NCBI GenBank assembly: GCA_028695415.1
Contig: JAQVIY010000001.1
Coordinates: 46,784-110,783, forward strand
Source of the DNA: Minisyncoccota bacterium
Lineage (GTDB): Bacteria; Patescibacteriota; Minisyncoccia; Phycocordibacterales; Phycocordibacteraceae
Length of the DNA stretch: 64,000 bases
Direction of reading: 5' to 3'
Below the pieces are notes generated by a model that was not told where the DNA came from, did no database searches, and saw only the letters and a list, made by a program, of their open reading frames with translations. A program made the translations under genes and the position numbers. Below are positions 1-64,000 of the stretch, piece after piece (within the stretch, counting starts at the first letter, position 1; each line of letters begins with the position of its first letter).

Positions 1-1513
1 AGATTTTCTCCAAAGTAATCTTTTTTACTGCTCCTTGATATGCCTCAAGTTCGTCAATATTCAGAAAATATACTTTCAACTTCTTTATTCCTGGGCAGCC
101 ACCGACTTCCAGGAGATCTAACTCCGTTTCTATAATCTCCTTATAAAGATTGGAGGAGACCATAGGAACATCCAAGAAAACAATCACCGGGATCAATTTC
201 TTCCAGCGAAAAATCTTAAGCTCATCATGATCAGGAATGTCTTGTATGCGCTGATACATTTGCTTTATGCTCCCTACCATTTTGGCAACTTCCTTCTTAA
301 GAAGTTCTTTCTCTCCCGTTCGTTTAGCCAGTAATGGGAACTGATAGGCTTTTACCTCAAACAAATATACCTTCCATCGACCTGAACGCACCCAGAAATC
401 AATAAACTTAGCTTCGGCCTTTCCTTTCTTGTAATGAATCTCTCCGAAAACATTCTCTTCACCATAAATACCCTTCAGAATTAATCCGACGTAGCTTTCG
501 AAAACACTGCCAAAATAATCTCGAAAATCGCGATGAGTGCCTTTTGCAAAGAAATACTCATGGAACCACCAATATAGGCCTGCAAAGCCTTTCTTTAGAG
601 CGAATATAATATTAGGAACTACATACGGATCTTCGGAGGGAATATTCGTCTTTATAATTGGATAAATTTGAAGGGGGTTGAATCGAGTCTTGGTGTTCTC
701 AGGCAGTAGGCCTTCATTCATCCGTTTATCTTCTTCTTTGAAGAGGTTGTAATCGGCAGACAGCATATCGAGAAATTTCGATACCTTCTCATCAGTCAGG
801 ACTGATTTTAGAGAAGGAATCGCAGCCTGGGTTAAAGACTCTTTCCTAAAAGTTCCTGTCTTTTGTGCGCAAGCAAATACCGCCATAACCAAAAAGAAAT
901 ACTCAGAAATAGTTAAGCCGACTTCTCGTTCGAAGATTGTTGAGAGGTTCTCAAACTTAACAGGCTGAATTTCATTAATTATCTTGGTGAAAATAACAAT
1001 GTTCCTTGATATGGCTAGCGCTGGATTAAATTGAAGCTCAAGCTGCTCGCTATGCATTCGAACCATTAAGGATGGGAAATCTTTTCGATCAAAAGGCTTG
1101 GAGGGGTCTCTGATCAATTCAGGCATAACAAGGCTATTGCTGTATATATTGCAAAGGGTCAATATGTTTTGCCGATCAGTGATCTGCTTCTTGTATTTAT
1201 AGTCGTTGGCCCTTGAGACCAAGAGAATATTTGCAAGATACGCAAGTGCAAACTGCGTAATAAAAACTCCGTAGGTTGGATCTCTATAGCCTCCTTTCCC
1301 GATTTTGTCCGGACTTTTTGAGTTGAATATCGCACTAGAGACGCGGCCAAGAGCTACTAGACCATTACGGAGATCGTATTTTCCCAAAACCTCAAGAAGC
1401 TCTTCTTCAGAGACTCTCTTTTCATCACTACGAGCGAGATTGCTTATATCTGCATTAGCCCACAAGACCTTTGAAGATTGAGATGCCGTGTCGTGTATTT
1501 CGGGTGAGGGCAT
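1..1513 (-). CDS. Hypothetical protein, 5'-partial at the window edge (>=504 aa). AT-rich. C-terminal region carries a possible PD-(D/E)xK-like motif (IDFWV...LFEVKAY)
   Basis: Manual translation of the reverse strand from ATG at 1513 gives an uninterrupted frame to position 1. Absent from the ORF track because it runs off the edge. Confidence 0.5.
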   Translation of the reverse strand, partial: MPSPEIHDTASQSSKVLWANADISNLARSDEKRVSEEELLEVLGKYDLRNGLVALGRVSSAIFNSKSPDKIGKGGYRDPTYGVFITQFALAYLANILLVSRANDYKYKKQITDRQNILTLCNIYSNSLVMPELIRDPSKPFDRKDFPSLMVRMHSEQLELQFNPALAISRNIVIFTKIINEIQPVKFENLSTIFEREVGLTISEYFFLVMAVFACAQKTGTFRKESLTQAAIPSLKSVLTDEKVSKFLDMLSADYNLFKEEDKRMNEGLLPENTKTRFNPLQIYPIIKTNIPSEDPYVVPNIIFALKKGFAGLYWWFHEYFFAKGTHRDFRDYFGSVFESYVGLILKGIYGEENVFGEIHYKKGKAEAKFIDFWVRSGRWKVYLFEVKAYQFPLLAKRTGEKELLKKEVAKMVGSIKQMYQRIQDIPDHDELKIFRWKKLIPVIVFLDVPMVSSNLYKEIIETELDLLEVGGCPGIKKLKVYFLNIDELEAYQGAVKKITLEKI

Positions 1514-1563
1514 AGGTCCAAAAGTCTGGCAGCAGTTTTGTTATGATAATCGTAAATTAAGTT

Positions 1564-1872
1564 ATGAAAAGACCCTCCCCAAGGCAGATGCGATATGCGT
1601 ACGGTCTTATGAATTTCCATAGATCTAAGCGACAAGTTGCCCTGGATGCGGGGTTCGCGGAGAGCACCGCCAGAGTGCCGAAATTAATCGAAAACAAGGC
1701 TGGTTTTAAGCTCGCAATGGCTCAATTGGCCGGTGAGACAGAGAATGTGTCCATGAAGCTCATGTTTGAATTGCAGGCACGTGATCTGGGGGAGATGAGC
1801 AATGACGATCTCCTACATTCTCTTGAGGTAATGTCCCGCGTTCACGAGAGATTTACCTCTAAATCCATCTAA
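1564..1872 (+). CDS. Phage terminase small subunit-like HTH protein (Terminase_2-like N-terminus)
   Basis: N-terminus PSPRQMRYAYGLM...ALDAGFAESTARV..LIENKA matches the TerS pattern LTPKQ..F...Y....A..AGYS..TA. Confidence 0.4.
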   Translation: MKRPSPRQMRYAYGLMNFHRSKRQVALDAGFAESTARVPKLIENKAGFKLAMAQLAGETENVSMKLMFELQARDLGEMSNDDLLHSLEVMSRVHERFTSKSI

Positions 1873-2104
1873 GCTCAAAACGTGGTACAGTTTTTAGGTG
1901 CTCCCAGTTGAATAAGAAGACCTAACCCGCCAGCTGTGGCTGTCGGTATGGTCGAAAGTCCTTGGAAGATAGAAAACCCATCATGTGGGCCTGTCTTCCA
2001 AGGCCATAGCGGGAAACCGTTATGGGAGGCGCAAGCCTCCACCCACGTGGTGGGTTTTTTGTATACCTACCACCCCATTAATTCTTCAAAATTATCTTAC
2101 ATAT

Positions 2105-2308
2105 ATGGAGGCACAAAAACCTGTGAGTCGATTGAGTTGGGGGCAATACTTATTTGTTGGCGTGGCTATGCTAATCGTTGGTTTTTCGATAACTAATACT
2201 TACGCCGATACTTCCGTCATGTGGAACGTAGGGGCAGGAGTACAGCTCGTAGGATGGGGTTTCTTTATAACAGGCGTAGTGCGCGGGGTAAAAGGAAGAA
2301 CAAAATGA
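2105..2308 (+). CDS. Small 2-TM membrane protein
   Basis: Internal ATG of ORF 1985..2308; two hydrophobic helices. Confidence 0.3.
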   Translation: MEAQKPVSRLSWGQYLFVGVAMLIVGFSITNTYADTSVMWNVGAGVQLVGWGFFITGVVRGVKGRTK

Positions 2309-2796
2309 ATATAAATAAACATTCGTTGTTGGGAGTAGTGATGATAATACCCATCGCACTTATCGTCGCTCTGCACCCAATTCCAGCAAAAGCTTCACTA
2401 CTTTTTCCTGGTTTTAGCTTTCCTTGCCCGGCTGAGATTGGTTGTACAAAAGAACAAACACAGGCACGTGTGCAACTACAGAAACAAGCGGCATACGACG
2501 CGGGATGCCAGAGTTACATAGATAGTCATGGTGGTCACGGCACCTCTGTGTCTGCAAGCGACGGCAGCGAGTGCAAGACGACATGCAGCACCGGATACCA
2601 TCTGAATGCAGTAAACGCGTGCGCTCCAAACACAACAGTTGCTCCGGCTACTTCAAATCAATCGGTATCGCAGAGCGGAAAATATGCCTCCGGGCTTACG
2701 ACACAGCAGATAAATGCCATCGTCGTGCTACTGCAAGCGTTTGGGGCGAGTCAGACGGTCATTGTTCAAGTCGAGGCCGCTTTGCGAGGAAAATAG
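2305..2796 (+). CDS. Secreted Cys-rich hypothetical protein (signal peptide)
   Basis: MNINKHSLLGVVMIIPIALIVALHPIPAKA signal-like N-terminus; AT-rich island. Confidence 0.35.
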   Translation: MNINKHSLLGVVMIIPIALIVALHPIPAKASLLFPGFSFPCPAEIGCTKEQTQARVQLQKQAAYDAGCQSYIDSHGGHGTSVSASDGSECKTTCSTGYHLNAVNACAPNTTVAPATSNQSVSQSGKYASGLTTQQINAIVVLLQAFGASQTVIVQVEAALRGK

Positions 2797-2800
2797 GAAC

Positions 2801-3046
2801 ATGCTCTATTTTCTGCTAATTGTGATCGCTGTTGGTGTGCTTCTCATTTCTCCTGCTGGAAAAAAGATTCTGAAGTGGGCGGCAATAATCGCAGTTATAG
2901 CAGCGGCCCTAAGTGCTGCCGTATTAGGGATCATGTTGATTTCTGAAAAATACGGAGGAACTTGGGGCATACTCGCAGGACTTGCTTTGCTGGGGCTAGT
3001 GCTCAGGATGTTTGGGTTCGGACAGGATGATAAATCCACTGGTTAG
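2801..3046 (+). CDS. Small membrane protein (2-3 TM)
   Basis: MLYFLLIVIAVGVLLI... hydrophobic; internal ATG of ORF 2714..3046. Confidence 0.3.
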   Translation: MLYFLLIVIAVGVLLISPAGKKILKWAAIIAVIAAALSAAVLGIMLISEKYGGTWGILAGLALLGLVLRMFGFGQDDKSTG

Positions 3047-3359
3047 ATTTGCATACCAGAAACGGACACGGTAAACTGACTGGAGTTCATTGAATGTCTC
3101 CCTATCAAATATAGCGGTAATCCGCCACCCAATCTGACAGCCGTGCGACTCTTCGCATAACGAATATAACAGCCACGCGACTTTTCTCTTCGCGAAACTA
3201 TCAAACAAGCAGACAGTCTATGAACGCCTTATTCACAAGGTGTTTTCTTGTATTTATTGCGAGAAGCGCTGTTAGTAATGCTTGTTTCTTGCAGTAGCTC
3301 TGGGTGAAGCAAAATCCGCCACCTGGAGCTACTAGAGGGCACGCGGATAAAAAAATCAC

Positions 3360-5363
3360 ATGGCAAATCATGAGAATTCTCTCGTGGCCAAATTTGGGCA
3401 CGAAAAGCGATGGGTTAATTGGAAGTACGAAGAGCGAGACGGGAAAATTACCAAGGTGCCGTATGCGGTTAACGGCAAAAGGGCTTCTAGCGTTGACTCT
3501 TCCACGTGGAGCACTTATGCCGAAGTTTCCAGGATAAGTAGCAACGTAGGGATTATCTTCACCGAGGATCAACGCCTCCTTGGGATCGATATAGACCACG
3601 TTGTTGAAGATGGTGTGGTGAGCGACGATATTCAGCGCTTTATAGACGCTGCGGAAACATATACGGAAATCTCGCCCAGCGGCACAGGCCTGCACCTGTT
3701 CTTGGCGGTAACAGAGCCTCTCTCACTGACAAAGCACAAGAAAGCGCCCTACGAGCTGTATACCTCAAAACGGTTCTTCACGGTCACTAGGAACGAGTTC
3801 ACGGACTCGCCTGTGCGGACTGTTACGCCTGAAGAGGCTCTGAGGCTTCTCGCAATCATTGGTTATCCGTGGAACAAAGATGAGCCGGAAGCGCCAGCGG
3901 CGGTGCTTGGCGGCGGTGTCAGGCCACCTGCGTTGCCGCCCATGGCCGACGAGGAGCTTCTTGAGAAGATGTTTGCCTCGAAGAATGGGCACACGATAAG
4001 AGCTCTCTACCGAGGCGATATATCGAGCTACGAAAACGACGATTCTCGTGCTGACATGGCACTCTGCGCCCATCTCGCCTATTGGACGCACAATGACGGG
4101 GCTCAGATGGAACGTATATGGCTTGCCTCAGGGCTTGGACAAAGAGAAAAGACTCAGGGCCGGAAGGATTACCGTGAGCGAACGATTGCAGCCGCGATAG
4201 AGGGTAATGCCCAAGCGCGGTCTGAGAAGAACGTGCCTCAAAAGAGCCATGGGGCACAATCGGTTGGCGCGCAAGCGATAACCATCCGTATGTCGGATGT
4301 GCAGCCTAAGCCTATTGAATGGCTGTGGTTCGGACGTATAGCTCTCGGCAAGCTCACGATCATTGCCGGAGATCCGGGGCTCGGTAAGAGCCTTACTACT
4401 ATCGACATGGCGGCAAGGGTGTCGAAGGGCTGTGCATGGCCACTCGAAGGCTCTCTAGCGCCCCTGGGTAACGTGGTATTCCTCTCTGCTGAAGACGATC
4501 CGGGAGACACAATCAGGCCTCGTCTTGACGCTGCGGGTGCGGATTGTTCGCGCGTGCATGTAATTCAGGCGATCAGGGACGCGAATGAGGAAGGCAGACC
4601 GATGGAGCGAATGTTCTCGTTCAGAAAAGATATTACCGTCCTCGAAGATCTGTTGCGTACGCTCTCGGACTGCCGTCTTCTCGTGATTGACCCTGTGTCG
4701 GCATATTTGGATGGAACGAAAAGTCACGAGAACGCAGAGGTGCGACAAGTCCTGGCTCCGCTTGCTAAGCTGGCGGCGGATTTCGGTGTCGCGGTTGTCG
4801 TGGTGCAGCACCTCAACAAAAACAGCGGAGATAACGCCATGTACCGCTCAATGGGCTCTATCGGCTTTGTTGCTGCTGCCAGAGCCGCCTATATCGTTAC
4901 CAAGGACAAGGATAACCAGGAGCGTAGGCTGGTGATGCCGATCAAAAATAATCTCGCGAAAGATACGCTCGGTCTGGCCTACTCGGTCGTCGAGGCCTCA
5001 AACAGAGCTCCTATGCTCGTGTGGGAGTCTGAGGCAGTAACAATTACGGCCGACGAAGCATTGGGCCGCTCAGACTCCGATGAAGAAAAGACAAAAATTG
5101 AATGGGCGATACAGGTGCTGGAGGTTGTGCTCGCGGACGGCCCGGTTGCGGCGACAGAAGTTAATCGTGAAGCAAGACAGGCTGGCATATCCCAAAGCAC
5201 GCTGCACCGCGCGAAGGACAAGCTAGGCGTAAAACCGAAGAAAGCCAGTTTCAAGGATGGGTGGGTATGGTCGTTGCCCAACCGCGAAGGTGTTCAGATA
5301 AGCGAAGATGCCACACCTAAAGAGGTGGGTATCTTGGGGATGGATGAACACCTTGGTGAATAG
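3360..5363 (+). CDS. Fused DNA primase/polymerase (Prim-Pol N-terminus, PriCT-like middle) plus RecA-like/AAA_25 RepA-type helicase, C-terminal wHTH. Typical of phage/plasmid/satellite replicons
   Basis: DxD motif GIDIDH; P-loop GDPGLGKS; VVFLSAEDD; LVIDPVSAYL; VVVVQHLNK. Confidence 0.8.
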   Translation: MANHENSLVAKFGHEKRWVNWKYEERDGKITKVPYAVNGKRASSVDSSTWSTYAEVSRISSNVGIIFTEDQRLLGIDIDHVVEDGVVSDDIQRFIDAAETYTEISPSGTGLHLFLAVTEPLSLTKHKKAPYELYTSKRFFTVTRNEFTDSPVRTVTPEEALRLLAIIGYPWNKDEPEAPAAVLGGGVRPPALPPMADEELLEKMFASKNGHTIRALYRGDISSYENDDSRADMALCAHLAYWTHNDGAQMERIWLASGLGQREKTQGRKDYRERTIAAAIEGNAQARSEKNVPQKSHGAQSVGAQAITIRMSDVQPKPIEWLWFGRIALGKLTIIAGDPGLGKSLTTIDMAARVSKGCAWPLEGSLAPLGNVVFLSAEDDPGDTIRPRLDAAGADCSRVHVIQAIRDANEEGRPMERMFSFRKDITVLEDLLRTLSDCRLLVIDPVSAYLDGTKSHENAEVRQVLAPLAKLAADFGVAVVVVQHLNKNSGDNAMYRSMGSIGFVAAARAAYIVTKDKDNQERRLVMPIKNNLAKDTLGLAYSVVEASNRAPMLVWESEAVTITADEALGRSDSDEEKTKIEWAIQVLEVVLADGPVAATEVNREARQAGISQSTLHRAKDKLGVKPKKASFKDGWVWSLPNREGVQISEDATPKEVGILGMDEHLGE

Positions 5364-5374
5364 GAGGAATTCAC

Positions 5375-5560
5375 TTGGGCATGATCGATCTGGTCGAATT
5401 CAAGCAGTTACTGAGCCCCGAGGTGCGTGCTTTGCCTGAAAAGGAGATTGAGCGTATCCGTGAGCTTCAGTACGGCTTTGCTAACGCCATATTTGAGATG
5501 TGGCTTAGGGATCGTCACACCTCGTCCATCGAAGAAAATGAGAACAACACTAAAAGCTGA
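5375..5560 (+). CDS. Small hypothetical protein
   Basis: 61-aa ORF between primase and recombinase. Confidence 0.25.
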   Translation: MGMIDLVEFKQLLSPEVRALPEKEIERIRELQYGFANAIFEMWLRDRHTSSIEENENNTKS

Positions 5561-5703
5561 TATACTACGTAGGTACACAACTTCATACCGAGAGCTTTTT
5601 TATTGCCTGATTAAAATAATCGGGCACGGAAAGGGGCTAAGGTTGTTCAGCGTCTCTCGGGATGTTGTGTACACCAACCTTAGTCCCTTTTTGTATTCCA
5701 CTT

Positions 5704-7566
5704 ATGAAGTCTGCTGAAAAAATAAATGTCATCGGGCACTGCCGAGTGAGCTCTTCAAAACAAGCGCAAGAAGGCGAAAGCCTTAGCGTGCAAGAAGGAA
5801 TCGTTCGTGCGCACGCCGAGCGGAATAATTGGAACATGGTGAAGGTGTGGCACGAGAGCTACTCGGGCCGAAAAGAAACTCGGCCAGTATTTAACGAAAT
5901 TCTTACTTACCTCGATTCTCATCCGAGGCAGATTGAATACTATGTCTTTCGTACCATTGATCGCTTCACGCGCGGTGGTACGGGGATGTATGACCAAATG
6001 AGGAAGGAGCTCTTGAAGCGTGGTGTGGCAATGGTTGATACGAGCGGAATGATTCAGAAATCAAAAAATACTCTTGAGGATTTAGATTTTGAATATTCAT
6101 GGAGCCGTCATTCTCCGAGCGAGATCACGGAAGTTGTGGTAGCGACCACTTCAAAACAAGAAGTAACCAATATTGAGACTCGTATGATTGGGCAAGAGAT
6201 CCGATTAACGCAACAGGGGTACAAGGTTCGACACGCGCAAGACGGCTTCTTGAATACCAAGATTTACGATACCGACGGCAAGAAGCGCACGGTGATGATT
6301 GAGGACCCTATCCGCGCCAAGTATCTTCAGGCAATGTTCGAACTTCGTGCAGAAGGTCAGTTGAGTGATTCAGAGATCGTGAGTCGGGTAAATGCAATGG
6401 GATACCGCAGTCGAGCGCACAAGAAATGGGACAAGAGCCACACGAGAATCCTTGGCGCGGGCGGTGGAAAACTGCTTACGGTGAAGCATTTGCAGGAAAT
6501 CATCCAGCGCCCCATTTACGCAGGTTTAATTTGCGAGAAATGGACGAAGCATAAGCCGGTGAAGGCAAAGTTTGACGGCCTAGTGTCCGTGAACATTTTC
6601 AACAAGGCAAATAGAGGAAAGGTCTTCATAGAAGAAAAAGATGATGGGTCTTATGGAATTCTGTACGACCACTATCCCGATCGTGTCGTCGTGAAGAGAA
6701 TGCGAGACAACCCGCTATTCCCGTATAAGTCGGTGGTGATGTGCCCAGAATGCGGGAAGCCGTTCATGGGAAGTCGCTCACGAAGCAAGAGCGGCAATCC
6801 CGTGCCGTATTACCATTGTTCGCGCAAACACAAGTGGATTGGGTTCAATAAGTCTGCGTTTGAGAAGACAATCGAAGATTATGCGAACCGGCTTTATTTC
6901 TTGCCGGACGAGACAACGAGCATGAAGGCCTCGCTGAAGCACCTGTATAACGAGCGTAAGTCAGAAATCGCTCGTGAGACGGTATCTATGGAGGAAAATG
7001 TCGCTGAGCTAAAGATCCAAAAGAAAGAGGCTTTAGAGGCGTTTAAGGCAGCCACAAGTGAGGTAGTGCGCCGCGAGCTCGAAAGAGATATTGAGCAGCT
7101 TGAGACTCGCATCAACGGATCCGGCGCGGAGCACGCAAGTCTCAAGATTACGGAGTCAGATATCGATGCTTTCATGGAGTACGCAAAAGGCATAATGGAA
7201 CACCCAGCAAAAGCGCTATTGAATACAGTAAATGCGCGCCATCAGGAGTCTCTTTACTCTGTGGTATTCGACGAACTGCCATCTATTACGGAGATGGCTA
7301 ATGGAACACCTAAATTGTCTTGGATTTTCAGGCTTTCTGAGGAATCTCAGACACCTAAATCTGTGTTGGCGGGCCCACTAGGAATCGAACCTAGGCTGTC
7401 GGTTTTGGAGACCGATGTACTACCATTATACGATGGACCCTTCGCACTCACGTACGATACCAGACGCTGGGATGGTTTACCACGAGCGATTTATCCCAAA
7501 CGCAGTCGAGGGGAGTCGAGTGGGGAAAGCCGTCCCAGGCAGGGCGATGCGCGGTATGATAGAGAT
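5704..7566 (+). CDS. Large serine recombinase (resolvase N-domain, recombinase domain, zinc ribbon, coiled coil). No in-frame stop: the frame reads antisense through tRNA-Trp and into the next gene
   Basis: Catalytic motif INVIGHCRVSSSKQ; zinc ribbon CPECGKPF...YYHCSRKHKW. ORF track shows a continuous frame 5662..8466. Confidence 0.8.
7367..7440 (-). tRNA. tRNA-Trp (anticodon CCA), CCA encoded
   Basis: Minus strand GGGTCCA TC GTAT AATGGTA GTAC A TCGGT CTCCAAA ACCGA CAGC CTAGG TTCGATT CCTAG TGGGCCC G CCA. Cloverleaf folds, G73. Confidence 0.85.
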
Positions 7567-8466
7567 ATGCGTTCTCGCACTTCACTCTTCGCGCTTCTGC
7601 TTGTGGCGGGTTTGTTTATAGTACCCGCTATTGCCTCTGCACAAAGCGTACCGTTTTTCGGCCCCATCATCCCCCAGGAAGCTAATCAGGGGCTGTGCCC
7701 GGCGAGTTGGGGTATGGTCATCATCGTCATCAATCGGATTATCGCGTTCATGATCACGCTCGCTATTGTCTTCGTCGCGCCTTTAATGATTGCCTATTCC
7801 GGATTCCTCTTCGTCGTGAATCCTGTAAACGCGAGCGGGAAAGAGAAGGCGAAAGAAATTTTACGGAACACCGTTATCGGCATCGTCATTGCACTCTCGG
7901 GCTGGATGATCGTCGATGCGCTTATGGCGGTGCTCTATAACCCAGGCAATGCTGGCGGGACATGGATGACTATTATCAGGGGAAATACTGCCGATGTGTG
8001 CCTCCCGCAGAAAGGAGCGTTACCTAGCGGTACATTGAATCAAACCGGCACGGTAACGAATGTAGGAGTAAGTCCCGGCGCTGCTACGGGAAGATATACG
8101 TTTGATCCGGGCATAGCCGTACAGACGAAAGACGAATCAGGCCCGCTCTCGAGCTTGCTCTCCTGTATGGCGGGGAAATTACCGGCAGGTGTTGGTAGGA
8201 TTTCCTCGATTTCTGATAGCCTTATAACAAGCGGTCAGAAGACTTTTGCGCAGTGTGCAACGGGTGGCTGTCAGCATCAGGCAAACTCGTGTCATTATGG
8301 AGGCAAGACCTGCATTGGCAGCTCGTATGCCGTTGATTTCGGTGATGATGAAAACATCACAATACTCACGGCCGCTGCAAAGGCTTGCGGTGCTCAAACC
8401 CTCAATGAAGGGACGCATCTGCACGCGAGCGTCGGTGCCGTGAGCGGTTGCGGTTGCGGTCTCTAA
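7567..8466 (+). CDS. Secreted/membrane protein: Sec signal peptide, two TM helices, Cys/His-rich C-terminal domain
   Basis: MRSRTSLFALLLVAGLFIVPAIASA signal peptide. In frame with the upstream recombinase ORF. Confidence 0.5.
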   Translation: MRSRTSLFALLLVAGLFIVPAIASAQSVPFFGPIIPQEANQGLCPASWGMVIIVINRIIAFMITLAIVFVAPLMIAYSGFLFVVNPVNASGKEKAKEILRNTVIGIVIALSGWMIVDALMAVLYNPGNAGGTWMTIIRGNTADVCLPQKGALPSGTLNQTGTVTNVGVSPGAATGRYTFDPGIAVQTKDESGPLSSLLSCMAGKLPAGVGRISSISDSLITSGQKTFAQCATGGCQHQANSCHYGGKTCIGSSYAVDFGDDENITILTAAAKACGAQTLNEGTHLHASVGAVSGCGCGL

Positions 8467-8467
8467 A

Positions 8468-9322
8468 TTAGGACATAGGGTGTCCTAATTTGCGCAGCCA
8501 AGCTTTCTGGCGGCGGGCGTATTGCCAGAGCTTCGCCGAAAGTTTGGGTAACAGTTCAGCCTTCAGTCGCGCCGCGTCCTCCGTAGCTTTAGCGGAGGAG
8601 GACAGATATTCACCGACAATCTTGTATTCGAGCCCGAGCTCGTCAAGACGTGCGTCGCTGGTTTCTTCTCGTACCCGGCGCACTTCGTCAATAAGCCCGC
8701 GCTCAAAGGCGTTTGCGAGACGCGTATCTATTTTCTTTCGTAATTCTTCTCTTGGCGGGTCAATTACTATCCATTCCACCTCATATTTCCCGAGGTTCGA
8801 CCTCGGGGGAACTGCTCCTTGTGCAATGATGATTTCGAGTGCCCGGATGAGCCTCCGTCTGTTCTTCGGGTCAAGTTCGGCGGCGCGGCGGGGATCACGT
8901 TCCTCAATCTGTGCATACAGTTCCTCGTTCGTACATTTCTCCAACTCTTCGCGCAGCGCGGGGTTCGCGTCAGTATTTGCGGGGAGTCCGTGCAGGAGCG
9001 CATCAAAGTAGAAATGAGTGCCGCCAACGAGTATCGGCAGCTTACCTCGTGCGGTTATCTCGTCGATAAGGTGCGTTGCGTCTTGTACAAAGTCTCCTGC
9101 AGAATAATTCTCATTCGCATCGCGAATGTCTATAAGGTGATGGGGCACGCCGCACATCTCCTCAGCCGTGATCTTCTCCGTGCCGATATCGAGCCCGCGA
9201 TACACCTGGCGAGAGTCGACGGAGATAATCTCGCCGTCGCGAGCAAGCGCCTCTTCGATCGCCCGGGAGGATTTACCCGAGGCGGTCGGGCCTATGATGC
9301 ATAGAATGTGGGTACCGGTCAT
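8468..9322 (-). CDS. miaA: tRNA dimethylallyltransferase
   Basis: GPTASGKS P-loop; VDSRQVYRGLDIGTEK. Confidence 0.9.
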   Translation of the reverse strand: MTGTHILCIIGPTASGKSSRAIEEALARDGEIISVDSRQVYRGLDIGTEKITAEEMCGVPHHLIDIRDANENYSAGDFVQDATHLIDEITARGKLPILVGGTHFYFDALLHGLPANTDANPALREELEKCTNEELYAQIEERDPRRAAELDPKNRRRLIRALEIIIAQGAVPPRSNLGKYEVEWIVIDPPREELRKKIDTRLANAFERGLIDEVRRVREETSDARLDELGLEYKIVGEYLSSSAKATEDAARLKAELLPKLSAKLWQYARRQKAWLRKLGHPMS

Positions 9323-9479
9323 GCTAAGGACTATACGTCCTATGCCCAGTAGGACAAAATGGCATCGTGCTCCCGCGATACATTTTTATTGCCCTCGGAA
9401 CCCTTTGTGTGTAAAATTGCTGCATGAGAATCATTATCCACTGGCACAGGAAAGCTATGCCATTTAGTCCTCACTGGGT

Positions 9480-10139
9480 ATGAAAGAGACCAAGAGCAAC
9501 TATTGCGAGTATTGCGGCGAGTTCCACGACTTCGTCCACGACCATACGTCGCTCGTGAAGGTGGGCGAGTCAGTGCCGGACTTCGAGTTTGAGGCCTACC
9601 ACAACGACAAGACAGTAACGATGAGTCTCTCGCGCCTGCGCGGTAAGTGGGTCGTACTTGTCTTTTATCCCGCCGACTTCACCTTCATCTGTCCGACTGA
9701 GCTCGAAGAGCTTGCGGCGCTGTACCCGAACTTTCAGAAGCTCGGTGCCGAGATAATCTCGATCTCGACCGACACGGTCTTCACGCATAAGGCGTGGCGC
9801 GACGTCTCGCCGAATATCAAGAAGATAGGATACCCGATGGCGGCCGACCCGTCGGGCAAGATGGCAGACGCGTTCGGTGTACTCATTGAAGGCAATGGGC
9901 CGGAGCTCACGCCAGACGAGGGGCTCGCGCTTCGCGGCACCTTTATCATCGACCCAACCGGCACACTCCGTTCAATGGAGATCAATGATAACTCTATAGG
10001 ACGCAAGGGAGCTGAGACGCTGCGCAAGCTCCAGGCGGCGCAATTTGTGGATACCCATAAAGGTGTGGTGTGCCCGGCCTCGTGGGAGCCGGGAGACGAT
10101 ACGCTCGAGCCAGGCATGGACCTCGTCGGGAAGCTGTAG
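9480..10139 (+). CDS. Peroxiredoxin (AhpC/TSA 2-Cys family) with short Cys/His-rich N-terminal extension
   Basis: FTFICPTE peroxidatic Cys motif; resolving Cys VCPA near C-terminus. Confidence 0.8.
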   Translation: MKETKSNYCEYCGEFHDFVHDHTSLVKVGESVPDFEFEAYHNDKTVTMSLSRLRGKWVVLVFYPADFTFICPTELEELAALYPNFQKLGAEIISISTDTVFTHKAWRDVSPNIKKIGYPMAADPSGKMADAFGVLIEGNGPELTPDEGLALRGTFIIDPTGTLRSMEINDNSIGRKGAETLRKLQAAQFVDTHKGVVCPASWEPGDDTLEPGMDLVGKL

Positions 10140-10386
10140 GCCCTGCTTCGCCAAGGCTACGCAGGGCTACTTCGCTGTGTGTGCACTTCGTAGCTCCATT
10201 TCTGAATGGAGCGAAGTAGTGCCGGGAGAGGCTTGGTCACGCTTTACTAATTCGCTTCGCTCATAAGTATGCGCGACCCCGCCTCGCGACGCTCGGGGAC
10301 TCGCGTATCGCTCCGGCTTTCAAGTCTCTCACGCACGGTGCGCAGGCACCGTGCTTCCCGGCACAGCTTTCGCTTCGCTCAATCTG

Positions 10387-10467
10387 TGCCGGGAGAGAGA
10401 CTTGAACTCTCATGTCTTTCGACGAGGGGTTTTGAATCCCTTGCGTATACCATTTCGCCATCCCGGC
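10387..10467 (-). tRNA. tRNA-Leu (anticodon CAA), type II with long variable arm
   Basis: Minus strand GCCGGGA TG GCG AAATGGTATA CGC A AGGGA TTCAAAA CCCCT CGTCGAAAGACAT GAGAG TTCAAGT CTCTC TCCCGGC A. Confidence 0.75.
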
Positions 10468-10500
10468 AGCGCCCTTCGAAGCTTTACGCGAAGTAGGGCA

Positions 10501-11523
10501 ATGAATTCTAGAGTACCATATGCTAAAATTGTTTTACATATGAATGATGACGCGGCGTATATCCCGACAAAATATGATTCGATCTTCTGGATTGATGTCG
10601 ATCGTATCATCCCGAATCCGTACCAGCCGCGCAAGGTCTTTACCGAAGAGGGGTTGAAGTCGCTCGCAGACAGCATCCGCCAGTACGGCGTGCTCCAGCC
10701 GCTCGTGGTCTCGCGCACCGAAGTCGAGAAGCCGGACGGCGGGCTCGAAAGCCTCTATGAGCTCGTCGCGGGTGAGCGGCGCTTGCGCGCGAGCAGGCTC
10801 GCGGGATTGAAACAAGTGCCGGTCGTTATCCGTCAGGGCGACAACAATCTCACCAAGCTCGAGCTCGCCATCATCGAGAACCTCCAGCGCGAAGACCTGA
10901 ACGCGGTTGACCGCGCGAAGGCGCTCCAGCGGCTCATCGATGAGTTCGGCATCTCACACGCCGAGACTGCCGCGAAGATAGGCAAGAGCCGCGAATATGT
11001 CTCGAACTCTATCCGCCTCCTCTCGCTCCCTGAATATATTCAGGAGGCCATTATCTCGAAAGAAATAAACGAGGGGCACGCCCGCCCCTTGCTCACGCTC
11101 AACAGCCGCCCCGAAGAGCGCGACACGCTCTTCAAGGAGATAACGCTCAAGAAGCTCTCCGTGCGCGCCGCCGAGCGCATCGCGCGCTCCATCGCGCAGG
11201 AGCGCGTGCGTTCGCGTCATCGCAAGTCGCCTGAAATGGTTGAGATAGAGAAATCGCTTACCGAAAGTCTCGGCACGCGCGTCATTATTGAGACGAATGC
11301 CGAGGGCGGCCGTCTCCTTATTGATTTCTTTTCTCCAGACGATCTTCAGCAGCTGGTTGACGCTCTCGCCGCAGAACAACAGGCAGTCGAGATGGCGCCA
11401 AAGGAGGAGGATGCGTATCCGCTATTTCCCAATACCACCCAAGTGTCCGATGATCCGATCGCGCCCGCGGCGCCCGAAGAGACCGAAGACGAGCTCTACT
11501 CGGTCTCCAATTTCAGCGTGTAG
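10501..11523 (+). CDS. parB: Chromosome partitioning protein ParB/Spo0J
   Basis: ParB N-domain GERRLRA with HTH. Start placed after tRNA-Leu; the track ORF start at 10351 overlaps the tRNA. Confidence 0.8.
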   Translation: MNSRVPYAKIVLHMNDDAAYIPTKYDSIFWIDVDRIIPNPYQPRKVFTEEGLKSLADSIRQYGVLQPLVVSRTEVEKPDGGLESLYELVAGERRLRASRLAGLKQVPVVIRQGDNNLTKLELAIIENLQREDLNAVDRAKALQRLIDEFGISHAETAAKIGKSREYVSNSIRLLSLPEYIQEAIISKEINEGHARPLLTLNSRPEERDTLFKEITLKKLSVRAAERIARSIAQERVRSRHRKSPEMVEIEKSLTESLGTRVIIETNAEGGRLLIDFFSPDDLQQLVDALAAEQQAVEMAPKEEDAYPLFPNTTQVSDDPIAPAAPEETEDELYSVSNFSV

Positions 11524-13132
11524 CTTTCTTCTTTGTCGCTCGATGTGCGCGCCGGACGCGCCCGGGCTTTGATGGTTCGGTCATGCCGAGCGCGCTGCGG
11601 ATATTTCGGCGCGCGAGCGAGGTGCGTACGAACTCAAGCCACTTCGCCGAAGGTTTGGCGGAGTCGCGACGTTGTATCTCCACGATGTCTCCGTTGCCGA
11701 GCTTGGTCTCGAAGGAGACCAGCTTGCCATTGACTTTGGCACCCTGAGCGTGATCGCCGAGATCGCTGTGTATCGCATAAGCGAAGTCTATCGGCGTTGA
11801 ATCTGCAGGGAGATCGATAACGTCGCCCTCCGGAGTAAAGACGAATACGCGGTGTGAGAAGAAATCCTCCTTGAGCCCTTCGACGAATTCTTCAGAACCC
11901 ATGATGTCAGTATGCGCCTCGGCGAGTTCGGCGAGCCAGGGGGGGACGACGTGGTTCGTATCACTCCCCTCGGTCTCTTTTTTCGATATCTTCATAAGCG
12001 AGGGAACGAGCGAGCGCACCCACGAGAACGAGAGCGATGAGAAACGGCTTTTTTGTTCGGCCTTCTCCAGTTTAGAGACATCCTTACCCAATTGCTTGTA
12101 GGTCATATGTGAGGCGATACCGAACTGCGCGCTCCGGTGCATCTCTTCGGTGCGAATCTGTATTTCGACAATACCTGCCTCGGGGGTGACGACGGTCGTG
12201 TGGAGCGACTGATAACCGTTCGGCTTCGGAAAGGCGATGTAATCTTTGAACTCGCCCGGCAACGGGCGATAGAGCGCGTGTACGATACCGAGCGTCGTAT
12301 AGCAGTCCTCAACCGACGGCACGACGAACCGCAGTGCAGCGATATCGTGAATGAGGTTGATGTCGTCATTTTTCCGCTTCAGTTTCTGATGCAGACTCCA
12401 GAGCCCTTTCATGCGGATATCAGAGCTGAATTTTGACAACCCTTTCTTCGCGAGCTCTTTCTTGATCTCTTTTTGCACCTTCAAGAGCCCGTCTTCGGTC
12501 TCGCGCGTTTTCAATTTGCGTACCTCGGCAGCATGCGTCGCGGCGTCAGGGTCGACGAAAGGGAAGGCAAGATCTTCGAGGGTACTCTTCATCTTACCCA
12601 TGCCGAGACGATCGGCGATCGGAGCATAGATTTCTAGAGTCTCGAGCGCGATGCGCCGGCGCTTGTGCTCAGGCACGTGTTCCAAGGTTTGCATATTATG
12701 CTTGCGGTCGGCGAGCTTCACGATGAGCACGCGGATATCGCTCGCCGTCGCGACGAGGAGCCGGCGGAGCGACTCGGCATGACGCTCTGCGCCGCGATAC
12801 TTATGCGTACCGAGCTTCGTCACGCCGTCGATGATGAAAAGAAGTTCTTTCCCGAATTCTTTTTCTATTTCTTCGCGTGATGCCTTGCCGTCTTCAACGA
12901 CATCGTGCAGGAGTCCGGCGGCGATGGTGGTAGCGTCCATTCCGTATTCGGCAAGCGTCTTTGCGGTCGCGGCGGGGTGGACGAAGTAGGGTTCGCCCGA
13001 GAAACGAGATTGACCCTCGTGCGCCTTCTTAGAGAGTTCATAGGCTTTCTCAACGAAGGCGATATCGGTAGGCGAGGCACCCCGCATCAGAGCCGTAATC
13101 TCCTTGAGCGTCGTCATCGTCATTGCCGACAC
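11513..13132 (-). CDS. rel: Bifunctional (p)ppGpp synthetase/hydrolase (RelA/SpoT family)
   Basis: HD domain HDVVED; RelA_SpoT synthetase region; TGS-like C-terminus. Confidence 0.85.
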   Translation of the reverse strand: MSAMTMTTLKEITALMRGASPTDIAFVEKAYELSKKAHEGQSRFSGEPYFVHPAATAKTLAEYGMDATTIAAGLLHDVVEDGKASREEIEKEFGKELLFIIDGVTKLGTHKYRGAERHAESLRRLLVATASDIRVLIVKLADRKHNMQTLEHVPEHKRRRIALETLEIYAPIADRLGMGKMKSTLEDLAFPFVDPDAATHAAEVRKLKTRETEDGLLKVQKEIKKELAKKGLSKFSSDIRMKGLWSLHQKLKRKNDDINLIHDIAALRFVVPSVEDCYTTLGIVHALYRPLPGEFKDYIAFPKPNGYQSLHTTVVTPEAGIVEIQIRTEEMHRSAQFGIASHMTYKQLGKDVSKLEKAEQKSRFSSLSFSWVRSLVPSLMKISKKETEGSDTNHVVPPWLAELAEAHTDIMGSEEFVEGLKEDFFSHRVFVFTPEGDVIDLPADSTPIDFAYAIHSDLGDHAQGAKVNGKLVSFETKLGNGDIVEIQRRDSAKPSAKWLEFVRTSLARRNIRSALGMTEPSKPGRVRRAHRATKKKATR

Positions 13133-13147
13133 TATACACCGGCAAAT

Positions 13148-15544
13148 CTATTTCAGGTATTCAGCAGCTTCAGCGGGAGAGAGGGTGTCAGGTTTGATGG
13201 TGTCGGGGAGATAGATACGGCGAAGACCCTTCTTCAAGAAGAGACCTTGCTTTGATTTATAGAGTGTCATCGTCTTACCCGTCTTGGGGTGTTTGCCGAT
13301 TTCGCGCACGATCTCGACGCCTTTGGGCGGCTGCTTGGGAGTGGCGAGAAGTGCGAGCGCTGTATCGAGCGTGACGGTGTAGGGGTCGCCGATGGCGGGC
13401 TTCAGCGAGCGGAACTCGCCGTCCGAGCCGACATAGGGGCCGAACTTGCCGGTCGAGGCGAATACCGGCTTACCGGTAGAAGGATGCATCCCGAGCTCGC
13501 GCGGAAGCGAGAGATACTTGAGCGCGTCAGCGAGCGTGACCTGTGCGAGGTCGGTACCGGCGGGGATGCTCGCGCGCCGCGCGGCGGTCTTCGGTCGGCC
13601 TTTTTTACCCTTCGTAGCCTTTGGCGAAGAGGGGGCCGGTTCTTCACTCTCGGGTAGCGCCATCTCCACATACGGTCCGAATCTGCCGGTCTTTATATAA
13701 ATAGGCGCGCCTGTTTTCGGATCATGTCCGATAGGTTCGTCGCCCTTGAGCTCGTGACCCTCTTCGGTGCGCGCGCCGAGACAGTCGGGGTATTTCTTGC
13801 AACTCATAAATACACCGCCGCGGCCGAGCTTCATTTCCATAGCGCTGCCGCAGAGCGGGCAGGGGAACTCTTTCGGTGCATCGCCAAGCGCGGTTGCCTT
13901 TGGCAATTTGTCTTTTGTTTGTATCGCCTTCTCAAACGGTCCGTAAAAGGCAGATAGGGTCTCGGTATAGCCGCGCTCGCCGCGCGCTATCTCGTCGAGC
14001 TCATTCTCCATCTCAGCGGTAAATGTGTCGCTCACGTATTCGGGGAAATTTTCTTCGAGCCAGCCCGAGACGACCATACCAGTCGCGGTCGGCTTCAAGG
14101 CGCGAGCGAGCTTCTCGACGTAGCCGCGATCTTGGATTGTCTTCATTATCGACGCGTAGGTAGAGGGGCGACCGATGCCTCGTTTCTCTAGTTCTTTTAT
14201 CAATCCGGCTTCGGTGTAGCGGTTGGGCGGCTCGGTCTGCTTTTCTTCGCTGCCTATCGAGAGAAGCGCGAGCGGGTCGCCCTCGGCGAGATGCGGGAGC
14301 TCTACATCTTCGCCGCGCGCTTTCGTATCGAGCGCGAGCCAACCGGGGAAGAGGACGCGCGATCCGTTCGCGGTAAAGAGAGGTATCTCGGCGTCCGCTT
14401 GCGCAGAGATGGTAACGCGCAACACCTGCGCGCTTGACATCATTGAGGCGAGAGCGCGGGTGCGGATAAGCGCGTAGAGCGCGGTCTCGTCGGGCGTTGC
14501 GCCCGCATGCGCGTGCGACGCGTCGGTGGGGCGGATAGCCTCGTGCGCCTCCTGAGCGTTCTTGCTCGAAGTCTTATACGCGCGCACCCGCAGATACTCT
14601 TTCCCGAATTCTTTTTCAACGACGCTCGCCATCTTCGCGACAGCTTCTTTCGCGAGATTCACCGAGTCGGTGCGCATATAGGTGATGTGCCCTGCCTCAT
14701 AGAGCTTCTGTGCGGCACGCATCGTGCGCGAGGGCGCGAAGCCGAGGCGTGTCGACGCCGCCTGTTGGAGCGTGGAGGTAGTGAAGGGCGGGCGCGGATT
14801 GCGCTCTTCTGATTTCTCACTCACCTCCGCGACTTTCCACGAAGCGCTCCTGCCGGCGTTCACTATCCGATCTGCTTCTTCGTGCGTGCTTGGTTTCTCG
14901 ACGCAGGTGGTATTCAAAGTAATCGAACCTTTTGATTTAGTTTTGAAATCGGCATTCAAGACGAAATAGGTCTCGGGTACGAATGCCTTTATCTCTCGTT
15001 CGCGTTCGGCGAGAATACGGAGCGCGGGCGACTGTACGCGACCGGCCGAGAGTCCATAGCGCACCTTCTTCCATATGAGCCCCGAGAGGTCGTACCCCAC
15101 GATGCGATCGAGCACGCGCCGCGCTTCTTGCGCGCGTCGCAAATGCTCATCAATAGCGCGCGGGTGCGCGAGTGCCTCTTCGATGGCTGCCTTGGTGATC
15201 TCGTGGAAGACGACCCGCTGCGGCTTCTTCAACCCTGCGACCTCCTTGATATGCCAAGCGATTGCCTCGCCCTCGCGGTCGGGGTCGGTTGCGAGATATA
15301 TCTCGTCGGCCTTGGCGGCGGCGCGCTCTATCTTCTCAATCACTTCGCGTTTCTCGGCGGGCACCACATAACGCGGCACGAAGCCGCCTTCGATGTCGAC
15401 GGCGTCTTTATTGCTCTTTGGCAAGTCGCGTATATGACCGACCGAAGCAAGGACGGTGTAGTCCTTGCCTAAGTAGTTGCCGATAGTGCGCGCCTTGGTC
15501 GGCGACTCGACGATAAGTAATCGGGTACCCATTCGTTCACTCAT
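13148..15544 (-). CDS. topA: DNA topoisomerase I
   Basis: TOPRIM N-terminus LLIVESPTKARTI; C-terminal zinc ribbons. Confidence 0.9.
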   Translation of the reverse strand: MSERMGTRLLIVESPTKARTIGNYLGKDYTVLASVGHIRDLPKSNKDAVDIEGGFVPRYVVPAEKREVIEKIERAAAKADEIYLATDPDREGEAIAWHIKEVAGLKKPQRVVFHEITKAAIEEALAHPRAIDEHLRRAQEARRVLDRIVGYDLSGLIWKKVRYGLSAGRVQSPALRILAEREREIKAFVPETYFVLNADFKTKSKGSITLNTTCVEKPSTHEEADRIVNAGRSASWKVAEVSEKSEERNPRPPFTTSTLQQAASTRLGFAPSRTMRAAQKLYEAGHITYMRTDSVNLAKEAVAKMASVVEKEFGKEYLRVRAYKTSSKNAQEAHEAIRPTDASHAHAGATPDETALYALIRTRALASMMSSAQVLRVTISAQADAEIPLFTANGSRVLFPGWLALDTKARGEDVELPHLAEGDPLALLSIGSEEKQTEPPNRYTEAGLIKELEKRGIGRPSTYASIMKTIQDRGYVEKLARALKPTATGMVVSGWLEENFPEYVSDTFTAEMENELDEIARGERGYTETLSAFYGPFEKAIQTKDKLPKATALGDAPKEFPCPLCGSAMEMKLGRGGVFMSCKKYPDCLGARTEEGHELKGDEPIGHDPKTGAPIYIKTGRFGPYVEMALPESEEPAPSSPKATKGKKGRPKTAARRASIPAGTDLAQVTLADALKYLSLPRELGMHPSTGKPVFASTGKFGPYVGSDGEFRSLKPAIGDPYTVTLDTALALLATPKQPPKGVEIVREIGKHPKTGKTMTLYKSKQGLFLKKGLRRIYLPDTIKPDTLSPAEAAEYLK

Positions 15545-15601
15545 AACGCGTATACCTATATATGGTCAAGTCCGGTATCTGCGCCAAGTCAGACGCTGCT
15601 A

Positions 15602-15630
15602 TTGACATATGCAATATTATTGTTTATAGT
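15602..15630 (+). promoter_or_regulatory. Sigma70-like promoter (TTGACA - 17 nt - TATAGT) for the 15677 gene
   Basis: Consensus -35 and near-consensus -10 with 17-nt spacer; AGGAGG RBS at 15667. Confidence 0.5.
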
Positions 15631-15676
15631 CGTACATAGTAAGGCAGTTCCCTGAAACCAGTTCCTAGGAGGAAAC

Positions 15677-16366
15677 ATGAAAAAGATTGTAGTTTTGATG
15701 GCGCTTCTGTGTGCCATAGCATCGGCCGCGTTTGCGGCTGATACGGTTCCGGTAATGAAGGGACAATTCGGCTTATTCGTAGCGGAAGAGGCCTCGGTTG
15801 CTACCGGATTCAGTGTCGAGAAGGCACTGGCCTCAGTTCTGACGAGCGCACAGCTTGATCGGTTCGTCCTCTATGGCGAGAAGGTCCTCCCGCTCGACAA
15901 AACGACGACGTTCATCGGCTGGGATTCCTCGTATACGCACCGCGTGTACGAAGACAAGGCGACGTGGTATGCGGTGCTTGATGGTGCGGTCATCCGCTCT
16001 GTCGAGGAGACGACAACGGAGACGAGGGTGGAGTTCAACCACTTCTTTATCGCGGCCGCGCTGTATGTGGTCGTGTTATGGGCGATGTATTGGTTGCCGC
16101 GCGGGCGCAAGGATACCGCACTCTTCCTCGTTGGCCTCGCCACCGTCGCCGCTGGCGTTGCCGCTGGCGTTGCCGCCTCCGTCATCACCGCCGCCGCCGT
16201 CGCCGTCGCCACCACCACCGCCGCCGTCGCCATCATCGCCGTCGCCACCACCACCGTCGTCGTCGCCGCTGTCGTCGCCGCCGTCGATTGGGCGCGTGTT
16301 CGTAGCGCCGCGATTGCCGGAACAGTGGCAATGGCGGTCGAGGCACTCGTCATGTTCTACAACTGA
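15677..16366 (+). CDS. Secreted/membrane low-complexity protein; Ala/Val/Thr-rich tail encoded by GCC/GTC trinucleotide repeats
   Basis: Signal peptide MKKIVVLMALLCAIASAAFA; simple repeats 16140..16300. Confidence 0.5.
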   Translation: MKKIVVLMALLCAIASAAFAADTVPVMKGQFGLFVAEEASVATGFSVEKALASVLTSAQLDRFVLYGEKVLPLDKTTTFIGWDSSYTHRVYEDKATWYAVLDGAVIRSVEETTTETRVEFNHFFIAAALYVVVLWAMYWLPRGRKDTALFLVGLATVAAGVAAGVAASVITAAAVAVATTTAAVAIIAVATTTVVVAAVVAAVDWARVRSAAIAGTVAMAVEALVMFYN

Positions 16367-16390
16367 GCCACCCAATAAGGCTCAATAACG

Positions 16391-16418
16391 CCCGCAGCGC
16401 AAGCTGCGGGGTTTTTTT
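16391..16418. terminator. Rho-independent terminator shared by convergent genes
   Basis: cccgcagcgcaagctgcggg followed by a T run. Confidence 0.6.
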
Positions 16419-16429
16419 ATGCGTCAGAC

Positions 16430-17215
16430 TCATGAGATCTCGACGCGGATCGGATGGTGGTCGGAGCCGACGCGATCGGGGAGAACCCCCGCTTTTTTAA
16501 TGAAGAAAGAATGCGATACGAGAATATGATCGAGCTGGGACTGCGAGAGCGGATGCGTGATGCCGCCGTAGAGCGGATTCACCAACTCGTATTCGACAAA
16601 ACGTTTTTCAATAGCGGTGCGTTCGCGGCGATAAAGCAGTGCGTCGCGGAGCGTACCACCGAAGAGCCAATTTAGGGGCGTGATGTGCGGTTTCTCGAGA
16701 ATGTTGAAGTCGCCGCAGACTATTGCCGGTCGCCCCGAAGGGCCCCTTTCGGGGCGTTCTATCATCGCGCGTTCGAACTCTCGCAAGCGCCATGCGGGCT
16801 GGGTGCGGGTGAGGTGGAGGTTGAATACGCGTACCGTGCTTTGAGTATCGGGGAGACAAATATCGGCATAGAGCCCGCCGCGATTGCGCGCCTCAGAGAA
16901 ATGAAAAGGGAACATAAGGCGATTGAAGATTCGCCCGCGGAACGAGAGCGCGTTATCTGGAAAAGGTATCGCGCCCTGCCGCTCGATCGGATAGCGAGAA
17001 AGTATGACGAGATAATCTCGCACGACGCCGCTCCTAAATACGCGGTCGAGGCTTGTGCCTGAGGTAAGGTGATACGGGAGTGTCTGAAGCCGCGCGAGAA
17101 AAGCCTCGGGCACTTCTTGGAGACAGAAGATATCGAAATCAGCACGCGAAATAAATTCGAACGCCCGATCAAGCTCACGATTGCGGAAAAGAAGATTCCA
17201 CGAGTAAATCGTCAT
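16430..17215 (-). CDS. Endonuclease/exonuclease/phosphatase (EEP) family protein
   Basis: CGDFNILE and SDHHPIRVEI motifs. Confidence 0.75.
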   Translation of the reverse strand: MTIYSWNLLFRNRELDRAFEFISRADFDIFCLQEVPEAFLARLQTLPYHLTSGTSLDRVFRSGVVRDYLVILSRYPIERQGAIPFPDNALSFRGRIFNRLMFPFHFSEARNRGGLYADICLPDTQSTVRVFNLHLTRTQPAWRLREFERAMIERPERGPSGRPAIVCGDFNILEKPHITPLNWLFGGTLRDALLYRRERTAIEKRFVEYELVNPLYGGITHPLSQSQLDHILVSHSFFIKKAGVLPDRVGSDHHPIRVEIS

Positions 17216-18070
17216 ACTCTATGCCACGCCCCAAACTCTTCTTTTGCGAGGCCGCGCAGCTCGAGGGCGACGAGTGCGGTGAGTGCCTCGCCTGCGGGTA
17301 TACCTGCCGCGCGGAGTATCTCGTCGCGCGTTTTCGGCTCGTCAAGCATACCCCAGATAACGCGCTCGGCGTCCTCGAGGTCGCTCGGCGCCACGTCGCT
17401 TACCGCGCCTTCGCGTGGCGGTATCCCGAGCGCCTCGAGGATATGCAAGGGCTCGGTGACGAGCGCTGCGCCGAGGCGGATGAAGAGGTGCGGGCCAAAC
17501 GCGTGCGGGTCGCCGATACGGTGCGGGATACAGAGCAGGTCGCGATTATATTCGGAAGCGAGCCGCGCGGTGATAAGCGTACCCGACTTATTCCCGGCTT
17601 CGATAACAAGCACCGCATCAGCGAGCCCGACCATAAGGCGATTGCGCGCGGGGAAGTAGTGCGCGCGCGAGGCTTCGTCCGGCGGATATTCAGAAAGCAT
17701 TCCGCCACCCTTCTCTAGTATCTCTTTCGCGAAGCCGCGATTACTCCGTGGGTAGAGGACATCGTCGCCGAGACCTGATCCCGGAAGAACGAGCGTGTGG
17801 AGTCCGGCGGCGAGCGCCGCTTTATGCGCGCAGGTATCAACGCCGAGCGCGAGACCGCTCACTATCGAAATAGGGTAGCCGGCGAGTCCGGCGATAAGCT
17901 TTTCGCACGCCTCCTGTCCGTAGCGCGTCATCGCGCGGCTACCGACGACCGTAAGGAGCTTATGTCCCTTGGGCGGGAGCGCGCCGCGCAACCAGAGCTG
18001 TTTTGGTTGTTGCGGTATCTCACGAAGTTGTGCAGGCCACTCTTCTCGCTCGAGTTCGCGGATTTCCATG
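17212..18070 (-). CDS. dprA: DNA processing protein DprA (Smf)
   Basis: Rossmann core VVGSRAMTRYG...IVSGLALGVD...FPARNRLMVGL...GSLITARLA. Start at internal ATG 18070 (MEIRELE). Confidence 0.8.
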
Positions 18071-18119
18071 GTTTGTAGTATAACGTGCTTTAGTAACTGA
18101 TCCCTGAAAGGAGGATGGT

Positions 18120-18638
18120 ATGAAAGAGGGCGATCCGTTCTTATTGAAGATCGACCGAACTCGGTCATTTGATCCTGTGCGGTTTTACGGAAAGGGGTGG
18201 ACGATTTGGCGCCACTCACCTTTTGGTCATGATGGTCTCAAAGGTGATGAAGACGAAGAAAAGAGCTCACTCGTTCTTAAGGGAATAAACTTCGTACAAA
18301 TCAGCTTCGAGACGTGTCTCAAGAAAGGGGAGACGGTCATCACTGGCGACGAGAAGATTATCAGGCACGCTCGAGCCGGACACACACAATTCGACGCGCG
18401 CATCGCAGAATGTCTTCTCGACGAAGAGGGGTGGGTGACACTTGAAGCAGTGTATGCAGGGTGGGGTATGGACAGCTTCGAATTCACCGGTACGAGGTTG
18501 CGAAGCTTGGCTGGCCGCCGGGCAGTCGTATGTCTCAATCGCGATATCGATCCTTGTGGCCGTGTACGTTGGAGGCCAACCTACGAATGGATCAGTCTCG
18601 TCGTCTACGGTCGGCACCCATCGATCATCCTAGCCTAG
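18120..18638 (+). CDS. Hypothetical protein
   Basis: 172-aa ORF with RBS ggaggatggtATG; terminator hairpin 18655..18693 downstream. Confidence 0.45.
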   Translation: MKEGDPFLLKIDRTRSFDPVRFYGKGWTIWRHSPFGHDGLKGDEDEEKSSLVLKGINFVQISFETCLKKGETVITGDEKIIRHARAGHTQFDARIAECLLDEEGWVTLEAVYAGWGMDSFEFTGTRLRSLAGRRAVVCLNRDIDPCGRVRWRPTYEWISLVVYGRHPSIILA

Positions 18639-18654
18639 CTCTGCGTCGTTGATA

Positions 18655-18693
18655 CCCGCGAAATGCCCGTGCGTTTCGCGGGGTTTCGTTTTT
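18655..18693 (+). terminator. Rho-independent terminator
   Basis: cccgcgaaa/tttcgcggg stem plus T run. Confidence 0.55.
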
Positions 18694-18853
18694 CATCGCG
18701 TATGAACTATCCAAAACTTGTCTCTATAGGTGCAACTCGTGGATACCAAAACAGGGAGCGCGATTTGACTTTGTAACTATGATTGTGTAATGTAACTGCG
18801 GACTTGAGACTCGCACATGGGGTGCGAGCAGAAGGTTCTCTGAGGAGGTTGAC

Positions 18854-19540
18854 ATGGCAAAGAATGCATTTGACCCGGCTGTGCGCGTCGCGGCCAGTAT
18901 CGGCAATGCTACCCGGGTGCTCGCCGATCGGGTAAGAGCACTCGGTGGCGACTACACCGAAGCGATGGTGCAGATTGGCACTGGCGAACGGCGTTATGAA
19001 AGCGACGTCCAAGCGCTCGCGGCAATTTACGCGCGCATTTCTGTCGGACTTGTCATACCCGAAGGCGGCCGCGTCTTCATCATTCGCGATGTCGTGGTGG
19101 ATGAGTCGGCCGCGTGGGATGAGGCTATCAAGGTCGGCTTCCCGAATACGCCTGACAGTTACAACGTCTGGGAGATCGGCGAACACTATCCGCCGATACC
19201 GGATGCGAAGCCGAGAAAGCGGGATCTCATCCTCCTGAATTTTGGAGGGGTTATCTCTGATATCGCTCTGGCGCTTGCATGGGGGAAGCGGAACAACTTG
19301 CCGCCGGCGAGCCCGCGCGAGGTATTTGCGCTTGGCTCGCACGCACCAGAACTGAACAAGCGGCTCGACCAGAACGAAATGCGCGTCGTCTCGCCAATCG
19401 AGTGTACGTTCTTCGGCCTTCGGTATGTGCCGGACGGTTGGTGGAGTGGCGCCGCGCGCGAGGCCGATCTCGTTTGGGTCGACGGCGGGTTCGATGATCA
19501 CCTTTGGTTTGGCTTTTCTCGCGAGTCCTTGAGGTCTTAG
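18854..19540 (+). CDS. Hypothetical protein
   Basis: 228-aa ORF with RBS gaggagg; putative promoter TTGACT-17-TAATGT at 18765..18793. Confidence 0.5.
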   Translation: MAKNAFDPAVRVAASIGNATRVLADRVRALGGDYTEAMVQIGTGERRYESDVQALAAIYARISVGLVIPEGGRVFIIRDVVVDESAAWDEAIKVGFPNTPDSYNVWEIGEHYPPIPDAKPRKRDLILLNFGGVISDIALALAWGKRNNLPPASPREVFALGSHAPELNKRLDQNEMRVVSPIECTFFGLRYVPDGWWSGAAREADLVWVDGGFDDHLWFGFSRESLRS

Positions 19541-19556
19541 ACTCTTCAGTGTTGGC

Positions 19557-19592
19557 GGTGCCGCATCCTTCGGGATGCGGCGTTTTGTTTTG
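19557..19592 (+). terminator. Rho-independent terminator
   Basis: ccgcatcc ttcg ggatgcgg followed by tttt(g)tttt. Confidence 0.6.
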
Positions 19593-19621
19593 TGATGGGG
19601 GAGGGTTATACTGTCGGGAAC

Positions 19622-20914
19622 ATGCTCGATATACATTTTATCCGCGAAAACGCCGATATTATAAAAGCCGGTGCTGCGAAAAAGCGCATCGCCGTTGATA
19701 TTGATGCGCTTATCAAAGTAGACGACGAGCGCAAGCTGATTCGCCAGGGGCTCGACGCGAAGAAAGCGGAGCAGAATCGCCGGAGCAACGAGATACAGCG
19801 TGCGACAGGTGAGGAACGCGAGAAACTTCTCGAAGCAATGCGTCATCTGAAAGACGGCATGACCGAAGAAGAGGAACGGTTGAAGGAGGTGATGACGGAA
19901 TGGCAACGGCTCATGCTCTCGGTGCCGAACATCCCCGATATGTCGGTGCCCGACGGCGAGAGCGACGCCGATAATGTCGAGGTGAAGGTGTGGCCTGTCC
20001 CGAGCGGAGCCGAGGGGGGCGAGCCGACGACATTTGATTTCACCCCAAAGGATCATATCGAGCTGATGACCGCGCTCGATATGGTCGACCTCGAACGGGG
20101 CACGAAGGTCGCAGGATTCCGCGGGTACTTCCTCAAGGGTGATGGTGTACTCCTCACGAACGCCATCTGGCAGCTCGCGCTCAAACATTTCTCGGAAAAA
20201 GGGATGACCCCGATGATCGTGCCGAGCCTCGTGCGTCGCGAGCCGTTTATGGGCACGGGCTATCTGCCGCAGGGTGAAGAGGACCTCTATAAGACGCAGG
20301 ATGGTGAGTATCTCGCCGGTACCGCTGAAGTCGCGACGATGGGCTACTATATGAATGAGACACTCGAGGCAGGCGCATTCCCGGTGAAATTTCTCTCGTT
20401 CTCGCCCTGCTTTCGTCGCGAGGCGGGCGCGCACGGCAAGGACGTGCGCGGGCTTATCCGCGTGCACGAGTTCTTCAAGTGGGAGCAGGTCGTGCTCTGC
20501 GAAGCGTCGCACGATGAGTCAGTGCGCATGCACGAATGGCTCAACAGAAACACCGAAGAATTCATCGAACTCTTGAAAATTCCGTATCACACGGTTGCAA
20601 ACTGCGGCGGCGATCTCGGGCTCGGGCAAGTAAAGAAATATGACATCGAGCTCTGGGTCCCCGGAGAGAAGAAGTACCGCGAGATAAGCTCCGCATCCTA
20701 CTTCCACGATTTCCAGACGCGCCGATTGAACATCCGCTATCGCGATGCAGAAGGGAATATGCGCTTCCCGCATTCGCTCAACTCGACCGCGATACCGACG
20801 CCGCGCATCCTCGTATCTATCGTTGAGAATTATCAGCAGGCAGACGGTTCGATAAAGGTGCCCGAAGCTTTGGTGCCGTATGTGGGGAAAAGCGTCATCA
20901 AGCGAGCGGGGTAG
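19622..20914 (+). CDS. serS: Seryl-tRNA synthetase
   Basis: N-terminal coiled coil; class II motifs FRRE, GLGQ; MLDIHFIREN start. Confidence 0.9.
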   Translation: MLDIHFIRENADIIKAGAAKKRIAVDIDALIKVDDERKLIRQGLDAKKAEQNRRSNEIQRATGEEREKLLEAMRHLKDGMTEEEERLKEVMTEWQRLMLSVPNIPDMSVPDGESDADNVEVKVWPVPSGAEGGEPTTFDFTPKDHIELMTALDMVDLERGTKVAGFRGYFLKGDGVLLTNAIWQLALKHFSEKGMTPMIVPSLVRREPFMGTGYLPQGEEDLYKTQDGEYLAGTAEVATMGYYMNETLEAGAFPVKFLSFSPCFRREAGAHGKDVRGLIRVHEFFKWEQVVLCEASHDESVRMHEWLNRNTEEFIELLKIPYHTVANCGGDLGLGQVKKYDIELWVPGEKKYREISSASYFHDFQTRRLNIRYRDAEGNMRFPHSLNSTAIPTPRILVSIVENYQQADGSIKVPEALVPYVGKSVIKRAG

Positions 20915-21707
20915 CGAGCGGCTCGCCGAGCGGCGGCGGCTGCGCCGCCGCCGTCTCGCTATCGCATCATTCATTTTCCTCCTCTTCCTGCTTGCGGCAG
21001 TCCTCTACGGCCTCTGGCAGAGCTCGGTGCGTATCAGCGAAGTGACGGTATATGGCGCCGACCAATCGTTCGCCGCATATGCGAAGGATGCAATGCAGGG
21101 AAGCTACTTTGGCATCATTCCCCGTGATTCAACTTTTCTCTTTTCCGAATCTGACATACGAAGCAGCATTCTCGCGGGGCATCCTGATATCGCCGCGGTC
21201 TCGATATTTCGGAAAGGGTTTACCGGGCTTTCTTTGAAAATAGATTATCGCGTTCCCATAGCGCGATGGTGCGGCCTTGCCCCTACGCCTGACGTTGCGG
21301 AGTATTGCTATATCTTTGATGCAAACGGCACCATCTTCTCCGTTGCTACGACGACGACAGAGACCCTCAATACATTCTCGTTATATGCGCCGCTTGAAGG
21401 AAGTGGGCTCGAGCCGCTCCATGCGAGCATCGCGCACGCGGGAGAGCTCCCCTCACTGTTTGATTTCGCGCGGCAGCTTGATACCTTTGGCTCGCCGGTC
21501 TCTCACGTCGTACTTCGTGATGACGAAGTGGATGACATTCTCGAGAGCGGGACACGCATCACCTATGTGCTCGGACACGAGCAGAGTGCCTTTGCCGCGC
21601 TCGTCTCAGCTCGAGACACGTTGAATCTTACAAATGCCTCTATCGAATATGTAGATCTGCGTTTTGACGGGAAGGTGTATGTAAAGCGGAAGGAGCAGAC
21701 CGAGTGA
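20880..21707 (+). CDS. ftsQ: Cell division protein FtsQ/DivIB-like (TM helix plus POTRA)
   Basis: Arg-rich N-terminus, single TM, POTRA-like region. Confidence 0.5.
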   Translation: MWGKASSSERGSERLAERRRLRRRRLAIASFIFLLFLLAAVLYGLWQSSVRISEVTVYGADQSFAAYAKDAMQGSYFGIIPRDSTFLFSESDIRSSILAGHPDIAAVSIFRKGFTGLSLKIDYRVPIARWCGLAPTPDVAEYCYIFDANGTIFSVATTTTETLNTFSLYAPLEGSGLEPLHASIAHAGELPSLFDFARQLDTFGSPVSHVVLRDDEVDDILESGTRITYVLGHEQSAFAALVSARDTLNLTNASIEYVDLRFDGKVYVKRKEQTE

Positions 21708-21711
21708 TATA

Positions 21712-22842
21712 ATGGACATTATGAAGTCGTTTTGGCAAGGCTTACCTAAGCCGTTTTTCGCGATGGCACCGATGAAGGATGTCACAGACGCGGCGTTTCG
21801 CGCGCTCGTCGCTCGACGAGGCGCGCCAGATGTGTACTGGACAGAGTTCGTTTCTGCTGATGGCCTCTACCACACACGCGAGATACAGAAGATGAAAGAC
21901 GAGGACCCTACGTCGCTCGGAAGCTATGAAGGGCACAGGAATCCGCTCATGCGCGATCTCGTGTATGGAGCCGATCAGCACCCCATTGTCGCACCACAAG
22001 GGCACTTCCATTTTCCTAACCCTGGGTACAGGGAAGGAAAATTGGTCGCACCACAAGGGCACTTCCATTTTCCTAGCCCTGGGTACAGGGAAGGAAAATT
22101 GGTCGCACAGATATTCTCGGACAAGCCGGAGATGATAGCGTATGCGGCGAAGCTCGTCGCCGAACTCGGTTTCGACGGCGTCGATATAAATATGGGCTGC
22201 CCTGACCGCTCGGTCGAGAAGCAGGGTGCCGGTGCCGCGCTTATCAAGAGTCCTGAAAAGGCGCGTGCGATTATTCGCGCCGCAAAAGCAGCGAGCAATC
22301 TACCGGTCTCGGTGAAGACGCGGGTAGGGTACAACAAAGAGACACTCGACGAGTGGCTTCCGGCGCTTCTTGAAGAAGCGCCGGCGGCTATCACGCTTCA
22401 TTTGCGCACGCGCAAGGAGCTCTCGCTCGTATCGGCTCATTGGGAGCTTATGAAGAGGGCGGTGGAGCTGCGCGATCAGATCGCGCCCGAGGTGCTCCTC
22501 ATCGGCAATGGCGACGTGACGAGCGTTGCGGAAGGGAAGCGGCTCGCAAAAGAGACGAGATGCGACGGCATTATGATTGGCCGCGGTATGTTCGGCAACC
22601 CGTGGGTTTTCGCGGGCCGCACGTCGGACGATACGCCGCTCGCAGAGAAGCTCGCGGCTCTGATTGAGCTCGCGCACGGCTTTGAGAATCTCTCTCCGCC
22701 AAAGAATTTCGCGATATTGAAAAAACACATCAAGGCGTTCGTGACCGGCTTTGATGGCGCGGCGCACTTCCGCGCGAAGCTGATGGAGGCGGAGAATGTC
22801 ACCGAGCTCGAGCAAATACTGAAAACATCTAGCTACGTATAA
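21712..22842 (+). CDS. dus: tRNA-dihydrouridine synthase (Dus family) containing an in-frame 2x20-aa tandem duplication
   Basis: APMKDVTDAAFR; DINMGCP; duplicated APQGHFHFP(N/S)PGYREGKLV inserted in the HPI..QIFSDKPE loop. Confidence 0.85.
   Translation: MDIMKSFWQGLPKPFFAMAPMKDVTDAAFRALVARRGAPDVYWTEFVSADGLYHTREIQKMKDEDPTSLGSYEGHRNPLMRDLVYGADQHPIVAPQGHFHFPNPGYREGKLVAPQGHFHFPSPGYREGKLVAQIFSDKPEMIAYAAKLVAELGFDGVDINMGCPDRSVEKQGAGAALIKSPEKARAIIRAAKAASNLPVSVKTRVGYNKETLDEWLPALLEEAPAAITLHLRTRKELSLVSAHWELMKRAVELRDQIAPEVLLIGNGDVTSVAEGKRLAKETRCDGIMIGRGMFGNPWVFAGRTSDDTPLAEKLAALIELAHGFENLSPPKNFAILKKHIKAFVTGFDGAAHFRAKLMEAENVTELEQILKTSSYV
21989..22108 (+). repeat. Tandem 60-bp duplication (2 copies, 1 mismatch) inside dus
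   Basis: gcaccacaagggcacttccattttccta(a/g)ccctgggtacagggaaggaaaattggtc repeated twice. Confidence 0.8.
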
Positions 22843-22876
22843 AAAAGCAACCGCCCGAGTACAACCGGGCGGTTTT
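22609..22876 (+). repeat. Direct repeat copy 1: dus 3' end plus terminator (~268 bp), about 90% identical to 23555..23822
   Basis: Visible alignment of both copies, including the ccgcccg..ccgggcggtttt terminator hairpin. Confidence 0.8.
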
Positions 22877-22887
22877 CAAGAAGCGGC

Positions 22888-23451
22888 TTAGCGGATGAGA
22901 ATGATCGCGGTTATCACGACATTCAGCAGTCCGGCACCGACGGCGACAAAGATATTCGCGAAATCACGTTTCTCTGCGCCGAGCACCACGAAGAGGCAAG
23001 AGACGATTGTCAGAAGCCACAGCCAGAGCGTGCCCGGCTGGGGCTCGGACCAGTAGTCCTTCATAAGCGGCACGAACGAGATCCACATCGCCGTCATGTA
23101 GGCCCACTGCGCCCGAAGTGCATCGAGCGTAATCCAGAGTACGATTGCAACGACCACCAGGGCGGTGGACGAATATTCCGTCCATCTCCAGACTGATGGT
23201 TGGTCGCTTGTGGCGACGACGACGAAGATCAGGAATGCAGCCATCGCCCATCCGATCTGCAGGTACGGCTTTTTGTTGCCACCGCGCCATGCGAGAACGA
23301 GCCCCAGCAGGTCAAGGACAAACACCATCATCCACGTCGCGACATTTTGCTTGACGTTCGTCGTGTACAGCATCCACGCATAGTACGTGGGAATCGCGAA
23401 GCCCATGAGGCCGCCGATCAGTATTGCTTGGGACTTTAGAACTCGTTCCAC
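22888..23451 (-). CDS. Integral membrane protein (about 6 TM), GTG start. Cargo of the dus 3'-end insertion
   Basis: Hydrophobic profile; RBS gaggag 6 nt upstream; promoter TTGACA-17-TACGAT within the palindrome at 23520..23535. Confidence 0.5.
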   Translation of the reverse strand: MERVLKSQAILIGGLMGFAIPTYYAWMLYTTNVKQNVATWMMVFVLDLLGLVLAWRGGNKKPYLQIGWAMAAFLIFVVVATSDQPSVWRWTEYSSTALVVVAIVLWITLDALRAQWAYMTAMWISFVPLMKDYWSEPQPGTLWLWLLTIVSCLFVVLGAEKRDFANIFVAVGAGLLNVVITAIILIR

Positions 23452-23554
23452 GAGTGTCTCCTCAAGAGGTTGAAAGGACAGAGCTACCTACTAGCTTGCG
23501 GTGAATCGTACACCATATGACTTGACATGTCAAGTTCCTGTCTACCGCCTGCTA

Positions 23555-23822
23555 TTCGCGGGTCGTACGAGCGAAGACACGCAGCTCGCAGAGAAGCTCG
23601 CGGCTCTGATTGAGCTCGCGCACGGCTTTGAGAATCTCTCTCCGCCAAAGAATTTCGCGATATTGAAAAAACACATCAAGGCGTTCGTGACCGGCTTCGA
23701 CGGCGCAGCGCACTTGCGCGCGAAGTTGATGGAGGCCGAGAACGCGAGCGAGCTTGAGCAGGCGCTTAAAGTTTCCGGTCATATATAAAAAACGACCGCC
23801 CGTTTAGAACCGGGCGGTTTTA
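23555..23822 (+). pseudogene. Duplicated dus 3' fragment (pseudo-ORF 23501..23788) plus duplicated terminator; direct repeat copy 2
   Basis: Translation FAGRTSEDTQLAEKLAALIELAHGFENLSPPKNFAILKKHIKAFVTGFDGAAHLRAKLMEAEN matches the Dus C-terminus. Confidence 0.75.
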
Positions 23823-23841
23823 GATTACTGACTAACGACGG

Positions 23842-24276
23842 TCAGCCGGCGAGGAGAAAGACCGAAAGGATTGTGGTCCCCAGTCCCACCCACTGCTTGG
23901 CGGAAAGAGTCTCTCCGCTCACTAGATAGTTGAACAAGGGCGAGACGACCACCATCATGATGATGACCGTCATGATGAACTGTCCAGTCGGCACCTGCGG
24001 GTCGGCAGCCTTCATCGAATAGTAGTAGACGGCTGCTCCATTGATTGCACCCGCGGCAAGCAGGATCAAACAGGCATACAGGGTTGGTATGGGTTGGACC
24101 CGTATCGAGGTGTACGCGAACGCGATGCCTCCGATCGCTGAGCCAATGATGACGATGGTGTTGACCCATGCCCCGGTCGCTTGGGAGTATTTCCCGACAA
24201 TCGGCCACATGACAAATGCGGTGCCGATACCGAGCGCCCACAGAATGTGGGACAGATTGAGAGCTGGTGTGTTCAT
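23842..24276 (-). CDS. EamA/DMT-like small membrane transporter (4 TM)
   Basis: Four hydrophobic helices, 144 aa. Confidence 0.5.
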   Translation of the reverse strand: MNTPALNLSHILWALGIGTAFVMWPIVGKYSQATGAWVNTIVIIGSAIGGIAFAYTSIRVQPIPTLYACLILLAAGAINGAAVYYYSMKAADPQVPTGQFIMTVIIMMVVVSPLFNYLVSGETLSAKQWVGLGTTILSVFLLAG

Positions 24277-24405
24277 GTGAACCTCCGTGGTGTCGAAGAA
24301 TCGAAGAAAGAATCTGGCGTACAGAATTACACATTAGTTTTGATTTGTCAAATCCTTCGTTTTCACTCGCTATCCGCGATCGCTTGCACCTTGTATACTT
24401 CCCGT

Positions 24406-25434
24406 ATGGCGCACCAGTCTCTCTATCGGACGTATCGTCCAGCAACCTTCGCAGAGGTCGTGGGGCAGGAGCAGGTGACGAAGCCGCTTGAAGAAGCGGT
24501 GAGGTCGAAGAACATCGGACATGCCTACCTCTTCTCGGGCAGCCGCGGGTTGGGGAAGACTTCTGTCGCGCGCATCTTCGCAGACGCGATCGGCTGTACC
24601 GGGAACGATCTCTACGAGATAGACGCGGCGAGTAACAACAGTGTCGAGGATATTCGCACGCTTACCGAGGGCGTCTACACGCTTCCGTTCAACTCGCCTT
24701 ATAAGGTCTACATTCTCGACGAGGTGCATATGCTCTCGAAGGGCGCGTGGAACGCGTTCTTGAAGACGCTTGAGGAACCGCCGGCACACGCGGTGTTCAT
24801 CTTGGCGACGACTGAACTCGAGAAAGTGCCGGAGACGGTGCAGTCGCGTTGCCAAGTTTTTGAATTCAAGAAGCCGACGCGAGCCGTGCTCGCTAGAATG
24901 GTCGCGGCAGTGGCAAAGAAGGAAGGATACACACTCGCGCCCGACGCCGCCGAGCTTATTGCGCTCCTTGCTGACGGTTCATATCGCGACGCGCTCTCGG
25001 TGTTGCAAAAGGTCATCGCAGGTACGACCGATAAAAAACTAGAACGGAAGGAGGTAGAAGCGACAACTGGCGCACCGAAGCGCGAGTTGGTGCATGCGCT
25101 TATAAGCGCGCTCGCCAAGGGCGAGCGCGGGGGCGCACTCACCGCGATAGAGAAGGCGGCAAAGGCAGATGTCGATATGCGACTCTTCTTGGAGCTCGTT
25201 CTTGAAGCGCTCCGCGCAACACTTCTCATCCGTTACGCACCAGACCTCCGTACCTCGCTTACCGAAGAGCTCGGCGCAGACGAATTCGCCGCGCTCGAGG
25301 CATTCGCGAAAGAGAAGGGCATTACGCATGCGACCATGCTCGCATTCCTTACCGCCGCCGATCGTATCCGCTACGCACCGATTCCTGCGCTGCCACTCGA
25401 ATTAGCGGTTTTGGAGTTGTTCCCCGAAGCATAA
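24406..25434 (+). CDS. dnaX: DNA polymerase III subunit gamma/tau (short form)
   Basis: YRPATFAEVVGQE; P-loop GSRGLGKTS; DEVHML; SRCQ. Confidence 0.85.
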   Translation: MAHQSLYRTYRPATFAEVVGQEQVTKPLEEAVRSKNIGHAYLFSGSRGLGKTSVARIFADAIGCTGNDLYEIDAASNNSVEDIRTLTEGVYTLPFNSPYKVYILDEVHMLSKGAWNAFLKTLEEPPAHAVFILATTELEKVPETVQSRCQVFEFKKPTRAVLARMVAAVAKKEGYTLAPDAAELIALLADGSYRDALSVLQKVIAGTTDKKLERKEVEATTGAPKRELVHALISALAKGERGGALTAIEKAAKADVDMRLFLELVLEALRATLLIRYAPDLRTSLTEELGADEFAALEAFAKEKGITHATMLAFLTAADRIRYAPIPALPLELAVLELFPEA

Positions 25435-25547
25435 GTTACCCAGACCTATTCCCTGGCAACATAACACCATGAGAATATGCACACGCATCAAATTTAGAAG
25501 AGGTGTTGCACTGCTATACTGTACGTGGTAGTAATCAATTAACATTT

Positions 25548-25811
25548 ATGTCTGCTGAAGATACCCAAAAAGCCATACGTTCTGCATATGAGTACCTTGT
25601 AGGCGCCCTTGTGGCGACTGGCGTTAAGCCTGAGAACACGTCAAACTTTAGAGTCGAGGAGGCTGAAATGAACGATAAGGGGAACTTTAGAATAACTTTG
25701 AGCTATGAGGTGGTTGGGCAATTTGCCTTTGAAAGAGAGAAGGAATTGAAGGATTTTGAGATACAGCCAGACGGTAAGGTGCTTTGGATGAAAATCCGTC
25801 CTAAGGCATAG
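25548..25811 (+). CDS. Small hypothetical protein (possible partner/antitoxin of the downstream PIN protein)
   Basis: AT-rich islet; 4-nt gap to the next gene. Confidence 0.35.
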   Translation: MSAEDTQKAIRSAYEYLVGALVATGVKPENTSNFRVEEAEMNDKGNFRITLSYEVVGQFAFEREKELKDFEIQPDGKVLWMKIRPKA

Positions 25812-25814
25812 TTT

Positions 25815-26342
25815 GTGTATTCGTATCGCGAGATACAGGACTTTTGTCGTAAATATACAGGCAAAAGACCGTTAATTATAGACGCGAACCTACTGGTCTT
25901 ATTTATAGTAGGGAGCTGTGATCCGGACTATATCATCCATTGTAATAAAACAAGAACCTATTCAAAAGAAGACTTTGAACTGCTTTTGAAAATAATAAAG
26001 TGCTTCAAGCCTGAAATCGTTGTAACCCCACACGTTCTTGCCGAAGTATCAAACCTGTACAAAGGAATGCCTGGGCACAAACACGACCTTTATTTCCGCA
26101 GGTTTATAGAAAGACTTCGGGGGTACCAAGAGGAGCATATAAGTCTACAAAGCATCATCGATTTTGACCTTAAGGTTGTCGTCCGTCTCGGAATACCCGA
26201 TGTGGCAGTAGTAGAGGCTGGTCGTTTACAAAATGCCGTGATAATAAGCGCTGATTTTGGATTAGTAGACTTCGCTTTAAGAAAAGGCATTCCTGCAATT
26301 CACTTTACGAGTGTTAGACTAGGAGGAGCACTCCCAAACTAA
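25815..26342 (+). CDS. PIN-domain protein (VapC-like ribonuclease fold)
   Basis: Four acidic PIN positions: LIIDANLL, HVLAEVSNL, GIPDVAVVE, IISADFGL. Confidence 0.55.
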   Translation: MYSYREIQDFCRKYTGKRPLIIDANLLVLFIVGSCDPDYIIHCNKTRTYSKEDFELLLKIIKCFKPEIVVTPHVLAEVSNLYKGMPGHKHDLYFRRFIERLRGYQEEHISLQSIIDFDLKVVVRLGIPDVAVVEAGRLQNAVIISADFGLVDFALRKGIPAIHFTSVRLGGALPN

Positions 26343-26449
26343 AAATGAACAAAGCCGACTTCCTCTCTTCGCTCGAGAGGTGAAGGTCGGATCAAGCACG
26401 ACTCTCAACAGGAGAATCAACGGATGGGTTTGTGGTATTGTTGCCGCAT

Positions 26450-26522
26450 TGGGGGGTGGTGTAACTGGTAACACGTCTGCCTTTGGAGCAGAAGACTCTA
26501 GGATCGTTCCCTAGCCCCCCAG
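26450..26522 (+). tRNA. tRNA-Gln (anticodon UUG), U1:A72, G73
   Basis: TGGGGGG TG GTGT AACTGGTA ACAC G TCTGC CTTTGGA GCAGA AGACT CTAGG ATCGTTC CCTAG CCCCCCA G. T-loop atypical. Confidence 0.6.
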
Positions 26523-26623
26523 CAACTGAGCGAGAGCGAAGGCGTACTGAGGCGAGCACGCCGAAGTACAGAGCGAAGTGCATGTCGAAGGGTCAACTTC
26601 CGCCATAGGAGGCGATAAGTGGA

Positions 26624-27346
26624 TTAAGGTTCCGAAAGGACACAGCCTGAATAGGTAGTAGCGGAACCTTCAGTGATGAAGGCGGTGTCGCCCTTGTTCC
26701 AGAAGACGAATGATTCGTCGGGGGTGGCGTAGCGCGCGCCGGAGCCTGAGAGGGCGCGCGGGACAGAGAGCGCGCGGCCGTCGCTGAGTTTCAAATCCAC
26801 CTGGCGATCGTCGCCGATGTAGAAAGTGGCGGTGACGCTCTTGTTATTCTCACAGGCGAAGGTCGCAACCTTGGGGATGATCTGCGAGAAGAGCGAGAGG
26901 GTTACATTGCAGGGACACTCGGAGGGAGCATTCTTTGGTACGACGGTGTAGTCGATTTTGAAGCGCGTGAGAATAATCGAGTTGCCCTTGCGGTATCCTG
27001 TTTGCCCGCCAACGTGACCGCCTGCGGCAAGCTCGTTCGCCACCTGCCAACCGAGCCCTTTCAATTTCTGATCGTAATATTGCTCGAAGGGCGTGAAGAT
27101 GTTCCCCGGGTCCATCGTGGTGCCGATCGTGTCGGACGTGATGCTCACACCGGCATAGGTCGTCGTGCCGATGACGAAGCTTTCGGGCGCGGACGCGCCC
27201 CAGGCGATCTGGTCGTAGAGCGGATACAGGTCTTGCGCTATCCTTGGCGATTGCGGTGCGAGTGCCGGGCGCGCCCCGGGAAGCATGTACCAAATACCGG
27301 CCGCGATTGCGATAGCGACGAACGCGAAGATGGTGGTGTTTTTCAT
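26624..27346 (-). CDS. Secreted protein with C-terminal MliC-like (lysozyme inhibitor) domain
   Basis: N-terminal signal anchor; C-terminus FACE...SDGRALSVPRALSGSGARYATPDESFVFWNKGD resembles the MliC signature. Confidence 0.45.
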   Translation of the reverse strand: MKNTTIFAFVAIAIAAGIWYMLPGARPALAPQSPRIAQDLYPLYDQIAWGASAPESFVIGTTTYAGVSITSDTIGTTMDPGNIFTPFEQYYDQKLKGLGWQVANELAAGGHVGGQTGYRKGNSIILTRFKIDYTVVPKNAPSECPCNVTLSLFSQIIPKVATFACENNKSVTATFYIGDDRQVDLKLSDGRALSVPRALSGSGARYATPDESFVFWNKGDTAFITEGSATTYSGCVLSEP

Positions 27347-27550
27347 ACAGACTAAGTGTACCGCCTATTGTGGAGGCAAAGATGGGCCGGAGTATACTGA
27401 AGGGGATGAAATGGGGAGTACTGATCTTCGTGATTTTGGCCGCTTTCAGCGGTTGGTATTGGCGGGCAAGACAGACGCCATCGGTTGGAGTCCTCGACGG
27501 GGGGTCAGTTTGAGATAGGCTTGGCGCCCGAGGAGTATTAGAATGAACAT

Positions 27551-27841
27551 ATGGATCAACTAGAACAATTGAGAAAAGAGGTTGAAGCTATTCGCACACG
27601 AAACTCGCGGGTCGAGGCTGATAAGGCTTGGGAGGTTAGCGCATTTCGCAAGATTCTTATCTTGCTCACTACGTACGTACTCGCTTCGCTCACGATGTAT
27701 GCAATGGGAGTACCAAATTTTTACCTCAGTTCGCTAATCCCGGCGTTGGGATTTTTCCTCTCAACACTGACATTTCCGGCGGTGAAGAAATGGTGGATTC
27801 GAAGATTCCTAATGAACCCAGGAGTGAGTGACGATATATGA
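27551..27841 (+). CDS. Small membrane protein (2 TM)
   Basis: 96-aa ORF, two hydrophobic helices. Confidence 0.4.
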   Translation: MDQLEQLRKEVEAIRTRNSRVEADKAWEVSAFRKILILLTTYVLASLTMYAMGVPNFYLSSLIPALGFFLSTLTFPAVKKWWIRRFLMNPGVSDDI

Positions 27842-28290
27842 ACGAAATAACGCTTCACAAACAATGGGTCGTTAAGGCCCCTCTGGAGGATGTGTTCAGG
27901 GTAATGACCGACTTCGAGAAATTTCCGGAGCATTTCCCCAAGGTCGCCGAAGCGATACGAGTCAACAAGCGAGAAGGGAACTATCTGGAGATGAAAGCGA
28001 CCGTGCGCTCCTTCGGCAGGAGCTTCCGGGTGAAGATGAATACTCGCATTCTCCCGGGCAAAGGATTCATCTCGGACAACGACAGTTATCAGTTCGGGAC
28101 TTCGGGACACGAGGAGCTCCTGCTCTCTCCGCACGCTGAAGGGACGCTCGTTGACTACACTTACCGCGTCACCATTCATAAGAAGTGGCTACGCATAATC
28201 GCTGTGCCGCTCCTGCGCTGGTATTCGATGAAATACTGGGAAGTGGCAGTCATTGACGAGCTCAAAAAGCTTCTCGAAGGGAAAGGGTAA
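27838..28290 (+). CDS. SRPBCC (START/Bet v1-like) family protein
   Basis: 150-aa ORF, 4-nt overlap with the upstream gene. Confidence 0.5.
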   Translation: MNEITLHKQWVVKAPLEDVFRVMTDFEKFPEHFPKVAEAIRVNKREGNYLEMKATVRSFGRSFRVKMNTRILPGKGFISDNDSYQFGTSGHEELLLSPHAEGTLVDYTYRVTIHKKWLRIIAVPLLRWYSMKYWEVAVIDELKKLLEGKG

Positions 28291-28314
28291 GTTCCAAGGG
28301 TGTAAAATGATGGA

Positions 28315-28716
28315 ATGAAGACGTCTGAACAGTATCGCTCATATCGGAAGCCGTCGTGGGCTCCCCCGGCGCGGCTCTTTGGCCCGGTGTGGATACTCCT
28401 GTACGCAATCATCGCCGTATCGTTCGGCTATGTGGGCTACCTGTGGTTCCATGCCGTCGTTCCCACTCTGGTCGCCCTCCCGTTTGCCCTCAACCTAATC
28501 TTCAATCTCCTCTTCACCACCTTCCAATTCAAGTGGCGCAACTTCATCCTCGCGGCACTCGACATGGTCCTCGTCTGGCTCACGCTCGCGTGGGCGCTGT
28601 GGGTCATACTGCCGTTCGCTCCTTGGGTGGCGTACAGTAATCTGCCGTATCTCGCATGGGTGACCTTCGCGACGGTGCTCCAGCTCACGGTCACCGCGAT
28701 GAACCGAACATGCTAG
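28315..28716 (+). CDS. tspO: TspO/MBR family protein, short (lacks the usual first TM)
   Basis: YRSYRKPSWAPP...FGPVWILLY signature. Confidence 0.6.
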   Translation: MKTSEQYRSYRKPSWAPPARLFGPVWILLYAIIAVSFGYVGYLWFHAVVPTLVALPFALNLIFNLLFTTFQFKWRNFILAALDMVLVWLTLAWALWVILPFAPWVAYSNLPYLAWVTFATVLQLTVTAMNRTC

Positions 28717-28958
28717 TGGACGTGCGGACGAGGGCAGAATACGAGGCAGGACATCTCGCAGACGCGAAGAATGTGCCGGTGGAAGACATCATGGCAGGGA
28801 ATCTGGGCGTGCTTACGGGCGTGCCGCAGGACACGCCCCTACGGCTCTACTGCCGCTCCGGCGCACGAGCGAATTATGCGCGCCAGTTCCTCCAATCGGT
28901 CGGATTTTCAGACGTGGTGAATCTCGGTAGCCTAGAGGACGCGGCAGCTACAGTCTGA
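28710..28958 (+). CDS. Single-domain rhodanese-like protein, N-terminally short; overlaps tspO stop by 7 nt
   Basis: LVDVRTRAEYEAGHLADAKNVP...LYCRSGARA active-site Cys loop. Confidence 0.6.
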   Translation: MLVDVRTRAEYEAGHLADAKNVPVEDIMAGNLGVLTGVPQDTPLRLYCRSGARANYARQFLQSVGFSDVVNLGSLEDAAATV

Positions 28959-28959
28959 C

Positions 28960-28995
28960 TTGACATAGGCAATTCTGTGGTGTATTATACACCAC
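28960..28995 (+). promoter_or_regulatory. Sigma70-like promoter TTGACA-17-TATTAT with an 8-bp inverted repeat (GTGGTGTA tta TACACCAC) overlapping the -10: candidate operator
   Basis: Perfect arms at 28977..28984 and 28988..28995. Confidence 0.45.
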
Positions 28996-29020
28996 AATCA
29001 TCTAGCAAGGGGGGACAGTC

Positions 29021-29728
29021 ATGCTACGGATCTTTCTGTATGCAGTAAGCGCTCTCCTCGTTTGCGCAGGGGTGAGTGTTGTTTTTCTAAACTACGGGAC
29101 GAGCGCGTACGATCTCCTCATACTTCCGCTACTCATACTGGCGCGGAGGATGATGGTTCGGGTGCTCGCAGTCATCGCCGAAGCGTTTGTGCGGTGGGGT
29201 TGGAACCGAACGCTCGCGTTCCTATTCTTCGTCACACTACCGCGCTTGTGGCGGCGCTCTCTTACCAGAGGGGCTACTCGCCTTGAAGCGTACCTGAAAG
29301 CACGATGGCTGGTGTGCAAGTCGCACTGGTCGGACTGGCCCAAGTACGCGCAGCGCGTGATCGCCGCCATGGTGTTTCTCTTCTTGTGTCTTGCGGTAGT
29401 GCACGCGGAGGAGATCACGGTCGTCATAGCCTTGGCGTTTGTGAGGATACCCTTGCTCTCGCCGGCCATGAAGTGGGTGCGGGTCGCCACGGTGCGACTC
29501 ATCGCACGCGTCGGAGTGGTCGTCAGTCTCGGTCTCTTCCTCAAGAGGCTCTCCGGGACGGGCTTCATCGCCAACGCGCAAGCGCTCTACCAAGAGTGGA
29601 TGCGTCGCGAGAGATTATGGCGACTAGGGTTCACCCGAAAGGTCTTTAAGCAAAAGAAGAACCTCAGGCGAGAGACAACAAGACTTTCTCGCCGATTCAA
29701 GAAGGACGGCGGACTACCGCCTCCGTGA
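29021..29728 (+). CDS. Hypothetical membrane protein
   Basis: 235-aa ORF with RBS aagggggg; terminator 29729..29763. Confidence 0.5.
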   Translation: MLRIFLYAVSALLVCAGVSVVFLNYGTSAYDLLILPLLILARRMMVRVLAVIAEAFVRWGWNRTLAFLFFVTLPRLWRRSLTRGATRLEAYLKARWLVCKSHWSDWPKYAQRVIAAMVFLFLCLAVVHAEEITVVIALAFVRIPLLSPAMKWVRVATVRLIARVGVVVSLGLFLKRLSGTGFIANAQALYQEWMRRERLWRLGFTRKVFKQKKNLRRETTRLSRRFKKDGGLPPP

Positions 29729-29763
29729 CAGGATACGCGAGCTGCGTATCCTGTTTTGTTTTT
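29729..29763 (+). terminator. Rho-independent terminator
   Basis: caggatacgcg agc tgcgtatcctg followed by ttttgttttt. Confidence 0.6.
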
Positions 29764-29818
29764 ACCGGGCTCCCAAGCGGAGAAACCAAATAGTGGGCCC
29801 ATATGTTTACATACGTAT

Positions 29819-30127
29819 ATGACCAAACATCCATTCGTGAATGCACTCGCCGCGACGACCTATATCACGGCGCTCGTAACGGCGGTGAATTACATTCCGA
29901 AAGGGAATATCCCTGAGAACAGCTTTATCGGCCCCATTTTCTTCCTCTCACTCTTCGTCTTTTCTGCCGCCGTGATGGGGTATCTCTTCGTCTATCAGCC
30001 GCTCCGCCTCTTTTTCGAGAATAAACAGCAAGAAGCGGTACGGTTCTTCCTCCTCACCGTTGCCTCTTTCGCGGGGATTACGCTCGCCATAGTTGCGCTT
30101 TGGCTCTCCTTAAGTACGCTACTCTAG
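29819..30127 (+). CDS. Small membrane protein
   Basis: MTKHPFVNALAATTYITALV... three hydrophobic helices. Confidence 0.4.
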   Translation: MTKHPFVNALAATTYITALVTAVNYIPKGNIPENSFIGPIFFLSLFVFSAAVMGYLFVYQPLRLFFENKQQEAVRFFLLTVASFAGITLAIVALWLSLSTLL

Positions 30128-30129
30128 TA

Positions 30130-30372
30130 ATGCCGTATTTCGTCTACCTGCTCGAGTGTGGCGACGGTTCTCTTTACACAGGCGTCACGACGGATGTCGC
30201 ACGCCGTTTTGAAGAGCACCAGAAGGGTATCGGGAGCCGCTTCACGCGGGCGAGAGGCGCGAAGCGTATCGTGTATACGGAAGAACATCCGAGCCGCAGC
30301 GCGGCGCAGAAGCGCGAAGTGGAGACAAAGCGCTTGCCGCGCGGGAGAAAATTAGATTTGATTACGAAATGA
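30130..30372 (+). CDS. GIY-YIG nuclease family protein (UPF0213-like)
   Basis: YFVYLLECGDGSLYTGVTTDVARRFEEH. Confidence 0.65.
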   Translation: MPYFVYLLECGDGSLYTGVTTDVARRFEEHQKGIGSRFTRARGAKRIVYTEEHPSRSAAQKREVETKRLPRGRKLDLITK

Positions 30373-31076
30373 TACGAACCGAGCAGGAGGTAGAAAAGAA
30401 ATTGAAAAGCCTCGGCACCGCCGAGAAGGCACGCGCTTCAGCACGGTTCTTCAAGACTGGTAGAGGTCAGTACGGGTACGGCGATGTGTTCGTAGGCGTG
30501 ACGGTCCCTGAACAGAGGAAAGTCGCAAAGGCGTATCAGGATCTACCGTTTCAAGAGGTGACGAAATTGCTCGAGAACAAGATCCACGAGTGTCGTCTCA
30601 CCGCACTCCTCATACTCGGTGAGCAATATAAGCGGGGCGACATGCGTACTCGCACGGAGATCGCGAAGTTCTACCTCGCTCACACTAGATACATTAATAA
30701 TTGGGACTTGGTAGATGTTTCTGCCCCGCACATACTCGGCGACTATCTGCTCACGAGAGACCGAGGCATCCTCTATACTCTCGCGAAATCGAGAAACCTG
30801 TGGGAACGCCGCATCGCTATAATCGCTACACTCGCGTTTATCGTGAAGGGTGAGAGCAAGGACTCCTTTACTATCGTCGAGCTCCTGCTCGACGATACTC
30901 ACGACCTCATTCATAAGGCGATGGGTTGGATGCTCCGCGAGGCGGGGAAGCGCTGCTCCCGTGCAGAACTCGTCGCATTCATCGACAAGCATAGTTCGCA
31001 CATGCCCCGCATGACGCTTCGCTACGCGATAGAGCACTTCTCGCCTGCGGAACGTAAGGAATTCTTATCGCGGTAG
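30369..31076 (+). CDS. DNA alkylation repair enzyme (AlkC/AlkD-like HEAT-repeat glycosylase)
   Basis: 235-aa ORF with AlkD-like helical repeats; WDLVD motif. Confidence 0.55.
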   Translation: MIRTEQEVEKKLKSLGTAEKARASARFFKTGRGQYGYGDVFVGVTVPEQRKVAKAYQDLPFQEVTKLLENKIHECRLTALLILGEQYKRGDMRTRTEIAKFYLAHTRYINNWDLVDVSAPHILGDYLLTRDRGILYTLAKSRNLWERRIAIIATLAFIVKGESKDSFTIVELLLDDTHDLIHKAMGWMLREAGKRCSRAELVAFIDKHSSHMPRMTLRYAIEHFSPAERKEFLSR

Positions 31077-31161
31077 ATTTGACGAGAATGTATTTTGCTG
31101 TTAGTCTATAAGACAGAGCTGTGCGGCATTGGGCCGTATGGCATTTTGTGGAGTCATTCCG

Positions 31162-31692
31162 ATGATTGTTTCTGAAGCAGTAAGAAAAGTTATGAAAGCC
31201 TTCTTCCTGAAGGCGATGCGCGAAGCGAGTTGGACGGCAGGGCATACGGGCACCCGTGTTCCCGGTACGCACAATCTTTTTCGAATCGAATTTCGGGAAG
31301 ACGAGCTTCTGTTCGTGGAGGAATACGTACTTTCCGAGATGCGAAACGAGGAACTTTCCGGATTCCAGGTAAACATATCCGGCACGATCACGCTCCTCCG
31401 GGGAAAGAAGGAAATCTGGATGATGACGCACAGTGGCTTTTATCAGAAGTTCGACATCTCCTTCCTGCAACGAGCGCGGATGTCTGCGTATACCCTGGGT
31501 GACGAGGGTCGATTCCTCGGCGGGCACGGATTGCCGCACTACGGCGAAGAGGATTACCCGAACGTCTACGAGAACAAAGCGTTCGGCACATTCGCGCAGT
31601 TCGCCGGACACGAGAAGATCATCCCCATCGGCGACCGGGCGCATACCTTTCACGGACGAAACAATTACTCGGGAGGATTCATGTCACGATAG
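31162..31692 (+). CDS. Hypothetical protein
   Basis: Third-position GC bias supports the + strand frame over the overlapping antisense ORF 30979..31653. Confidence 0.35.
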   Translation: MIVSEAVRKVMKAFFLKAMREASWTAGHTGTRVPGTHNLFRIEFREDELLFVEEYVLSEMRNEELSGFQVNISGTITLLRGKKEIWMMTHSGFYQKFDISFLQRARMSAYTLGDEGRFLGGHGLPHYGEEDYPNVYENKAFGTFAQFAGHEKIIPIGDRAHTFHGRNNYSGGFMSR

Positions 31693-31782
31693 CATCGCTA
31701 GCACATAGCGATGCCGAACATCAGAACACCGGCAGATTGCCGGTGTTTCTTTTTCTATGTCTTTGGTAAGATACACATACCT

Positions 31783-32904
31783 ATGATTGCCAAAAGACAC
31801 ACAGCAGTTGCAGGCGCCGCTGCGCTGATGACTGTCGGCGTCTTGAGCTTCTCGCAGCTCGCTGTTACGGAATATCGTTCAGAGGCATACGGCGCGCCCG
31901 AGCGATTCATCCCGCTTCCTGAACTCAATAAAGACGATTACAACACGCGAATGCTTGCGCTCGCTCATATAACGATTGCGACGAGCTCGCCGCAGATTGC
32001 GGGAGCGGATTCCGCACTTGCGTCATCAACGTCTCGTGTCCTCCCAATCTCGACTGCTTCGACCTCGGTACAGATGCCGGGCAGCCTTTGGCCCGTGAGC
32101 ACGGTGTATCCAAACGCGATGGCGCTGCTGCCGTTCAAGCGCATCGTCGCCTATTATGGCAATTTCTATTCAAAGAATATGGGCGTGCTCGGCGAATACC
32201 CCGAAGACACTCTGCTCGCGATGCTCGCGAGCACTACCGCAAGGTGGGCGGCAGCTGACCATTCGACGCCAGTCGTGCCGGCCATCCAATACATCGCGAC
32301 GGTGGCGCAAGCTTCTGCGGGCAAGGAGGGGAAGTATATCCTCCGTATGCCCGATAGTCAGATAGACCACGCACTCGAGCTCGCGGATAAGGCGCACGGT
32401 ATCGTGTTTCTCGACGTACAGGTTGCACTTTCGACGCTTCAGTATGAACTTCCGCATTTAGAGAAATATCTGAAGATGCCGCAGGTGCATCTCGCTATCG
32501 ACCCCGAGTTCTCAATGAAGTCGGGTAACCGCCCCGGAACCGTTATCGGTACCTTTGACGCGAGCGATATCAACTATGCCGCGGAGTATCTCGCGGCGCT
32601 TGTACGCGATAATCATCTCCCGCCGAAAATGCTCGTCGTGCACCGCTTCACACAGAATATGGTGACGAACTATAAGAGGATCCGTCCTCTGCCGGAGGTG
32701 CAGATAGTGATGGATATGGACGGCTGGGGTTCGCAGGCGAAGAAGAAGGGTACCTACAACAACATCGTCGCCGACGAGCCAGTGCAGTTCACCGGCATCA
32801 AGCTTTTCTACAAGAACGATTTGAAACCGCCCTCTACCGGGCTCCTCACGATACGCGAGGTTCTCGATCTCACCCCCGCGCCGATCTATATTCAGTATCA
32901 ATAG
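31783..32904 (+). CDS. Secreted hypothetical protein (signal anchor; possibly a TIM-barrel hydrolase-like protein)
   Basis: MIAKRHTAVAGAAALMTVGVLSF N-terminus. Confidence 0.45.
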   Translation: MIAKRHTAVAGAAALMTVGVLSFSQLAVTEYRSEAYGAPERFIPLPELNKDDYNTRMLALAHITIATSSPQIAGADSALASSTSRVLPISTASTSVQMPGSLWPVSTVYPNAMALLPFKRIVAYYGNFYSKNMGVLGEYPEDTLLAMLASTTARWAAADHSTPVVPAIQYIATVAQASAGKEGKYILRMPDSQIDHALELADKAHGIVFLDVQVALSTLQYELPHLEKYLKMPQVHLAIDPEFSMKSGNRPGTVIGTFDASDINYAAEYLAALVRDNHLPPKMLVVHRFTQNMVTNYKRIRPLPEVQIVMDMDGWGSQAKKKGTYNNIVADEPVQFTGIKLFYKNDLKPPSTGLLTIREVLDLTPAPIYIQYQ

Positions 32905-32912
32905 AACAACAA

Positions 32913-32935
32913 GCGGCCGCGCGGAGCGCGGCCGG
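32913..32935. terminator. Bidirectional terminator hairpin between convergent genes
   Basis: cggccgcgc gga gcgcggccg. Confidence 0.45.
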
Positions 32936-32943
32936 TTCTCGTA

Positions 32944-33246
32944 TCATTTTTCTCCTTTGAGAATTATCTTTGCATCAAACCCGCCGCGTTCGGCACGTTT
33001 GATGCGTTGCAGTTCTCGGACGTTCGCGTATTCAGGAAGGGCTAGGAGCGCATCAATAACTTCAAGAACATCGGCAAGCTCTTCGGGCGCCCCTGCTTCA
33101 TTGAACTCGCCAGCCTCTTCAGCGAGCTTTTTCACGAGTTCCATACGGTATTCTTCCCCCGAGGCCGTTCGTTGTTCGTAGGGAACGCCTTTCTTGTCGA
33201 GAATCTCCGGTATCTTGTCCCGGACCAGTTTGCGGTAGCTTTCCAT
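32944..33246 (-). CDS. MazG-like nucleotide pyrophosphohydrolase (small, all-alpha NTP-PPase)
   Basis: 100 aa; EExGE-type acidic motifs AEEAGEF...EELADVLEV. Confidence 0.5.
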   Translation of the reverse strand: MESYRKLVRDKIPEILDKKGVPYEQRTASGEEYRMELVKKLAEEAGEFNEAGAPEELADVLEVIDALLALPEYANVRELQRIKRAERGGFDAKIILKGEK

Positions 33247-33279
33247 ATGTGTGTGCAGCGTATGGTATCATCTCCCCAT

Positions 33280-34002
33280 ATGGATACAAACAACAACAAA
33301 TTCTTACCAGTCGCCGTTGTGCTCGCGGGGCTCCTTATCGCGGGAGCGGTACTTTGGAACGGTTCGCATCCGTCATCGGGAACACAGCAGGCGGCGGGTA
33401 CGCCGCCGACGCCGAAAGTCGATATCAAGAACGTGCGAACCGACGGTGACCCGTACCTTGGTAAGGCTGATGCACCGGTTGTCATCGCGTTCTGGAGTGA
33501 TTTCCAGTGTCCGTACTGCAAGGCAGTCGAGACCGGTGGTGTCCCGCAGATACCGCTCACGCCCGCAATACCAGACCTCATCAAGAATTATGTTGATACC
33601 GGTAAGGTGAAGCTCGTCTTTATGGATTTCGTCTTCCTCGGTCAGGATTCGATAACGGCTGCTCTCTACAGCCGTTCGGTATGGAGCCTCTATCCGGACA
33701 AGTATTTCGCATGGCGCACGATGATGTATGAGGCACAAGATGAGGAGGGTGATCAGGGCTTCGGCAATGCCGCTTCCATCGACAAGCTTGATGCGACTAT
33801 TGCCGGTATTGATGCAGCTAAGGTTGCCGCCGATGTAAAGGCGAATACGGCGAAATATCAAGCGGCTATTGATGCCGACAAAGTCGAGGCAGGGAAGGTG
33901 AGCGTGAACGCGACTCCCTCGTTTGTCATAGGTCAGCAACTTATCCCCGGTGCCGTTCCCTACGAGACGCTCAAAAAGGCTGTTGATGCGGTCTTGAAAT
34001 AG
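33280..34002 (+). CDS. DsbA-family thiol:disulfide oxidoreductase
   Basis: Signal anchor plus CPYC active site. Confidence 0.7.
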   Translation: MDTNNNKFLPVAVVLAGLLIAGAVLWNGSHPSSGTQQAAGTPPTPKVDIKNVRTDGDPYLGKADAPVVIAFWSDFQCPYCKAVETGGVPQIPLTPAIPDLIKNYVDTGKVKLVFMDFVFLGQDSITAALYSRSVWSLYPDKYFAWRTMMYEAQDEEGDQGFGNAASIDKLDATIAGIDAAKVAADVKANTAKYQAAIDADKVEAGKVSVNATPSFVIGQQLIPGAVPYETLKKAVDAVLK

Positions 34003-34004
34003 CC

Positions 34005-34715
34005 ATGAATATCGTCGTCATCGCGCTCGCGGCTTCGGCCGCAACCTTTGTCGGCGGGTTTTTCGCGCTTCGGTTCCGCGATCGTCTTCATCTCATTCTC
34101 GGATTTTCGGCGGGCGCGGTTGCAGGTGTCGCATTCTTTGATCTTCTTCCTGAAGCGTTTGAGCTTGGCTCTCGGTATTATGATGCCTCAAGCATCGCGC
34201 TTTTCGTCGCGCTTGGGTTCTTCGGCTATCTCATACTCGATCGGCTCATTCTTCTCCATTCGCACGCGGAGGATGAGCACAGTATGCCTCGAGGATTTTT
34301 TGGCGCGCTAACGCTCTCAGCTCATAGTTTCTTCGACGGTATGGCGATCGGCATCGGCTTCCAGGCATCGCCTTTTGTTGGCCTTATCGTCGCAGCCGCG
34401 GTACTCACGCATGACTTCTCTGACGGCATCAACACCGTCAATCTCATATTGAAAAACGGCGGTGATCACCGCCGCGCCTTCAGGTGGCTCTTCGTTGATG
34501 CGCTTACCCCGATGCTCGGCGCTGCTTCGACGCTTCTCTTCACCATTTCCGAATCGGTTCTCGGACTGGTGCTCGCCGTCTTCGTCGGCACCTTCCTCTA
34601 TCTCTCGGCGAGTGATCTTATCCCCGAGAGCCATCATCGCCACCCGCGTGCGCTTACGACCGTGATGACTCTCCTTGGCGCCGGCCTCATCTATCTCGTT
34701 GTCCACCTGATATAA
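34005..34715 (+). CDS. zupT: ZIP family zinc transporter (ZupT-like)
   Basis: HSFFDGMAIG and HDFSDGI motifs, about 8 TM. Confidence 0.75.
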   Translation: MNIVVIALAASAATFVGGFFALRFRDRLHLILGFSAGAVAGVAFFDLLPEAFELGSRYYDASSIALFVALGFFGYLILDRLILLHSHAEDEHSMPRGFFGALTLSAHSFFDGMAIGIGFQASPFVGLIVAAAVLTHDFSDGINTVNLILKNGGDHRRAFRWLFVDALTPMLGAASTLLFTISESVLGLVLAVFVGTFLYLSASDLIPESHHRHPRALTTVMTLLGAGLIYLVVHLI

Positions 34716-34724
34716 TTCCTCCCT

Positions 34725-35060
34725 ATGAAATTATTTTCCCACTGGCTTATTTCAGCGCTCGCGATAGGCATTGCCGCATACCTTGTTCCCGGAGTTACGG
34801 TAACTATTCCGGGCGCCCTTATCGCCGCGGTCGTCCTCGGTGCGCTCAATCTCTTCATCCGGCCCATATTGGTCGTTTTGACCTTTCCGATAACGGTCAT
34901 TACACTCGGGCTCTTCTCGCTCGTTATCAATGCCGTACTCGTGATGCTCGCGTCACTGGTCGTGCCGGGTTTCTCGATTGCCGGCTTTTGGACCGCACTC
35001 GTCTTCGCTCTCGCGCTTTCTGTTGTCAGTTGGGTGTTCGGTATCTGGAAAAACGCCTAG
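34725..35060 (+). CDS. Phage-holin-family-4-like / DUF360 (YvlD-like) membrane protein
   Basis: 111 aa, 4 TM, typical YvlD-like composition. Confidence 0.5.
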   Translation: MKLFSHWLISALAIGIAAYLVPGVTVTIPGALIAAVVLGALNLFIRPILVVLTFPITVITLGLFSLVINAVLVMLASLVVPGFSIAGFWTALVFALALSVVSWVFGIWKNA

Positions 35061-35682
35061 ACAGCCCTTTTACCGCGGAGGATGTTGATGAAAATAGGGA
35101 GAAACGAGATCACAATGATGACGAGCGAGAAGGGAAGGATGTAGCTCTCGCTGTTTGGAATAATCGAGCCGAGCGAGTAGCCGATCGCTACCATTCCTGC
35201 GCCCCAAAGCGCTCCGCCAAGCATATTGTAAGAAAGGAATGTTTGGTAGGACATTGAACCGACGCCAGCGAGGATCGGGGCGATGGTACGTACGATAGGC
35301 ACGAAACGCGCGAGAACGACTGCCCGTCCGCCGTACAGCTTATAAAAACGTTCAGTACGTTTCAGATACTCCTGCTTGAAGAAGAAGGAGTCTTTCTTTT
35401 TGAAGAAATTGGTGCCAACGTTTGCGCCGAACCAATATCCGACCGAATCGCCGATAATAGCTGCAATGATGACGAAGAAGACCAGCGGGCCGATAGAAAG
35501 AAACCCTGCGGCAGAAAGGAGGCCTGCGGCGAAAAGGAGAGAATCGCCGGGAAGGAAGATGCCGAAGAGAAGTCCGCTCTCAGCGAATATGATGAACGCG
35601 ATACCGAGATAGCTGCCGGTCTTCACCATCTCAATCGGATCGAGATTCACACACGCAGAAAGGAATGAAAGCATACTCACCA
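35057..35682 (-). CDS. DedA family membrane protein
   Basis: SNARE-associated motif GLLFGIFLPGDSLLFAAG; start at internal ATG 35682. Confidence 0.7.
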
Positions 35683-35733
35683 TTCTAGCAGAAGAAACAT
35701 AATGAGAGGCGTTGATATCGTATACTGTATGCA

Positions 35734-38493
35734 ATGGAACAGGCGCCGAAATTATCTTCACCCGAAGAGGAGCTGGCATACTTACGCGAGCGCATCGCGC
35801 ATAAGGAGGCAGAGCTCGCGAGCGCGGGGGCGGAGAGTGATCAGGTGCAGATAATCTCTGAGACGATACACGAGCATCACGCGGCGCAATCTTCGATTCT
35901 CGCACCCGAGTATCGTGTGAGCGCGGCAACGAAGGAGAGCGAAGCGGAGGCGATACTCGCCGAGATGAAGCTCGGCGGCGGTGCGGGAGCTATCGACAAC
36001 CTGCGCAGGACGATGGAGGAGCGGGGAGTCAAGAACGCTCTCCATATCCTGGAGAAGATGAACGATCCGCATCTCGCGGACGACTTCCATCGCTATCTCG
36101 TGCGCTATATCGCTGCGGGGATATCCGCACCCGGGCTCGAAGAGCGGGCACCGCGCTTCAAGGCGCTCCGCATGACGCTCTACGAGATAGCGCTCCCAGA
36201 GCCGAAGCATGCCGAGCCTGGCGGGCGCTCGAAGACGCTCAAGGAGCTTATCTCCAGCATGGAGCAGTTCTACGCCGGACTTCTTTCAGTGGATACCGCG
36301 ACGGAGGATGAGGCGCGCTACTTCGCGCTCGAACTCGCCGTGCCCGCCGATAGCCCCGAACTGCAGTTTTACGCAGCGGTGCCTACCAGCAAGAGAAATC
36401 TCTTTGAGAAACAGCTCCTCGCGATATTCCCCGACGCGCATCTCGTGCCTCAGCCATACGATTACAATATCTTCGTGCGCGGCGGGACATCGCTTATCTC
36501 GACGGCGAGCTTTGGCGAGAATGCGGTGCTCCCCCTTTCTGATTACACTGAATTCGATCACGATCCGATCAACGCTATCGTGAGCGCATTCGCTAAGATA
36601 GAGCAGACAGGCGAGGGAGCCGCACTTCAAATCATCGTCGAACCGCGCGGTGACCGGCATATAAAGCACTATCGGAAAATCCTCCAGGCATTGCGAAAGG
36701 GCGAAAAGCGACAAACCGCTTTTTCTACTCCCGAGACGACGCTCGGAGAATTCGGGCGTGATTTGAGTAATGTGCTTTTTTCGAATAAACCCAAAGATGC
36801 CGAAAAGGCGAAGGAGGCACAGATGCGACAGGCAGAGGCGAATACAACGAGCATCGAGCAGGTCGAGAAGAAGATTGCGACACCTATCGTCGGTGCGACG
36901 ATACGGCTCGTCGTTTCTTCGGGTAACGAACGCACCGCCGACCAGGTGCTCGGCGATCTCGAAGCGGCTTTCAATCAGTTCGGCAATACGCAGGGTAATC
37001 AGTTGCGCTTCACGCGCGCCGCAGGGCGGCATGCGCGCGAGGCGCTCGACGATTTCTCCTTTCGCTTACCGGATGCCTCGGCGCTCCCGTTGTCGCTTCG
37101 CGAGCTCACGACTATCTACCACTTCCCGCCGTCGGGTGTTGAGTCGCCCCACTTGAAGCAGGCACGCTTCACTCACGCGCCAGCCCCGCTCTCGCTCCCG
37201 CAGGCAGGCACCCTGCTCGGTGTGAATACGTATCGCGGGCAAACGACCAACATACATCTCTCACCCGAAGACCGCCTCCGTCATCTCTATATCATCGGTC
37301 AGACCGGCACTGGTAAGACAGGGCTTATGAAGTCGATGATTATACAGGACATCAAGAATGGCGACGGGTGCTGCTTTATCGACCCGCACGGCTCTGACAT
37401 CCTCGACATTCTCGCGGCGGTGCCGCCCGAACGATATAAAGACGTCATCTATTTCGATCCGGCCGATCTCTCGCGCCCCTTCGCGCTCAATTTCCTCGAA
37501 TACGATATGTCGCGACCCGAACAGAAGACATTCATCGTGAACGAGCTCCTGATGATATTCAAACGTTTGTATGGCGATGTGCCGGAGAGCATGGGCCCTG
37601 CGTTCGAGCAGTACTTCCGTAATGCGACGCTCTTGGTGATGGAAGATCCTGCGAGCGGCTCCACTATCCTCGATATTGCGCGCGTGCTCTCTAATAGCGA
37701 GTTCCGTCGACAGAAGCTCGCGAAAAGCATGAACCCCATCGTCAATCAATTCTGGCAGGAGATAGCGACCAAGGCGGGCGGGGAAGCATCGCTCGAGAAT
37801 ATTGTTCCCTACATTACGAACAAGTTCGACGACTTCACTGCAAACGATTTCATCCGTCCGATAGTGGGACAGCAGGAATCATCGTTCAAGTTCCGCGAAG
37901 TGATGGATACCAAGAAGATTCTTCTCATCAATCTCTCGAAGGGGCGCTTGGGCGAGAAGAATGCGAACCTGCTCGGGCTTATCGTGGTTGGCAAGCTCTT
38001 CATGGCGGCGCTCTCGCGCGCGGACTCTCCCCGAGCCGCGCACCCGCCGTTCTACCTTTATATAGATGAGTTCCAGAATGTGACCACCGATTCTATCCCC
38101 GGCATCCTCTCAGAGGCGCGTAAGTATAAGCTTGCGCTCACGGTTGCGCACCAATTCCTCAATCAGATAGATGAGAAGACGCGTGCGGCAGTCTTCGGAA
38201 ACGTGGGTAACATGACAGTCTTCCGCGTGGGCGAAGAGGACGCGGAATTCTTCGCGAAGCAGTTCGCGCCGGTCTTCGAGACGCTCGATTTCGTCAATAT
38301 CGAGAACCGGAATGCGTATGTGAAGATACTCTCAGGCGGCGTACCGCAAAAGCCGTTCGATATCATGACGCCGGACTTGCCGGTTCTCAATCACGAACAG
38401 ACCGACGACCTCGTCCACCTCTCATCCCTCACCTATGGCCGCGATCGTGCTACAATTGAGAGTGTGATACGCGAGCGCTATCTCTCGCGCTAA
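35734..38493 (+). CDS. Large P-loop ATPase of the FtsK/HerA/TraD-VirD4 superfamily (T4SS coupling-protein-like) with long N-terminal extension
   Basis: Walker A IIGQTGTGKTG followed by CCFIDPHGS; Walker B-like YLYIDEFQNV. Confidence 0.5.
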   Translation: MEQAPKLSSPEEELAYLRERIAHKEAELASAGAESDQVQIISETIHEHHAAQSSILAPEYRVSAATKESEAEAILAEMKLGGGAGAIDNLRRTMEERGVKNALHILEKMNDPHLADDFHRYLVRYIAAGISAPGLEERAPRFKALRMTLYEIALPEPKHAEPGGRSKTLKELISSMEQFYAGLLSVDTATEDEARYFALELAVPADSPELQFYAAVPTSKRNLFEKQLLAIFPDAHLVPQPYDYNIFVRGGTSLISTASFGENAVLPLSDYTEFDHDPINAIVSAFAKIEQTGEGAALQIIVEPRGDRHIKHYRKILQALRKGEKRQTAFSTPETTLGEFGRDLSNVLFSNKPKDAEKAKEAQMRQAEANTTSIEQVEKKIATPIVGATIRLVVSSGNERTADQVLGDLEAAFNQFGNTQGNQLRFTRAAGRHAREALDDFSFRLPDASALPLSLRELTTIYHFPPSGVESPHLKQARFTHAPAPLSLPQAGTLLGVNTYRGQTTNIHLSPEDRLRHLYIIGQTGTGKTGLMKSMIIQDIKNGDGCCFIDPHGSDILDILAAVPPERYKDVIYFDPADLSRPFALNFLEYDMSRPEQKTFIVNELLMIFKRLYGDVPESMGPAFEQYFRNATLLVMEDPASGSTILDIARVLSNSEFRRQKLAKSMNPIVNQFWQEIATKAGGEASLENIVPYITNKFDDFTANDFIRPIVGQQESSFKFREVMDTKKILLINLSKGRLGEKNANLLGLIVVGKLFMAALSRADSPRAAHPPFYLYIDEFQNVTTDSIPGILSEARKYKLALTVAHQFLNQIDEKTRAAVFGNVGNMTVFRVGEEDAEFFAKQFAPVFETLDFVNIENRNAYVKILSGGVPQKPFDIMTPDLPVLNHEQTDDLVHLSSLTYGRDRATIESVIRERYLSR

Positions 38494-38501
38494 CGCTTTT
38501 T

Positions 38502-38846
38502 ATGAACAATCCCTTCGAACGCTTCCCGAAACCTCCGCACGAGGAGGTTCCTTTTGATCCTCATTCGGTGCCGAGCATGGTTACAATAGAAGAGCAGAGA
38601 CAAGGAGCGGAGATACGAAGACTTCTCGCTAAAGGTGGCATAATCCCTCAGGAATCAGTGCCAGAGACAGGAGGAGTGAATATCAATAGTTTCCGCGCAC
38701 CGCAATATTCAGGAGGGAAGGGGGAAACGCAACATGCAGGCGAGAAAATGCAGAAAGATATGGATATGCTCGTGTCCCCTCAGGAAGGTACTCCCGCAGA
38801 ATTGCGTAAGAAATTGAGGAATCTTGTCGAGAGACTCTCCTCATAG
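38502..38846 (+). CDS. Small hypothetical protein
   Basis: 114-aa ORF directly after the ATPase. Confidence 0.35.
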   Translation: MNNPFERFPKPPHEEVPFDPHSVPSMVTIEEQRQGAEIRRLLAKGGIIPQESVPETGGVNINSFRAPQYSGGKGETQHAGEKMQKDMDMLVSPQEGTPAELRKKLRNLVERLSS

Positions 38847-38893
38847 ATAGAGTGTGTTACTATAATGCGTATATCGAGTATAATAATTCGCGT

Positions 38894-39376
38894 ATGAAAC
38901 CAACCCAGACTGGAATCGCCGTAGCTCTCGCGCTCGTCGCCGTCGCTGTGTTCTTCATCTTCCCCGGCCTGTCGCCGTTTAGCCAGCCGGGAGAAGTTAC
39001 TACTCAACCTACCACCACTATGTCCACTGAAAACGTTGATCAGCTTCAAATAACCGATGAGGCAGTGGGGACGGGAGCAGAAGCTGTCGCGGGCGATAGT
39101 GTCACGGTCAATTATGTTGGCTCGCTCACCGACGGCACCGTCTTCGACGCTTCGGCGAATCACGGCACCTCCGGCTTCACCTTCAATCTCGGGGCGGGGC
39201 AGGTTATCAAGGGCTGGGATCAAGGCATCGTCGGTATGAAGGAGGGCGGCAAGAGGAAGCTCGTCATACCCGCCGCGCTCGCCTACGGTTCTCAGGCGGT
39301 CGGAAACGTTATTCCCGCGAATTCTACGCTCGTGTTTGAAGTCGAACTCCTCAAGGTTCAAAAGGCCGGCCAGTAA
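38894..39376 (+). CDS. FKBP-type peptidyl-prolyl cis-trans isomerase with N-terminal membrane anchor
   Basis: VNYVGSLTDGTVFDAS...GAGQVIKGWDQGIVGMKEGGKRKLVIP. Confidence 0.8.
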   Translation: MKPTQTGIAVALALVAVAVFFIFPGLSPFSQPGEVTTQPTTTMSTENVDQLQITDEAVGTGAEAVAGDSVTVNYVGSLTDGTVFDASANHGTSGFTFNLGAGQVIKGWDQGIVGMKEGGKRKLVIPAALAYGSQAVGNVIPANSTLVFEVELLKVQKAGQ

Positions 39377-39392
39377 GGCTCGAGGTGCTTGA

Positions 39393-39441
39393 GAACCGCG
39401 CAGTGCCTCAGGGCACTGCGCGGTTCTCATATTTTTGCTAG
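39393..39441 (+). terminator. Rho-independent terminator (15-bp stem)
   Basis: gaaccgcgcagtgcc tcag ggcactgcgcggttc then tcatattttt. Confidence 0.65.
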
Positions 39442-39451
39442 GGTGGTAGTA

Positions 39452-40759
39452 ATGAGCGCTCTGCAATTCAAAATAGAGAACCGCGCGCCCCAGAGCGGCG
39501 CGCGAACGGGCACCCTCACAACGCCGCACGGTGTTATTCATACCCCTGCGTTCACGCCGGTGGGTACTAAAGCAGATGTAAAAGGAATCTTACCCAATCA
39601 ACTGACGGCACTCGGCGCTGAGGTCGTGCTCGCCAACACGTATCATCTCTACCTCCAACCGGGCGAGAAGATTGTCGAACAATCAGGAGGATTGGCGAAG
39701 TTCATGAATTGGGTAGAACTGGGCCCCCACTCCGCCGAGGCTTCGCGGGGCAAGCCGACGATTACCGATTCCGGCGGCTTTCAGGTGTTCTCCTTGGGCG
39801 CCGCCTTCGGCAAGACTATTTCTAAATTTACGAAGGGTGAAGTGACGGAAAAAGAGGATCAGCCCCGACGCTCGTCAGACGAGGTCGGGGCCCCGACCGG
39901 AGCGTCGGGGCTCGCATATTACGATACGGACGTCGCGAGTCAGCACGGCCAACTCGCGGTGATAGACGATGAAGGAGTTACTTTCACCTCGCACCTCGAT
40001 GGTTCGCTTCACCGTTTTACTCCCGAGCGTTCGGTCGAGATACAGCACGCACTCGGCGCAGATATCTTCTTCGCATTCGACGAGTGTACTTCGCCCGTCG
40101 AACCGTACGAGTATCAGAAGGAGGCAATGGAGCGCACGCATAAGTGGGCAGAGCGCAGTCTCAAAGCGCATCGGCAGAATATCGAGGCGAGCAAGAAGCA
40201 GGCCCTCTTCGGCATCGTGCAGGGCGGGCGGCACGAAGACCTACGCAGAGTGTCCGCGCGCGAGATCGCTTCGATGGGCTTCGACGGAATCGGCATCGGC
40301 GGCTCATTTAGTAAAGAAGATATGCGGAGCGTGCTTTCTGCTGCGGTGAGCGAATTACCCGAAGAGCTCCCGCGCCACTTCCTCGGTATCGGCGAGCCGG
40401 GTGATATCCTCGAGGGTATCGCGAACGGTATGGACACCTTCGACTGCGTCGCGCCGACACGCATCGGCCGACATGGCTCTATCTATACTCGGCAAGGCAT
40501 TATTCACTTGACGGGAGAGAAGTATAAGGACGATTTCGGTCCGCTTGATCCTGAATATGCTGCGCCGGGAACTGAGGGATTCACCCGTGCCTATGTCGCG
40601 CACCTTATTCGCGCTAAAGAGATGCTCGGCTCGATGATTTGCTCGATGCACAATATGGGCTTTATCCTCAATCTCGTCGCGGGCGCACGCGAAGCGATCC
40701 TCGTCGGTCGTTTTGACGAGTATCGTGCAGATTTTGTGCATAATTATTATCAAAAGTAG
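39452..40759 (+). CDS. tgt: Queuine tRNA-ribosyltransferase
   Basis: DSGGFQ motif; zinc-binding C-terminal region; TIM-barrel Tgt family. Confidence 0.8.
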   Translation: MSALQFKIENRAPQSGARTGTLTTPHGVIHTPAFTPVGTKADVKGILPNQLTALGAEVVLANTYHLYLQPGEKIVEQSGGLAKFMNWVELGPHSAEASRGKPTITDSGGFQVFSLGAAFGKTISKFTKGEVTEKEDQPRRSSDEVGAPTGASGLAYYDTDVASQHGQLAVIDDEGVTFTSHLDGSLHRFTPERSVEIQHALGADIFFAFDECTSPVEPYEYQKEAMERTHKWAERSLKAHRQNIEASKKQALFGIVQGGRHEDLRRVSAREIASMGFDGIGIGGSFSKEDMRSVLSAAVSELPEELPRHFLGIGEPGDILEGIANGMDTFDCVAPTRIGRHGSIYTRQGIIHLTGEKYKDDFGPLDPEYAAPGTEGFTRAYVAHLIRAKEMLGSMICSMHNMGFILNLVAGAREAILVGRFDEYRADFVHNYYQK

Positions 40760-40797
40760 AACGGGGCAGGTCGTGTGACCTGCCCCGCGGTGCGCTC

Positions 40798-40992
40798 TTA
40801 CTTGGCGAAGAACATAGTGGTAACGCCAATTGTGAACATGATGCTACCCAACATGCTGGTTTTGAAGCCAGACGGCTTGCGCCAGATATCTGTCGCCGCG
40901 CAGAACAGCACCTCGATGACGATTGCCACAACGAAACCGAGAAGCACTTGCCACGTAAGTAACAGTTGCAAAAACAGTCTGAACTTTTCCAT
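40798..40992 (-). CDS. Small 2-TM membrane protein
   Basis: MEKFRLFLQLLLTWQVLLGFVVAIV...; terminator hairpin 40764..40787. Confidence 0.3.
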   Translation of the reverse strand: MEKFRLFLQLLLTWQVLLGFVVAIVIEVLFCAATDIWRKPSGFKTSMLGSIMFTIGVTTMFFAK

Positions 40993-41062
40993 TTGAATTC
41001 TCCCAGAGAAGTGAAGGCGTTCCAAAATCAAAGTACGCTTTTTGTGATATACTGTCAACCCT

Positions 41063-43114
41063 GTGACTAACTTCAAACCTCATTTTCCATACCAGCCGGC
41101 GGGCGACCAGCCCGAGGCTATCAAGACTCTTGAGAAAGGGCTCTTGAAGGGTATGCGTCATCAAACACTCTTTGGCGCGACGGGTACGGGTAAGACGTTT
41201 ACTGTTGCAAATGTCATCGCGAAGCTCGATAAGCCGACTCTTGTCCTTGCACATAACAAGACGCTTGCCGCGCAGCTCGCGCAAGAATATCGTTCATTCT
41301 TCCCCGAGAACGCGGTGCACTATTTCGTCTCCTATTACGACTACTATCAGCCCGAAGCATATATCGCGCACTCCGATACGTATATAGAGAAAGAAGCGAT
41401 GATCAACGCCGAGATAGATCGCTTGCGTCACGCGGCGACTCAAGCATTACTCACGCGCAAAGATGTCATTATTGTCGCGTCAGTGTCCGCAATCTACGGG
41501 CTCGGTTCGCCTGAAGAGTATGAGAAAGTGCACGTAAAGATACAGAAACAGGAGACCGTCGAAGGAGGCAGGGGTGGATTGATACGGAAGCTCGTCGGTA
41601 TTTACTTTGAACGTACGAATGCAGATCTTAATCCCGGACAGTTGCGCGCCATCGGCAACTCGCTTGAGTTCATGCCGGTAAATGAGCGTGTGATGTATCG
41701 CGTCGCGTTTGATGGCGATACGGTGGCACGCATTGATCAGCTTGACCCGGTCTCGCGCGCAAAAGTTGCGGAACTTGAGTCGGTCTTCGTCTTCCCGGCG
41801 AAGCACTTCGTGACAAATGAAGACGAGCGCGCCCGCGCCATCGAGGACATCAAGCTTGAACTCGACGAACAGCTCGCGAAGTTCAAACGCGAAGAGAAGC
41901 CCTTGGAAGCTGAGCGTCTGAAACGCCGCACGCTTCACGACCTCGCTCTTATCCGCGAGCTCGGGTATACGACGGGTATCGAGAATTACTCGCGGCATTT
42001 CGATGGGCGCAAAGCAGGAGAACCCCCCTTCACGCTCCTGAGTTATTTCAAACGTTGTGACAAGGATTTCCTCACCGTGATAGACGAGTCGCATGTGACG
42101 GTATCGCAGCTCGGCGGGATGTATGCGGGCGACAAATCGCGCAAGGATACACTCATCGAGTACGGCTTCCGGCTCCCCTCGGCGCGTGATAATCGTCCGC
42201 TCACGTTTGAAGAGTTTGAAGGGCGTACTGGACAGGTGCTCTACACGAGCGCTACGCCGGGGCCGTATGAAAAAGCACACTCTGAACAGATTGTTGAACA
42301 GGTTATCCGCCCGACTGGTCTCCTCGATCCTGAACTTACCGTGCGTGGTGTGATCGAGACGAAAGAGTATAAGGGTCAGATAGCAGACTTTATTGAAGAA
42401 GCGGGAAAGGTCATACAGAATGGCGGCAGAGCGCTCGCGACGACGCTCACCAAACAGATGGCAGAAGATCTTGCATCGTTCCTGCGCGAGAAGGGTATCA
42501 AGGCGGAATATCTCCACTCTGACGTGAAGACGATAGACCGTATTGATATTCTCACGAAATTCCGCAAAGGCGAGTTCGACATTCTCGTCGGCGTAAATCT
42601 CCTTCGTGAGGGGCTCGATCTTCCCGAAGTCGAGCTCGTGGGTATCCTCGACGCCGACAAAGAGGGCTTCCTCCGCAGCGAGACTTCACTTATCCAGACA
42701 ATCGGTCGTGCGGCGCGCAATGTGCTCGGGCGCGTCATTCTCTATGCCGATGTGATGACGGGCTCACTCGAACGCGCGATAGGGGAGACGAATCGCCGTC
42801 GCGAAAAGCAGATTGCTTATAACCAAGAGCATGGCATTACCCCGACAACCATAAAGAAAGAAATACACGATATCGCTGCGTCGATGCGTACCGAGCATCA
42901 AAAGACGGTGGACGACCTGCTCGCGCTCGACACAATTGCCTACAAAGATGACCCGAAAGCGTTCATCACGCAGAAGCGACTTGAGATGGCCGAAGCCGTA
43001 GAGAGTCTGGACTTCGAGACCGCCGCCCTCATCCGCGATGAGATCTATAAGCTCGAAGGCACCGGTCCCAAGGCAAAAAAGCCCCGCACCCGCAAGCCGT
43101 TGTCAGGAGGTTGA
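41063..43114 (+). CDS. uvrB: Excinuclease ABC subunit B
   Basis: GATGTGKT P-loop, DESH box, C-terminal UVR domain. Confidence 0.9.
   Translation: MTNFKPHFPYQPAGDQPEAIKTLEKGLLKGMRHQTLFGATGTGKTFTVANVIAKLDKPTLVLAHNKTLAAQLAQEYRSFFPENAVHYFVSYYDYYQPEAYIAHSDTYIEKEAMINAEIDRLRHAATQALLTRKDVIIVASVSAIYGLGSPEEYEKVHVKIQKQETVEGGRGGLIRKLVGIYFERTNADLNPGQLRAIGNSLEFMPVNERVMYRVAFDGDTVARIDQLDPVSRAKVAELESVFVFPAKHFVTNEDERARAIEDIKLELDEQLAKFKREEKPLEAERLKRRTLHDLALIRELGYTTGIENYSRHFDGRKAGEPPFTLLSYFKRCDKDFLTVIDESHVTVSQLGGMYAGDKSRKDTLIEYGFRLPSARDNRPLTFEEFEGRTGQVLYTSATPGPYEKAHSEQIVEQVIRPTGLLDPELTVRGVIETKEYKGQIADFIEEAGKVIQNGGRALATTLTKQMAEDLASFLREKGIKAEYLHSDVKTIDRIDILTKFRKGEFDILVGVNLLREGLDLPEVELVGILDADKEGFLRSETSLIQTIGRAARNVLGRVILYADVMTGSLERAIGETNRRREKQIAYNQEHGITPTTIKKEIHDIAASMRTEHQKTVDDLLALDTIAYKDDPKAFITQKRLEMAEAVESLDFETAALIRDEIYKLEGTGPKAKKPRTRKPLSGG
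43058..43098 (+). repeat. Direct repeat copy 1 (uvrB 3' end, 41 bp); matches 43895..43935 at 38/41
   Basis: ggcaccggtcccaaggcaaaaaagccccgcacccgcaagcc vs ggcaccggtcccaaggcaaagaagccccgcactcggaagcc. Confidence 0.8.
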
Positions 43115-43202
43115 ATCTAGAAGAATAGGGGAGTAGAGTGCGCCTAGATGTGCATGAGGATCCGTCCTCACACGTCCTTTTCAACTGACAGAGGAGCTGA
43201 CA

Positions 43203-43856
43203 ATGGATACGTCCGACAGCATGGCTTTGTGGCACGGAGACTTGAATTACCTATTGGCGGGGCACCAGGTGCCTCTCAACTGTTTGTCGTCAGAAGAATG
43301 GCTCGTGGTTATACACAAAGCTCTCGATAGGGTGGCATTGAAATATCTGCCGCACATTCGAGACCTGACGAAGACGCTCTCCACGATACAACAGTGGGGG
43401 TTGTACAACATCGACTCCAGTCCGGAACTCAAGATAGTCGCTTGGAAGGCCGGCAAGAAACATTGGGGGATAGAGAAAGACGTGCGTCTTATTCCCGTTG
43501 GTGCTGTCACAGTACCTCCGCCACCACCAAGGAAAAATGCGTACAGAGGGAAAGACACAACACAACCAGATGTGCACCTGTTCCTTAGTACCAAGCAACA
43601 ATGGATCAAGATGGAACGGATTCTCGTCGACAAGATTTGGGACCAACACGAGGAGCTTTGTTTTTGCGGCCTAAACGAGGATGAACTGATCGAGGTAGTT
43701 GGTGACCAGCGTATCTTCTGGCCGCAAATGCTCTACCACCTGAAGACGCTCGCGGAGCTGAGCATGCGTCAGAAGGAAGAGCATATCGAGCAGCTGGGAC
43801 ATACGATCAGGAGGTTGGATGAAATAACCAGCCGTGTTGGACCAAAGTTCCCATAG
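43203..43856 (+). CDS. Hypothetical protein (cargo of the uvrB 3'-end insertion; lower GC)
   Basis: 217-aa ORF with RBS gaggag; terminator hairpin 43862..43892. Confidence 0.5.
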   Translation: MDTSDSMALWHGDLNYLLAGHQVPLNCLSSEEWLVVIHKALDRVALKYLPHIRDLTKTLSTIQQWGLYNIDSSPELKIVAWKAGKKHWGIEKDVRLIPVGAVTVPPPPPRKNAYRGKDTTQPDVHLFLSTKQQWIKMERILVDKIWDQHEELCFCGLNEDELIEVVGDQRIFWPQMLYHLKTLAELSMRQKEEHIEQLGHTIRRLDEITSRVGPKFP

Positions 43857-43894
43857 CACCAAGCCCGGAGCAATCCGGGCTACTTTATTTATAA

Positions 43895-43935
43895 GGCACC
43901 GGTCCCAAGGCAAAGAAGCCCCGCACTCGGAAGCC
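43895..43935 (+). repeat. Direct repeat copy 2 (remnant uvrB 3' end)
   Basis: See copy 1. Confidence 0.8.
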
Positions 43936-43955
43936 CTTTCGGGAAGTTAGTTGAA

Positions 43956-43965
43956 GTGGTATAAT
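43956..43965 (+). promoter_or_regulatory. Extended -10 element GTGGTATAAT upstream of uvrA
   Basis: TGn plus consensus TATAAT, 37 nt upstream of the uvrA ATG. Confidence 0.45.
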
Positions 43966-44002
43966 CACATCGTACCTGCCCCTCCACGGGTAGGATTCCT
44001 GC

Positions 44003-46687
44003 ATGAAAAAACAAAGCGCGAAGGAAGAACACAAGCACAAGCACGGGAGCGACTGGCTCCGCGTGAAGGGTGCGCGCACCCATAACCTGAAGAATATCGA
44101 CGTCGATATGCCGCGCGGGGCGATGACGGTGATCACTGGTCTCTCCGGCTCGGGCAAGTCTTCGCTCGCTTTTGATACTATCTTCGCCGAAGGTCAACGG
44201 CGGTATGTGGAGTCGCTTTCCGCGTACGCGCGCCAGTTCCTCAATCAGATGGCGAAGCCGGATGTGGACGAGATACGCGGACTCTCGCCGGCCATCTCTA
44301 TAGACCAGAAGAGCCGCTCTAACAATCCGCGCTCGACGGTAGCGACCGTCACCGAAATTTATGATTATCTGCGCGTGCTCTATGCACGCGCCGGTCAGCC
44401 GTACTGTATTCATCATGATGTACCTATCGTGCGACTCTCAAAAGAGGAAATGATCAAAATGGTGTTCAATCGCGTAGAGAAAAAGAGAAGCGGGATGGGC
44501 CTGCCGAGCACCAATTCCGATTCGGTGCTTGGTGTCGCGGTAGATAAGACTGCAGTTATTGTCTACGCGCCGGTCGTCGTCGGTCGTAAAGGCGAGTACT
44601 ACCAGCTTCTCTACGACCTCCTTAGTAAGGGCTATGAGAAAGTAGTTGTTGATGGCAAGCTGCACTCGCTCCGCGAGAAGATTGTCATGGAACGCAACAA
44701 GGTGCACAGCATAGACGCGCTCGTGGACTCCATCTACGTCTCGGAATTTGCGCGCTCCACCGCCGCGGCGCGCGAGCGCCTCTCGGAGGCTCTCGAGCTC
44801 GCACTCAAACAGGCCGACGGCCTCGTGAAGATCGCGCACGCCGACGGCTCCGTCGAGACGCTTTCGTCGAAGTTCATCTGCCCCGAGGACGGCGCTTCGT
44901 TTCCCGAGGTCGAACCTCGGTTATTCTCGTTCAACTCGCCGTATGGCGCGTGTCCGACCTGTCACGGGCTCGGCACTGAATCGCTCTTCTCTGAAGAGGC
45001 GTGTCCGGTCTGTGAGGGGAAGCGTCTGCGGCCCGAAGCGCTGCGGGTGTACCTGAAGAGCGGCCCTACTTCGCATAAAGCTACGAAGGGCGCAGAAGGA
45101 AGCAGCCCACTCGGCAAGAGCATTGTAGATTTCACCAACATGTCGATTCGCGAAGCGAAGGACTTTGTCGATTCTATCGAGCTCTCTGAGATGAAGTTCG
45201 ATATTGCCGCGCCGATCCTGAAAGAGATTGAGAGCCGACTCTCCTTTATGTTGAATGTCGGCCTCGATTATCTCACGCTGAACCGTTCGGCCGCCACTCT
45301 CTCTGGTGGCGAGGCACAGCGCATCAGGCTCGCGTCCCAACTCGGGAGCGGGCTCACGGGAGCGCTCTACGTGCTCGACGAACCGACGATCGGACTCCAT
45401 CAGCGCGACAACGACCGTCTTATCAAGACCTTGCTCACGCTCAAAGAGCTCGGCAACACGATCGTCGTCGTCGAGCACGACGAGGAGACGATGTACGCAT
45501 CAGACTATATTGTTGATATCGGTCCCGGCGCGGGCATTCATGGCGGCACGGTTGTCGTGCAGGGCTGGCTCGATGATCTCCTCACTGCCAAAGAGAATAA
45601 GAGCGGCTCACAGACGCTCGCGTATGTACGGGGCGAGAAGGAGATTGCCGTGCCCGAGGAGCGTCGTACGAGCGAGAAGGGCTCGCTGAAGGTGCGCGGC
45701 GCGACGCTCCACAATCTCGTCAATCAAAATGTCGATGTTCCTTTGGGTAAGCTTGTTTGTATCACGGGCGTTTCTGGGAGCGGGAAGTCCACCTTTCTCT
45801 ACGACATTTTGCACCGCAATATCGCGGCGCGTTTCGCGCGTCGCGAAGCGAAACTCGAGCACGTCGCAAGCATGACTGGCACCGAATACCTCGGGCGCGC
45901 CATCCTTATTGACCAGTCGCCAATAGGCCGCACACCGCGAAGTAATCCGGCGACGTACACCGGTGCTTTCACTCATATTCGCGATCTCTTCGCCGCTACC
46001 GGCGAGGCGCGGGCGCGCGGCTGGAAGCCGGGCCGCTTCTCTTTCAATGTTCCCGGCGGACGCTGTGAAGCGTGTCAGGGTAATGGCTCCATCGCAGTTG
46101 AGATGCACTTCCTCCCGACGGTGTACGTCACGTGCGATGTGTGCGAAGGCAAGCGCTTTATGAAAGAGACGCTCGAGGTGACCTATCGCGGCAAGACTAT
46201 CTATGAGGTGCTCCAGATGACTATTGAAGAAGCGGAAAAGTTTTTTGGCGATATTCCCGCGATCTATGAGCGCCTCGCTTCGCTCAACTCCACCGGCCTG
46301 CAGTACCTCACGCTCGGGCAGAGCGCGACGACACTCTCGGGCGGTGAAGCTCAGCGCGTGAAGATCGCGAGCGAGCTCTACCGCTCAATGCCGATGAAGA
46401 CCATATATCTGCTCGATGAACCGACGGTCGGCCTCCACTACGAAGATGTGCAGAAGCTCATCGAGATACTGCAAGAGCTCGTTGCGCGCGGCAACACGGT
46501 TGTCGTCATCGAGCACAACCTCGATGTCATCAAAAGCGCCGACTACCTGATCGACTTTGGCCCTGAAGGCGGCGCGGGCGGCGGTAAGGTGGTGGCGAAG
46601 GGTACACCCGAAGAAGTCGCTGCGACCGACGGCTCGCACACCGGCCATTACCTTGCGAAGCATCTCCACAAGCGCCGCAAGAAATAA
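44003..46687 (+). CDS. uvrA: Excinuclease ABC subunit A
   Basis: Two ABC modules ([18 protein letters not shown]), zinc fingers, LSGGEAQR signature x2. Confidence 0.9.
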
Positions 46688-46688
46688 C

Positions 46689-47354
46689 ATGAGTCAGTCA
46701 CAGACATTCGCAGTCATATTCGATATGGATGGAGTACTCGTGGATTCGACGATGGAGATTCGAATTGCGTTCAAGAAGACTTTCGAGACGCTTGGCTTCA
46801 AACTTGACCCGATGAGTAATCCAAAATACAGCGGCCGCTCACTTGCAGATCAAGTTTCCTTATGGAAGGAGGACTACGGCATCGACGCTGGGGATCCAAA
46901 CGTTTTTTCGCGAAAGGCTTTTGCCTTTGAGAAGGAAATGATTGCCACGAAATCTGCCGACCTCGAATTGCGGCGGCTACTCATTGAACTGAAAGACAAG
47001 GGTGTCCCCATGGGAGTCGGGACTTCTTCGAAGGGTTATCGGGCGGAAGAGATTTTGACGATGCTCGGTATCAGAGATTTCTTCGCCGCGCTTGTTACCG
47101 CTGATGACGTGACAGAACATAAACCTAATCCGCACGTGTTCTTAGAAGTTGCGAGACATCTCAAGACCCCGCCTGAGAAATGCGTAGTTATAGAAGATGC
47201 GGCGACTGGCGTCGAGGCCGCTCGGAATGGCTGTATGAAATCTATAGGTTTCTTGACCGAGTGGAACAGCGAAGAGGAACTCAGTCGAGCGGACGGGGTC
47301 ATACGCGGTTTCGCTGAACTGTCTTATGACGGGCTCGCAAGTATGTTGGCGTAG
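46689..47354 (+). CDS. HAD-IA family hydrolase (beta-phosphoglucomutase-like)
   Basis: FDMDGVLVDS motif I; GVGTSS; start ATG 46689 just after uvrA stop. Confidence 0.7.
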   Translation: MSQSQTFAVIFDMDGVLVDSTMEIRIAFKKTFETLGFKLDPMSNPKYSGRSLADQVSLWKEDYGIDAGDPNVFSRKAFAFEKEMIATKSADLELRRLLIELKDKGVPMGVGTSSKGYRAEEILTMLGIRDFFAALVTADDVTEHKPNPHVFLEVARHLKTPPEKCVVIEDAATGVEAARNGCMKSIGFLTEWNSEEELSRADGVIRGFAELSYDGLASMLA

Positions 47355-47448
47355 TAAGGATTACCCTTGTTACTAAAAAGAATCGCCGCCTGCGGATGCA
47401 GGCGGCGTGACGCAGGAAGGGTAACCCTTGCTGCCACAAAAGGCGGGT

Positions 47449-47886
47449 TTAGTCTGGTCGGACTGAGTCGCCACCCTTCGCGACGTATGTCACCTTGTGG
47501 AACGGATAGGGCATGCCCTGGACAGTGTCAGTGGAGTTGAGTTCTATCCAGCATGGTGCCTCGAGGGTGTGTCCCGCGCCCACGCCGCTCATCATAATCT
47601 TAACCTCCACCTCTACTCTCTTGATATCGTCGCGGCATTTGACGGAACCGAGGACGACAACTTCGCGGGTGAACTCGCCTGTGAAGTCGCCGTTTGGGTA
47701 GGTCTTGTGCCCAACGTCGCGAGTGTAAGTCTCCCGTTCGGTCACCCACTGGACGGCGGATAACTCGAAAGTTTCTCGAATTAGTTGGTCGGCCAGGTAT
47801 TTCGCCCAGAGCACCGAGTTCGTTTCTTTCCGTGCCAACTTGTATCCGAACCCCTGTTTTATAGGGAAATGAACTGATTTCATCAT
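47449..47886 (-). CDS. Hypothetical protein
   Basis: 145-aa ORF from internal ATG with RBS gaggag. Confidence 0.4.
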   Translation of the reverse strand: MMKSVHFPIKQGFGYKLARKETNSVLWAKYLADQLIRETFELSAVQWVTERETYTRDVGHKTYPNGDFTGEFTREVVVLGSVKCRDDIKRVEVEVKIMMSGVGAGHTLEAPCWIELNSTDTVQGMPYPFHKVTYVAKGGDSVRPD

Positions 47887-48015
47887 GAACTCCTCAAGGA
47901 AGTTTGCGGCGGACATCCGCAGCAACCGATGCAAGATCGGCGATGTAATATTCACATATTATGCTAGAAATGTCAAATTCGTCGTAATGGTTTAGCACCT
48001 TTTGCCGCCAAGTGA

Positions 48016-48789
48016 CTACTTGAAGAACACTGCGTACGCGAACGAGAAGATAACGGCGATCATGATGCCGATGACAAGGGCATCGGATACTTTCTTCGGG
48101 AGTTTGAACAAAGCCTTCTTTCCCAACCATGTGGCGAGGACCATCACAGGAAAGAAATAGAGAAGCGGTGTAATGTCTGGTAGGGCGAGCTGTCCCGTGT
48201 TCAATCGCACGATTGTTGCGACTAGGAAGTTTGCACCGCCGATGACTGCCGTCGTTCCATGCACCTCAGCGATTTTCAAATCTTGTGCGTAGAGATACTG
48301 GTTTCGCAAGTCGCTTCCCGCAAGTCCGGTGCCCTGCAAGAACCCTGAAAACAGGCCGACGAAGTGATCGAGGTATCGATGTGACCACTTTGCCTTCGGG
48401 ATGATTTGCAGTTTTTTAAGGAGGAAATATATCGAGAAGAGGAGGATGGTAACGAGTAGCCAGCGCACCGGAATTATCACCAAGGCGAGAGCTCCGAAAA
48501 ATGCTGCAATGACAGATGGGAGCAGCAAGGTCTTAATCTCTTGCCACTGAATGTTCTCCCAAAAGAAGAATATGCGCGGTGGGGCGGTGAGGAAGAAGTA
48601 AAAAGTTGCGATGCCAATCGCGCGATGCGGGTCGACCAGCATCGCCAAGAGTGGAGTTATCGTCGCAGAGCCAGAGAAGGGGACGACGATGTTCACTAGA
48701 GTACTCAGGCCCAGTAGGCCGTATATCAAGAACACCTGAAGGGATAGCATTGCCGAGATTATAACGTGCTGTAGTGTATTTGTATGCAA
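48016..48789 (-). CDS. TSUP family (TauE/SafE, DUF81) membrane transporter
   Basis: 257 aa, about 8 TM with internal duplication typical of TauE/SafE. Confidence 0.6.
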   Translation of the reverse strand: MHTNTLQHVIISAMLSLQVFLIYGLLGLSTLVNIVVPFSGSATITPLLAMLVDPHRAIGIATFYFFLTAPPRIFFFWENIQWQEIKTLLLPSVIAAFFGALALVIIPVRWLLVTILLFSIYFLLKKLQIIPKAKWSHRYLDHFVGLFSGFLQGTGLAGSDLRNQYLYAQDLKIAEVHGTTAVIGGANFLVATIVRLNTGQLALPDITPLLYFFPVMVLATWLGKKALFKLPKKVSDALVIGIMIAVIFSFAYAVFFK

Positions 48790-50046
48790 CGGAGCGAACT
48801 AGCTAATTTCAGTCTACCGGACACGCCGGGGGTGTACCTCTTCAAGCAGGGCAGAAAAGTTTTGTACGTAGGGAAGGCGACGTCGCTCCGCGACCGAGTA
48901 AGGAGCTACTTCGACGACGACCTGATTGCGACGCGCGGGCCGCGCATCGTGGATATGGTGACCAAGGCCGATAGAGTCGTGTACGAGCCGACGCCGACGG
49001 TGCTCGAGGCACTCGTGCGTGAAGCGGCGCTCATCAAGAAGTATCAGCCCAAGGCGAATGTGGAAGGGAAGGATGACAAGACATTTTTGTACGCAGTTAT
49101 CACCGATGAGGAGATCCCGCGCGTGCTTGCAGTACGTGGTAAGGATATTGATTTCAAGACGAAACACACGAACGATGGGCAAGTGCTGAAGGTGTTCTAT
49201 GGCCCGTTTCCTTCGGGCACGCAATTGCGCGAAGCGCTTCGGATTATTCGCCGCATCTTTCCGTTTTTCGATACACCAAAGCCTGTTGAGGTGAAGAATA
49301 AAAGCCAGTCGGCGAAGATAGAATTCAATCGGCAGATAGGGCAATATCCTCGTTCATTCGAGCTGAAAGAATATCGCCGCACAATACGAAACGTTGCACT
49401 TCTCCTCTCTGGACGCGGTAAAGAATTGCGCCGCACCCTCGAGCGCGACATGAAGCGCGCAGCGAAGGAAGAGCGCTTCGAAGACGCGGCCTCCGCGCGT
49501 CGTGCGCTCTTCGCGCTTGACCACTTGCAGGACGTCTCGCTCATCAAGGACGATGCTCGATATTCGAATCTCAAGACGGTCGGCAAAGATTCGAATATGC
49601 GAATCGAGGGATATGACACGGCGCATTTATCGGGGACCAGCGCGATAGGAGTGATGACAGTCGTCGAAGACGGCGCACTGGTAAAGAAAGAGTATCGGAC
49701 ATTCAGGATTCGCGGCGTACAAAAGAACGACGACATCGCGTCACTCAAAGAAATCCTTTCGCGTCGCCTTAATCACCCAGAATGGCCGTTGCCGGATGTT
49801 GTTGTGGTAGACGGCGGCAGGGTGCAGAAAAAAGCGGCAGAAAGCGTACTCGCCGAAGCCGGAGTGAAGATACCTGTTGTGGCGGTCGTAAAAGACGAGC
49901 GGCATCGCCCGCGCGAAGTTATTGGCGCTCGCGCGGCAGGTGTCGCCGAGGCGGACGCGGTGCTCGCAAATGCCGAAGCGCACCGCTTCTCGCTCGCTCG
50001 TCATCGCGCGGCTCGTTCGACCGCGCTTCGCGGTAGCCTGAAATAA
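48784..50046 (+). CDS. uvrC: Excinuclease ABC subunit C, short form (GIY-YIG, UvrB-binding region, RNaseH-like endonuclease domain; no C-terminal HhH)
   Basis: PGVYLFKQGRKVLYVGKATSLRDRVRSYF; EGYDTAHLSGTSAIGVMTVV. Confidence 0.8.
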   Translation: MQRSELANFSLPDTPGVYLFKQGRKVLYVGKATSLRDRVRSYFDDDLIATRGPRIVDMVTKADRVVYEPTPTVLEALVREAALIKKYQPKANVEGKDDKTFLYAVITDEEIPRVLAVRGKDIDFKTKHTNDGQVLKVFYGPFPSGTQLREALRIIRRIFPFFDTPKPVEVKNKSQSAKIEFNRQIGQYPRSFELKEYRRTIRNVALLLSGRGKELRRTLERDMKRAAKEERFEDAASARRALFALDHLQDVSLIKDDARYSNLKTVGKDSNMRIEGYDTAHLSGTSAIGVMTVVEDGALVKKEYRTFRIRGVQKNDDIASLKEILSRRLNHPEWPLPDVVVVDGGRVQKKAAESVLAEAGVKIPVVAVVKDERHRPREVIGARAAGVAEADAVLANAEAHRFSLARHRAARSTALRGSLK

Positions 50047-50098
50047 GCCAATTCAACTCCGTTTTCAATCTGCCGCTTCAGCGCGGTATACTATTTGC

Positions 50099-51061
50099 AT
50101 GCAAACCATCGTCGGAGTGTTGCGGGGCGGGCCGTCGCGTGAGCACGAGGTCTCGCTCAAGACCGGTGCCGCTATCCTCGCGAATCTCCCCGAAGAACAG
50201 TTCGGTACGCGCGATATTTACATAGATCGACAGGGAATCTGGCATGATCGCGGCCGCCCGACTTCTCCTGAACGCATCTTGCGTCAAGTGGATGTCGTCT
50301 TGAACGGTCTTCACGGCGAATATGGCGAAGATGGGGAAGTGCAGAAGCTTCTTGAGCGATTCGGCGTCCCCTATACTGGCGCGGATTCGTTTGGCTCGTA
50401 TCTCGCGATGCATAAGGCAATGGCAAAAGTTCATGCACAAAAAGAGGGACTTCTCACGCCGGAATCCTGCTACATTGAGCGGGCTGAAGATGTCGTTGAA
50501 GCGGCACGGGATATCATCCGCTCGTTCCATCAACCGGTAGTGGTGAAGCCTGTGGGGTGGGGTTCCTCGGTTGGGGTATCGATCGTCGGCGGACACGCAC
50601 CAGTGCTCGCCGCTATCGAAAAGCTTTTTGCCGATGGGGCAGCAGGCGTGCTCGTCGAAGAGTACATCCGCGGCAAGGAAGCGACTGTCGGTGTCGTAGA
50701 GGGGCTGCGCGGTGAGGAGCTGTATGTGCTCCCGATTATTGAAATAGTCCCACCCGCAGACAGTTTCTTTTCATACGATGCAAAATATTCCGGCGAGACG
50801 CGTGAGATTTGCCCGGGTAATTTTTCACGCGTTGCTACTGAAGATTTACAACGAGCCGCAAAGATGATGCACCGTGCTTTAGGACTCCGCCATTATTCAC
50901 GAAGCGATTTCATCGTCACCCCAAGAGGGATCTATTACCTCGAAACGAATACGCTCCCGGGGCTTACGAAAGAATCGCTCTTGCCGAAGTCGCTTGCGGC
51001 GGTCGGAGTCTCCTTCCGCGATTTCCTCACCCATCTGGTCAATCTCGCTCTCAAGCGGTAA
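50099..51061 (+). CDS. ddl: D-alanine--D-alanine ligase
   Basis: ATP-grasp; GxHGxxGEDG motif LHGEYGEDGEVQ. Confidence 0.85.
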   Translation: MQTIVGVLRGGPSREHEVSLKTGAAILANLPEEQFGTRDIYIDRQGIWHDRGRPTSPERILRQVDVVLNGLHGEYGEDGEVQKLLERFGVPYTGADSFGSYLAMHKAMAKVHAQKEGLLTPESCYIERAEDVVEAARDIIRSFHQPVVVKPVGWGSSVGVSIVGGHAPVLAAIEKLFADGAAGVLVEEYIRGKEATVGVVEGLRGEELYVLPIIEIVPPADSFFSYDAKYSGETREICPGNFSRVATEDLQRAAKMMHRALGLRHYSRSDFIVTPRGIYYLETNTLPGLTKESLLPKSLAAVGVSFRDFLTHLVNLALKR

Positions 51062-51283
51062 GATAACCTCGCTGTAGTGGCGGGAAAGTACGCGCGGTGT
51101 GAAGCCGGCCTGATCAGCTGGTGCGCCCTCAGTGACTAACGGATAGGGAAGGGAAGTTTCTCTATCAACATTCTGTCCCGCAGATAATGCATGCGTATCA
51201 CACGAGACAGAGTGGATCCGAGTTTGCAAGGCCTGGCGAAGGCGAAAAGCTACGACATAGGGTCAGCTACAGCAAAAGAAGTG

Positions 51284-51321
51284 CCGCAGTGGAGACGCCC
51301 CTCCCTGCGGTTTTATTTTTT
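51284..51321 (+). terminator. Rho-independent terminator after ddl
   Basis: ccgcag..ctgcgg stem plus ttttatttttt. Confidence 0.55.
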
Positions 51322-51347
51322 GAAAGAGGTGATAGAATGAGACATAT

Positions 51348-51420
51348 GGGCCGTTAGCTCAGTTGGTAGAGCACCTCATTTGCAATGAGGGGGTCGCAGG
51401 TTCGAATCCTGTACGGTCCA
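51348..51420 (+). tRNA. tRNA-Ala (anticodon UGC), G3:U70
   Basis: GGGCCGT TA GCTC AGTTGGTA GAGC A CCTCA TTTGCAA TGAGG GGGTC GCAGG TTCGAAT CCTGT ACGGTCC A. Confidence 0.85.
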
Positions 51421-51620
51421 CAAAACAAAGGAGCCGGATGCGGAAGCATTCGGCGACTATTGTTTTGTAGGGCCGTACAGGATTCGAAGAGACGGAGCGG
51501 GCACCTGTCCAGCAGGACAGGTCGCGAGTCGCGGACACGACCAAAGTCGAGCGACGGCGAGATTTTGAGTCGCGGAAGAAAAGCGTAATCGCGGTCCTGT
51601 ACGGTCCACAAAAACAAGAA
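51421..51620 (+). repeat. tRNA-Ala trailer insert (174 nt) ending in a direct repeat of the tRNA 3' end (tcctgtacggtccacaaaa at 51595..51613), plus an internal inverted copy at 51463..51492
   Basis: Direct 19-nt repeat of 51405..51423; inverted near-copy ttgttttgtagggccgtacaggattcgaag. Confidence 0.7.
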
Positions 51621-51705
51621 GCGGAGCGCCTATGTTTTTGTAGGATGCCGAAGTGCAAGTAACTTTGGCGCCACAAAATCCGGACAACTATGGCATACTG
51701 CATAT

Positions 51706-52182
51706 ATGCCGCAGAAGAAAACCCTTATCGAGAAAATGACGACGGGAGTGGGGTCGGTGCCTTCGCTTGTCGTGCACACCCTGGTATTTATAGGGTTCTT
51801 TGTCGCCGCGTGGTCGGGAACTATCGGCTGGGACACGATGCTGCTCGCGCTCACGACTATCGTCTCGCTTGAGGCGATTTATCTCGCAATATTCATCCAG
51901 ATGTCGGTAAACAGGCACGCTGCAGAGCTTGCCGAGGTGAGTGAGGACGTCGAGGATATTCAGGAAGATGTTGACGAGATCCAAAAGGATGTCGATGAGA
52001 TTCAGAAAGACGTCGATGAGATTCAGGAAGATGTGGAAGATATCCAAGAGGATGTCGAGGAGATTAGCGATGAGGACGAGACCGATGATGAGCACGATAA
52101 AAAACAGACCGCTGCGCTTGAACAGCTCACGCAGGATATCCATCGCGTGCTCGCCGATCTTGAGCAGTTGAAGAGAAAGTAA
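51706..52182 (+). CDS. DUF1003 family membrane protein with acidic C-terminal heptad repeats
   Basis: WDTMLLALTTIVSLEAIYLAIFIQMSVNRHAA resembles the DUF1003 core; six 21-bp tandem repeats at 51943..52066. Confidence 0.6.
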   Translation: MPQKKTLIEKMTTGVGSVPSLVVHTLVFIGFFVAAWSGTIGWDTMLLALTTIVSLEAIYLAIFIQMSVNRHAAELAEVSEDVEDIQEDVDEIQKDVDEIQKDVDEIQEDVEDIQEDVEEISDEDETDDEHDKKQTAALEQLTQDIHRVLADLEQLKRK

Positions 52183-52224
52183 ATCTGGGAATCCAAGAGG
52201 ATATCTGGTATGGTTAGGTGTATC

Positions 52225-52298
52225 GCGCTCCTAGCTCAGCTGGTTAGAGCGTTCGCCTCACACGCGAAAGGTCAGGGGTTCGAGTCCCTTGGAGCGCA
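52225..52298 (+). tRNA. tRNA-Val (anticodon CAC)
   Basis: GCGCTCC TA GCTC AGCTGGTTA GAGC G TTCGC CTCACAC GCGAA AGGTC AGGGG TTCGAGT CCCTT GGAGCGC A. Confidence 0.85.
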
Positions 52299-52426
52299 CA
52301 AGAAGACTGGGAAACCGGGCTTCTTGATGCACTAGGGGACTCGAAGGCCGGAGGCTAACGAGCCGAGGCGGGGTCGCGCAGATTTCCAGCAGGAAATCAT
52401 GTGTGACCGAGTCCCTTGGAGCGCAC
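52299..52426 (+). repeat. tRNA-Val trailer insert (108 nt) ending in a perfect 19-nt direct repeat of the tRNA 3' end (cgagtcccttggagcgcac at 52408..52426 = 52281..52299)
   Basis: Contains conserved motif cgaaggccggaggctaacgagccgaggcggggtcgcgcag. Confidence 0.75.
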
Positions 52427-52443
52427 TGGGAGGTGTTCTGTGT

Positions 52444-52514
52444 CGGGCCGGAGTATGCCGGTAGTACGCACGCTTCGGGTGCGTGTAGACCGGGTTCAAT
52501 TCCCGGCGGCCCGA
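52444..52514 (+). tRNA. tRNA-Pro (anticodon CGG), C1:G72
   Basis: CGGGCCG GA GTAT GCCGGTA GTAC G CACGC TTCGGGT GCGTG TAGA CCGGG TTCAATT CCCGG CGGCCCG A. Confidence 0.75.
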
Positions 52515-53257
52515 CAAAGAACATCTCCGAATAATACAGAGAGTTTGTTTTCTGGATAAATATCGTTTGGATAAATCTCAACGAGTCTATAACCAAGCTT
52601 TTTGGCAAGCGAACGCTTTCTTTTGATATTCTTGTCGTAAACTTCTTGTACTCCAGCGAGTCCGAAAAACTCGACTAGGATATCGAAATGTATCTTGAAA
52701 TCAGCCGTCAGTCTCGTATCCCCATATGGATAATTTCGTTCGTGTAGAATACAGTTGCTCGTAAACCAATCGTCGATAATCTTTTCGGTGAACGAATCGC
52801 AATCATGTCCGTCTGTGGCTGTGAATTTTTTCGCAAACAGAACAGGATTCGTCTCAAAGCCCGCTTGTTTGATGGCGTTATTCCAGCTTCCGAAGTTTGC
52901 AGCAAAAGCATCCCACTGATTGAACTCACGCTTGAGTGGAATGCGTCCGTTTAGTACATAAAAATCTCGGATCTTCTTGAGAAGGTCTTCACTCGAGTAC
53001 TTCTTTCGATAGGGTGCAAGACGTTCTCCGACAATCTTTTTTTCTGTTGCGCTCATCCGATGGTAATTCCTTCGATTCTCAATCGCCTGTTTTTGCAGAA
53101 GAGAAATCTGAACATCTTTGGTCCACTGATGTGCGATGCTTATGCTTACGCTTAGTTGCTTTGCTATTTCGCGATGCGTCAATCCTTCAGAACGGAGGAA
53201 GCGCGCGTTCTCTTTAGTCGAGGCAGAATGGCGGACTCCGTTTCTTGCTTTCAGCAT
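52496..53257 (-). CDS. HTH-domain protein with C-terminal Vsr/DUF559-like PD-(D/E)xK endonuclease domain; homing-endonuclease-like selfish gene in an AT-rich insert between tRNA genes
   Basis: N-terminal LTHREIAKQLSVSISIAHQW (HTH). C-terminal TADFKIHFDILVEFFGLAGVQEVYDKNIKRKRSLAKKLGYRLVEI matches the DUF559 pattern D..h.IE.DG...H....D..R...L...G..V.R. Low GC. 3' end overlaps tRNA-Pro. Confidence 0.55.
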   Translation of the reverse strand: MLKARNGVRHSASTKENARFLRSEGLTHREIAKQLSVSISIAHQWTKDVQISLLQKQAIENRRNYHRMSATEKKIVGERLAPYRKKYSSEDLLKKIRDFYVLNGRIPLKREFNQWDAFAANFGSWNNAIKQAGFETNPVLFAKKFTATDGHDCDSFTEKIIDDWFTSNCILHERNYPYGDTRLTADFKIHFDILVEFFGLAGVQEVYDKNIKRKRSLAKKLGYRLVEIYPNDIYPENKLSVLFGDVLCRAAGN

Positions 53258-53283
53258 ACTTAAATTATAACGTGGTATCCTGC

Positions 53284-53357
53284 GTCATATAATCGGGCTA
53301 TCGTATAATGGTAGTACGCATGGCTGGGGGTCATGCAGCCTGGGTTCGATTCCCAGT
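53284..53357 (+). tRNA. tRNA-Pro (anticodon GGG), CCA encoded
   Basis: CGGGCTA TC GTAT AATGGTA GTAC G CATGG CTGGGGG TCATG CAGC CTGGG TTCGATT CCCAG TAGCCCG A CCA. Confidence 0.85.
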
Positions 53358-53542
53358 AGCCCGACCAAAAACGTTCGACGTTTTTTCGGGCTACAGCAAG
53401 CGTAGCTTGCGACGGGAATCGAAAGCCGGAGCGATGTTCGGCTAGCAAGCCGAACCGCGAGGCGGGGCCGAGAAAATCCGTGAGTGACGACGAACGGATT
53501 ATTCGTGGCCGAAACCGTATTCGGGGTTCCCAGTAGCCCGAC
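53358..53542 (+). repeat. tRNA-Pro trailer insert (169 nt) ending in a 16-nt direct repeat of the tRNA 3' end (ttcccagtagcccgac at 53527..53542 = 53340..53355)
   Basis: Contains conserved motif cgaaagccggagcgat...cgcgaggcggggccg. Confidence 0.75.
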
Positions 53543-53660
53543 AAATAAGCTTCGTGTTAGAATCGTCCATGCAGTAATTTGTATCGGGCCTGTACGACAG
53601 CGTACATACCCTTCGTTCGGAGCAAGAGAATATGCAGACACATTCTCTTGTCCTCACTTC

Positions 53661-53733
53661 GGGCCTGTAGCTCACTTGGTAGAGCGCGTCATTCGCATTG
53701 ACGAGGTAGGGGGTTCGATTCCCCCCAGGTCCA
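53661..53733 (+). tRNA. tRNA-Ala (anticodon CGC), G3:U70
   Basis: GGGCCTG TA GCTC ACTTGGTA GAGC G CGTCA TTCGCAT TGACG AGGTA GGGGG TTCGATT CCCCC CAGGTCC A. Confidence 0.85.
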
Positions 53734-53805
53734 CAAAATAACTAGAGTACTCACGACTATATTTTGTGAGAGTCCTGAAGGTATTCCTGAAGGGGTCCAT
53801 AAAAA

Positions 53806-53838
53806 CAGCACCCGCCGGAAGGCGGGTGCTGTTTTTTG
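53806..53838 (+). terminator. Rho-independent terminator closing the tRNA cluster
   Basis: cagcacccgcc ggaa ggcgggtgctg followed by tttttt. Confidence 0.65.
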
Positions 53839-53847
53839 CACGATTAG

Positions 53848-54096
53848 TTAGGAGACGTGCGGGCCGATGAGCTTTGCCATCTCGAACATCGTCACTTCGC
53901 CTTTGCCGAAGATAGCCTTCAGCTTGTCATCTGCGAGGATGTTGCGCTTGTTCGCCGGGTTTTGAAGATCGTGCTTCTTGATATAGACCCAGAGCTGCTT
54001 CACCACTTCGGTGCGAGGCATAGGGCCCTTGCCCACGACCGCTTCAAGGTCTGCGGAGAGGGTAAGAGGTTTCGATAATGCTGCATTTATTGCCAT
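53848..54096 (-). CDS. SWIB/MDM2 domain protein
   Basis: 82 aa; motif VVKQLWVYIKKHDLQNPANKRNILADDKLKAIFG typical of bacterial SWIB. Confidence 0.7.
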   Translation of the reverse strand: MAINAALSKPLTLSADLEAVVGKGPMPRTEVVKQLWVYIKKHDLQNPANKRNILADDKLKAIFGKGEVTMFEMAKLIGPHVS

Positions 54097-54125
54097 AGTG
54101 AATATGATTGTATTAATACTGTCTC

Positions 54126-54596
54126 TTGACCCCCAAAGTATACCACAGGTGGTATACTGGCGGTATGATCTACGAAGACAGCGGGGATATAGAGACAGGA
54201 ATGAATGTACCGCGACACCGCGAGATTCCTCATTATCATGGCGATGCGGTACGGGTACTCTTCGTCGCGAGCGCGGTTTTGCTTATCGTCGCAAAGTCGG
54301 TCGGTGCCGAGTTGCCGCTCTCGACCTTCGGCACCGTTACTGCCGCAGTGATACTGGTAGTCGCGGCAGGTATAACGAATCCGCTCCAATTCTGGATACA
54401 TTGGGCGAACGCGTTATTCGCTATCTACGGTACGGTGCTCTTTGGTACGACCGCTGTTGAGCACTATCGCTCGGGGACGAACGCCTTCGACACCTCGTTC
54501 CTGTTTATTGAGGCGCTCGCGCTTCTTGCACTCCTCGCGCTCTACTTCACCACCCGCACTATTCGCGGGGTGCATCAACGCCCGAGCTATTCTTAA
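54126..54596 (+). CDS. Hypothetical membrane protein
   Basis: 4 TM; true start may be an internal ATG. Confidence 0.4.
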   Translation: MTPKVYHRWYTGGMIYEDSGDIETGMNVPRHREIPHYHGDAVRVLFVASAVLLIVAKSVGAELPLSTFGTVTAAVILVVAAGITNPLQFWIHWANALFAIYGTVLFGTTAVEHYRSGTNAFDTSFLFIEALALLALLALYFTTRTIRGVHQRPSYS

Positions 54597-54602
54597 ATAA
54601 AT

Positions 54603-54836
54603 ATGTCGGTACAAAGCTTTCTACTCAACCAATATGCTAAGTGGAAGTTGAAAGACGTCCCCGAGGCGCAGCGTGAACAGATGATGGCGCTCGTTACTAA
54701 GAACCCGGAGCTCTTCAAGAAAATAGGTGAGGAGATAGAACGCCGCAAGAAAGGAGGCGAGAGCGAGATGAAGGCGGCGATGGAGGTGATGAAAAAATAT
54801 CGCGTCGAGCTCGCGGCGCTGATGCAACAGAAATAA
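54603..54836 (+). CDS. Small hypothetical protein (helical, Lys/Glu-rich)
   Basis: 77-aa ORF tightly packed between neighbours. Confidence 0.35.
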   Translation: MSVQSFLLNQYAKWKLKDVPEAQREQMMALVTKNPELFKKIGEEIERRKKGGESEMKAAMEVMKKYRVELAALMQQK

Positions 54837-54837
54837 C

Positions 54838-55338
54838 ATGCCGGTACTCGTCCCTTTCCTCTTCTTTTGTCAGGCGCTCGGCGCTTCTGTCGGTGTGCTT
54901 ACCGCAGTTTGGAGTGAGGTCGCGTATGTCCGCGCTATGCGCGATGGCAAGGTAGATCACGCTGAGCGTATTCACCTGAACGCGCTCGCGAAAGGGCTCC
55001 GCTTCGGTATGACGCTTGTCCTGCTTGCTTCGCTTGGGCTTGTGGTCACCGCATATCTGCTCGGGGGAGCGGCACAGCCGGCATTTTCTGCGAGCTATTG
55101 GATCACCATCGCGCTCTCGCTCCTCATTATCGGTACTACCTGGGCACTCTCGCGCGGGCGCATCACTTTCGCGCTCGGATCAGCTACCGTCTTCACCGCA
55201 TGGTGGTTCCTCGCATACCTCACCATTGGTTGGCTTCCATCCCTCTCATTCGGTTCTGCGGTCGCGCTTCTCGTGTTCGCGACCGCCACCTTCTACGCAT
55301 TCCTTCAGTACGGCCGATTCATCGTCTTGCGTAAGTAG
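54838..55338 (+). CDS. Hypothetical membrane protein (5 TM)
   Basis: 166-aa hydrophobic ORF. Confidence 0.45.
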   Translation: MPVLVPFLFFCQALGASVGVLTAVWSEVAYVRAMRDGKVDHAERIHLNALAKGLRFGMTLVLLASLGLVVTAYLLGGAAQPAFSASYWITIALSLLIIGTTWALSRGRITFALGSATVFTAWWFLAYLTIGWLPSLSFGSAVALLVFATATFYAFLQYGRFIVLRK

Positions 55339-55361
55339 CTTTTTCGTTTTAGAATGTTTTT

Positions 55362-56459
55362 ATGCTGAAAATCGGTATTGTCGGTTTGCCGAACGTGGGG
55401 AAGTCCACGCTTTTTAATGCACTCACGAAAGCGAGCGTTCCGGCGGAGAATTATCCGTTTTGCACCATCGACCCGTCGGTCGGGGTGGTCGGCGTGCCCG
55501 ATATGCGTCTCGACAAGCTCGCCGACTTCTCAAAGAGCGAGAAGGTGGTCCCGGCGGCGATAGAGTTCGTTGATATTGCGGGACTCGTGAAGGGCGCGGC
55601 CGAGGGCGAAGGACTCGGGAACCAGTTCCTCGCGAATATCCGCGAGACTGACGCGATACTTGAGCTGGTGCGTTTTTTCGACGACCCGAACATTACCCAT
55701 GTCTCCGAAGAGGTGGAGCCGTACAAGGACATCGAGATTATCAATCTCGAACTCGCTCTCGCCGACGCCGAGCAGGTCAGGAAGCGCCGCGATAAGCTCG
55801 TGCGCGATATCAAAACGGGCAACAAAGATGCGGCCGCCGAGGACGCTGCGCTCGAGAAACTCTCTAAAGGCTTCTCGGAAGGTAAGCTCGCGATAAACGC
55901 CGGGCTCACTGACGACGAAAAGAAGCTCGTCTCGACGCTGAATCTCCTCACGATGAAGCCCATCCTCTATGCGTTCAACAAGAAGAGCGGCGGGCGTAAT
56001 TTGGACGAGCTCGCTGACGGTCGTGCAGATCGCGCGTATGAGCTCATTAGGATGCTCGGCGGACGGCACATCTTCCTTGATGCCGTGACGGAGCGCGAGC
56101 TCAATGACGTTGTCGACGCCGATCGCGACGGATTCCGCCAAGAGCTCGGCGTTTCTGAAGACGGTCTGGCCGAGCTTATCCGCGGCGCGTATGAGACGCT
56201 CGGGCTCATCTCTTTCTTCACCACCGGCACCGATGAGACGCGCGCGTGGACGGTCTCCTCAGGGAGTACCGCGCCGATAGCGGGTGCCGCTATTCATAAT
56301 GATTTCTTGAATAAGTTTATCCGCGCCGAGGTGATTGATTGGCAGAAGCTCCTTGAACTCGGCTCCTACGCCGCCGCCCGCGAGAAGGGCATGGTGCGCG
56401 TCGAAGGCAAGGAATATGTCGTCTCTGACGGCGACGTGATGGTCTTCCTCCACGGGTGA
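55362..56459 (+). CDS. ychF: Ribosome-binding ATPase YchF (Obg-family GTPase)
   Basis: G1 GLPNVGKST; TGS-like C-terminus ...DGDVMVFLHG. Confidence 0.9.
   Translation: MLKIGIVGLPNVGKSTLFNALTKASVPAENYPFCTIDPSVGVVGVPDMRLDKLADFSKSEKVVPAAIEFVDIAGLVKGAAEGEGLGNQFLANIRETDAILELVRFFDDPNITHVSEEVEPYKDIEIINLELALADAEQVRKRRDKLVRDIKTGNKDAAAEDAALEKLSKGFSEGKLAINAGLTDDEKKLVSTLNLLTMKPILYAFNKKSGGRNLDELADGRADRAYELIRMLGGRHIFLDAVTERELNDVVDADRDGFRQELGVSEDGLAELIRGAYETLGLISFFTTGTDETRAWTVSSGSTAPIAGAAIHNDFLNKFIRAEVIDWQKLLELGSYAAAREKGMVRVEGKEYVVSDGDVMVFLHG
56427..56459 (+). repeat. Direct repeat copy 1 (ychF 3' end, 33 bp); matches 57163..57195 at 27/33
   Basis: gacggcgacgtgatggtcttcctccacgggtga vs gccggcgatgtgatgatcttcctccacggctag. 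Both copies end in a stop codon. Confidence 0.7.
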
Positions 56460-56491
56460 TACAAATCGCGGCGTAGCGTATACTGGAGGTA

Positions 56492-56839
56492 ATGGAAACG
56501 AAAATCGTCACCGACAGCATCACCCGCGACGAGCTGCGTACGCTCGCGCATGAGCAATATGGAGACATCATCAAAGCCGTTGTCGATACAGCGCAAGGCG
56601 TCATGGGCATCGGCGGTGAGCTGCACGTCGATATCCAGTCGCTACTCATTGAGAAAGCCGGGTCGCAGGGCGACACGACGTGGGGCATCAACCTCTATCT
56701 CGATCAGACGGGAGATGATTTCATCGAATTCGATTCGATGGTGAACCTGAAGCCCTTGATTGGGAATCGGACGCGTAATGTCGAAAGTGAGGAGGCGCGT
56801 GCCAAGATACGCGAGATCGTCGCGCGACTCGTCCGCTAA
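56492..56839 (+). CDS. Hypothetical protein (cargo 1 of the ychF 3'-end insertion)
   Basis: 115-aa ORF with RBS ggaggtaatggaaacg. Confidence 0.45.
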   Translation: METKIVTDSITRDELRTLAHEQYGDIIKAVVDTAQGVMGIGGELHVDIQSLLIEKAGSQGDTTWGINLYLDQTGDDFIEFDSMVNLKPLIGNRTRNVESEEARAKIREIVARLVR

Positions 56840-56844
56840 TAATT

Positions 56845-57159
56845 ATGGCCGTCTCTCGTGAGCGATGGTTCACCCTCTCACTCGCCGATCAGCTCGGCAA
56901 TGTGGGGAGCGAGGTTGGCCGCGCGCTCGCGTGGCAGGGGAAGAACACAGATCGTTTTTGGGGAGCGGCCGGACGGGCGCTTGAGCTTCTCGATCTCACA
57001 CGCGAGGATGCGCGATGGCGGAGTCGGCGTGCCGAGCTCGACCGCGCGCGCGAGTCAGTCGCCGATGCAATCCTCGGCGGAAGCGAATATGGAAGTCAGC
57101 TCGCCGACCTGGAGCGGTATTTCATACAGTTCGCTCTCTACTCCCGCCGGACCAACTAG
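56845..57159 (+). CDS. Hypothetical protein (cargo 2 of the ychF 3'-end insertion)
   Basis: 104-aa ORF; Arg-rich, no His. Confidence 0.4.
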   Translation: MAVSRERWFTLSLADQLGNVGSEVGRALAWQGKNTDRFWGAAGRALELLDLTREDARWRSRRAELDRARESVADAILGGSEYGSQLADLERYFIQFALYSRRTN

Positions 57160-57162
57160 GCT

Positions 57163-57195
57163 GCCGGCGATGTGATGATCTTCCTCCACGGCTAG
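57163..57195 (+). repeat. Direct repeat copy 2 (remnant ychF 3' end)
   Basis: Translates ...AGDVMIFLHG* in one frame. Confidence 0.7.
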
Positions 57196-57215
57196 CACGA
57201 CGACCGCAGCTGCGC

Positions 57216-57225
57216 GTGGTATAAT
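57216..57225 (+). promoter_or_regulatory. Extended -10 GTGGTATAAT flanked by GCGCG/CGCGC inverted repeats; the ATG of the next gene lies 8 nt downstream (leaderless-type arrangement)
   Basis: gcgcgtggtataatgcgcgcctATG. Confidence 0.4.
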
Positions 57226-57233
57226 GCGCGCCT

Positions 57234-58190
57234 ATGGACAAACCGAAAACAACACCGAAAGATTTCTTTATGTGGGCAGGGGCGGTGGTTGCGTTCTATT
57301 GGAGCGTCATCGCCTATATTTTCCTCGTGTTCAATTACATAGACTTCGTGTTCCCGAATGTTCTTACCTATTATCCGAGCGACCCGTACCAGAGCGGCAT
57401 CAGCTACCAGATGGCATCTATCATCGTCCTCCTCCCGCTGTACCTTCTCCTAATGAAACTTATTCGAAGAGATATCGCACGCGACCTGTCGCGTAGCGAG
57501 ATATGGGTGCGTCGCTGGGCGCTTATTTTGACCCTCTTCGTCGCGGGTGCGGCGATAGCGGGCGACCTTATCACCCTCCTCACCACCTTCTTGAGCGGCG
57601 AGGCGCTCACGGTAGCGTTCTTGCTCAAGACGCTCACTATCTTCCTCATCGCGGGCGGCGTGTTTCTGCACTTCATCAGCGATCTGCGGGGCTACTGGAC
57701 AACGTATCCTGCCCGCAAGCGCGCGGTCAGTATCGGCGTTGCGCTGCTTGCCGCAGTGACTATCATCTCGGGTTTCTTTATTGTCGGCACGCCGGCAGAG
57801 GCACGTCTCGCGCGCTTCGACACGCAGAAAGTGAATGATCTGCAGAATATCCAGTACCAGATTATCAATTACTACCAGGCGAAACAGAAATTGCCGGGAG
57901 CCATAACCGATCTCGAGAACACGCTCTCCTACGGCTCTCTACCTATTGACCCGCAGTCGGGTGACGCGTATGGATACCAACCGGGCGAGGGGCTCTCGTT
58001 CAAGCTTTGCGCGACATTCAACACGGCGAGCCGAATGAATTATGCGCAAACGTCGGCGACAGTGCCCGTCGGCATCAGGGAAAAGGGACAGGACAATTGG
58101 CAGCATGGCGCAGGACAGGTCTGTTTTGATCGTGTTGTTGACCCCGCCTTCTATCCGCCGCTCACTAAAGTGGCACAGCCTGTTCTATAG
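57234..58190 (+). CDS. Hypothetical membrane protein (4 TM N-terminus, extracytoplasmic C-terminal domain)
   Basis: 318-aa ORF. Confidence 0.5.
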   Translation: MDKPKTTPKDFFMWAGAVVAFYWSVIAYIFLVFNYIDFVFPNVLTYYPSDPYQSGISYQMASIIVLLPLYLLLMKLIRRDIARDLSRSEIWVRRWALILTLFVAGAAIAGDLITLLTTFLSGEALTVAFLLKTLTIFLIAGGVFLHFISDLRGYWTTYPARKRAVSIGVALLAAVTIISGFFIVGTPAEARLARFDTQKVNDLQNIQYQIINYYQAKQKLPGAITDLENTLSYGSLPIDPQSGDAYGYQPGEGLSFKLCATFNTASRMNYAQTSATVPVGIREKGQDNWQHGAGQVCFDRVVDPAFYPPLTKVAQPVL

Positions 58191-58223
58191 CCCGAGGACC
58201 GTCAGAACCAGTATTGGGAAATT

Positions 58224-61064
58224 ATGTCATACGACCATCGCGAGGTAGAGAAGAAGGCTCAGGAAAAGTGGTCGGAGCTTGGCTTGTATCAGACCGACCT
58301 CTCCGACACTTCGAAAGAGCCGTTCTATCTCCTCGTTGAGTTCCCGTATCCTTCGGGCGACCTTCATATCGGCCATTGGTACGCATTTGCGGTGACCGAT
58401 ATCTACGCGCGCATGCTCCGGGCGCGGGGAAAGAATGTGCTTTTCCCGATAGGGTTCGACGCGTTCGGCTTGCCTGCCGAAAATGCCGCGATAAAGAACG
58501 GGGTCAACCCGAAAGAATGGACGTATGCGAATATCGAGCGCATGCGTAAACAACTTCGGAGCATGGGGCCGTCATTTGATTGGAGCAAAGAGGTCGTTGC
58601 GTGCGACCCGAGCTACTACCAGTGGACGCAATGGCTTTTCACAAAGCTCTTCGAACACGGGCTCGCCGAGCATCGCGAGGCGGCGGTGAAGTGGTGTCCT
58701 AAGGACCAGACCGTGCTCGCTAATGAGCAGGTCGTCGACGGCTGTTGCGAGCGATGCGGCACCGCAGTCGAAGAAAAGCGTCTCACGCAGTGGTTCCTCA
58801 GAATCACTCAGTACGCCGACCGGCTCCTCAAAGGCCTTGATGCGCTCCCGTGGCGCGAAGAGATAAAGGATGCGCAGCGCGCGTGGATAGGGAAGTCAGA
58901 GGGAGCCAAACTTCAATTTCCAATTTCCAATTTCCAATTCTCAATTGAGGTGTTCACGACGCGACCCGATACGATATATGGCGCGACCTATGTCGTGCTC
59001 GCGCCCGAACATTCATTGATACAAAATAAAGAATTAGGAATTAGAAATTATGAAGAGGTTCAAGAATATATAAAGAAAACCTCAAAAAAGACAGAGCGCG
59101 AACGAAGCGAGAATAAAGAGAAGACCGGCGTGAAGCTCGAGGGTGTGAGCGCGATAAACCCGGCCACCAAAGAAGAGATACCGGTCTACATTGCCGACTA
59201 CGTGCTTAGTTCTTATGGCACGGGTGCGGTAATGGCCGTCCCCGCCCACGACGAACGCGATATGGAGTTCGCGAAGAAATTTGGTCTGCCGGTGCGGCAG
59301 GTCATCAGTCCGGTGCTTACTCAGACGACCGGCTCAGCGACATTCCACGAAAACGAACCGGCTGAGGAAAGTTTCGGCATCATCGCGCTCGTGAAGCATT
59401 GGTCGGAAGACAAATACATCGGACTCCGGTGGCCGAACGCTGGATGGGGAACGCTCCTCACGGGTGGCATCGATGATGGCCTCTCACCTAAAGAAACGGT
59501 CTTGAAGGAGATACGCGAGGAGACGGGCTATACAGACGCGCGTATCGTGCGGCAGCTCGGGGTCATTCATAGCCGATATTTTCATGAACCGAAGAAGCTG
59601 AACCGTTTCGGACATGCGCCCGCATTTCTCGTGGAGCTTGCAAGCGACGCGTCCGTACCGGTAAGCGACGCAGAGAAAGAGAAGCACGAAGTGCAGTGGC
59701 ATACCCGGGAAGAGTTGCGGAGTTTCCTGACCGCGAATTCGCACCTTGTTGCACTCGACTTGTACGAGGAGCGTGCGTATACGGGCGACGGCATTCTCGC
59801 CAACTCCGGTGAGTTTGACGGGAAGGGAAATCGCGAAGCGATGTGGGACATCGTCGCGGCTGTGGGCGGCGAGCGGACGACCCAATATCGCTTGCGCGAT
59901 TGGCTCGTCTCGCGCCAGCGCTATTGGGGCTGCCCGATACCTATCGTGTATGACCCCGAAGGCAAACCGCACACTATTCCCGCTGAACATTTGCCGTGGC
60001 TTCTGCCGACCGATGCTGATTTCACTCCAACAGGGAAATCGCCCCTCGCCTCGTCAAACGAGCTTCGCGAGCGCGTAGTAAAGCTTTTTGGCGAGGGCTG
60101 GACGCCCGAGTACGACACCCTCGATACCTTCGTGGATTCTTCGTGGTATTTCTTGCGCTATCTCGATCCGAAGGATTCGCACAACTTCTCTGACGCATCG
60201 CTTATGAAGAAGTGGCTGCCAATCAATCGTTACTCGGGCGGCAGTGAGCACACAACCATGCACGTGCTCTACGCGCGATTCTTTATGAAGGCGCTGTACG
60301 ATCTTGCGCTCGTGCCGGTAGAGGAGCCATTCACTGAACGCTTCAATCGCGGACTCATTATGGGGCCCGACGGAGCCAAGATGAGCAAGTCGAAGGGGAA
60401 TGTCGTGAACCCCGACGAATTCGTCGAGAAGTATGGCGCTGACGCCGTGCGTCTCTATCTCGCCTTTATCGGCCCCTACAACGAGCCGGGGAGCTATCCG
60501 TGGAATCTCGAGGGGGTGGCCTCGATGCGCAAGTTCTTGGACCGCGTCGAGCGTCTCGTTGAGAAACATGCGGCGGTTCAATCATCAGAAAGCGTGGCGG
60601 GCGAACCGTTATTGCGAGCGCTCGCAAAGGCAAGTCTCAAAGCAGCGGAGGACGGCGATCGGTTCAAGTTCAACACCGGCATCGCGGCGCTTATGGCGCT
60701 TATGAACGAGCTTGAATCTACCGCTAGTATCCCGGCAACGATTCTTCAGCAGTTCGTCGTTATACTCGCGCCGTTCGCACCGCATCTCGCGGAACATCTC
60801 TGGGCTCGACTCGACGGGGAGGGTAGCGTGCACGAGCAGGCATGGCCGCTCTTTGATGACAGCGTGCTCGCATCAAATACCACAGAGATTATCGTGCAGG
60901 TCAACGGTAAGCGACGCGGTTCGATTATGCTCGCCGTATCAGGTACTGAAAAAGAGGCAGTGAATGCAGCAAAAGCCGTTCCGGCAGTAGTCGCGGCACT
61001 CTGCGGGAAAGAGCCGAAACGGGTGATATATGTCGCAGGTAAGATACTGAACTTTGTGGTATAG
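58224..61064 (+). CDS. leuS: Leucyl-tRNA synthetase carrying a ~160-aa Nudix-fold insertion between the editing (CP1) domain and the KMSKS region
   Basis: HIGH motif as HIGH(W); KMSKS; editing domain. Insert AGWGTLLTGGIDDGLSPKETVLKEIREETGY resembles a Nudix box. Confidence 0.9.
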   Translation: MSYDHREVEKKAQEKWSELGLYQTDLSDTSKEPFYLLVEFPYPSGDLHIGHWYAFAVTDIYARMLRARGKNVLFPIGFDAFGLPAENAAIKNGVNPKEWTYANIERMRKQLRSMGPSFDWSKEVVACDPSYYQWTQWLFTKLFEHGLAEHREAAVKWCPKDQTVLANEQVVDGCCERCGTAVEEKRLTQWFLRITQYADRLLKGLDALPWREEIKDAQRAWIGKSEGAKLQFPISNFQFSIEVFTTRPDTIYGATYVVLAPEHSLIQNKELGIRNYEEVQEYIKKTSKKTERERSENKEKTGVKLEGVSAINPATKEEIPVYIADYVLSSYGTGAVMAVPAHDERDMEFAKKFGLPVRQVISPVLTQTTGSATFHENEPAEESFGIIALVKHWSEDKYIGLRWPNAGWGTLLTGGIDDGLSPKETVLKEIREETGYTDARIVRQLGVIHSRYFHEPKKLNRFGHAPAFLVELASDASVPVSDAEKEKHEVQWHTREELRSFLTANSHLVALDLYEERAYTGDGILANSGEFDGKGNREAMWDIVAAVGGERTTQYRLRDWLVSRQRYWGCPIPIVYDPEGKPHTIPAEHLPWLLPTDADFTPTGKSPLASSNELRERVVKLFGEGWTPEYDTLDTFVDSSWYFLRYLDPKDSHNFSDASLMKKWLPINRYSGGSEHTTMHVLYARFFMKALYDLALVPVEEPFTERFNRGLIMGPDGAKMSKSKGNVVNPDEFVEKYGADAVRLYLAFIGPYNEPGSYPWNLEGVASMRKFLDRVERLVEKHAAVQSSESVAGEPLLRALAKASLKAAEDGDRFKFNTGIAALMALMNELESTASIPATILQQFVVILAPFAPHLAEHLWARLDGEGSVHEQAWPLFDDSVLASNTTEIIVQVNGKRRGSIMLAVSGTEKEAVNAAKAVPAVVAALCGKEPKRVIYVAGKILNFVV

Positions 61065-61084
61065 TCCGAAAGTATCAGGGAGGG

Positions 61085-61113
61085 TTGACTCTTTATAAGG
61101 TATTTGCTATAAA
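61085..61113 (+). promoter_or_regulatory. Sigma70-like promoter TTGACT-17-TATAAA; the ATG of the next gene is 10 nt downstream (near-leaderless)
   Basis: ttgact ctttataaggtatttgc tataaa ttagaccacATG. Confidence 0.4.
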
Positions 61114-61122
61114 TTAGACCAC

Positions 61123-62202
61123 ATGAAAAAGGCAGTCTCGGCCGCAAAGAAAGGAAAGGCGAAATCCGCTTCAGTCGCCTCGTTTTCCTTTGACAGCGCG
61201 ACGCTCGCGAAGCGCCTCCTTGCCGCCGCTCCGGAGCGTGCCCGCGAGGTACTGACCCGCCGTTTCGGCCTCGGCACCGCCACCGAGCGCGAGACGCTCG
61301 AAGCTATCGGAGATCGCTCAAGCATCACCCGCGAGCGCGTGCGCCAGATCGAGGCCGCTGGGCTCGACGCTATCCGCGCGAGCAAGGCGTTCAAAGAGGC
61401 GACCTCGTCGTTTGAAGAGATCGCAAAATATATCCACTCGCTCGGTGCCATCGTGCCGGAGGAGACATTGCTCTCCGCACTCGGTAAGGACGAGAAGAGC
61501 CGCAACCGTTTCCGCTTCTTCCTTATGGTCAATGCTGCATTCTTCCGCGAACGCGAGACGAACGACTTCCTCGCGCGCTGGCATGTCGATCATACGACCG
61601 CGAAGCATATTCATACGGCGCTCTCGCGTCTTTACTCATCGCTTTCTGACAACGATGTCGTTACCGAAGCCGAACTGCTCGACCGATTCCTCGATGAGCT
61701 CAAAGAGGTCAACGATGCGTACAAAAACGAAGAGGTGCTGAAGCGTTGGCTCTCGCTCTCTAAGCATATCGGCAGCAACCCGCTCGCGCAGTGGGGTCGC
61801 ACGAGCGCTCCGGCAATACGCATCAAGGGCGTTCGCGATTACGCGTATCTCGCCGTGAAGCGTCACGGTGAACCGATGCACTTCTCTGATGTGGCGAAGA
61901 CTATCGGCACGCTTTTCTCTAAGAAGGCGCATGTTGCGACGACGCACAACGAGCTCATCAAGGATCCGCGCTTCGTGCTCGTCGGCCGCGGCCTCTACGC
62001 GCTTACCGAATGGGGCTACAAGCCGGGCGTTGTGCGCGACGTTATCCGCGAGACGCTCGCCGATAAGGGCCCCCTGAAGAAGGAAGAGATCATCAAGCAG
62101 GTAAAGAGCGCCCGCTTCGTCAAAGACAACACTATTCTCGTAAATTTGAACGACTCGCGCTACTTCAAGCGCCTCAAGGACGGTCGATACGCGACGGTCT
62201 AA
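61123..62202 (+). CDS. Sigma-70 region-4-like HTH domain protein (putative transcription regulator) with C-terminal winged-helix-like region
   Basis: VLTRRFGLGTATERETLEAIGDRSSITRERVRQIEAAGL resembles sigma70 r4. Confidence 0.5.
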   Translation: MKKAVSAAKKGKAKSASVASFSFDSATLAKRLLAAAPERAREVLTRRFGLGTATERETLEAIGDRSSITRERVRQIEAAGLDAIRASKAFKEATSSFEEIAKYIHSLGAIVPEETLLSALGKDEKSRNRFRFFLMVNAAFFRERETNDFLARWHVDHTTAKHIHTALSRLYSSLSDNDVVTEAELLDRFLDELKEVNDAYKNEEVLKRWLSLSKHIGSNPLAQWGRTSAPAIRIKGVRDYAYLAVKRHGEPMHFSDVAKTIGTLFSKKAHVATTHNELIKDPRFVLVGRGLYALTEWGYKPGVVRDVIRETLADKGPLKKEEIIKQVKSARFVKDNTILVNLNDSRYFKRLKDGRYATV

Positions 62203-62261
62203 TGCACAGGAAACGAATGGCGCCGTGAGGCGTCGCTTGTTTTCTTGATATACTGGAGCAC

Positions 62262-63632
62262 ATGATACCGTTTTTCGAAACGATCGTCGGCTGGCGGGAT
62301 TTCCTCAAAGACAAATACGGTATCCGACTTGAGCCGCGACCTCTTTTCATCTTGGGGCTCGTGCTGCTCTTTATGTCGTACGTCTTTATGCCGAGCGTCG
62401 TATCGCTCGCGCTCTCCCTAGCGCTTTTTCTCGCTCCGGTATGGCTACCGTTTTTACTCATTGGAGGGGCGGTAAAAGTCTGGCTCATCTGGCGCCGCGG
62501 AGAGTTCATCGCTTCACAGAAATATATCCTGCTCGAGATACGGCCGCCGCGCAATCTGGTAAAGACTCCGCTCGCGATGGAAGCATTCCTCTCGACCCTC
62601 CATCTCGGTCCTGGAGAGGGAACGTGGTATGTCCGGTGGATAAAGGGCGCTGTTCGCCCGTGGTGGTCGCTCGAGATCGCGTCGCTTGAAGGTCAAGTGC
62701 ATTTTTACATCTGGACGAAAGCCGGATTCCGCCGGATGATAGAAACACAACTCTATGCGCAGTATCCGGGAATACAGGTAGTCGAAGCACTCGACTATAC
62801 GCGCCTCATCTCGGCGACAACCGAAGACTACGGCATCTGGGGATGTGATTTCAAACATACGGCGAAGAAGCAGGATGCGTTGCCGATAAAGACGTATGTC
62901 GAATACGGACTCGATAAGGCGCAGAAAGAGCCTGAGCAGGTCGACCCGCTTGCGAACCTGATCGAGTTTATGGGCTCGGTTGGGAAGGGAGAGTATCTTT
63001 GGTTGCAGATGGTCTTCCGTATGCACAAGGGTGAGAAATACGATAAGTTGAATGCGGCTGGCAAAGCATACACCTGGGTCGACGAAGCGAAAGAGCTCGT
63101 CGACAAGATACGAAAGGAGACGCGCGAACCGTATAAGGATCCGGTAAGCGGCAAAGAGATACCTGGATTCCCCAATCCGACCAAAGGTCAGATAGAGAAG
63201 ATCGCAGCGATAGAACGCAATGTCTCGAAACAGGGTTTTGATGTCGGGATGCGCTGCATCTATCTCGCGCGCGAAGGTTATTTCAATCCGGTCGTCATCT
63301 CGCAGATGAATGCGCTTTTCAACCCGTTCAATTCAGCCGGATGGAACGGTATTGGCGCGAGCGACTGGATGCGGCACTTCGACGATTACCCCTGGGAGAT
63401 CGGTGCCGAGAAACTCAAGAATACGTATCGTCGCCTTCTCGTCGAAGCGTTCCGCCGGCGACAGTTCTTCTTTGAACCGTTCGGTTTCGGTATTTCACCG
63501 AAGGATACGATGGTGATGAGCACTGAAGAGCTCGCAACTGTGTTCCATATCCCGTCGCGTGCGGTCGAGACGCCGGGGCTCGGGCGTATCCAGTCGGCGA
63601 CGGGCGAGGCACCCCCTAATCTTCCGGTCTGA
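62262..63632 (+). CDS. Hypothetical membrane-anchored protein (2 N-terminal TM, large soluble domain)
   Basis: 456-aa ORF. Confidence 0.5.
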   Translation: MIPFFETIVGWRDFLKDKYGIRLEPRPLFILGLVLLFMSYVFMPSVVSLALSLALFLAPVWLPFLLIGGAVKVWLIWRRGEFIASQKYILLEIRPPRNLVKTPLAMEAFLSTLHLGPGEGTWYVRWIKGAVRPWWSLEIASLEGQVHFYIWTKAGFRRMIETQLYAQYPGIQVVEALDYTRLISATTEDYGIWGCDFKHTAKKQDALPIKTYVEYGLDKAQKEPEQVDPLANLIEFMGSVGKGEYLWLQMVFRMHKGEKYDKLNAAGKAYTWVDEAKELVDKIRKETREPYKDPVSGKEIPGFPNPTKGQIEKIAAIERNVSKQGFDVGMRCIYLAREGYFNPVVISQMNALFNPFNSAGWNGIGASDWMRHFDDYPWEIGAEKLKNTYRRLLVEAFRRRQFFFEPFGFGISPKDTMVMSTEELATVFHIPSRAVETPGLGRIQSATGEAPPNLPV

Positions 63633-64000
63633 TGCACGTAGATATTCCGAAACATACCGGAGCGATACCGCGTACTTTTCGCGGGTGTTTCGAACGTTCG
63701 TGGCAGCGGTGGGTGCTGGCGTTTGTGCTTGGTCTCAGTGTGGCGATCGGATACGGCATCGCGTTCTCACCGCCTGCGGATTTTCCCGTCGGGAGTATTG
63801 TGAGCATCGCACCCGGCGCATCCGCGCCGAGCGTTGCGACACAGCTCGCAACAGCGCATATCATCAAGCATCCGCGTGTCCTGCGTGCTCTCTTACGCGT
63901 TGCAGGGGCGAGCGATCGTCTGCAAGCGGGCGCGTATCTCTTCAGCACTCCAACCGACGTATTCGTCGTTGCGTATCGCCTTGTCACGGGCGATTACGGC
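63632..64000 (+). CDS. mltG: Endolytic murein transglycosylase MltG (YceG-like), 3'-partial at the window edge
   Basis: ATG overlaps the upstream stop (TGATG). N-terminal TM then ...GSIVSIAPGASAPSVATQLATAHIIKHPRVLRALLRVAGASDRLQAGAYLF typical of the YceG N-terminus. Not in the ORF track because it runs off the edge. Confidence 0.6.
   Translation, partial: MHVDIPKHTGAIPRTFRGCFERSWQRWVLAFVLGLSVAIGYGIAFSPPADFPVGSIVSIAPGASAPSVATQLATAHIIKHPRVLRALLRVAGASDRLQAGAYLFSTPTDVFVVAYRLVTGDYG

What the first reader, a model, noticed from the sequence alone, without database searches (positions are those of the whole stretch)
10215..10467. tRNA-Leu(CAA) shows the same architecture: antisense tRNA, 153-nt insert with the conserved motif, then a 3'-end repeat
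Downstream of the minus-strand tRNA-Leu 3' end (10387) lies a hairpin (gcacggtgc ctgc gcaccgtgc), then the motif (plus strand 10269..10322: tgcgcgaccccgcctcgcgacgctcggggactcgcgtatcgctccggctttc), then a copy of the tRNA end (tgccgggagag at 10220..10230). A second hairpin (ctacttcgc...gcgaagtag) follows. This matches the Val/Pro/Ala loci 40 kb away, arguing for a common mechanism rather than chance.
Basis: seen in the sequence. Interest (0 to 1): 0.6.

Follow-up and report, generated by a model that had tools for sequence, protein, structure and literature searches.

The report
Structured mini-insertion at tRNA 3′ ends
The 167 bases behind the tRNA-Leu gene are one copy of a widespread family of small, protein-less, folded insertion elements, matching no Rfam family, that land in tRNA genes of ultra-small (CPR) bacteria and leave the tRNA intact by duplicating its 3′ part.

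Summary
tRNA-Leu(CAA) (10386-10467, minus) is followed by a 167-nt insertion (10219-10385). A close relative with an identical tRNA (L258) lacks exactly this stretch. The insertion has five parts:
- a capped linker hairpin;
- an antisense copy (X′) of the tRNA's T-loop-to-3′-end, split by a hairpin;
- a conserved two-hairpin core (GCCGGAG…CGAGGCGGGGUCGCG…YGUGAC);
- a direct copy of the tRNA 3′ part.

The same build follows tRNA-Val and tRNA-Pro(GGG), and in decayed form tRNA-Ala(TGC). Relative L248 has empty Val and Pro sites.

Pattern and covariance-model searches found more than 100 copies in Patescibacteria and two Elusimicrobia contigs. None were found in viral contigs and none match an Rfam family. 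The core helices covary strongly and contain an invariant strand-specific G·U.

About two-thirds of copies sit 25-200 nt behind a same-strand tRNA of any isotype. Others sit in 5S rRNA or at a protein gene's 3′ end. Tandem and nested copies occur. No partner protein lies nearby.

Best reading: a non-autonomous, site-specific insertion element whose arms form a folded copy of its target. The enzyme and the retargeting mechanism are unknown.

The parts
10386..10467 (-). tRNA-Leu(CAA), intact. Its last 18 nt (10386-10403, AAGUCUCUCUCCCGGCAC, from the T loop to the 3′ end) are repeat copy 1 (X/DR1).
   Evidence: ARAGORN; Rfam; identical tRNA in relatives L258 and L256.
10219..10385 (-). The whole 167-nt insertion: linker hairpin, X′, core, DR2.
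   Evidence: Absent from the otherwise collinear locus of L258. There the tRNA end ...CCCGGCAC is followed directly by TACTTCGCTC..., the sequence that follows DR2 in the window.
10366..10385 (-). Linker hairpin AGAUU-GAGCGAAGCGA-AAGCU (GCGAAGC mini-hairpin cap). Element-borne, not present in the empty site.
   Evidence: The same GAGCGAAGCGA cap occurs in hp2 of this element and in the linker of L190.
10356..10365 (-). X′a: UGUGCCGGGA, reverse complement of the acceptor 3′ strand plus discriminator and the next two bases.
   Evidence: Sequence; pairs in the predicted folds.
10333..10354 (-). P5 hairpin GCACGGUGC-CUGC-GCACCGUGC, inserted in X′ exactly at the acceptor/T-stem boundary. An optional module of the family (GCRAG...CUYGC followed by GUG).
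   Evidence: The same position and closing pairs are seen in many members (L162, L165, L133, L132, L128, L186, L195, L202, L216; L094, L112).
10319..10330 (-). X′b: GAGAGACUUGAA, reverse complement of T-loop bases 54-60 plus the T-stem 3′ strand.
   Evidence: The reversed T loop (ACUUGAA versus UUCAAGU) shows it is antisense, not a direct tRNA duplicate.
10235..10317 (-). Conserved core, long subtype. P1 = GCC-G-GA-[hp1]-GA-GGC with tandem G·A; then GG; P2 = GGUCGCG-[hp2 with GAGCGAAGCGA cap]-CGUGACC.
   Evidence: Pattern match 10277-10317; CM R1 31.4 bits, E = 3.5e-6; aligned with 23 other long-type cores; fold z = -5.3.
10219..10234 (-). DR2: AAGCCUCUCCCGGCAC, the second (decaying) copy of the tRNA 3′ part. 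It starts at the T-loop position right after the core.
52300..52426 (+). Sister element behind tRNA-Val(CAC). Short-type core at 52347-52408; 19-nt perfect DR (52281-52299 and 52408-52426).
   Evidence: CM 86.4 bits. Empty site in L248: Val and Pro(CGG) are 16 nt apart with the same downstream flank GGGAGGTGTTCTGTGT.
53366..53542 (+). Sister element behind tRNA-Pro(GGG). Long-type core at 53425-53510; DR ttcccagtagcccgac at 53350-53365 and 53527-53542.
   Evidence: CM 33.2 bits. In L248, Pro(GGG) abuts Ala(CGC) with no spacer.
51422..51618 (+). Decayed sister element behind tRNA-Ala(TGC). X′ at 51460-51488; degenerate core about 51489-51595; DR2 from 51596.
   Evidence: CM only 11 bits, E = 0.5, so this call rests on architecture, not on the model.

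Best explanation
**What it is.** The Leu locus carries one copy of a family of small (about 110-190 nt), non-coding, non-autonomous insertion elements. They are common in Patescibacteria (CPR), and two copies were found on Elusimicrobia contigs.

Each element has a conserved 67-95-nt two-hairpin core. The core folds on the strand that has the same sense as the neighbouring tRNA.
- Upstream of the core lies a reverse-complement copy (X′) of the target.
- Downstream of the core lies a direct copy (DR2) of the same target stretch.
- For most members the target stretch is the tRNA gene from T-loop position 56/57 to the 3′ end or beyond. As a result an intact tRNA gene remains upstream.

**Shown here:**
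- insertion/deletion polymorphism at the Leu, Val and Pro(GGG) sites between close relatives, with exact boundaries;
- family-wide covariation in the core;
- a fixed left boundary in the T loop;
- repeat lengths varying from about 12 to more than 56 nt;
- tandem, serial and nested copies;
- non-tRNA targets;
- no partner gene nearby.

**Inferred mechanism (about 0.3 on its own).** The element moves as a folded single strand, either top-strand DNA or RNA. X′ and X pair into a duplex copy of the target site, capped by the core. A recombinase encoded elsewhere exchanges strands between this folded site and the tRNA gene. The target sequence is regenerated on both sides, which allows serial insertion. 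This resembles the folded attP of phage CTX or integron attC sites.

**Also inferred.** The element is co-transcribed with the tRNA, because it has no promoter or terminator of its own.
For: - **Empty versus filled sites.** L258 has an identical tRNA-Leu and identical flanks but lacks 10219-10385. L253, L254 and L255 have a 149-nt spacer. L248 lacks the Val and Pro(GGG) elements. L248 has a decayed copy near uvrC that the window lacks.
- **Family size and spread.** 3/0 pattern matches against shuffles in the window. About 37 CPR/Elusimicrobia loci among 120 genome hits. About 60 more from metagenomes. 99 CM hits in 100 loci, with at least 12 loci holding two copies.
- **Core structure.** 97.3% of cells paired, against 81% after shuffling and about 40% with partners slid; 12 pairs show double changes; G38·U66 is invariant in 37/37. 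Compensatory changes are visible in the long type.
- **Context.** 48 of 77 cores have a same-strand tRNA ending within 200 nt upstream, of all isotypes. Every tRNA lying within 200 nt (48 upstream, 15 downstream) is on the same strand; the only opposite-strand tRNAs listed are further out (79-231 nt).
- **Boundaries.** DR2 starts at -19 from the tRNA end (mode) and X′ coverage starts at -21 (mode).
- **Arms match the target.** The tRNA, DR2 and the reverse complement of X′ are identical in 634 of 782 aligned columns. Wobble-preserving transitions on this strand outnumber the opposite type 21 to 7.
- **Serial and nested copies.** L251/L252 carry two in series with the native terminator regenerated. 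Others: L081, L097, L053, L007, L035; L213, L211.
- **Non-tRNA targets.** L037 is in a protein gene's 3′ end with a 33-nt DR. L003, L077, L147 and L243 are in 5S rRNA.
- **No recurrent neighbouring protein**.
- **No promoter-like or terminator-like site inside the Leu element**.
Against: - No recombinase or other partner was identified.
- The folded-att mechanism rests on architecture alone.
- It is unexplained how X′ and DR2 become matched to each new target, while element-borne hairpins (linker, P5) are interleaved with them.
- X′ and DR2 drift at similar rates (73 versus 65 changed columns), with almost no coordinated X′/DR2 changes (4 columns). The arms are therefore not clearly maintained after insertion.
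- Repeat length is not fixed, unlike classical att cores or target-site duplications.
- Members that sit upstream of a tRNA or 5S gene, inside a partial 5′ copy, do not fit the simple scheme.
- The direction of events (gain versus precise loss) is not polarised by an outgroup.
- RNA and single-stranded DNA cannot be told apart from sequence.
Confidence: 0.6

Rival explanations
1. A cis-acting RNA module of the tRNA transcript. X′ can pair either with the tRNA's own 3′ half or with the decoy copy DR2, and the core (perhaps bound by a ligand or protein) sets the balance. This would control tRNA folding, processing or stability. On this view the element is maintained for the host and spreads only by ordinary duplication.
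For: - Sense-strand structure with an invariant G·U.
- Same orientation as the tRNA and immediate adjacency.
- No promoter or terminator of its own at Leu.
- The minimum-energy fold of tRNA plus element pairs the tRNA 3′ half with X′ and the tRNA 5′ end with DR2.
- Linker hairpins are capped by GNRA/UUCG-type loops.
Against: - Presence/absence differs between close relatives with identical tRNAs.
- Only 3-4 of the 8 tRNAs in the window carry it.
- Decayed, nested and tandem copies exist.
- Copies occur in a protein gene, in 5S rRNA, and solitary without any tRNA.
- DR2 of the Leu element has lost 2 nt. X′ and DR2 drift without compensation.
- Note that a mobile element could still have such an RNA-level effect; the two views are not exclusive.
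Confidence: 0.15
2. An RNA-guided element. The transcript acts as a guide or bridge-type RNA: the core is the scaffold and X′ (with X) specifies both target and donor for an RNA-guided recombinase or nuclease encoded elsewhere in the genome. The copies would be transposase-less derivatives mobilised in trans.
For: - A scaffold-plus-variable-arm layout. The variable 3′ arm starts immediately after the invariant YGUGAC.
- Arms are complementary or identical to the flanking target in every class, including non-tRNA targets.
- Size of 110-190 nt.
- Wobble bias on the transcribed strand.
Against: - No candidate effector lies next to any of 77 copies.
- No autonomous copy was found.
- No Rfam guide-RNA family matches.
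- Known RNA-guided transposons (IS110, TnpB/IscB, CAST) do not leave 12-56-nt direct repeats. This last point is from my own knowledge.
Confidence: 0.15
3. Scars of conventional integrase-borne islands or prophages. A large element integrated into the tRNA gene's T loop bringing a replacement 3′ end, and later lost almost all its DNA. What remains is attL, a conserved end-proximal sequence (the core) and attR.
For: - Direct repeats that begin in the T loop and run to the tRNA end are the classical signature of tyrosine-integrase integration into tRNA genes (own knowledge, Williams 2002).
- A large serine recombinase gene lies 2 kb away.
- L189 has a 4.7-kb KAP-NTPase segment between two core-X units.
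Against: - More than 100 copies have the same compact layout, with the core abutting X′ and DR2 and no variable remnant.
- Clean 167-nt and 127-nt indels.
- No integrase near the copies.
- No genuine hit in 2.9 million viral contigs.
- X′ is not explained by this view.
Confidence: 0.07
4. A degenerate tandem duplicate of the tRNA gene (a tRNA-like pseudogene with a large T-loop insertion), or a chance similarity.
For: X′a equals the acceptor 5′ strand and X′b resembles the T-stem 5′ strand. In tRNA-Ala(TGC), X′a keeps the G of the G3·U70 pair.
Against: - X′b contains the reverse complement of the non-palindromic T loops (ACUUGAA for Leu, ACUCGAA for Val). X′ also continues into the complement of the 3′ trailer.
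- The pattern occurs 0 times in shuffles.
- The family is found across phyla.
Confidence: 0.02

Closest known systems
Integrative elements that target tRNA genes (tyrosine-integrase islands and prophages)
   Same: They insert in the 3′ part of a tRNA gene, often at the T loop. They leave the gene intact by duplicating its 3′ part as direct repeats. Serial insertion at the regenerated site occurs.
   Different: Here the element is 110-190 nt with no integrase or any gene. It carries an additional antisense copy of the target and a conserved structured core. Repeat length varies from about 12 to more than 56 nt. No autonomous relative was found.
Folded single-stranded recombination sites: CTX phage attP(+) used by XerCD, and integron attC sites
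   Same: The order 'site ... inverted site - spacer - site' after integration. Structure rather than sequence is conserved, with strand-specific wobble or mismatch. The recombinase is supplied in trans. Arrays arise by repeated insertion.
   Different: The target is a tRNA gene (or another stable-RNA gene), not dif or attI. The stem sequence differs for every target. No Xer-type or IntI-type partner or box sequences were shown. Only an architectural analogy was tested.
REPIN/RAYT and IS200/IS605-derived palindromic elements (PATEs)
   Same: Short, non-coding, hairpin-forming and multi-copy. Presumed to be mobilised in trans by a single-copy enzyme. Cleavage sites are read by base pairing next to a hairpin.
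   Different: Those elements make no long direct repeats and have near-identical copies. Here each copy carries arms specific to its own target, and no HUH transposase was looked for or found.
RtT repeats downstream of E. coli tyrT (Rfam RF00391)
   Same: Repeats downstream of a tRNA gene that each contain the tRNA's 3′-terminal nucleotides and are released from the tRNA transcript (own knowledge).
   Different: No sequence or structure match. RtT has no antisense arm, no conserved three-way core, and is confined to one enterobacterial locus.
IS110-family bridge RNAs and TnpB ωRNAs
   Same: A structured scaffold whose variable segments match the sequences flanking the element. The 3′ variable arm abuts an invariant scaffold end.
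   Different: Those RNAs are encoded next to their recombinase or nuclease, use guides of about 4-16 nt, and leave no long repeats. No such protein is near any copy.

Membership tests
Any curated RNA family (Rfam 15) | Covariance-model match to the core at or near the gathering score. | tested here: not met
   A gathering-threshold scan of the whole window finds only tRNAs and LOOT. E ≤ 10 scans of 10140-10480 and 51300-53850 give no hit on any core.
tRNA (RF00005) - the host gene | Cloverleaf and anticodon. | tested here: met
   tRNA-Leu(CAA) 10386-10467, 52.8 bits.
Integrase-type integrative element at a tRNA gene | Direct repeats (attL/attR) made of the tRNA 3′ part, starting in a loop. | tested here: met
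   DR2 starts at T-loop position -19 in 19 members, and within -17 to -21 in most others. Leu, Val and Pro boundaries were checked against empty sites.
Integrase-type integrative element at a tRNA gene | Integrase gene carried inside the element. | tested here: not met
   Elements are 110-190 nt. No recurrent protein lies within ±4 kb of 77 copies.
MITE (DDE-transposon derivative) | Family-wide conserved terminal inverted repeats and a fixed-length target-site duplication. | tested here: not met
   The inverted arms X′/X differ at every locus because they copy the target. Repeat length ranges from about 5 to 49+ nt and reaches 56-100 nt in L088 and L081.
Group I / group II introns | Catalytic core recognised by Rfam models; exons not duplicated. 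| tested here: not met
   No Rfam intron hit. The core is only 67-95 nt. The flanking 'exon' is duplicated. Group II introns are reported absent from Patescibacteria (PMC13011429).
Folded single-strand att site (CTX attP / attC type) | Inverted copies of the recombination site that pair in one strand, with structure conserved on one strand only. | tested here: met
   X′ and X flank the core and pair. Invariant G·U and wobble bias on this strand.
Folded single-strand att site (CTX attP / attC type) | A single-stranded DNA intermediate, and a tyrosine recombinase acting on the folded site. | not testable with these tools
   Needs detection of single-stranded or circular forms and biochemical tests.
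IS110 bridge RNA / TnpB ωRNA type guide RNA | Encoded within or next to its recombinase or nuclease gene. | tested here: not met
   No such neighbour. The only recombinase in the window is a serine recombinase 2 kb away, and it is absent from relatives' syntenic loci.
Diversity-generating retroelement (VR/TR repeats) | Repeat differences confined to adenines of the template; a nearby reverse transcriptase. | tested here: not met
   The Leu DR1/DR2 differences are a T-to-C change and a 2-nt deletion. No RT lies among neighbours.
RtT (RF00391) | Match to the Rfam model. | tested here: not met
   No hit.

The most novel reading that the evidence does not exclude
The family is a protein-less mobile element whose target specificity is written in nucleic acid. 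A folded single strand (RNA or DNA) has a stem that is a literal copy of the target duplex, held by a conserved three-way core. Its arms are re-templated from each new target, in both orientations, at the moment of insertion. That would be a new class of nucleic-acid-programmed site-specific recombination substrate, native to CPR bacteria and naturally reprogrammable.
Probability: 0.2. Interest if true: 0.9.

Novelty: new variant of a known kind. Interest (0 to 1): 0.75.

Why it matters
- **Cost to small genomes.** CPR genomes are about 1 Mb and heavily streamlined, yet this window alone holds 3-4 copies in 64 kb, and many 8-kb loci hold two. The element is either a very successful parasite or it does something useful.
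- **A new RNA family.** Its core covaries and has no Rfam entry.
- **Genome structure at tRNA loci.** It bears on the partial tRNA-end duplications seen at some tRNA loci, and tRNA-gene inversions were also seen between these relatives; a causal link was not tested.
- **Strain markers.** It gives strain-level presence/absence markers.
- **Possible tool.** If the arms really specify the target, it would be a compact, programmable integration system that needs only a trans-acting enzyme.
- **Annotation.** The repeated tRNA 3′ ends and antisense pieces could be mis-called as tRNA fragments or CRISPR-like repeats.

Tried and rejected
- **Rfam.** Searched at gathering and at E ≤ 10. There is no family for the core. 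Hammerhead, twister, pistol, hatchet, HDV, introns, RtT and tmRNA all gave no credible hit.
- **Viral contigs.** All six pattern matches are chance hits inside GC-rich coding DNA.
- **Neighbour proteins.** All-against-all clustering of 443 ORFs around 77 copies gave only housekeeping families, in at most 6 loci each.
- **Serine recombinase at 5662-8466.** It is not recurrent near other copies and is absent from the syntenic position in relatives. It is kept only as a lead, because X′ and DR2 differ by the 2 nt expected from a 2-nt staggered cut.
- **tRNA tandem-duplicate origin.** Rejected because of the reversed T-loop sequence.
- **X′:DR2 as a maintained helix.** There is no compensatory signal.
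- **Isotype-specific or genome-specific core lineages.** Cores at the same isoacceptor differ, and the same subtype occurs at different tRNAs.
- **Literature.** Five full-text searches found nothing describing this element. The closest paper covers group I introns in CPR tRNA anticodon loops (PMC13011429).
- **Same-organism contig.** An exact-protein look-up for the peroxiredoxin returned only the same organism (L247), which was uninformative.
- **L189.** A KAP-NTPase segment lies between two core-X units. This was noted but not resolved.

Full report
**1. The observation**

The window comes from a Paceibacteria-type CPR genome. Its Ddl and ParB proteins are 100% identical to proteins named "Candidatus Pacebacteria bacterium" on a 209-kb contig.

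ARAGORN and Rfam place tRNA-Leu(CAA) at 10386-10467 on the minus strand. Reading the minus strand downstream of the tRNA gives, in order:
- a 20-nt linker that folds into a small hairpin capped by GAGCGAAGCGA (10385-10366);
- UGUGCCGGGA (10365-10356), the reverse complement of the acceptor 3′ strand, the discriminator and the next two bases;
- GU;
- GAGAGACUUGAA (10330-10319), the reverse complement of T-loop bases 54-60 and the T-stem 3′ strand;
- one A;
- the conserved core (10317-10235);
- AAGCCUCUCCCGGCAC (10234-10219), a copy of the tRNA from the T loop to its last base, with one substitution and a 2-nt deletion.

The two conserved blocks of the core, GCCGGAG and GAGGCGGGG with a variable gap, occur three times in the window and never in 100 shuffles.

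**2. The same thing at the other tRNAs**

tRNA-Val(CAC), tRNA-Pro(GGG) and, in degenerate form, tRNA-Ala(TGC) are followed by the same ordered parts. A covariance model built only from short-type cores scores the copies as follows:

| Copy | Bits |
|---|---|
| Val | 86.4 |
| Pro(GGG) | 33.2 |
| Leu | 31.4 |
| Ala(TGC) | 11 (not significant) |

Nothing else in the 64 kb scores credibly. tRNA-Trp, Gln, Pro(CGG) and Ala(CGC) have no copy.

**3. It is an insertion: empty sites in close relatives**

The gene order miaA - peroxiredoxin - tRNA-Leu - ParB - RelA/SpoT is conserved in relatives whose ParB is 88-91% identical. The peroxiredoxin-ParB spacer differs:

| Locus | Spacer |
|---|---|
| window | 400 nt |
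| L258 | 238 nt |
| L253, L254, L255 | 149 nt |

L258 has a tRNA-Leu identical to the window's. Immediately after ...CCCGGCAC it continues with TACTTCGCTCGATTAAGAAATCGAGC.... That is the sequence which follows the second repeat copy in the window. The window therefore differs by exactly 167 nt (10219-10385).

The "second hairpin" ctacttcgc...gcgaagtag is present in L258, so it is native flank.

L248 (Ddl 88% identical) tells the same story for the tRNA cluster. It has Val, Pro(CGG), Pro(GGG) and Ala(CGC) separated by 16, 19 and 0 nt. The flank GGGAGGTGTTCTGTGT follows tRNA-Val directly there, but follows the second repeat copy in the window.

Conversely, L248 has a decayed copy at the uvrC/ddl junction that the window lacks. 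L251/L252 carry two copies in series behind tRNA-Ala(TGC).

**4. The family**

About 37 are from Patescibacteria (Saccharibacteria, Paceibacteria/Parcubacteria lineages, Minisyncoccia) and two are from Elusimicrobia contigs. The rest are chance matches in GC-rich genomes.
More than half of them pass the filters for genuine copies (77 pooled with the genome loci).
- The viral collection gave only chance matches.
- The covariance model finds 99 copies in 100 of these loci, and at least 12 loci have two copies within 8 kb or less.
- No Rfam family matches, and five literature searches found no description.

**5. The core is a conserved fold on one strand**

In 37 short-type cores the proposed structure is:
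- P1: GCC / bulged G / tandem G·A / a 4-bp hairpin, usually with a GACG loop / GGC;
- a GG linker;
- P2: GGUCGCG...YGUGACC, enclosing a 7-bp hairpin with an AGCA-type loop.

This structure pairs in 97.3% of cells. The controls give 81% after shuffling and 37-47% when partners are slid. Twelve pairs show changes on both sides, in 130 cells.

One G·U is invariant (37/37) and a second is G·U in 24 of 37. Both would be A·C mismatches on the other strand, so the fold belongs to the strand with the sense of the tRNA. It could be RNA or single-stranded DNA.

The long subtype, to which the Leu and Pro(GGG) copies belong, has a longer hp1 capped by AGCA and an hp2 capped by GAGCGACGGCGA-like sequences. 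Compensatory changes are obvious.

**6. Context and boundaries**

- Of 77 pooled cores, 48 have a same-strand tRNA ending within 200 nt upstream, of every isotype. Five have only a same-strand tRNA just downstream. Every tRNA within 200 nt of a core is on the same strand; a few opposite-strand tRNAs lie further out (79-231 nt).
- The second repeat copy starts at position -19 from the tRNA end in 19 cases and within -17 to -21 in most others. This is C56/G57 of the T loop.
- The antisense arm most often begins its complement at -21 (T54). In a second group it covers only the last 3-7 nt of the tRNA plus the trailer.
- Repeat length runs from a few nt to at least 49 nt (the limit of the script's measuring window), and reaches 56 nt (L088) or about 100 nt (L081).
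- The hairpin that splits the antisense arm sits at the acceptor/T-stem boundary in many members and has conserved closing pairs.

**7. The arms are antisense and copy the target**

The arms are not a tRNA duplicate, because X′b carries the reversed T loop (ACUUGAA for Leu, ACUCGAA for Val).

Across 39 members, the tRNA 3′ part, DR2 and the reverse complement of X′ are identical in 634 of 782 aligned columns. The remaining columns break down as follows:

| Which sequence differs | Columns |
|---|---|
| DR2 alone | 65 |
| X′ alone | 73 |
| tRNA alone | 4 |

All three were therefore the same at insertion. Afterwards the two non-tRNA copies drift, with no coordinated changes between them.

Among X′ changes, transitions that keep a G·U pair on this strand outnumber the mirror-image type 21 to 7.

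Cores of one subtype occur at different tRNAs, and one isoacceptor carries different subtypes. The Val element of the window and that of the syntenic L031 differ in core and in insertion class. Retargeting must therefore be frequent.

**8. Signs of repeated site-specific insertion**

- L251/L252 read: tRNA - hairpin1 - core1 - hairpin2 - core2 - hairpin3. Hairpins 1 and 3 share the native terminator.
- L097 and L081 are head-to-tail partial dimers. L053, L007 and L035 repeat the 3′ domain plus arm.
- L213 has at least three copies, in various states of decay.
- In L211 one element sits inside the 5′ hairpin of another.

Targets are not only tRNAs:
- L037 sits in the 3′ end of a protein gene, with a 33-nt repeat and a 10-nt antisense arm.
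- L147, L003, L077 and L243 involve 5S rRNA.
- L014, L109 and L106 sit upstream of a tRNA, inside a partial copy of its 5′ part.

All insertion points fall in regions that are single-stranded in the folded RNA: the T loop, the D loop, position 26, the 3′ end and 5S loops.

**9. What it most likely is**

The shown facts fit a non-autonomous insertion element that recombines at a stretch of target sequence and regenerates that stretch on both sides.

The order "site - short body - inverted site - spacer - site" is the order left by integration of a folded single-stranded att site, as in CTX phage and integron attC (own knowledge). In such sites only structure and strand are conserved, and the enzyme is supplied in trans. 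I take this as the best mechanistic model. It is inference, at about 0.3.

No partner protein lies near the copies. The serine recombinase 2 kb upstream is absent from relatives' loci. The 2-nt offset between the ends of X′ and DR2 is what a 2-nt staggered cut at T54-T55 would leave, but that is only a lead.

Reverse transcription is less attractive, because group II introns are reported absent from the phylum (PMC13011429). Other reverse transcriptases were not excluded.

The Leu element has no promoter-like or terminator-like site, so it is probably co-transcribed with the tRNA. The lowest-energy fold of the joint transcript pairs the tRNA's 3′ half with X′. An RNA-level effect on the tRNA is therefore possible and not exclusive of mobility.

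**10. Verdict**

The finding is real, is more than chance, and is part of a large family matching no Rfam family and found in none of five literature searches. The enzyme, the nature of the moving intermediate (RNA or DNA), and the way the arms are matched to new targets all remain open.

Noticed in passing
window 1919-2040 (+): A full-length match to the Rfam LOOT RNA (RF03000): 87.9 bits against a gathering score of 46.4.
   Followed up: no
window 5662-8466 (+) and 7367-7440 (-): A 934-aa large serine recombinase ORF, with Resolvase, Recombinase and zinc-ribbon domains in its first 400 aa. Its domain-less C-terminal half runs antisense through a well-scoring tRNA-Trp gene. Syntenic relatives (L253, L255, L258) have neither the recombinase nor the tRNA upstream of miaA.
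   Followed up: partly
window 52496-53257 (-): An ORF with a homing-endonuclease-associated HNH_repeat domain lies between tRNA-Pro(CGG) and tRNA-Pro(GGG). In relative L248 these two tRNAs are 19 nt apart. LAGLIDADG-like ORFs lie about 0.8 kb downstream of cores in three other loci (for example L160).
   Followed up: partly
window 51348-51421 versus L248 5194-5267; L251/L252 7609-8017: tRNA-Ala(TGC) lies on opposite strands in the window and in the close relative L248, within the same Ddl-DUF1003 interval. The Val/Pro cluster is inverted in L251/L252. tRNA genes in this group are therefore rearrangement points.
   Followed up: partly
window 53584-53594 and 53659-53669; L248 about 5800-5880: Partial copies of tRNA 5′ ends occur without any core. 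An 11-nt copy of the start of tRNA-Ala(CGC) lies about 66 nt upstream of the gene. In L248 a 17-nt copy of the start of tRNA-Val is followed by a 60-nt insert carrying a promoter-like sequence.
   Followed up: no
window 53735-53838: Behind tRNA-Ala(CGC) there is a palindrome that includes the tRNA end and a tandem tcctgaagg, with no core. A strong GC hairpin plus T-run terminator follows.
   Followed up: no
L248 3896-3952 versus window 49990-50098: A decayed copy of the core (35.9 bits), closed by an AAGUGAG/CUCACUU stem, sits at the uvrC stop codon in L248. It is absent from the window.
   Followed up: partly
L189 (5019-nt metagenome contig): Two core-plus-arm units with the identical arm CGATTCCCTGTAGGGT flank a 4.7-kb segment that encodes a 1009-aa KAP-family P-loop NTPase and a 215-aa ORF. 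This may be an island inserted at the same kind of site.
   Followed up: partly
window 51930-52040 versus L248: A 42-nt in-frame length difference lies in the acidic DVDEIQ repeat of the DUF1003 gene between the two relatives.
   Followed up: no

Follow-up and report, generated by a model that had tools for sequence, protein, structure and literature searches.

The dus-dnaX region of the window (the whole 64-kb stretch of DNA that was analysed) carries an intact tRNA-dihydrouridine synthase gene, a minus-strand cargo gene, a second, truncated dus end, a gene for an EamA-like membrane protein and dnaX (Table 1). The dus 3' end and its terminator form a direct repeat of 268 nt with a spacing of 946 nt (blastn E = 1e-78). 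An earlier note on this DNA had described this repeat, the GTG-start ORF between its copies, the intact state of the upstream dus and the downstream pseudo-ORF, and all of these are present where it had placed them. However, the overall identity of the copies is 85.8% rather than ~90%, and it is spread very unevenly. A block of 114 nt is 100% identical in both copies, and identity outside this core is 72.5%. Given 33 differences in 234 nt, a run of this length has P <= 2.7e-9 if the differences are evenly spread. The left edge of the repeat is abrupt (~22609/23555), with no homology upstream of it, where the alignment of 70 nt scores no higher than that of shuffled sequence. On the right, the repeat stops with the terminator, exactly where the shared transcription unit of dus ends. 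Both copies terminate in homologous hairpins, each with a run of T behind it on either strand, and thus each hairpin should be able to terminate two converging genes. An Rfam scan of the dus region gave no match. The core segment differs by ~20% (by eye) between the window and a relative, L004, and is thus not an ultraconserved stretch. A Logan contig (L081, k=31) breaks off inside the core, as would be expected of a repeat that exceeds k. The read set SRR22315504 gives contigs that are identical to the window.

Table 1. Positions of features at the dus-dnaX locus and elsewhere in the window.
Feature	Position	Strand	Remarks
Large serine recombinase	5662-8466		Resolvase, Recombinase and zinc-ribbon domains (Pfam)
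dprA, recombination mediator for taken-up single-stranded DNA	17212..18219	-	Pfam DNA_processg_A E = 9e-62
dus, tRNA-dihydrouridine synthase, intact	21712..22842	+	Pfam Dus E = 1.5e-55, to profile position 302 of 311; final 234 nt in copy A
Repeat copy A	22609..22876	+	Last 77 dus codons, stop codon, terminator hairpin
Identical core (114 nt), copy A	22638..22751	+	
Two-way terminator hairpin A	22849..22874	.	Common to dus (+) and cargo gene (-)
Cargo gene, 187 aa	22888..23451	-	GTG start, GAGGAG ribosome-binding site
Cargo promoter, sigma-70-type	23505..23533	-	TTGACA-17-TACGAT
Pseudo-ORF of downstream dus copy	23501..23788		
Putative illegitimate junction	23554..23555	.	Region upstream of cargo promoter to dus codon -77; dus similarity starts abruptly
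Repeat copy B, 5'-truncated dus end	23555..23821	+	From another dus allele; reading frame kept, with a TAA stop and terminator of its own
Identical core (114 nt), copy B	23584..23697	+	
Two-way terminator hairpin B	23795..23818	.	Common to dus remnant and EamA-like gene
EamA-like membrane protein, 144 aa	23842..24276	-	Pfam EamA E = 2e-6; second alternative hotspot occupant
dnaX	24406..25434	+	Conserved right-hand hotspot flank
uvrB 3' end, copy A	43056..43114	+	Tail ...KPLSGG*; then inserted 217-aa ORF 43203-43856
uvrB end, copy B (displaced)	43893..43955	+	Tail ...KPFREVS*
ychF 3' end, copy A	56425..56459	+	Then inserted ORFs 56492-56839 (DUF5674) and 56845-57159
ychF end, copy B (displaced)	57161..57194	+	Own stop codon

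The coding parts of copies A and B align with zero indels, and copy B retains both frame and stop codon. In the flanks outside the core, synonymous sites are saturated (dS 1.71) and dN is 0.18, giving a dN/dS of ~0.1, and one serine codon has switched between TCG and AGC. The non-synonymous share of the differences is 45%, compared with ~65% predicted for decay in place (binomial p ~0.01-0.02, conservative). Saturated dS, low dN, the lack of coding indels and the kept frame and stop together indicate two separately evolved functional dus ends. Copies A and B thus stem from working dus ends of separate genomes, and are not a gene and its decaying duplicate. As this divergence arose in two functional genes before the copies were juxtaposed, it cannot serve as a clock, and the dating of the event from repeat divergence that the earlier note had proposed is invalid.

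The cargo protein of 187 aa has no match in Pfam or NCBIfam, and an NCBIfam scan of all cargo ORFs found nothing. Its AlphaFold model has 7 transmembrane helices, one more than the earlier note had counted, in a 3+1+3 triple-helix-bundle architecture, and on this model the protein is predicted to have a transporter fold of the SWEET/PQ-loop type (SWEET / PQ-loop / KDEL-receptor). The 5' UTR motif GAAAGGACA[G/A]AGCT is common to the cargo gene and its homologue in L004. Homologues were also sought elsewhere, as the earlier note had suggested, and occupy at least four different contexts, including the same dus-dnaX gap in L004 and L085. No flanking repeats were found in any context examined (the same site in these two relatives plus three other contexts). 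No member of the family was found in viral contigs, and the exact protein is not on record in other assemblies, the MAG being its sole source. The insert between the dus ends has no ORF of note besides the cargo gene, and therefore, as previously noted, no recombinase.

The order serS-ftsQ-dus-dnaX is conserved in ~160 related loci, none of which contains another dus end or repeats of one. The uninterrupted state for which the earlier note had proposed to compare related genomes does occur, with dus directly before dnaX (gap <=60 nt, modal 7 nt) in 52 of 115 distinct related loci; in 63 of the 115 the gap is filled by inserts of up to 3 kb. In the 73 GTDB-representative loci that were examined, the gap contains more than 40 gene families that are unrelated to each other. 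In this Paceibacteria-like lineage, the junction of dus and dnaX is a hypervariable hotspot, with content of the minimal-mobile-element type. Two arrangements of this lineage are dus-terminator-cargo187(-)-dnaX and dus-terminator-eamA144(-)-dnaX: the cargo gene (cargo187) is alone in the gap of L004 and L085, and a homologue of the EamA-like gene (eamA144) is alone in that of L007, L009 and L076, in each case with no duplication. Since both are found singly in relatives, comparison of the sequences suggests that the window holds these two alternative arrangements in tandem, with one illegitimate junction at 23554/23555. The repeats end where the alternative arrangements lose homology, which fits homology-driven recombination and not an att site. 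No close relative was found in GTDB species genomes, JGI metagenomes or a collection of 5.8 billion proteins, the best Dus match being 70-71% identical. Copies A and B are more alike than either is to the Dus C-termini of ~80 relatives, and for this reason native and foreign copy are not assignable by similarity. Repeat families of 68 nt and 27 nt that flank small genes in relatives are absent from the window.

The earlier note had seen the same architecture at uvrB and ychF, and both duplications are real. The uvrB copies have 4 synonymous and 0 non-synonymous differences in 15 aligned codons. Relative L171 has uvrB, a homologue of the uvrB cargo and uvrA without duplication, and its UvrB tail (...RLSGN*) matches copy A, the cargo-linked copy; judged by this match, L171 is probably a donor-type relative for the uvrB case. 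A possible TATAAG/AAG microhomology match lies at the uvrB joint. The whole ychF structure is reproduced 100% in an independent Logan assembly (L178). At both loci the right edge of the repeat is the stop codon. A repeat at 51348/53661 was rejected as a fourth case, as it consists of two tRNA-Ala genes. Like architecture is seen in two relatives, at the topA 3' end (L018) and at the serS 5' end (L055). The window has three cases in 64 kb, compared with about two across the 1.6 Mb of loci from relatives. If they are recombination scars, three per 64 kb is denser than sporadic events would suggest, which counts against such an origin.

The duplication is probably a homology-anchored illegitimate or single-crossover recombination scar of taken-up DNA, rather than an element that is autonomous or mobilised in trans. 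A related strain with one of the two arrangements would have been the source of DNA taken into a cell with the other, natural transformation being the most plausible way of entry. Homologous recombination by the host would have integrated the incoming DNA on one side, and the illegitimate join at 23554/23555 would have closed the other. Equivalently, the fragment may have circularised and undergone a single Campbell-type crossover within the dus homology. Either route would leave the arrangements in tandem and two dus ends that differ in ancestry, of which copy A completes a working dus and copy B persists as a 5'-truncated remnant. The DprA of the host could drive such an event. Recombination between flanks of 72% identity is inefficient, which leaves the identical core in need of an explanation of its own; it may be a tract made alike by gene conversion at a later time, or already in the course of the event by heteroduplex repair. 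The earlier description of an insertion into the dus 3' end thus holds as an insertion-type rearrangement that leaves the dus end complete, but not as the footprint of a mobile element. The uvrB and ychF cases look like the same kind of scar.

A broader version, in which single genes are routinely gained through recombinase-free, self-targeting cassettes bearing the terminal part of a conserved gene, is unlikely. Small circular or repeat-flanked fragments would, after uptake, be inserted by DprA/RecA beside the same gene, duplicating the gene end at each insertion. If this were so, the three scars in 64 kb, together with the topA and serS cases, would reflect regular homology-guided gene gain in Patescibacteria and not rare accidents.

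It is quite unlikely that the locus holds a recombinase-less integrative cassette (cis-mobilisable or pseudo-SCC-like), with a replacement dus end in its attP, a recombinase encoded elsewhere and the 114-nt core as the att identity block. The layout does resemble the attL/attR of elements that target gene 3' ends (short left flank, identical core, diverged replacement end), three gene 3' ends are affected, and the window has a large serine recombinase. However, this recombinase, the only one found in a Pfam search of 49 window ORFs that gave no tyrosine recombinase, sits in a separate low-GC element abutting tRNA-Trp, and the junction palindrome of that element (8466-8490) occurs once in the window. 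No >=9-mer is common to its junction and any repeat junction, and the 12 repeat boundaries plus the recombinase junction, like the three repeat pairs among themselves, share only chance 8-11-mers and the TGGTATAAT promoter consensus. The longest identity runs of the uvrB and ychF repeats are just 22 and 13 nt, the cargo homologues of relatives lack flanking repeats, and the serS 5'-end duplication of L055 is unfit for a 3'-end-targeting integrase. Additionally, the 10 largest hotspot ORFs of relatives include a single DDE transposase (L050) and neither tyrosine nor serine recombinases. The mobile cassette with a recombinase acting in trans that the earlier note had proposed is therefore not supported, given the repeat-free homologues and the lack of a common motif or similar site. 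An integron gene cassette was also considered and rejected, as no imperfect palindrome or repeat is common to the three inserts (dus, uvrB, ychF), no tyrosine recombinase is among the 49 ORFs, and the cargo gene has its own promoter.

An assembly-graph artefact is very unlikely. The chromosome would in that case really read A_left-core-B_right (dus-eamA144-dnaX), and an 832-nt inter-core block from another strain or molecule would have been threaded through the core. The integrated form and an empty chromosome plus loop do yield identical de Bruijn graphs, contig L081 (k=31) stops within the core, and the cargo protein is known from the MAG alone. However, the cargo promoter is joined to a left flank specific to copy B (23555-23583, with 8 differences from copy A); this junction is not part of the core and therefore has to be present in a real molecule. 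The 946-bp unit also has no replication function, and the ychF duplication, matched in full by the independent assembler, has no identical run long enough for a mis-join. The core is assumed to be short enough to fit within one typical short read, in which case individual reads would be able to bridge and resolve it. Finally, an old tandem duplication within the genome with subsequent decay of the downstream copy would account for direct repeats around a short segment and for a non-functional, 5'-truncated copy, but appears already contradicted by the substitution pattern (with dS saturated, free decay predicts a much higher dN, and there are no frameshifts and no loss of the stop codon) and is extremely improbable, as a 0%-divergence core lies within 27%-divergent flanks, a 946-nt unit would also have doubled the cargo gene, which is single-copy, and relatives have no second dus end.

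To our knowledge, little is known of the ways in which the ultrasmall, host-dependent Patescibacteria acquire genes, and their genomes show few integrases or plasmids. Read as recombination scars, the duplications would be direct sequence evidence for the stacking of accessory genes at hotspots flanked by conserved genes, with the genes for the SWEET-fold transporter and the EamA-like membrane protein as the examples here. The stacking would draw on DNA of diverged relatives and on recombination by the host itself. As a practical warning, gene-end direct repeats are no proof of an integrase-driven element, and their divergence is no clock.

CIME and pseudo-SCC elements are recombinase-less and have att repeats at a gene 3' end, e.g. 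of fda or rlmH/orfX; these repeats are short conserved att sites, recognised family-wide by a known integrase or Ccr. The window resembles them in having recombinase-less cargo between direct repeats at the 3' end of an intact housekeeping gene. However, its repeats are different at every locus and stop at the limits of homology, and neither a conserved site nor, among 49 window ORFs, a cognate recombinase was found.

The recombination process itself is already known. In the laboratory, homology-facilitated illegitimate recombination (HFIR) is efficient with anchors of roughly 150-180 nt, and the two shorter cases of the window (~35 and ~60 nt) are below these lengths. Both HFIR and single-crossover insertion-duplication have been described for naturally competent bacteria, and linear DNA with one homologous end mostly integrates in circularised form by a single crossover, leaving duplications of 109-950 bp (PMC3240628). 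The window is like these systems in its homology on one side, illegitimate join on the other and lack of a dedicated recombinase, and like the single-crossover route in the direct duplication around the insert (268 bp, compared with 109-950 bp in experiments). It differs in being seen solely as an end product in nature, in the genome of an uncultivated member of the Patescibacteria, and in its diverged alleles with an identical core. In transformation merodiploids of Streptococcus pneumoniae, fragment ends pair with non-contiguous places and bridge sister chromatids, giving tandem duplications (PMC3784515); these span 100-900 kb with IS-derived repeat borders, whereas the window unit has 946 nt and a non-homologous junction. 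Com/DprA genes are conserved throughout the candidate phyla radiation, in which competence has been shown only for Saccharibacteria, where linear DNA is integrated by ComEC-dependent homologous recombination (PMC10633639).

The minimal mobile elements of Neisseria (Saunders and Snyder 2002; Snyder 2007; via PMC3787668) are exchanged by a process attributed to transformation and homologous recombination. The locus resembles them in its fixed flanks (here dus and dnaX), in contents that are unrelated across genomes and in its lack of mobility genes. The variation of the dus-dnaX gap is, however, seen between species-level relatives and not between close strains. In the classical exchange of the Neisseria elements, homology lies in both flanks and no duplication is left, whereas in the window one side appears to have been joined illegitimately, with the contents stacked and the gene end doubled.

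The last 77 codons of dus and the hairpin that follows are present twice in the window, as a 268-nt direct repeat with a spacing of 946 nt (copies A and B; 85.8% identity, blastn E = 1e-78). The repeat, which the earlier note had reported, is real and far above chance. The Pfam match of dus reaches profile position 302 of 311, thus the gene is intact. T runs on both strands flank each of the two hairpins, so that each can terminate two converging genes. The left edge of the repeat is abrupt (22609/23555), and the 70 nt upstream of it align no better than shuffled sequence. The right edge coincides with the end of the terminator T run. The single ORF between the copies encodes a 187-aa membrane protein (cargo187), in agreement with the claim that the insert lacks a recombinase.

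Positions of features in the window, and of duplications in two related loci (L018, L055)
Feature	Position	Strand	Remarks
Low-GC integrative element	1-8490		left end beyond window
LOOT RNA	1919-2040		in low-GC element
Primase-helicase	3360-5363		AAA_25 + NrS-1 polymerase HBD; in low-GC element
Large serine recombinase ORF	5662-8466		Resolvase, Recombinase, zinc-ribbon domains in residues 23-391
tRNA-Trp, genuine	7370-7440		abutted by low-GC element
dus	21712-22842
Copy A	22609-22876		end of intact dus, hairpin
cargo187	22888-23451	minus	GAGGAG ribosome-binding site
cargo187 promoter	23533-23505		TTGACA-17-TACGAT
Arrangement 1	up to junction 23554/23555		dus, terminator A, cargo187, promoter
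Arrangement 2	right of junction 23554/23555		truncated dus end, terminator B, eamA144, dnaX
Copy B	23555-23821		5'-truncated in-frame dus end, own TAA stop, hairpin homologous to that of copy A
eamA144 (EamA-like, 144 aa)	23842-24276	minus
uvrB duplication	43056-43114 / 43893-43955		last 20 codons, around 217-aa ORF
ychF duplication	56425-56459 / 57161-57194		last 11 codons, around DUF5674 gene and 104-aa ORF
topA 3'-end duplication	L018 625-694 / 1569-1638		last 22 codons, around patatin-like gene
serS 5'-end duplication	L055 4717-4762 / 5864-5910		promoter and first 11 codons, around two small genes

The dus coding region also carries, twice in tandem (21988-22101), an in-frame 57-nt element that forms a hairpin (RNA fold -20 kcal/mol); the pair adds 2 x 19 aa. 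A single copy occupies the same position of dus in the related locus L004 (8221-8299; 85-87% nucleotide identity, changes on both stem sides), with no further match by blastn in ~178 loci. The element resembles the in-frame palindromic elements of Rickettsia.

The window contig comes from an NCBI MAG labelled Candidatus Pacebacteria. A set of 160 related loci, drawn from GTDB genomes and from metagenomes (Dus identity 42-71%), keeps the gene order serS-ftsQ-dus-dnaX. Among 115 distinct loci with both dus and dnaX, the gap between them is <=60 nt in 52 (modal value 7 nt), 61-300 nt in 10, 301-1000 nt in 40 and >1 kb in 13, and filled gaps contain >40 unrelated ORF families (73 GTDB-representative loci examined). 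Thus the uninterrupted state, for which a search in relatives had been proposed, is common, and the dus-dnaX gap is a hypervariable hotspot, newly described in an under-studied phylum. The ten largest gap ORFs include a single transposase (locus L050) and no tyrosine or serine recombinase.

In L004 and L085, a homologue of cargo187 (51% and 64% identity, respectively) is the only occupant of the gap; it converges on dus, and neither locus has a duplication. The 5' UTR and promoter layout of the L004 homologue is conserved with the window. L007, L009 and L076 carry homologues of eamA144 in the gap. As each gene has homologues in the gap of relatives, the window holds two alternative hotspot arrangements in tandem. 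The repeat is just the portion common to both (dus end and terminator), which accounts for its exact end at the terminator.

Directly after dnaX, a low-GC patch (25503-26342, ~0.40-0.44) with two adjacent ORFs (102 and 175 aa; no match in Pfam or NCBIfam) is possibly another recent insertion. In two relatives (L012 6088-6829, L073 11622-13773), consecutive small genes 3' of dnaX are flanked by one and the same ~68-nt element (GGATTTCGTAAACCCCCACTTTGAACCGACCGG...GGCGGCGG), giving a cassette-array-like layout. In two others (L017 7690-11270, L044 8981-9730), several consecutive small genes have a 27-nt element (GGTTCCAACATCGTCCCAGACGGCCAGC) after their stop codons. Both elements are absent from the window. 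In L005, L010, L051 and L069, an 88-99-aa gene 3' of dnaX has on both sides a promoter-like motif that contains a palindrome (TTCTCTAATTCGCGCGAATGGTAGAATAG), probably a common operator or promoter.

That the dus case is an insertion, as the earlier note held, is borne out. Its further proposal was a cassette-insertion process acting in trans, with uvrB and ychF as parallel cases, and the same pattern is indeed seen at both genes. The uvrB copies have four differences in 15 aligned codons, all synonymous, and copy B retains its own stop. The sole homologue of the enclosed 217-aa ORF lies between uvrB and uvrA without duplication in L171 (Hainich groundwater), where the UvrB tail (...RLSGN*) resembles the cargo-linked copy A (...PLSGG*), not copy B (...PFREVS*). 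Together with the topA and serS cases in relatives, these show that 3' or 5' gene ends can be duplicated, with a different repeat at every locus; no motif is common to the repeats above chance 8-11-mers and the TGGTATAAT promoter consensus. What remains unusual in this genome is the density of scars (3 in 64 kb vs ~2 in 1.6 Mb of relatives' loci).

The cargo187 family has 37 members, all in Patescibacteria or metagenomes, in at least four genomic contexts: the dus-dnaX gap, a NUDIX / 356-aa / GIY-YIG neighbourhood (L082, L087-L090), between fusA and tuf (L175-L177), and adjoining a Q_salvage gene (L174). In L175 (5001-5558; also L176 and L177), the homologue interrupts fusA/tuf in an otherwise conserved rpsL-rpsG-fusA-tuf-rpsJ string. 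None of the homologues is flanked by direct repeats, and none was found in viral contigs; cargo187 is not a cassette with ends. Among 49 window ORFs scanned against Pfam, there is one large serine recombinase, in a separate element of low GC (0.39-0.50 vs 0.55-0.58 elsewhere); the 3' part of its ORF crosses tRNA-Trp on the opposite strand. A 27-nt palindrome (8466-8490) between this ORF and miaA occurs once in the window and has no >=9-mer in common with the repeat junctions. Nothing in these results links the recombinase to the three duplications. With shared sites, a cognate recombinase among the 49 ORFs and recurrence of the same unit all failing, the trans-acting system is unsupported and must be considered unlikely.

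A repeat at 51348/53661 was rejected as a further case, being two tRNA-Ala genes. The tRNA cluster there (51348-53738; Ala, Val, Pro, Pro, Ala) is split by a 253-aa ORF (52496-53257, minus) with a homing-endonuclease-associated HNH_repeat domain; the 3' end of this ORF overlaps tRNA-Pro (52444-52515). A 158-aa protein (ORF 51706-52182, weak DUF1003 match) contains acidic heptads (DVDEIQK-like) encoded by a 21-nt periodic repeat (51946-52086). Elsewhere, tRNA-Leu (10387-10467, minus) overlaps the annotated GTG start region of a parB-like ORF (10351-11523), thus parB probably begins at a later start codon. Adjoining the tRNA is a 31-nt inverted match (10469-10499 vs 45063-45093, 93.5% identity).

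The dus copies share an identical 114-nt core (22638-22751 = 23584-23697), and all 33 differences in 234 coding nt fall outside it (P <= 2.7e-9 if differences were evenly spread). The core is not ultraconserved, as its L004 equivalent is ~20% different (judged by eye). Because of the core, the assembly graph is identical for the integrated form and for an empty chromosome with a loop, and a k=31 contig breaks there, as expected of a repeat longer than k. An assembly-graph artefact is nevertheless quite improbable in the dus case. The cargo promoter meets the copy-B-specific flank at a point beyond the core, and this junction has to be present in a real molecule; moreover, an independent Logan assembly (run SRR22315504) contains the whole ychF structure at 100% identity. 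The repeat flanks have 72.5% identity, with dS 1.71 (synonymous sites saturated) and dN 0.18; the differences include a TCG/AGC serine switch of three bases, and the coding part is free of indels. Non-synonymous changes make up 45% of differences vs ~65% expected for decay in place (p ~0.01-0.02), a test that is conservative owing to synonymous saturation. Thus almost all divergence accrued while both copies worked as dus ends in separate genomes. The pattern contradicts duplication in place followed by decay, which is scarcely credible. As the divergence predates co-residence, it provides no clock for the event. The tails and hairpins of the copies are closer to each other than to any sampled relative; the parents were therefore related to each other, and they are absent from public data.

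Integration of a diverged relative's DNA, anchored by homology, fits the data, and we regard it as the probable origin, if not a firmly established one. Homologous recombination would act at one side of the incoming DNA and a single illegitimate join at the other, or the fragment may circularise and enter by a single Campbell-type crossover inside its dus homology. The identical core could then reflect heteroduplex repair, a patch of recipient sequence inside a mosaic transformation tract, or gene conversion at a later time, and either arrangement could be the incoming one. The window encodes DprA; Com/DprA genes are conserved throughout the candidate phyla radiation. In Saccharibacteria, linear DNA is integrated through homologous recombination that depends on ComEC (PMC10633639). 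Fragments that pneumococcus takes up can bridge sister chromatids, leading to duplications (PMC3784515). For linear DNA with homology at one end, the main route of integration in E. coli is via a circle and single crossover, which leaves the homologous segment duplicated (109-950 bp; PMC3240628). The dus structure is a naturally occurring case of a recombination outcome that is already known. The hotspot itself is like the minimal mobile elements of Neisseria, which have variable content between fixed conserved genes and likewise lack mobility genes (PMC3787668).

What the first reader, a model, noticed from the sequence alone, without database searches (positions are those of the whole stretch)
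25440..26522. AT-rich two-gene islet (small protein plus PIN-domain protein) between dnaX and tRNA-Gln
GC drops to about 40% across 25440..26350. Gene 2 has all four PIN acidic residues, so it is a VapC-like RNase. Gene 1 (88 aa from ATG 25548), separated by 4 nt, has no recognisable antitoxin fold (not AbrB, RHH or Phd-like by eye). It could be an atypical or novel TA or defence pair acquired horizontally next to a tRNA.
Basis: partly seen in the sequence, partly recalled or inferred. Interest (0 to 1): 0.6.

Follow-up and report, generated by a model that had tools for sequence, protein, structure and literature searches.

The report
PepSY-like inhibitor plus PIN nuclease pair
A small AT-rich insert in a Candidatus Pacebacteria genome carries a PIN-type nuclease gene that, here and in about a hundred other loci, is almost always preceded by a small unannotated PepSY-like (cystatin-fold) protein. 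This looks like a toxin-antitoxin-type module whose "antitoxin" is a folded enzyme-inhibitor domain rather than a DNA-binding protein.

Summary
Window 25436-26350 has 41.9% GC against 54.4% for the window, and it carries two co-oriented genes between dnaX and tRNA-Gln.

- **Gene 2** (GTG 25815-26342, 175 aa) is a divergent PIN nuclease. Its AF2 model matches only PIN structures. D23, E77 and D129 are invariant in 61 relatives, and D147 is conserved in at least 90%.
- **Gene 1** (25548-25811, 87 aa, acidic) has no DNA-binding antitoxin fold. It is one helix on a four-stranded sheet (pLDDT 93.8), a cystatin/PepSY-like fold. Half of its relatives match Pfam PepSY.

The pairing is near-obligate:
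- All 5 genome loci and both viral contigs found through gene 1 have the PIN gene next door.
- Of 75 metagenome loci found through the PIN motif with room upstream, 71 have a detectable partner. 3 of the other 4 (2 distinct sequences) have a divergent helix-plus-strands look-alike.
- The two proteins co-evolve (r = 0.95). The genes usually overlap by 4 nt.

The pair occurs in CPR bacteria, Acidobacteria and cyanobacterial plasmids, where it sits among classical TA modules inside BREX-related defence operons. It was AT-richer than its flanks in all 16 loci checked.

The best reading is a mobile TA or abortive-infection-type module with a new antitoxin type. Toxicity and neutralisation are untested. 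I found no PepSY-PIN link in the literature searched.

The parts
25436..25547 (+). AT-rich leader between the dnaX stop and gene 1. It holds one promoter-like site, TTTAGA-16 nt-TATACT with a TG, at 25493-25520.
   Evidence: One site was found against 1.7 expected in shuffles, so it is only a candidate. No palindromic operator was found here.
25548..25811 (+). Gene 1: an 87-aa acidic (pI 5.2) cytoplasmic PepSY-like, cystatin-fold protein. It is the proposed inhibitor (antitoxin) of the PIN nuclease.
25815..26342 (+). Gene 2: a 175-aa basic (pI 8.7) PIN-domain nuclease with a GTG start. It is the proposed toxin or effector. Catalytic codons: D23 at 25881-25883, E77 at 26043-26045, D129 at 26199-26201, D147 at 26253-26255. 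The extra invariant E106 is at 26130-26132.
   Evidence: AF2 pLDDT is 78.8. All top Foldseek PDB matches are PIN proteins: 1o4w, PAE2754, HARP, VapC. Invariant residues are listed. 41 of 61 relatives match Pfam PIN. The family profile matches PDB 3i8o at E = 0.0011. The N-terminal 57 residues are conserved in relatives, which supports the GTG start.
26355..26390 (+). G+C-rich hairpin just after gene 2. It may be a transcript end, but it has no T tract.
   Evidence: 13-pair stem, but the region's z-score is only -1.4. The terminator scan found nothing. Weak evidence.
26450..26523 (+). tRNA-Gln(ttg). This is the right-hand landmark, not part of the module.
   Evidence: Rfam tRNA, 59.9 bits.

Best explanation
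The islet is a self-contained, horizontally mobile two-gene module of the toxin-antitoxin or abortive-infection kind.

Gene 2 is a metal-dependent PIN endonuclease, most likely an RNase as in VapC-type toxins. Gene 1 is a small, stably folded, acidic PepSY-like (cystatin-fold) protein. It is made first from the same transcript and keeps the nuclease inactive by binding it directly, much as PepSY propeptides, cystatins and immunity proteins block their enzymes. Gene 1 has no DNA-binding domain, so it probably does not repress its own promoter the way VapB does. Activation would need the inhibitor to be lost or displaced, for example by proteolysis, by a halt in its synthesis, or by a phage or stress signal.

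Shown here:
- the fold of both proteins
- the conserved catalytic residues
- the fixed gene order and translational coupling
- near-obligate co-occurrence and co-evolution
- a patchy, mobile, AT-rich distribution

Inferred, not shown:
- that the nuclease is toxic
- that its substrate is RNA
- that gene 1 neutralises it
- what triggers it
For: - PIN fold and active site.
- Gene 1 fold and PepSY link.
- Co-occurrence: 5 of 5 genome loci and 2 of 2 viral contigs found through gene 1 have the PIN gene directly downstream. 71 of 75 metagenome loci found through the PIN motif alone, with room upstream, have the partner. Three of the four exceptions (L081, and L095/L096 with identical sequence) have a divergent helix-plus-strands ORF in the same place.
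- Gene order is always partner then PIN. The junction is a 4-nt overlap in 29 of 39 loci, mostly at ATG starts. In the CPR clade the gap is 2-19 nt. A 4-nt ATGA overlap is the classic type II TA layout (PMC5499597).
- Co-evolution: the distance matrices of the two proteins correlate at r = 0.95, and 0 of 2000 permutations reached that value.
- Charge: the partner has pI 5.2 and the PIN protein pI 8.7.
- Mobility: the pair sits in unrelated contexts. It is found alone among housekeeping genes, beside serine recombinases and R-M genes, on predicted viral contigs and on cyanobacterial plasmids. It had lower GC than its flanks in 16 of 16 loci checked.
- Company: in cyanobacterial plasmids it lies between the DUF499 and DUF1156 genes of a BREX-related system. 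RelE, MazF/RHH, DUF5615-PIN/DUF433 and macro/DUF4433 modules occupy the same region. PIN RNases embedded in such loci have been proposed as backup suicidal effectors (PMC12839542).
- Decay pattern: 10 loci have a broken PIN gene with an intact partner. Only 1 has an intact PIN gene with no candidate partner.
Against: - There are no experimental data on toxicity, neutralisation or substrate.
- The partner lacks the DNA-binding domain and the disordered toxin-binding tail of classical type II antitoxins (PMC4803016). Its confident compact fold argues against a proteolytically labile antitoxin.
- No complex model could be made, so binding is inferred from genetics only.
- The decay asymmetry of 10:1 is not significant once the two-fold longer PIN gene is allowed for (one-sided binomial p of about 0.075 by hand). 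Metagenome frameshift errors also contribute.
- PADLOC, NCBIfam and PHROGs have no model for either protein, so no curated system supports the call.
- In several CPR genomes the pair sits alone among housekeeping genes. That is also compatible with a cellular role.
Confidence: 0.6

Rival explanations
1. A dedicated anti-phage (abortive-infection) effector. The PepSY-like protein would be primarily a sensor or decoy that binds a phage protein and then releases or activates the PIN nuclease. Plasmid or genome addiction would not be its role. This overlaps with the main explanation but differs on the trigger and the biological role.
For: - The cyanobacterial copies sit inside BREX-related (DUF499/DUF1156/helicase) operons on plasmids.
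- PMC12839542 proposes embedded PIN, HEPN and Schlafen RNases as backup suicidal effectors.
- CPR copies lie beside R-M genes and recombinases.
- PepSY/cystatin folds are protein-binding modules.
Against: - No PADLOC model matches either protein.
- Several copies stand alone among housekeeping genes, including the one in this window.
- The pair also occurs on predicted viral contigs and in a phage-like context. That fits a selfish module as well as it fits host defence.
- No phage-challenge data exist.
Confidence: 0.2
2. A heteromeric cellular RNase. The PepSY-like protein would be a required subunit, for substrate recognition or as a chaperone, of a PIN nuclease working in RNA processing, possibly of tRNA precursors.
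For: - Co-occurrence and co-evolution fit any obligate complex.
- Foldseek matches include the protein-only RNase P (HARP) at E of about 1e-3.
- A tRNA gene lies directly downstream on the same strand in 3 of about 15 CPR-clade contexts.
- Neighbours in CPR genomes are often translation or tRNA genes such as trmD, miaA and thrS.
Against: - Distribution is patchy across three phyla, and the direct search found few relatives.
- The pair had a deviant low GC in all 16 loci checked.
- It occurs on plasmids, on viral contigs and among defence genes.
- PIN pseudogenes are frequent.
- The adjacent tRNAs differ each time (Gln; Thr; Ile-Phe-Ser), and no tRNA lies nearby in the 60+ soil-clade loci scanned.
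- No family member matched Pfam PIN_5, the HARP family.
Confidence: 0.12
3. The two ORFs are a chance or decaying remnant with no function in this genome. The low GC alone would generate long ORFs.
For: GenBank truncates gene 2 and another gene caller omits it. Some related loci carry PIN pseudogenes.
Against: - Both ORFs in the window are full length with every invariant residue present.
- Relatives at 25-75% identity keep both proteins, the gene order and the coupling.
- The gene 1 model has pLDDT 93.8.
Confidence: 0.03

Closest known systems
VapBC (PIN toxin with VapB antitoxin), type II toxin-antitoxin systems
   Same: - PIN-fold nuclease with the D/E/D/D acidic site.
- A small acidic partner encoded immediately upstream, overlapping or nearly touching.
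- Patchy distribution on mobile DNA, with presence on plasmids and next to other TA modules.
   Different: - VapB antitoxins have an N-terminal AbrB, RHH, Phd/YefM or HTH DNA-binding domain and a flexible C-terminal toxin-binding tail (PMC4803016; PMC5499597). Gene 1 is a single compact PepSY-like, cystatin-fold domain with neither feature.
- The PIN protein is longer, at 175 aa, with an N-terminal helix and a helical insert. It carries family-specific invariant residues: H73-V-L-A-E-V-S-N80 and E106.
PepSY domain (Pfam PF03413): M4 peptidase propeptides, YpeB, YpmB, UipA
   Same: - Several family members pass the Pfam gathering score over the whole 60-position model.
- PepSY is proposed to be an enzyme-inhibitor domain (Yeats et al. 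2004, as cited in PMC6393860).
   Different: - By established knowledge, known PepSY domains are secreted, periplasmic or membrane-anchored, and are linked to peptidases or spore-cortex lysis.
- This family has no signal peptide or membrane segment (read from the sequence). It is a stand-alone cytoplasmic protein and is tied to a nuclease.
- The window's own protein does not match the Pfam model directly.
Folded direct inhibitors of toxic enzymes that do not bind DNA: barstar-barnase, immunity proteins of polymorphic toxins and T6SS effectors, and epsilon in omega-epsilon-zeta
   Different: No secretion or delivery domain is attached to the PIN protein. No third regulator gene is present in the window. 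There is no sequence relationship to those inhibitors. The barstar and polymorphic-toxin comparison comes from my own knowledge and was not tested here.
HARP, the minimal protein-only RNase P (PIN_5 family)
   Same: A PIN fold of similar size. Foldseek E is 1.4e-3 to 1e-2.
   Different: No member matched Pfam PIN_5. TM-scores are only about 0.4. HARP has no obligate upstream partner, by established knowledge.

Membership tests
PIN domain superfamily | Alpha/beta/alpha fold with a central parallel sheet, matching solved PIN structures | tested here: met
   AF2 model with pLDDT 78.8. All the best Foldseek PDB matches are PIN proteins, with probability 0.98-1.00 for the first 30, best E 1.9e-4 and TM up to 0.66 on the target.
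PIN domain superfamily | Four conserved acidic residues: after strand 1, at the start of the helix after strand 2, at a helix N-terminus, and after strand 4 | tested here: met
   D23, E77 and D129 are invariant and D147 is at least 90% conserved in 61 sequences. They sit at the expected secondary-structure positions. E77, D129 and D147 align to the corresponding E/D/D residues of PDB 3i8o; D23 and D129 align to 1o4w (D147 pairs with Asn there).
PIN domain superfamily | Sequence match to Pfam PF01850 at the curated threshold | tested here: inconclusive
   The window protein scores 12.9 bits against a cut-off of 23.6, E = 0.17. 41 of 61 family members match at E <= 0.01, best 3.4e-9.
VapBC type II toxin-antitoxin | [quoted passage not shown] | tested here: not met
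VapBC type II toxin-antitoxin | Antitoxin gene upstream of the toxin gene in one operon, overlapping or nearly so | tested here: met
   The spacer is 3 nt in the window. There is a 4-nt overlap in 29 of 39 related loci.
VapBC type II toxin-antitoxin | The toxin arrests growth, the antitoxin neutralises it by binding, and the complex represses its own promoter | not testable with these tools
   This needs expression and binding experiments. No operator-like palindrome was found upstream.
PepSY domain (PF03413) | Sequence match at the Pfam gathering score | tested here: inconclusive
   The window protein has no match. Relatives P0078, P0081, P0089, P0098 and P0130 score 24.8-28.1 bits against a cut-off of 24, over model positions 2-59. 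54 of 106 members match at E <= 0.01. The window protein joins them through the family profile at E = 1.7e-30.
PepSY domain (PF03413) | One alpha-helix packed on a four-stranded antiparallel sheet | tested here: met
PepSY domain (PF03413) | Extracytoplasmic location and association with a peptidase | tested here: not met
   The N-terminus is hydrophilic, with no signal peptide or membrane segment (read directly from the sequence). The constant neighbour is a PIN nuclease, not a peptidase.
tRNA-targeted integrative genomic island | An integrase or recombinase gene, and direct repeats that duplicate the tRNA 3' end | tested here: not met
   There are only two genes and no recombinase. No flanking direct repeat was found; the one 31-nt, 71% match to the tRNA lies inside the gene 1 coding sequence. 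The islet is on the 5' side of the tRNA.
Catalogued anti-phage defence systems (PADLOC-DB 2.0) | A match to a system component model | tested here: not met
   There are only chance-level hits, E 0.03-0.05, to unrelated models.

The most novel reading that the evidence does not exclude
This would be an undescribed class of toxin-antitoxin or abortive-infection module. A cytoplasmic PepSY-like (cystatin-fold) protein would be the dedicated protein inhibitor of a PIN nuclease. That would be the first intracellular, nuclease-directed role for a PepSY-type domain, and a PIN antitoxin with no DNA-binding or disordered region. The module is spread across CPR bacteria, Acidobacteria and cyanobacteria, and it is recruited into BREX-related defence operons.
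Probability: 0.5. Interest if true: 0.65.

Novelty: new variant of a known kind. Interest (0 to 1): 0.55.

Why it matters
PIN toxins are the largest TA toxin group, yet their known partners are DNA-binding antitoxins with flexible tails. A compact enzyme-inhibitor fold in that role would change three things:
- It would broaden the set of proteins accepted as antitoxins.
- It would give the PepSY domain a first cytoplasmic function.
- It would explain hundreds of "hypothetical protein + PIN domain-containing protein" pairs that gene callers mis-annotate or miss. The window's own PIN gene is truncated in GenBank.

The family has members in cultured cyanobacteria (Nostoc sp. ATCC 53789, Allocoleopsis franciscana PCC 7113), so it can be tested directly. 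It also supplies a rare candidate TA or defence module for the tiny genomes of CPR bacteria and their phages. The gain is incremental rather than conceptual, because the overall logic of a nuclease plus a cognate upstream inhibitor is familiar.

Tried and rejected
- **Direct family scans** of both window proteins against Pfam, NCBIfam, PADLOC and PHROGs gave nothing usable.
- **PDB profile search** with the gene 1 family found only chance hits to a designed protein.
- **Giant proteins** with multiple matches to the 3-sequence gene 1 profile did not match the broader family model, so I dismissed them as repeat or bias artefacts.
- **Island boundaries:** no att-like direct repeats and no terminator were found, and the single promoter-like site is at chance level. 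Rfam found only the tRNA in 22000-29000.
- **Empty site:** an exact look-up of DnaX returned only the same genome.
- **Phage records** held no homologue of gene 2, and a viral-contig scan with the PIN motif found none. The two viral contigs found through gene 1 have mostly unannotatable neighbours.
- **HARP/RNase P membership** was considered and rejected.
- **Stop-codon read-through fusion:** the two genes share a frame here, but I judged this coincidental because other loci use a -1 overlap.
- **Literature:** searches for PepSY with PIN domain, VapC, PIN-like or toxin-antitoxin found no paper linking them. This covers only the held open-access library.
Full report
**1. What is in the window**

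The stretch 25436-26350 is a sharp compositional dip. Its GC is 0.419, against a window mean of 0.544 (sd 0.037 for 900-nt windows). Third-position GC is 0.48 and 0.39 for the two genes, against 0.68 for the neighbouring dnaX.

- On the left, dnaX ends at 25434 (Pfam DNA_pol3_delta2, DNA_pol3_gamma3 and the lid domain).
- On the right, tRNA-Gln(ttg) lies at 26450-26523.
- Beyond the tRNA are ordinary genes: an MliC-domain protein, an SRPBCC protein and TspO.

Two co-oriented ORFs fill the dip. Gene 1 runs from ATG 25548 to TAG 25811 and encodes 87 aa. Gene 2 runs from GTG 25815 to 26342 and encodes 175 aa. The spacer is TTT, which is 3 nt rather than 4, and an AAGG lies 8-11 nt before the GTG.

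Homology names the source as a Candidatus Pacebacteria (CPR) MAG, with locus tags PHV99_00395 and PHV99_00400. GenBank calls gene 2 as only 118 aa, which by position corresponds to the internal TTG at 25986 and removes the first catalytic aspartate. A second assembly's gene caller does not call it at all. The N-terminal 57 residues are conserved in relatives, for example MYSLEEIKEFCRKY...LVIDTNLL in L008. The GTG start is therefore correct.

**2. Gene 2 is a divergent PIN nuclease**

The window protein itself is marginal against Pfam PIN, at E = 0.17. Three independent lines support the call.

- An AF2 model built on 13 sequences (pLDDT 78.8) finds only PIN structures at the top of the PDB. 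These include AF0591/1o4w at E = 1.9e-4, PAE2754, HARP, M. tuberculosis and Shigella VapC, and FitB.
- In an alignment of 61 family members, D23, E77 and D129 are invariant and D147 is at least 90% conserved. S79, N80, E106 and G126 are also invariant. The acidic residues sit where PIN residues should: D23 after strand 1, E77 early in the helix after strand 2, D129 at a helix N-terminus, and D147 after strand 4.
- 41 of the 61 members match Pfam PIN, best E = 3.4e-9. The family profile matches the PIN domain of MJ1533 (3i8o) at E = 0.0011, with E77, D129 and D147 aligned to its E/D/D.

No member matched the HARP family, PIN_5.

**3. Gene 1 is a cytoplasmic PepSY-like, cystatin-fold protein**

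A direct search found only three relatives. I noticed that the small ORFs upstream of distant PIN homologues share its pattern. A profile search built on that pattern returned 543 proteins at E <= 0.01.

- 54 of 106 aligned members match Pfam PepSY.
- Five of the ten sequences scanned individually pass the gathering score over the full model, at 24.8-28.1 bits against a cut-off of 24. These five are 62-74% identical to proteins encoded directly upstream of PIN genes.
- The AF2 model is very confident, with pLDDT 93.8: helix 3-23 packed on four antiparallel strands.

The fold therefore fits PepSY but is not specific to it. The sequence link carries the assignment. The protein is acidic (pI 5.2) and the PIN protein is basic (pI 8.7). 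Gene 1 has no signal peptide, no membrane segment and no DNA-binding motif.

**4. The two genes form one unit**

- *Searching from gene 1.* All 5 loci in species-representative genomes (Kaiserbacteria, Paceibacterota, Levyibacteriota and others) and both IMG/VR contigs have the PIN gene immediately downstream.
- *Searching from gene 2.* I used only the PIN motif [PA]HVLAE[VF]SN, which returned 80 metagenome loci. 71 have a detectable PepSY-like ORF directly upstream and 5 are cut by the contig end. Of the other 4, L081 and L095/L096 (identical sequence) carry a divergent helix-plus-strands ORF in the same position. Only L037 has something unrelated there.
- *Layout.* Gene order never varies. 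The junction is a 4-nt overlap in 29 of 39 loci, mostly at ATG starts, and 2-19 nt in the CPR clade.
- *Co-evolution.* Pairwise distances of the two proteins across 40 pairs correlate at r = 0.95, and 0 of 2000 Mantel permutations reached that value.

The window holds a single copy.

**5. Distribution and context**

Members occur in three groups.
- CPR bacteria: Pacebacteria, Kaiserbacteria, Yanofskybacteria, Levybacteria.
- Soil and peat metagenome contigs; the only named members of this clade are Bryobacteraceae MAGs.
- Cyanobacterial plasmids: Nostoc sp. ATCC 53789, Nostoc cf. commune, Leptolyngbya BL0902 and Allocoleopsis PCC 7113. RefSeq labels these "hypothetical protein" plus "PIN domain-containing protein". 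A fifth plasmid record, Kovacikia minuta, has a PIN match but was not examined for the partner.

Contexts are unrelated to one another.
- Alone among housekeeping genes: after holB/frr in L102, near trmD in L112, and between miaA and HIT in L118, as in the window.
- Next to R-M genes and large serine recombinases (L103-L106).
- In a phage-like contig with PrimPol/VapE and an IS1595 transposase (L008), and in a contig with Dam and HTH_36 genes (L001).
- On two predicted viral contigs.

In three cyanobacterial plasmid records examined (Nostoc sp. ATCC 53789, Allocoleopsis, Leptolyngbya) the pair lies next to the DUF1156 methyltransferase and/or DUF499 genes. With a helicase, these make up what PMC12839542 calls a Type-1 BREX-related system. 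In the Nostoc and Leptolyngbya records the same region holds RelE, MazF/RHH, DUF5615-PIN/DUF433 and macro/DUF4433 modules.

In all 16 loci examined the pair has lower GC than its flanks, by 1.5 to 16 points. L015 (0.40 against 0.56) and L018 (0.42 against 0.58) look just like the window. The AT-rich dip is thus a trait of the module, not a peculiarity of this genome.

**6. Decay pattern**

I classified non-redundant loci where both genes lie inside the contig.
- 50 have both genes intact.
- 10 have a frameshifted or truncated PIN gene with an intact partner. These include L008, L013 and the viral contig L101.
- 7 have an intact PIN gene but a weak or undetected partner.
  - 6 of these 7 still have a partial-match or look-alike ORF.
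  - Only L037 has none.

Losing the nuclease first is what a toxin-inhibitor relation predicts. Allowing for the two-fold longer PIN gene, 10:1 gives only p of about 0.075 by a hand binomial, and assembly errors also contribute. This is suggestive only.

**7. Mechanism**

The best-supported reading is a mobile toxin-antitoxin or abortive-infection-type module.
- A translationally coupled operon makes the PepSY-like protein first.
- That protein binds and silences the PIN nuclease.
- Loss or displacement of the inhibitor frees the nuclease.

PepSY propeptides, cystatins, latexin and the Tai3 immunity protein all appear among the fold matches, and all are direct enzyme blockers.

The family's nearly invariant residues lie on the strands: E37 and E38 on strand 1, S52 on strand 2, and K68 on strand 3. 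In M. tuberculosis VapBC15 the active-site metals are shared between toxin and antitoxin (PMC5499597). A conserved acidic pair reaching into the PIN pocket is therefore plausible, but this is inference.

The module departs from VapBC in its partner. Known type II antitoxins combine an HTH, RHH, AbrB or Phd/YefM DNA-binding domain with a flexible toxin-binding region (PMC4803016; PMC5499597). Gene 1 has neither, and no operator-like palindrome precedes it. I therefore predict no autoregulation by gene 1 and a trigger other than simple degradation of a disordered antitoxin. The substrate, RNA or DNA, is unknown.

**8. Rival explanations**

- *Dedicated anti-phage effector with gene 1 as sensor.* The BREX-related context favours this. 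The stand-alone copies and the viral copies do not decide it either way.
- *Cellular heteromeric RNase.* The patchy, plasmid- and virus-borne, AT-rich, pseudogene-prone distribution argues against it. One observation keeps it alive. In 3 of about 15 CPR-clade contexts a tRNA gene lies directly downstream on the same strand: Gln in the window at 108 nt; a tRNA 5 nt after the PIN stop in L001; and Ile-Phe-Ser at 127 nt in L105/L106. That is far more than the roughly 0.4% per locus expected from tRNA density. The tRNAs differ each time, and none was found in the more than 60 soil-clade loci or the three cyanobacterial plasmid loci scanned. I read this as an insertion-site or element-boundary effect, but it remains unexplained.

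**9. The tRNA-island idea**

There is no integrase. There are no direct repeats flanking the islet, and the islet is on the 5' side of the tRNA. I could not recover an empty site, because an exact look-up of DnaX returned only the same genome. Horizontal origin therefore rests on composition and on the module's behaviour elsewhere.

**10. Novelty**

No model for either protein exists in Pfam (as a family), NCBIfam, PADLOC or PHROGs. RefSeq calls the partner hypothetical. Full-text searches found no paper linking PepSY with PIN, VapC, PIN-like or toxin-antitoxin function. The 2017 PIN classification lists small cyanobacteria-rich VapC-like clusters of unknown function, PIN.7 and PIN_24, which might include these PIN proteins. 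It does not mention PepSY. I could not check specialised TA databases.

I rate this a new variant of a known kind: a PIN toxin module with a new antitoxin type. Interest is moderate, at 0.55.

Noticed in passing
window 25986 (internal TTG) versus 25815 (GTG); L111 2144-2957: GenBank annotates gene 2 (PHV99_00400) as only 118 aa, which by position corresponds to the internal TTG at 25986 and loses the first catalytic Asp (D23). The gene caller of a second assembly of the same genome calls no gene there at all. Divergent AT-rich PIN genes like this one are probably under-annotated generally.
   Followed up: yes
window 26342-26450; L001 1284-1376; L105/L106 6831-7414: In 3 of about 15 CPR-clade contexts a tRNA gene lies directly downstream of the PIN gene on the same strand, and the tRNA is different each time. 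None was found in the more than 60 soil-clade loci or the three cyanobacterial plasmid loci scanned. This is far above chance and is unexplained. It could be an insertion hot spot, an element boundary or co-transcription.
   Followed up: partly
window 3360-7440: This looks like an integrated mobile element. It has a primase-polymerase/AAA_25 helicase (3360-5363) and a large serine recombinase (from 5662; Resolvase, Recombinase and Zn_ribbon_recom domains), and it abuts tRNA-Trp (7367-7440, - strand). Low-GC DNA lies at 1-2500 and 5300-6450. It appears unrelated to the islet.
   Followed up: partly
window 52350-53500: Another low-GC patch (below 0.47) lies among a cluster of tRNA genes: Val, Pro, Pro and Ala, within 52225-53734. 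I did not examine it.
   Followed up: no
L107-L110 (Nostoc sp. ATCC 53789 pNsp_c 33-42 kb; Allocoleopsis PCC 7113 pMIC7113.06; Leptolyngbya BL0902 plasmid 138-150 kb): The gaps between the DUF499, DUF1156-methyltransferase and helicase genes of a BREX-related system act as a landing zone for TA-type modules. Besides the PepSY-like/PIN pair they hold RelE, MazF/RHH, DUF5615-PIN/DUF433 and macro/DUF4433. In Allocoleopsis and Leptolyngbya a conserved 142-aa hypothetical gene precedes the pair, and it could be a third component there.
   Followed up: partly
proteins P0097, P0106, P0129: JGI names several 90-aa members of the gene 1 family "serine/threonine-protein kinase RIO1". Only one member has a chance-level RIO1 hit (E = 0.0024), so this looks like a propagated mis-annotation.
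   Followed up: partly
window 25548-26342: Gene 1 and gene 2 are in the same reading frame, separated only by TAG TTT, so read-through of the TAG would give a fusion protein. Other loci use a -1 overlap, so this is probably coincidence.
   Followed up: partly
window 25630-25660 versus 26465-26495: A 31-nt stretch inside gene 1 is 71% identical to the anticodon-arm region of the adjacent tRNA-Gln. It lies in conserved coding sequence and is most likely chance.
   Followed up: no
L012-L014 (Bryobacteraceae, about 4001-4449): In these Bryobacteraceae loci the PIN gene is split over two frames, which marks it as a pseudogene. The partner is intact in L013 and L014 and also split in L012. The same broken copy is present in several samples.
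   Followed up: partly
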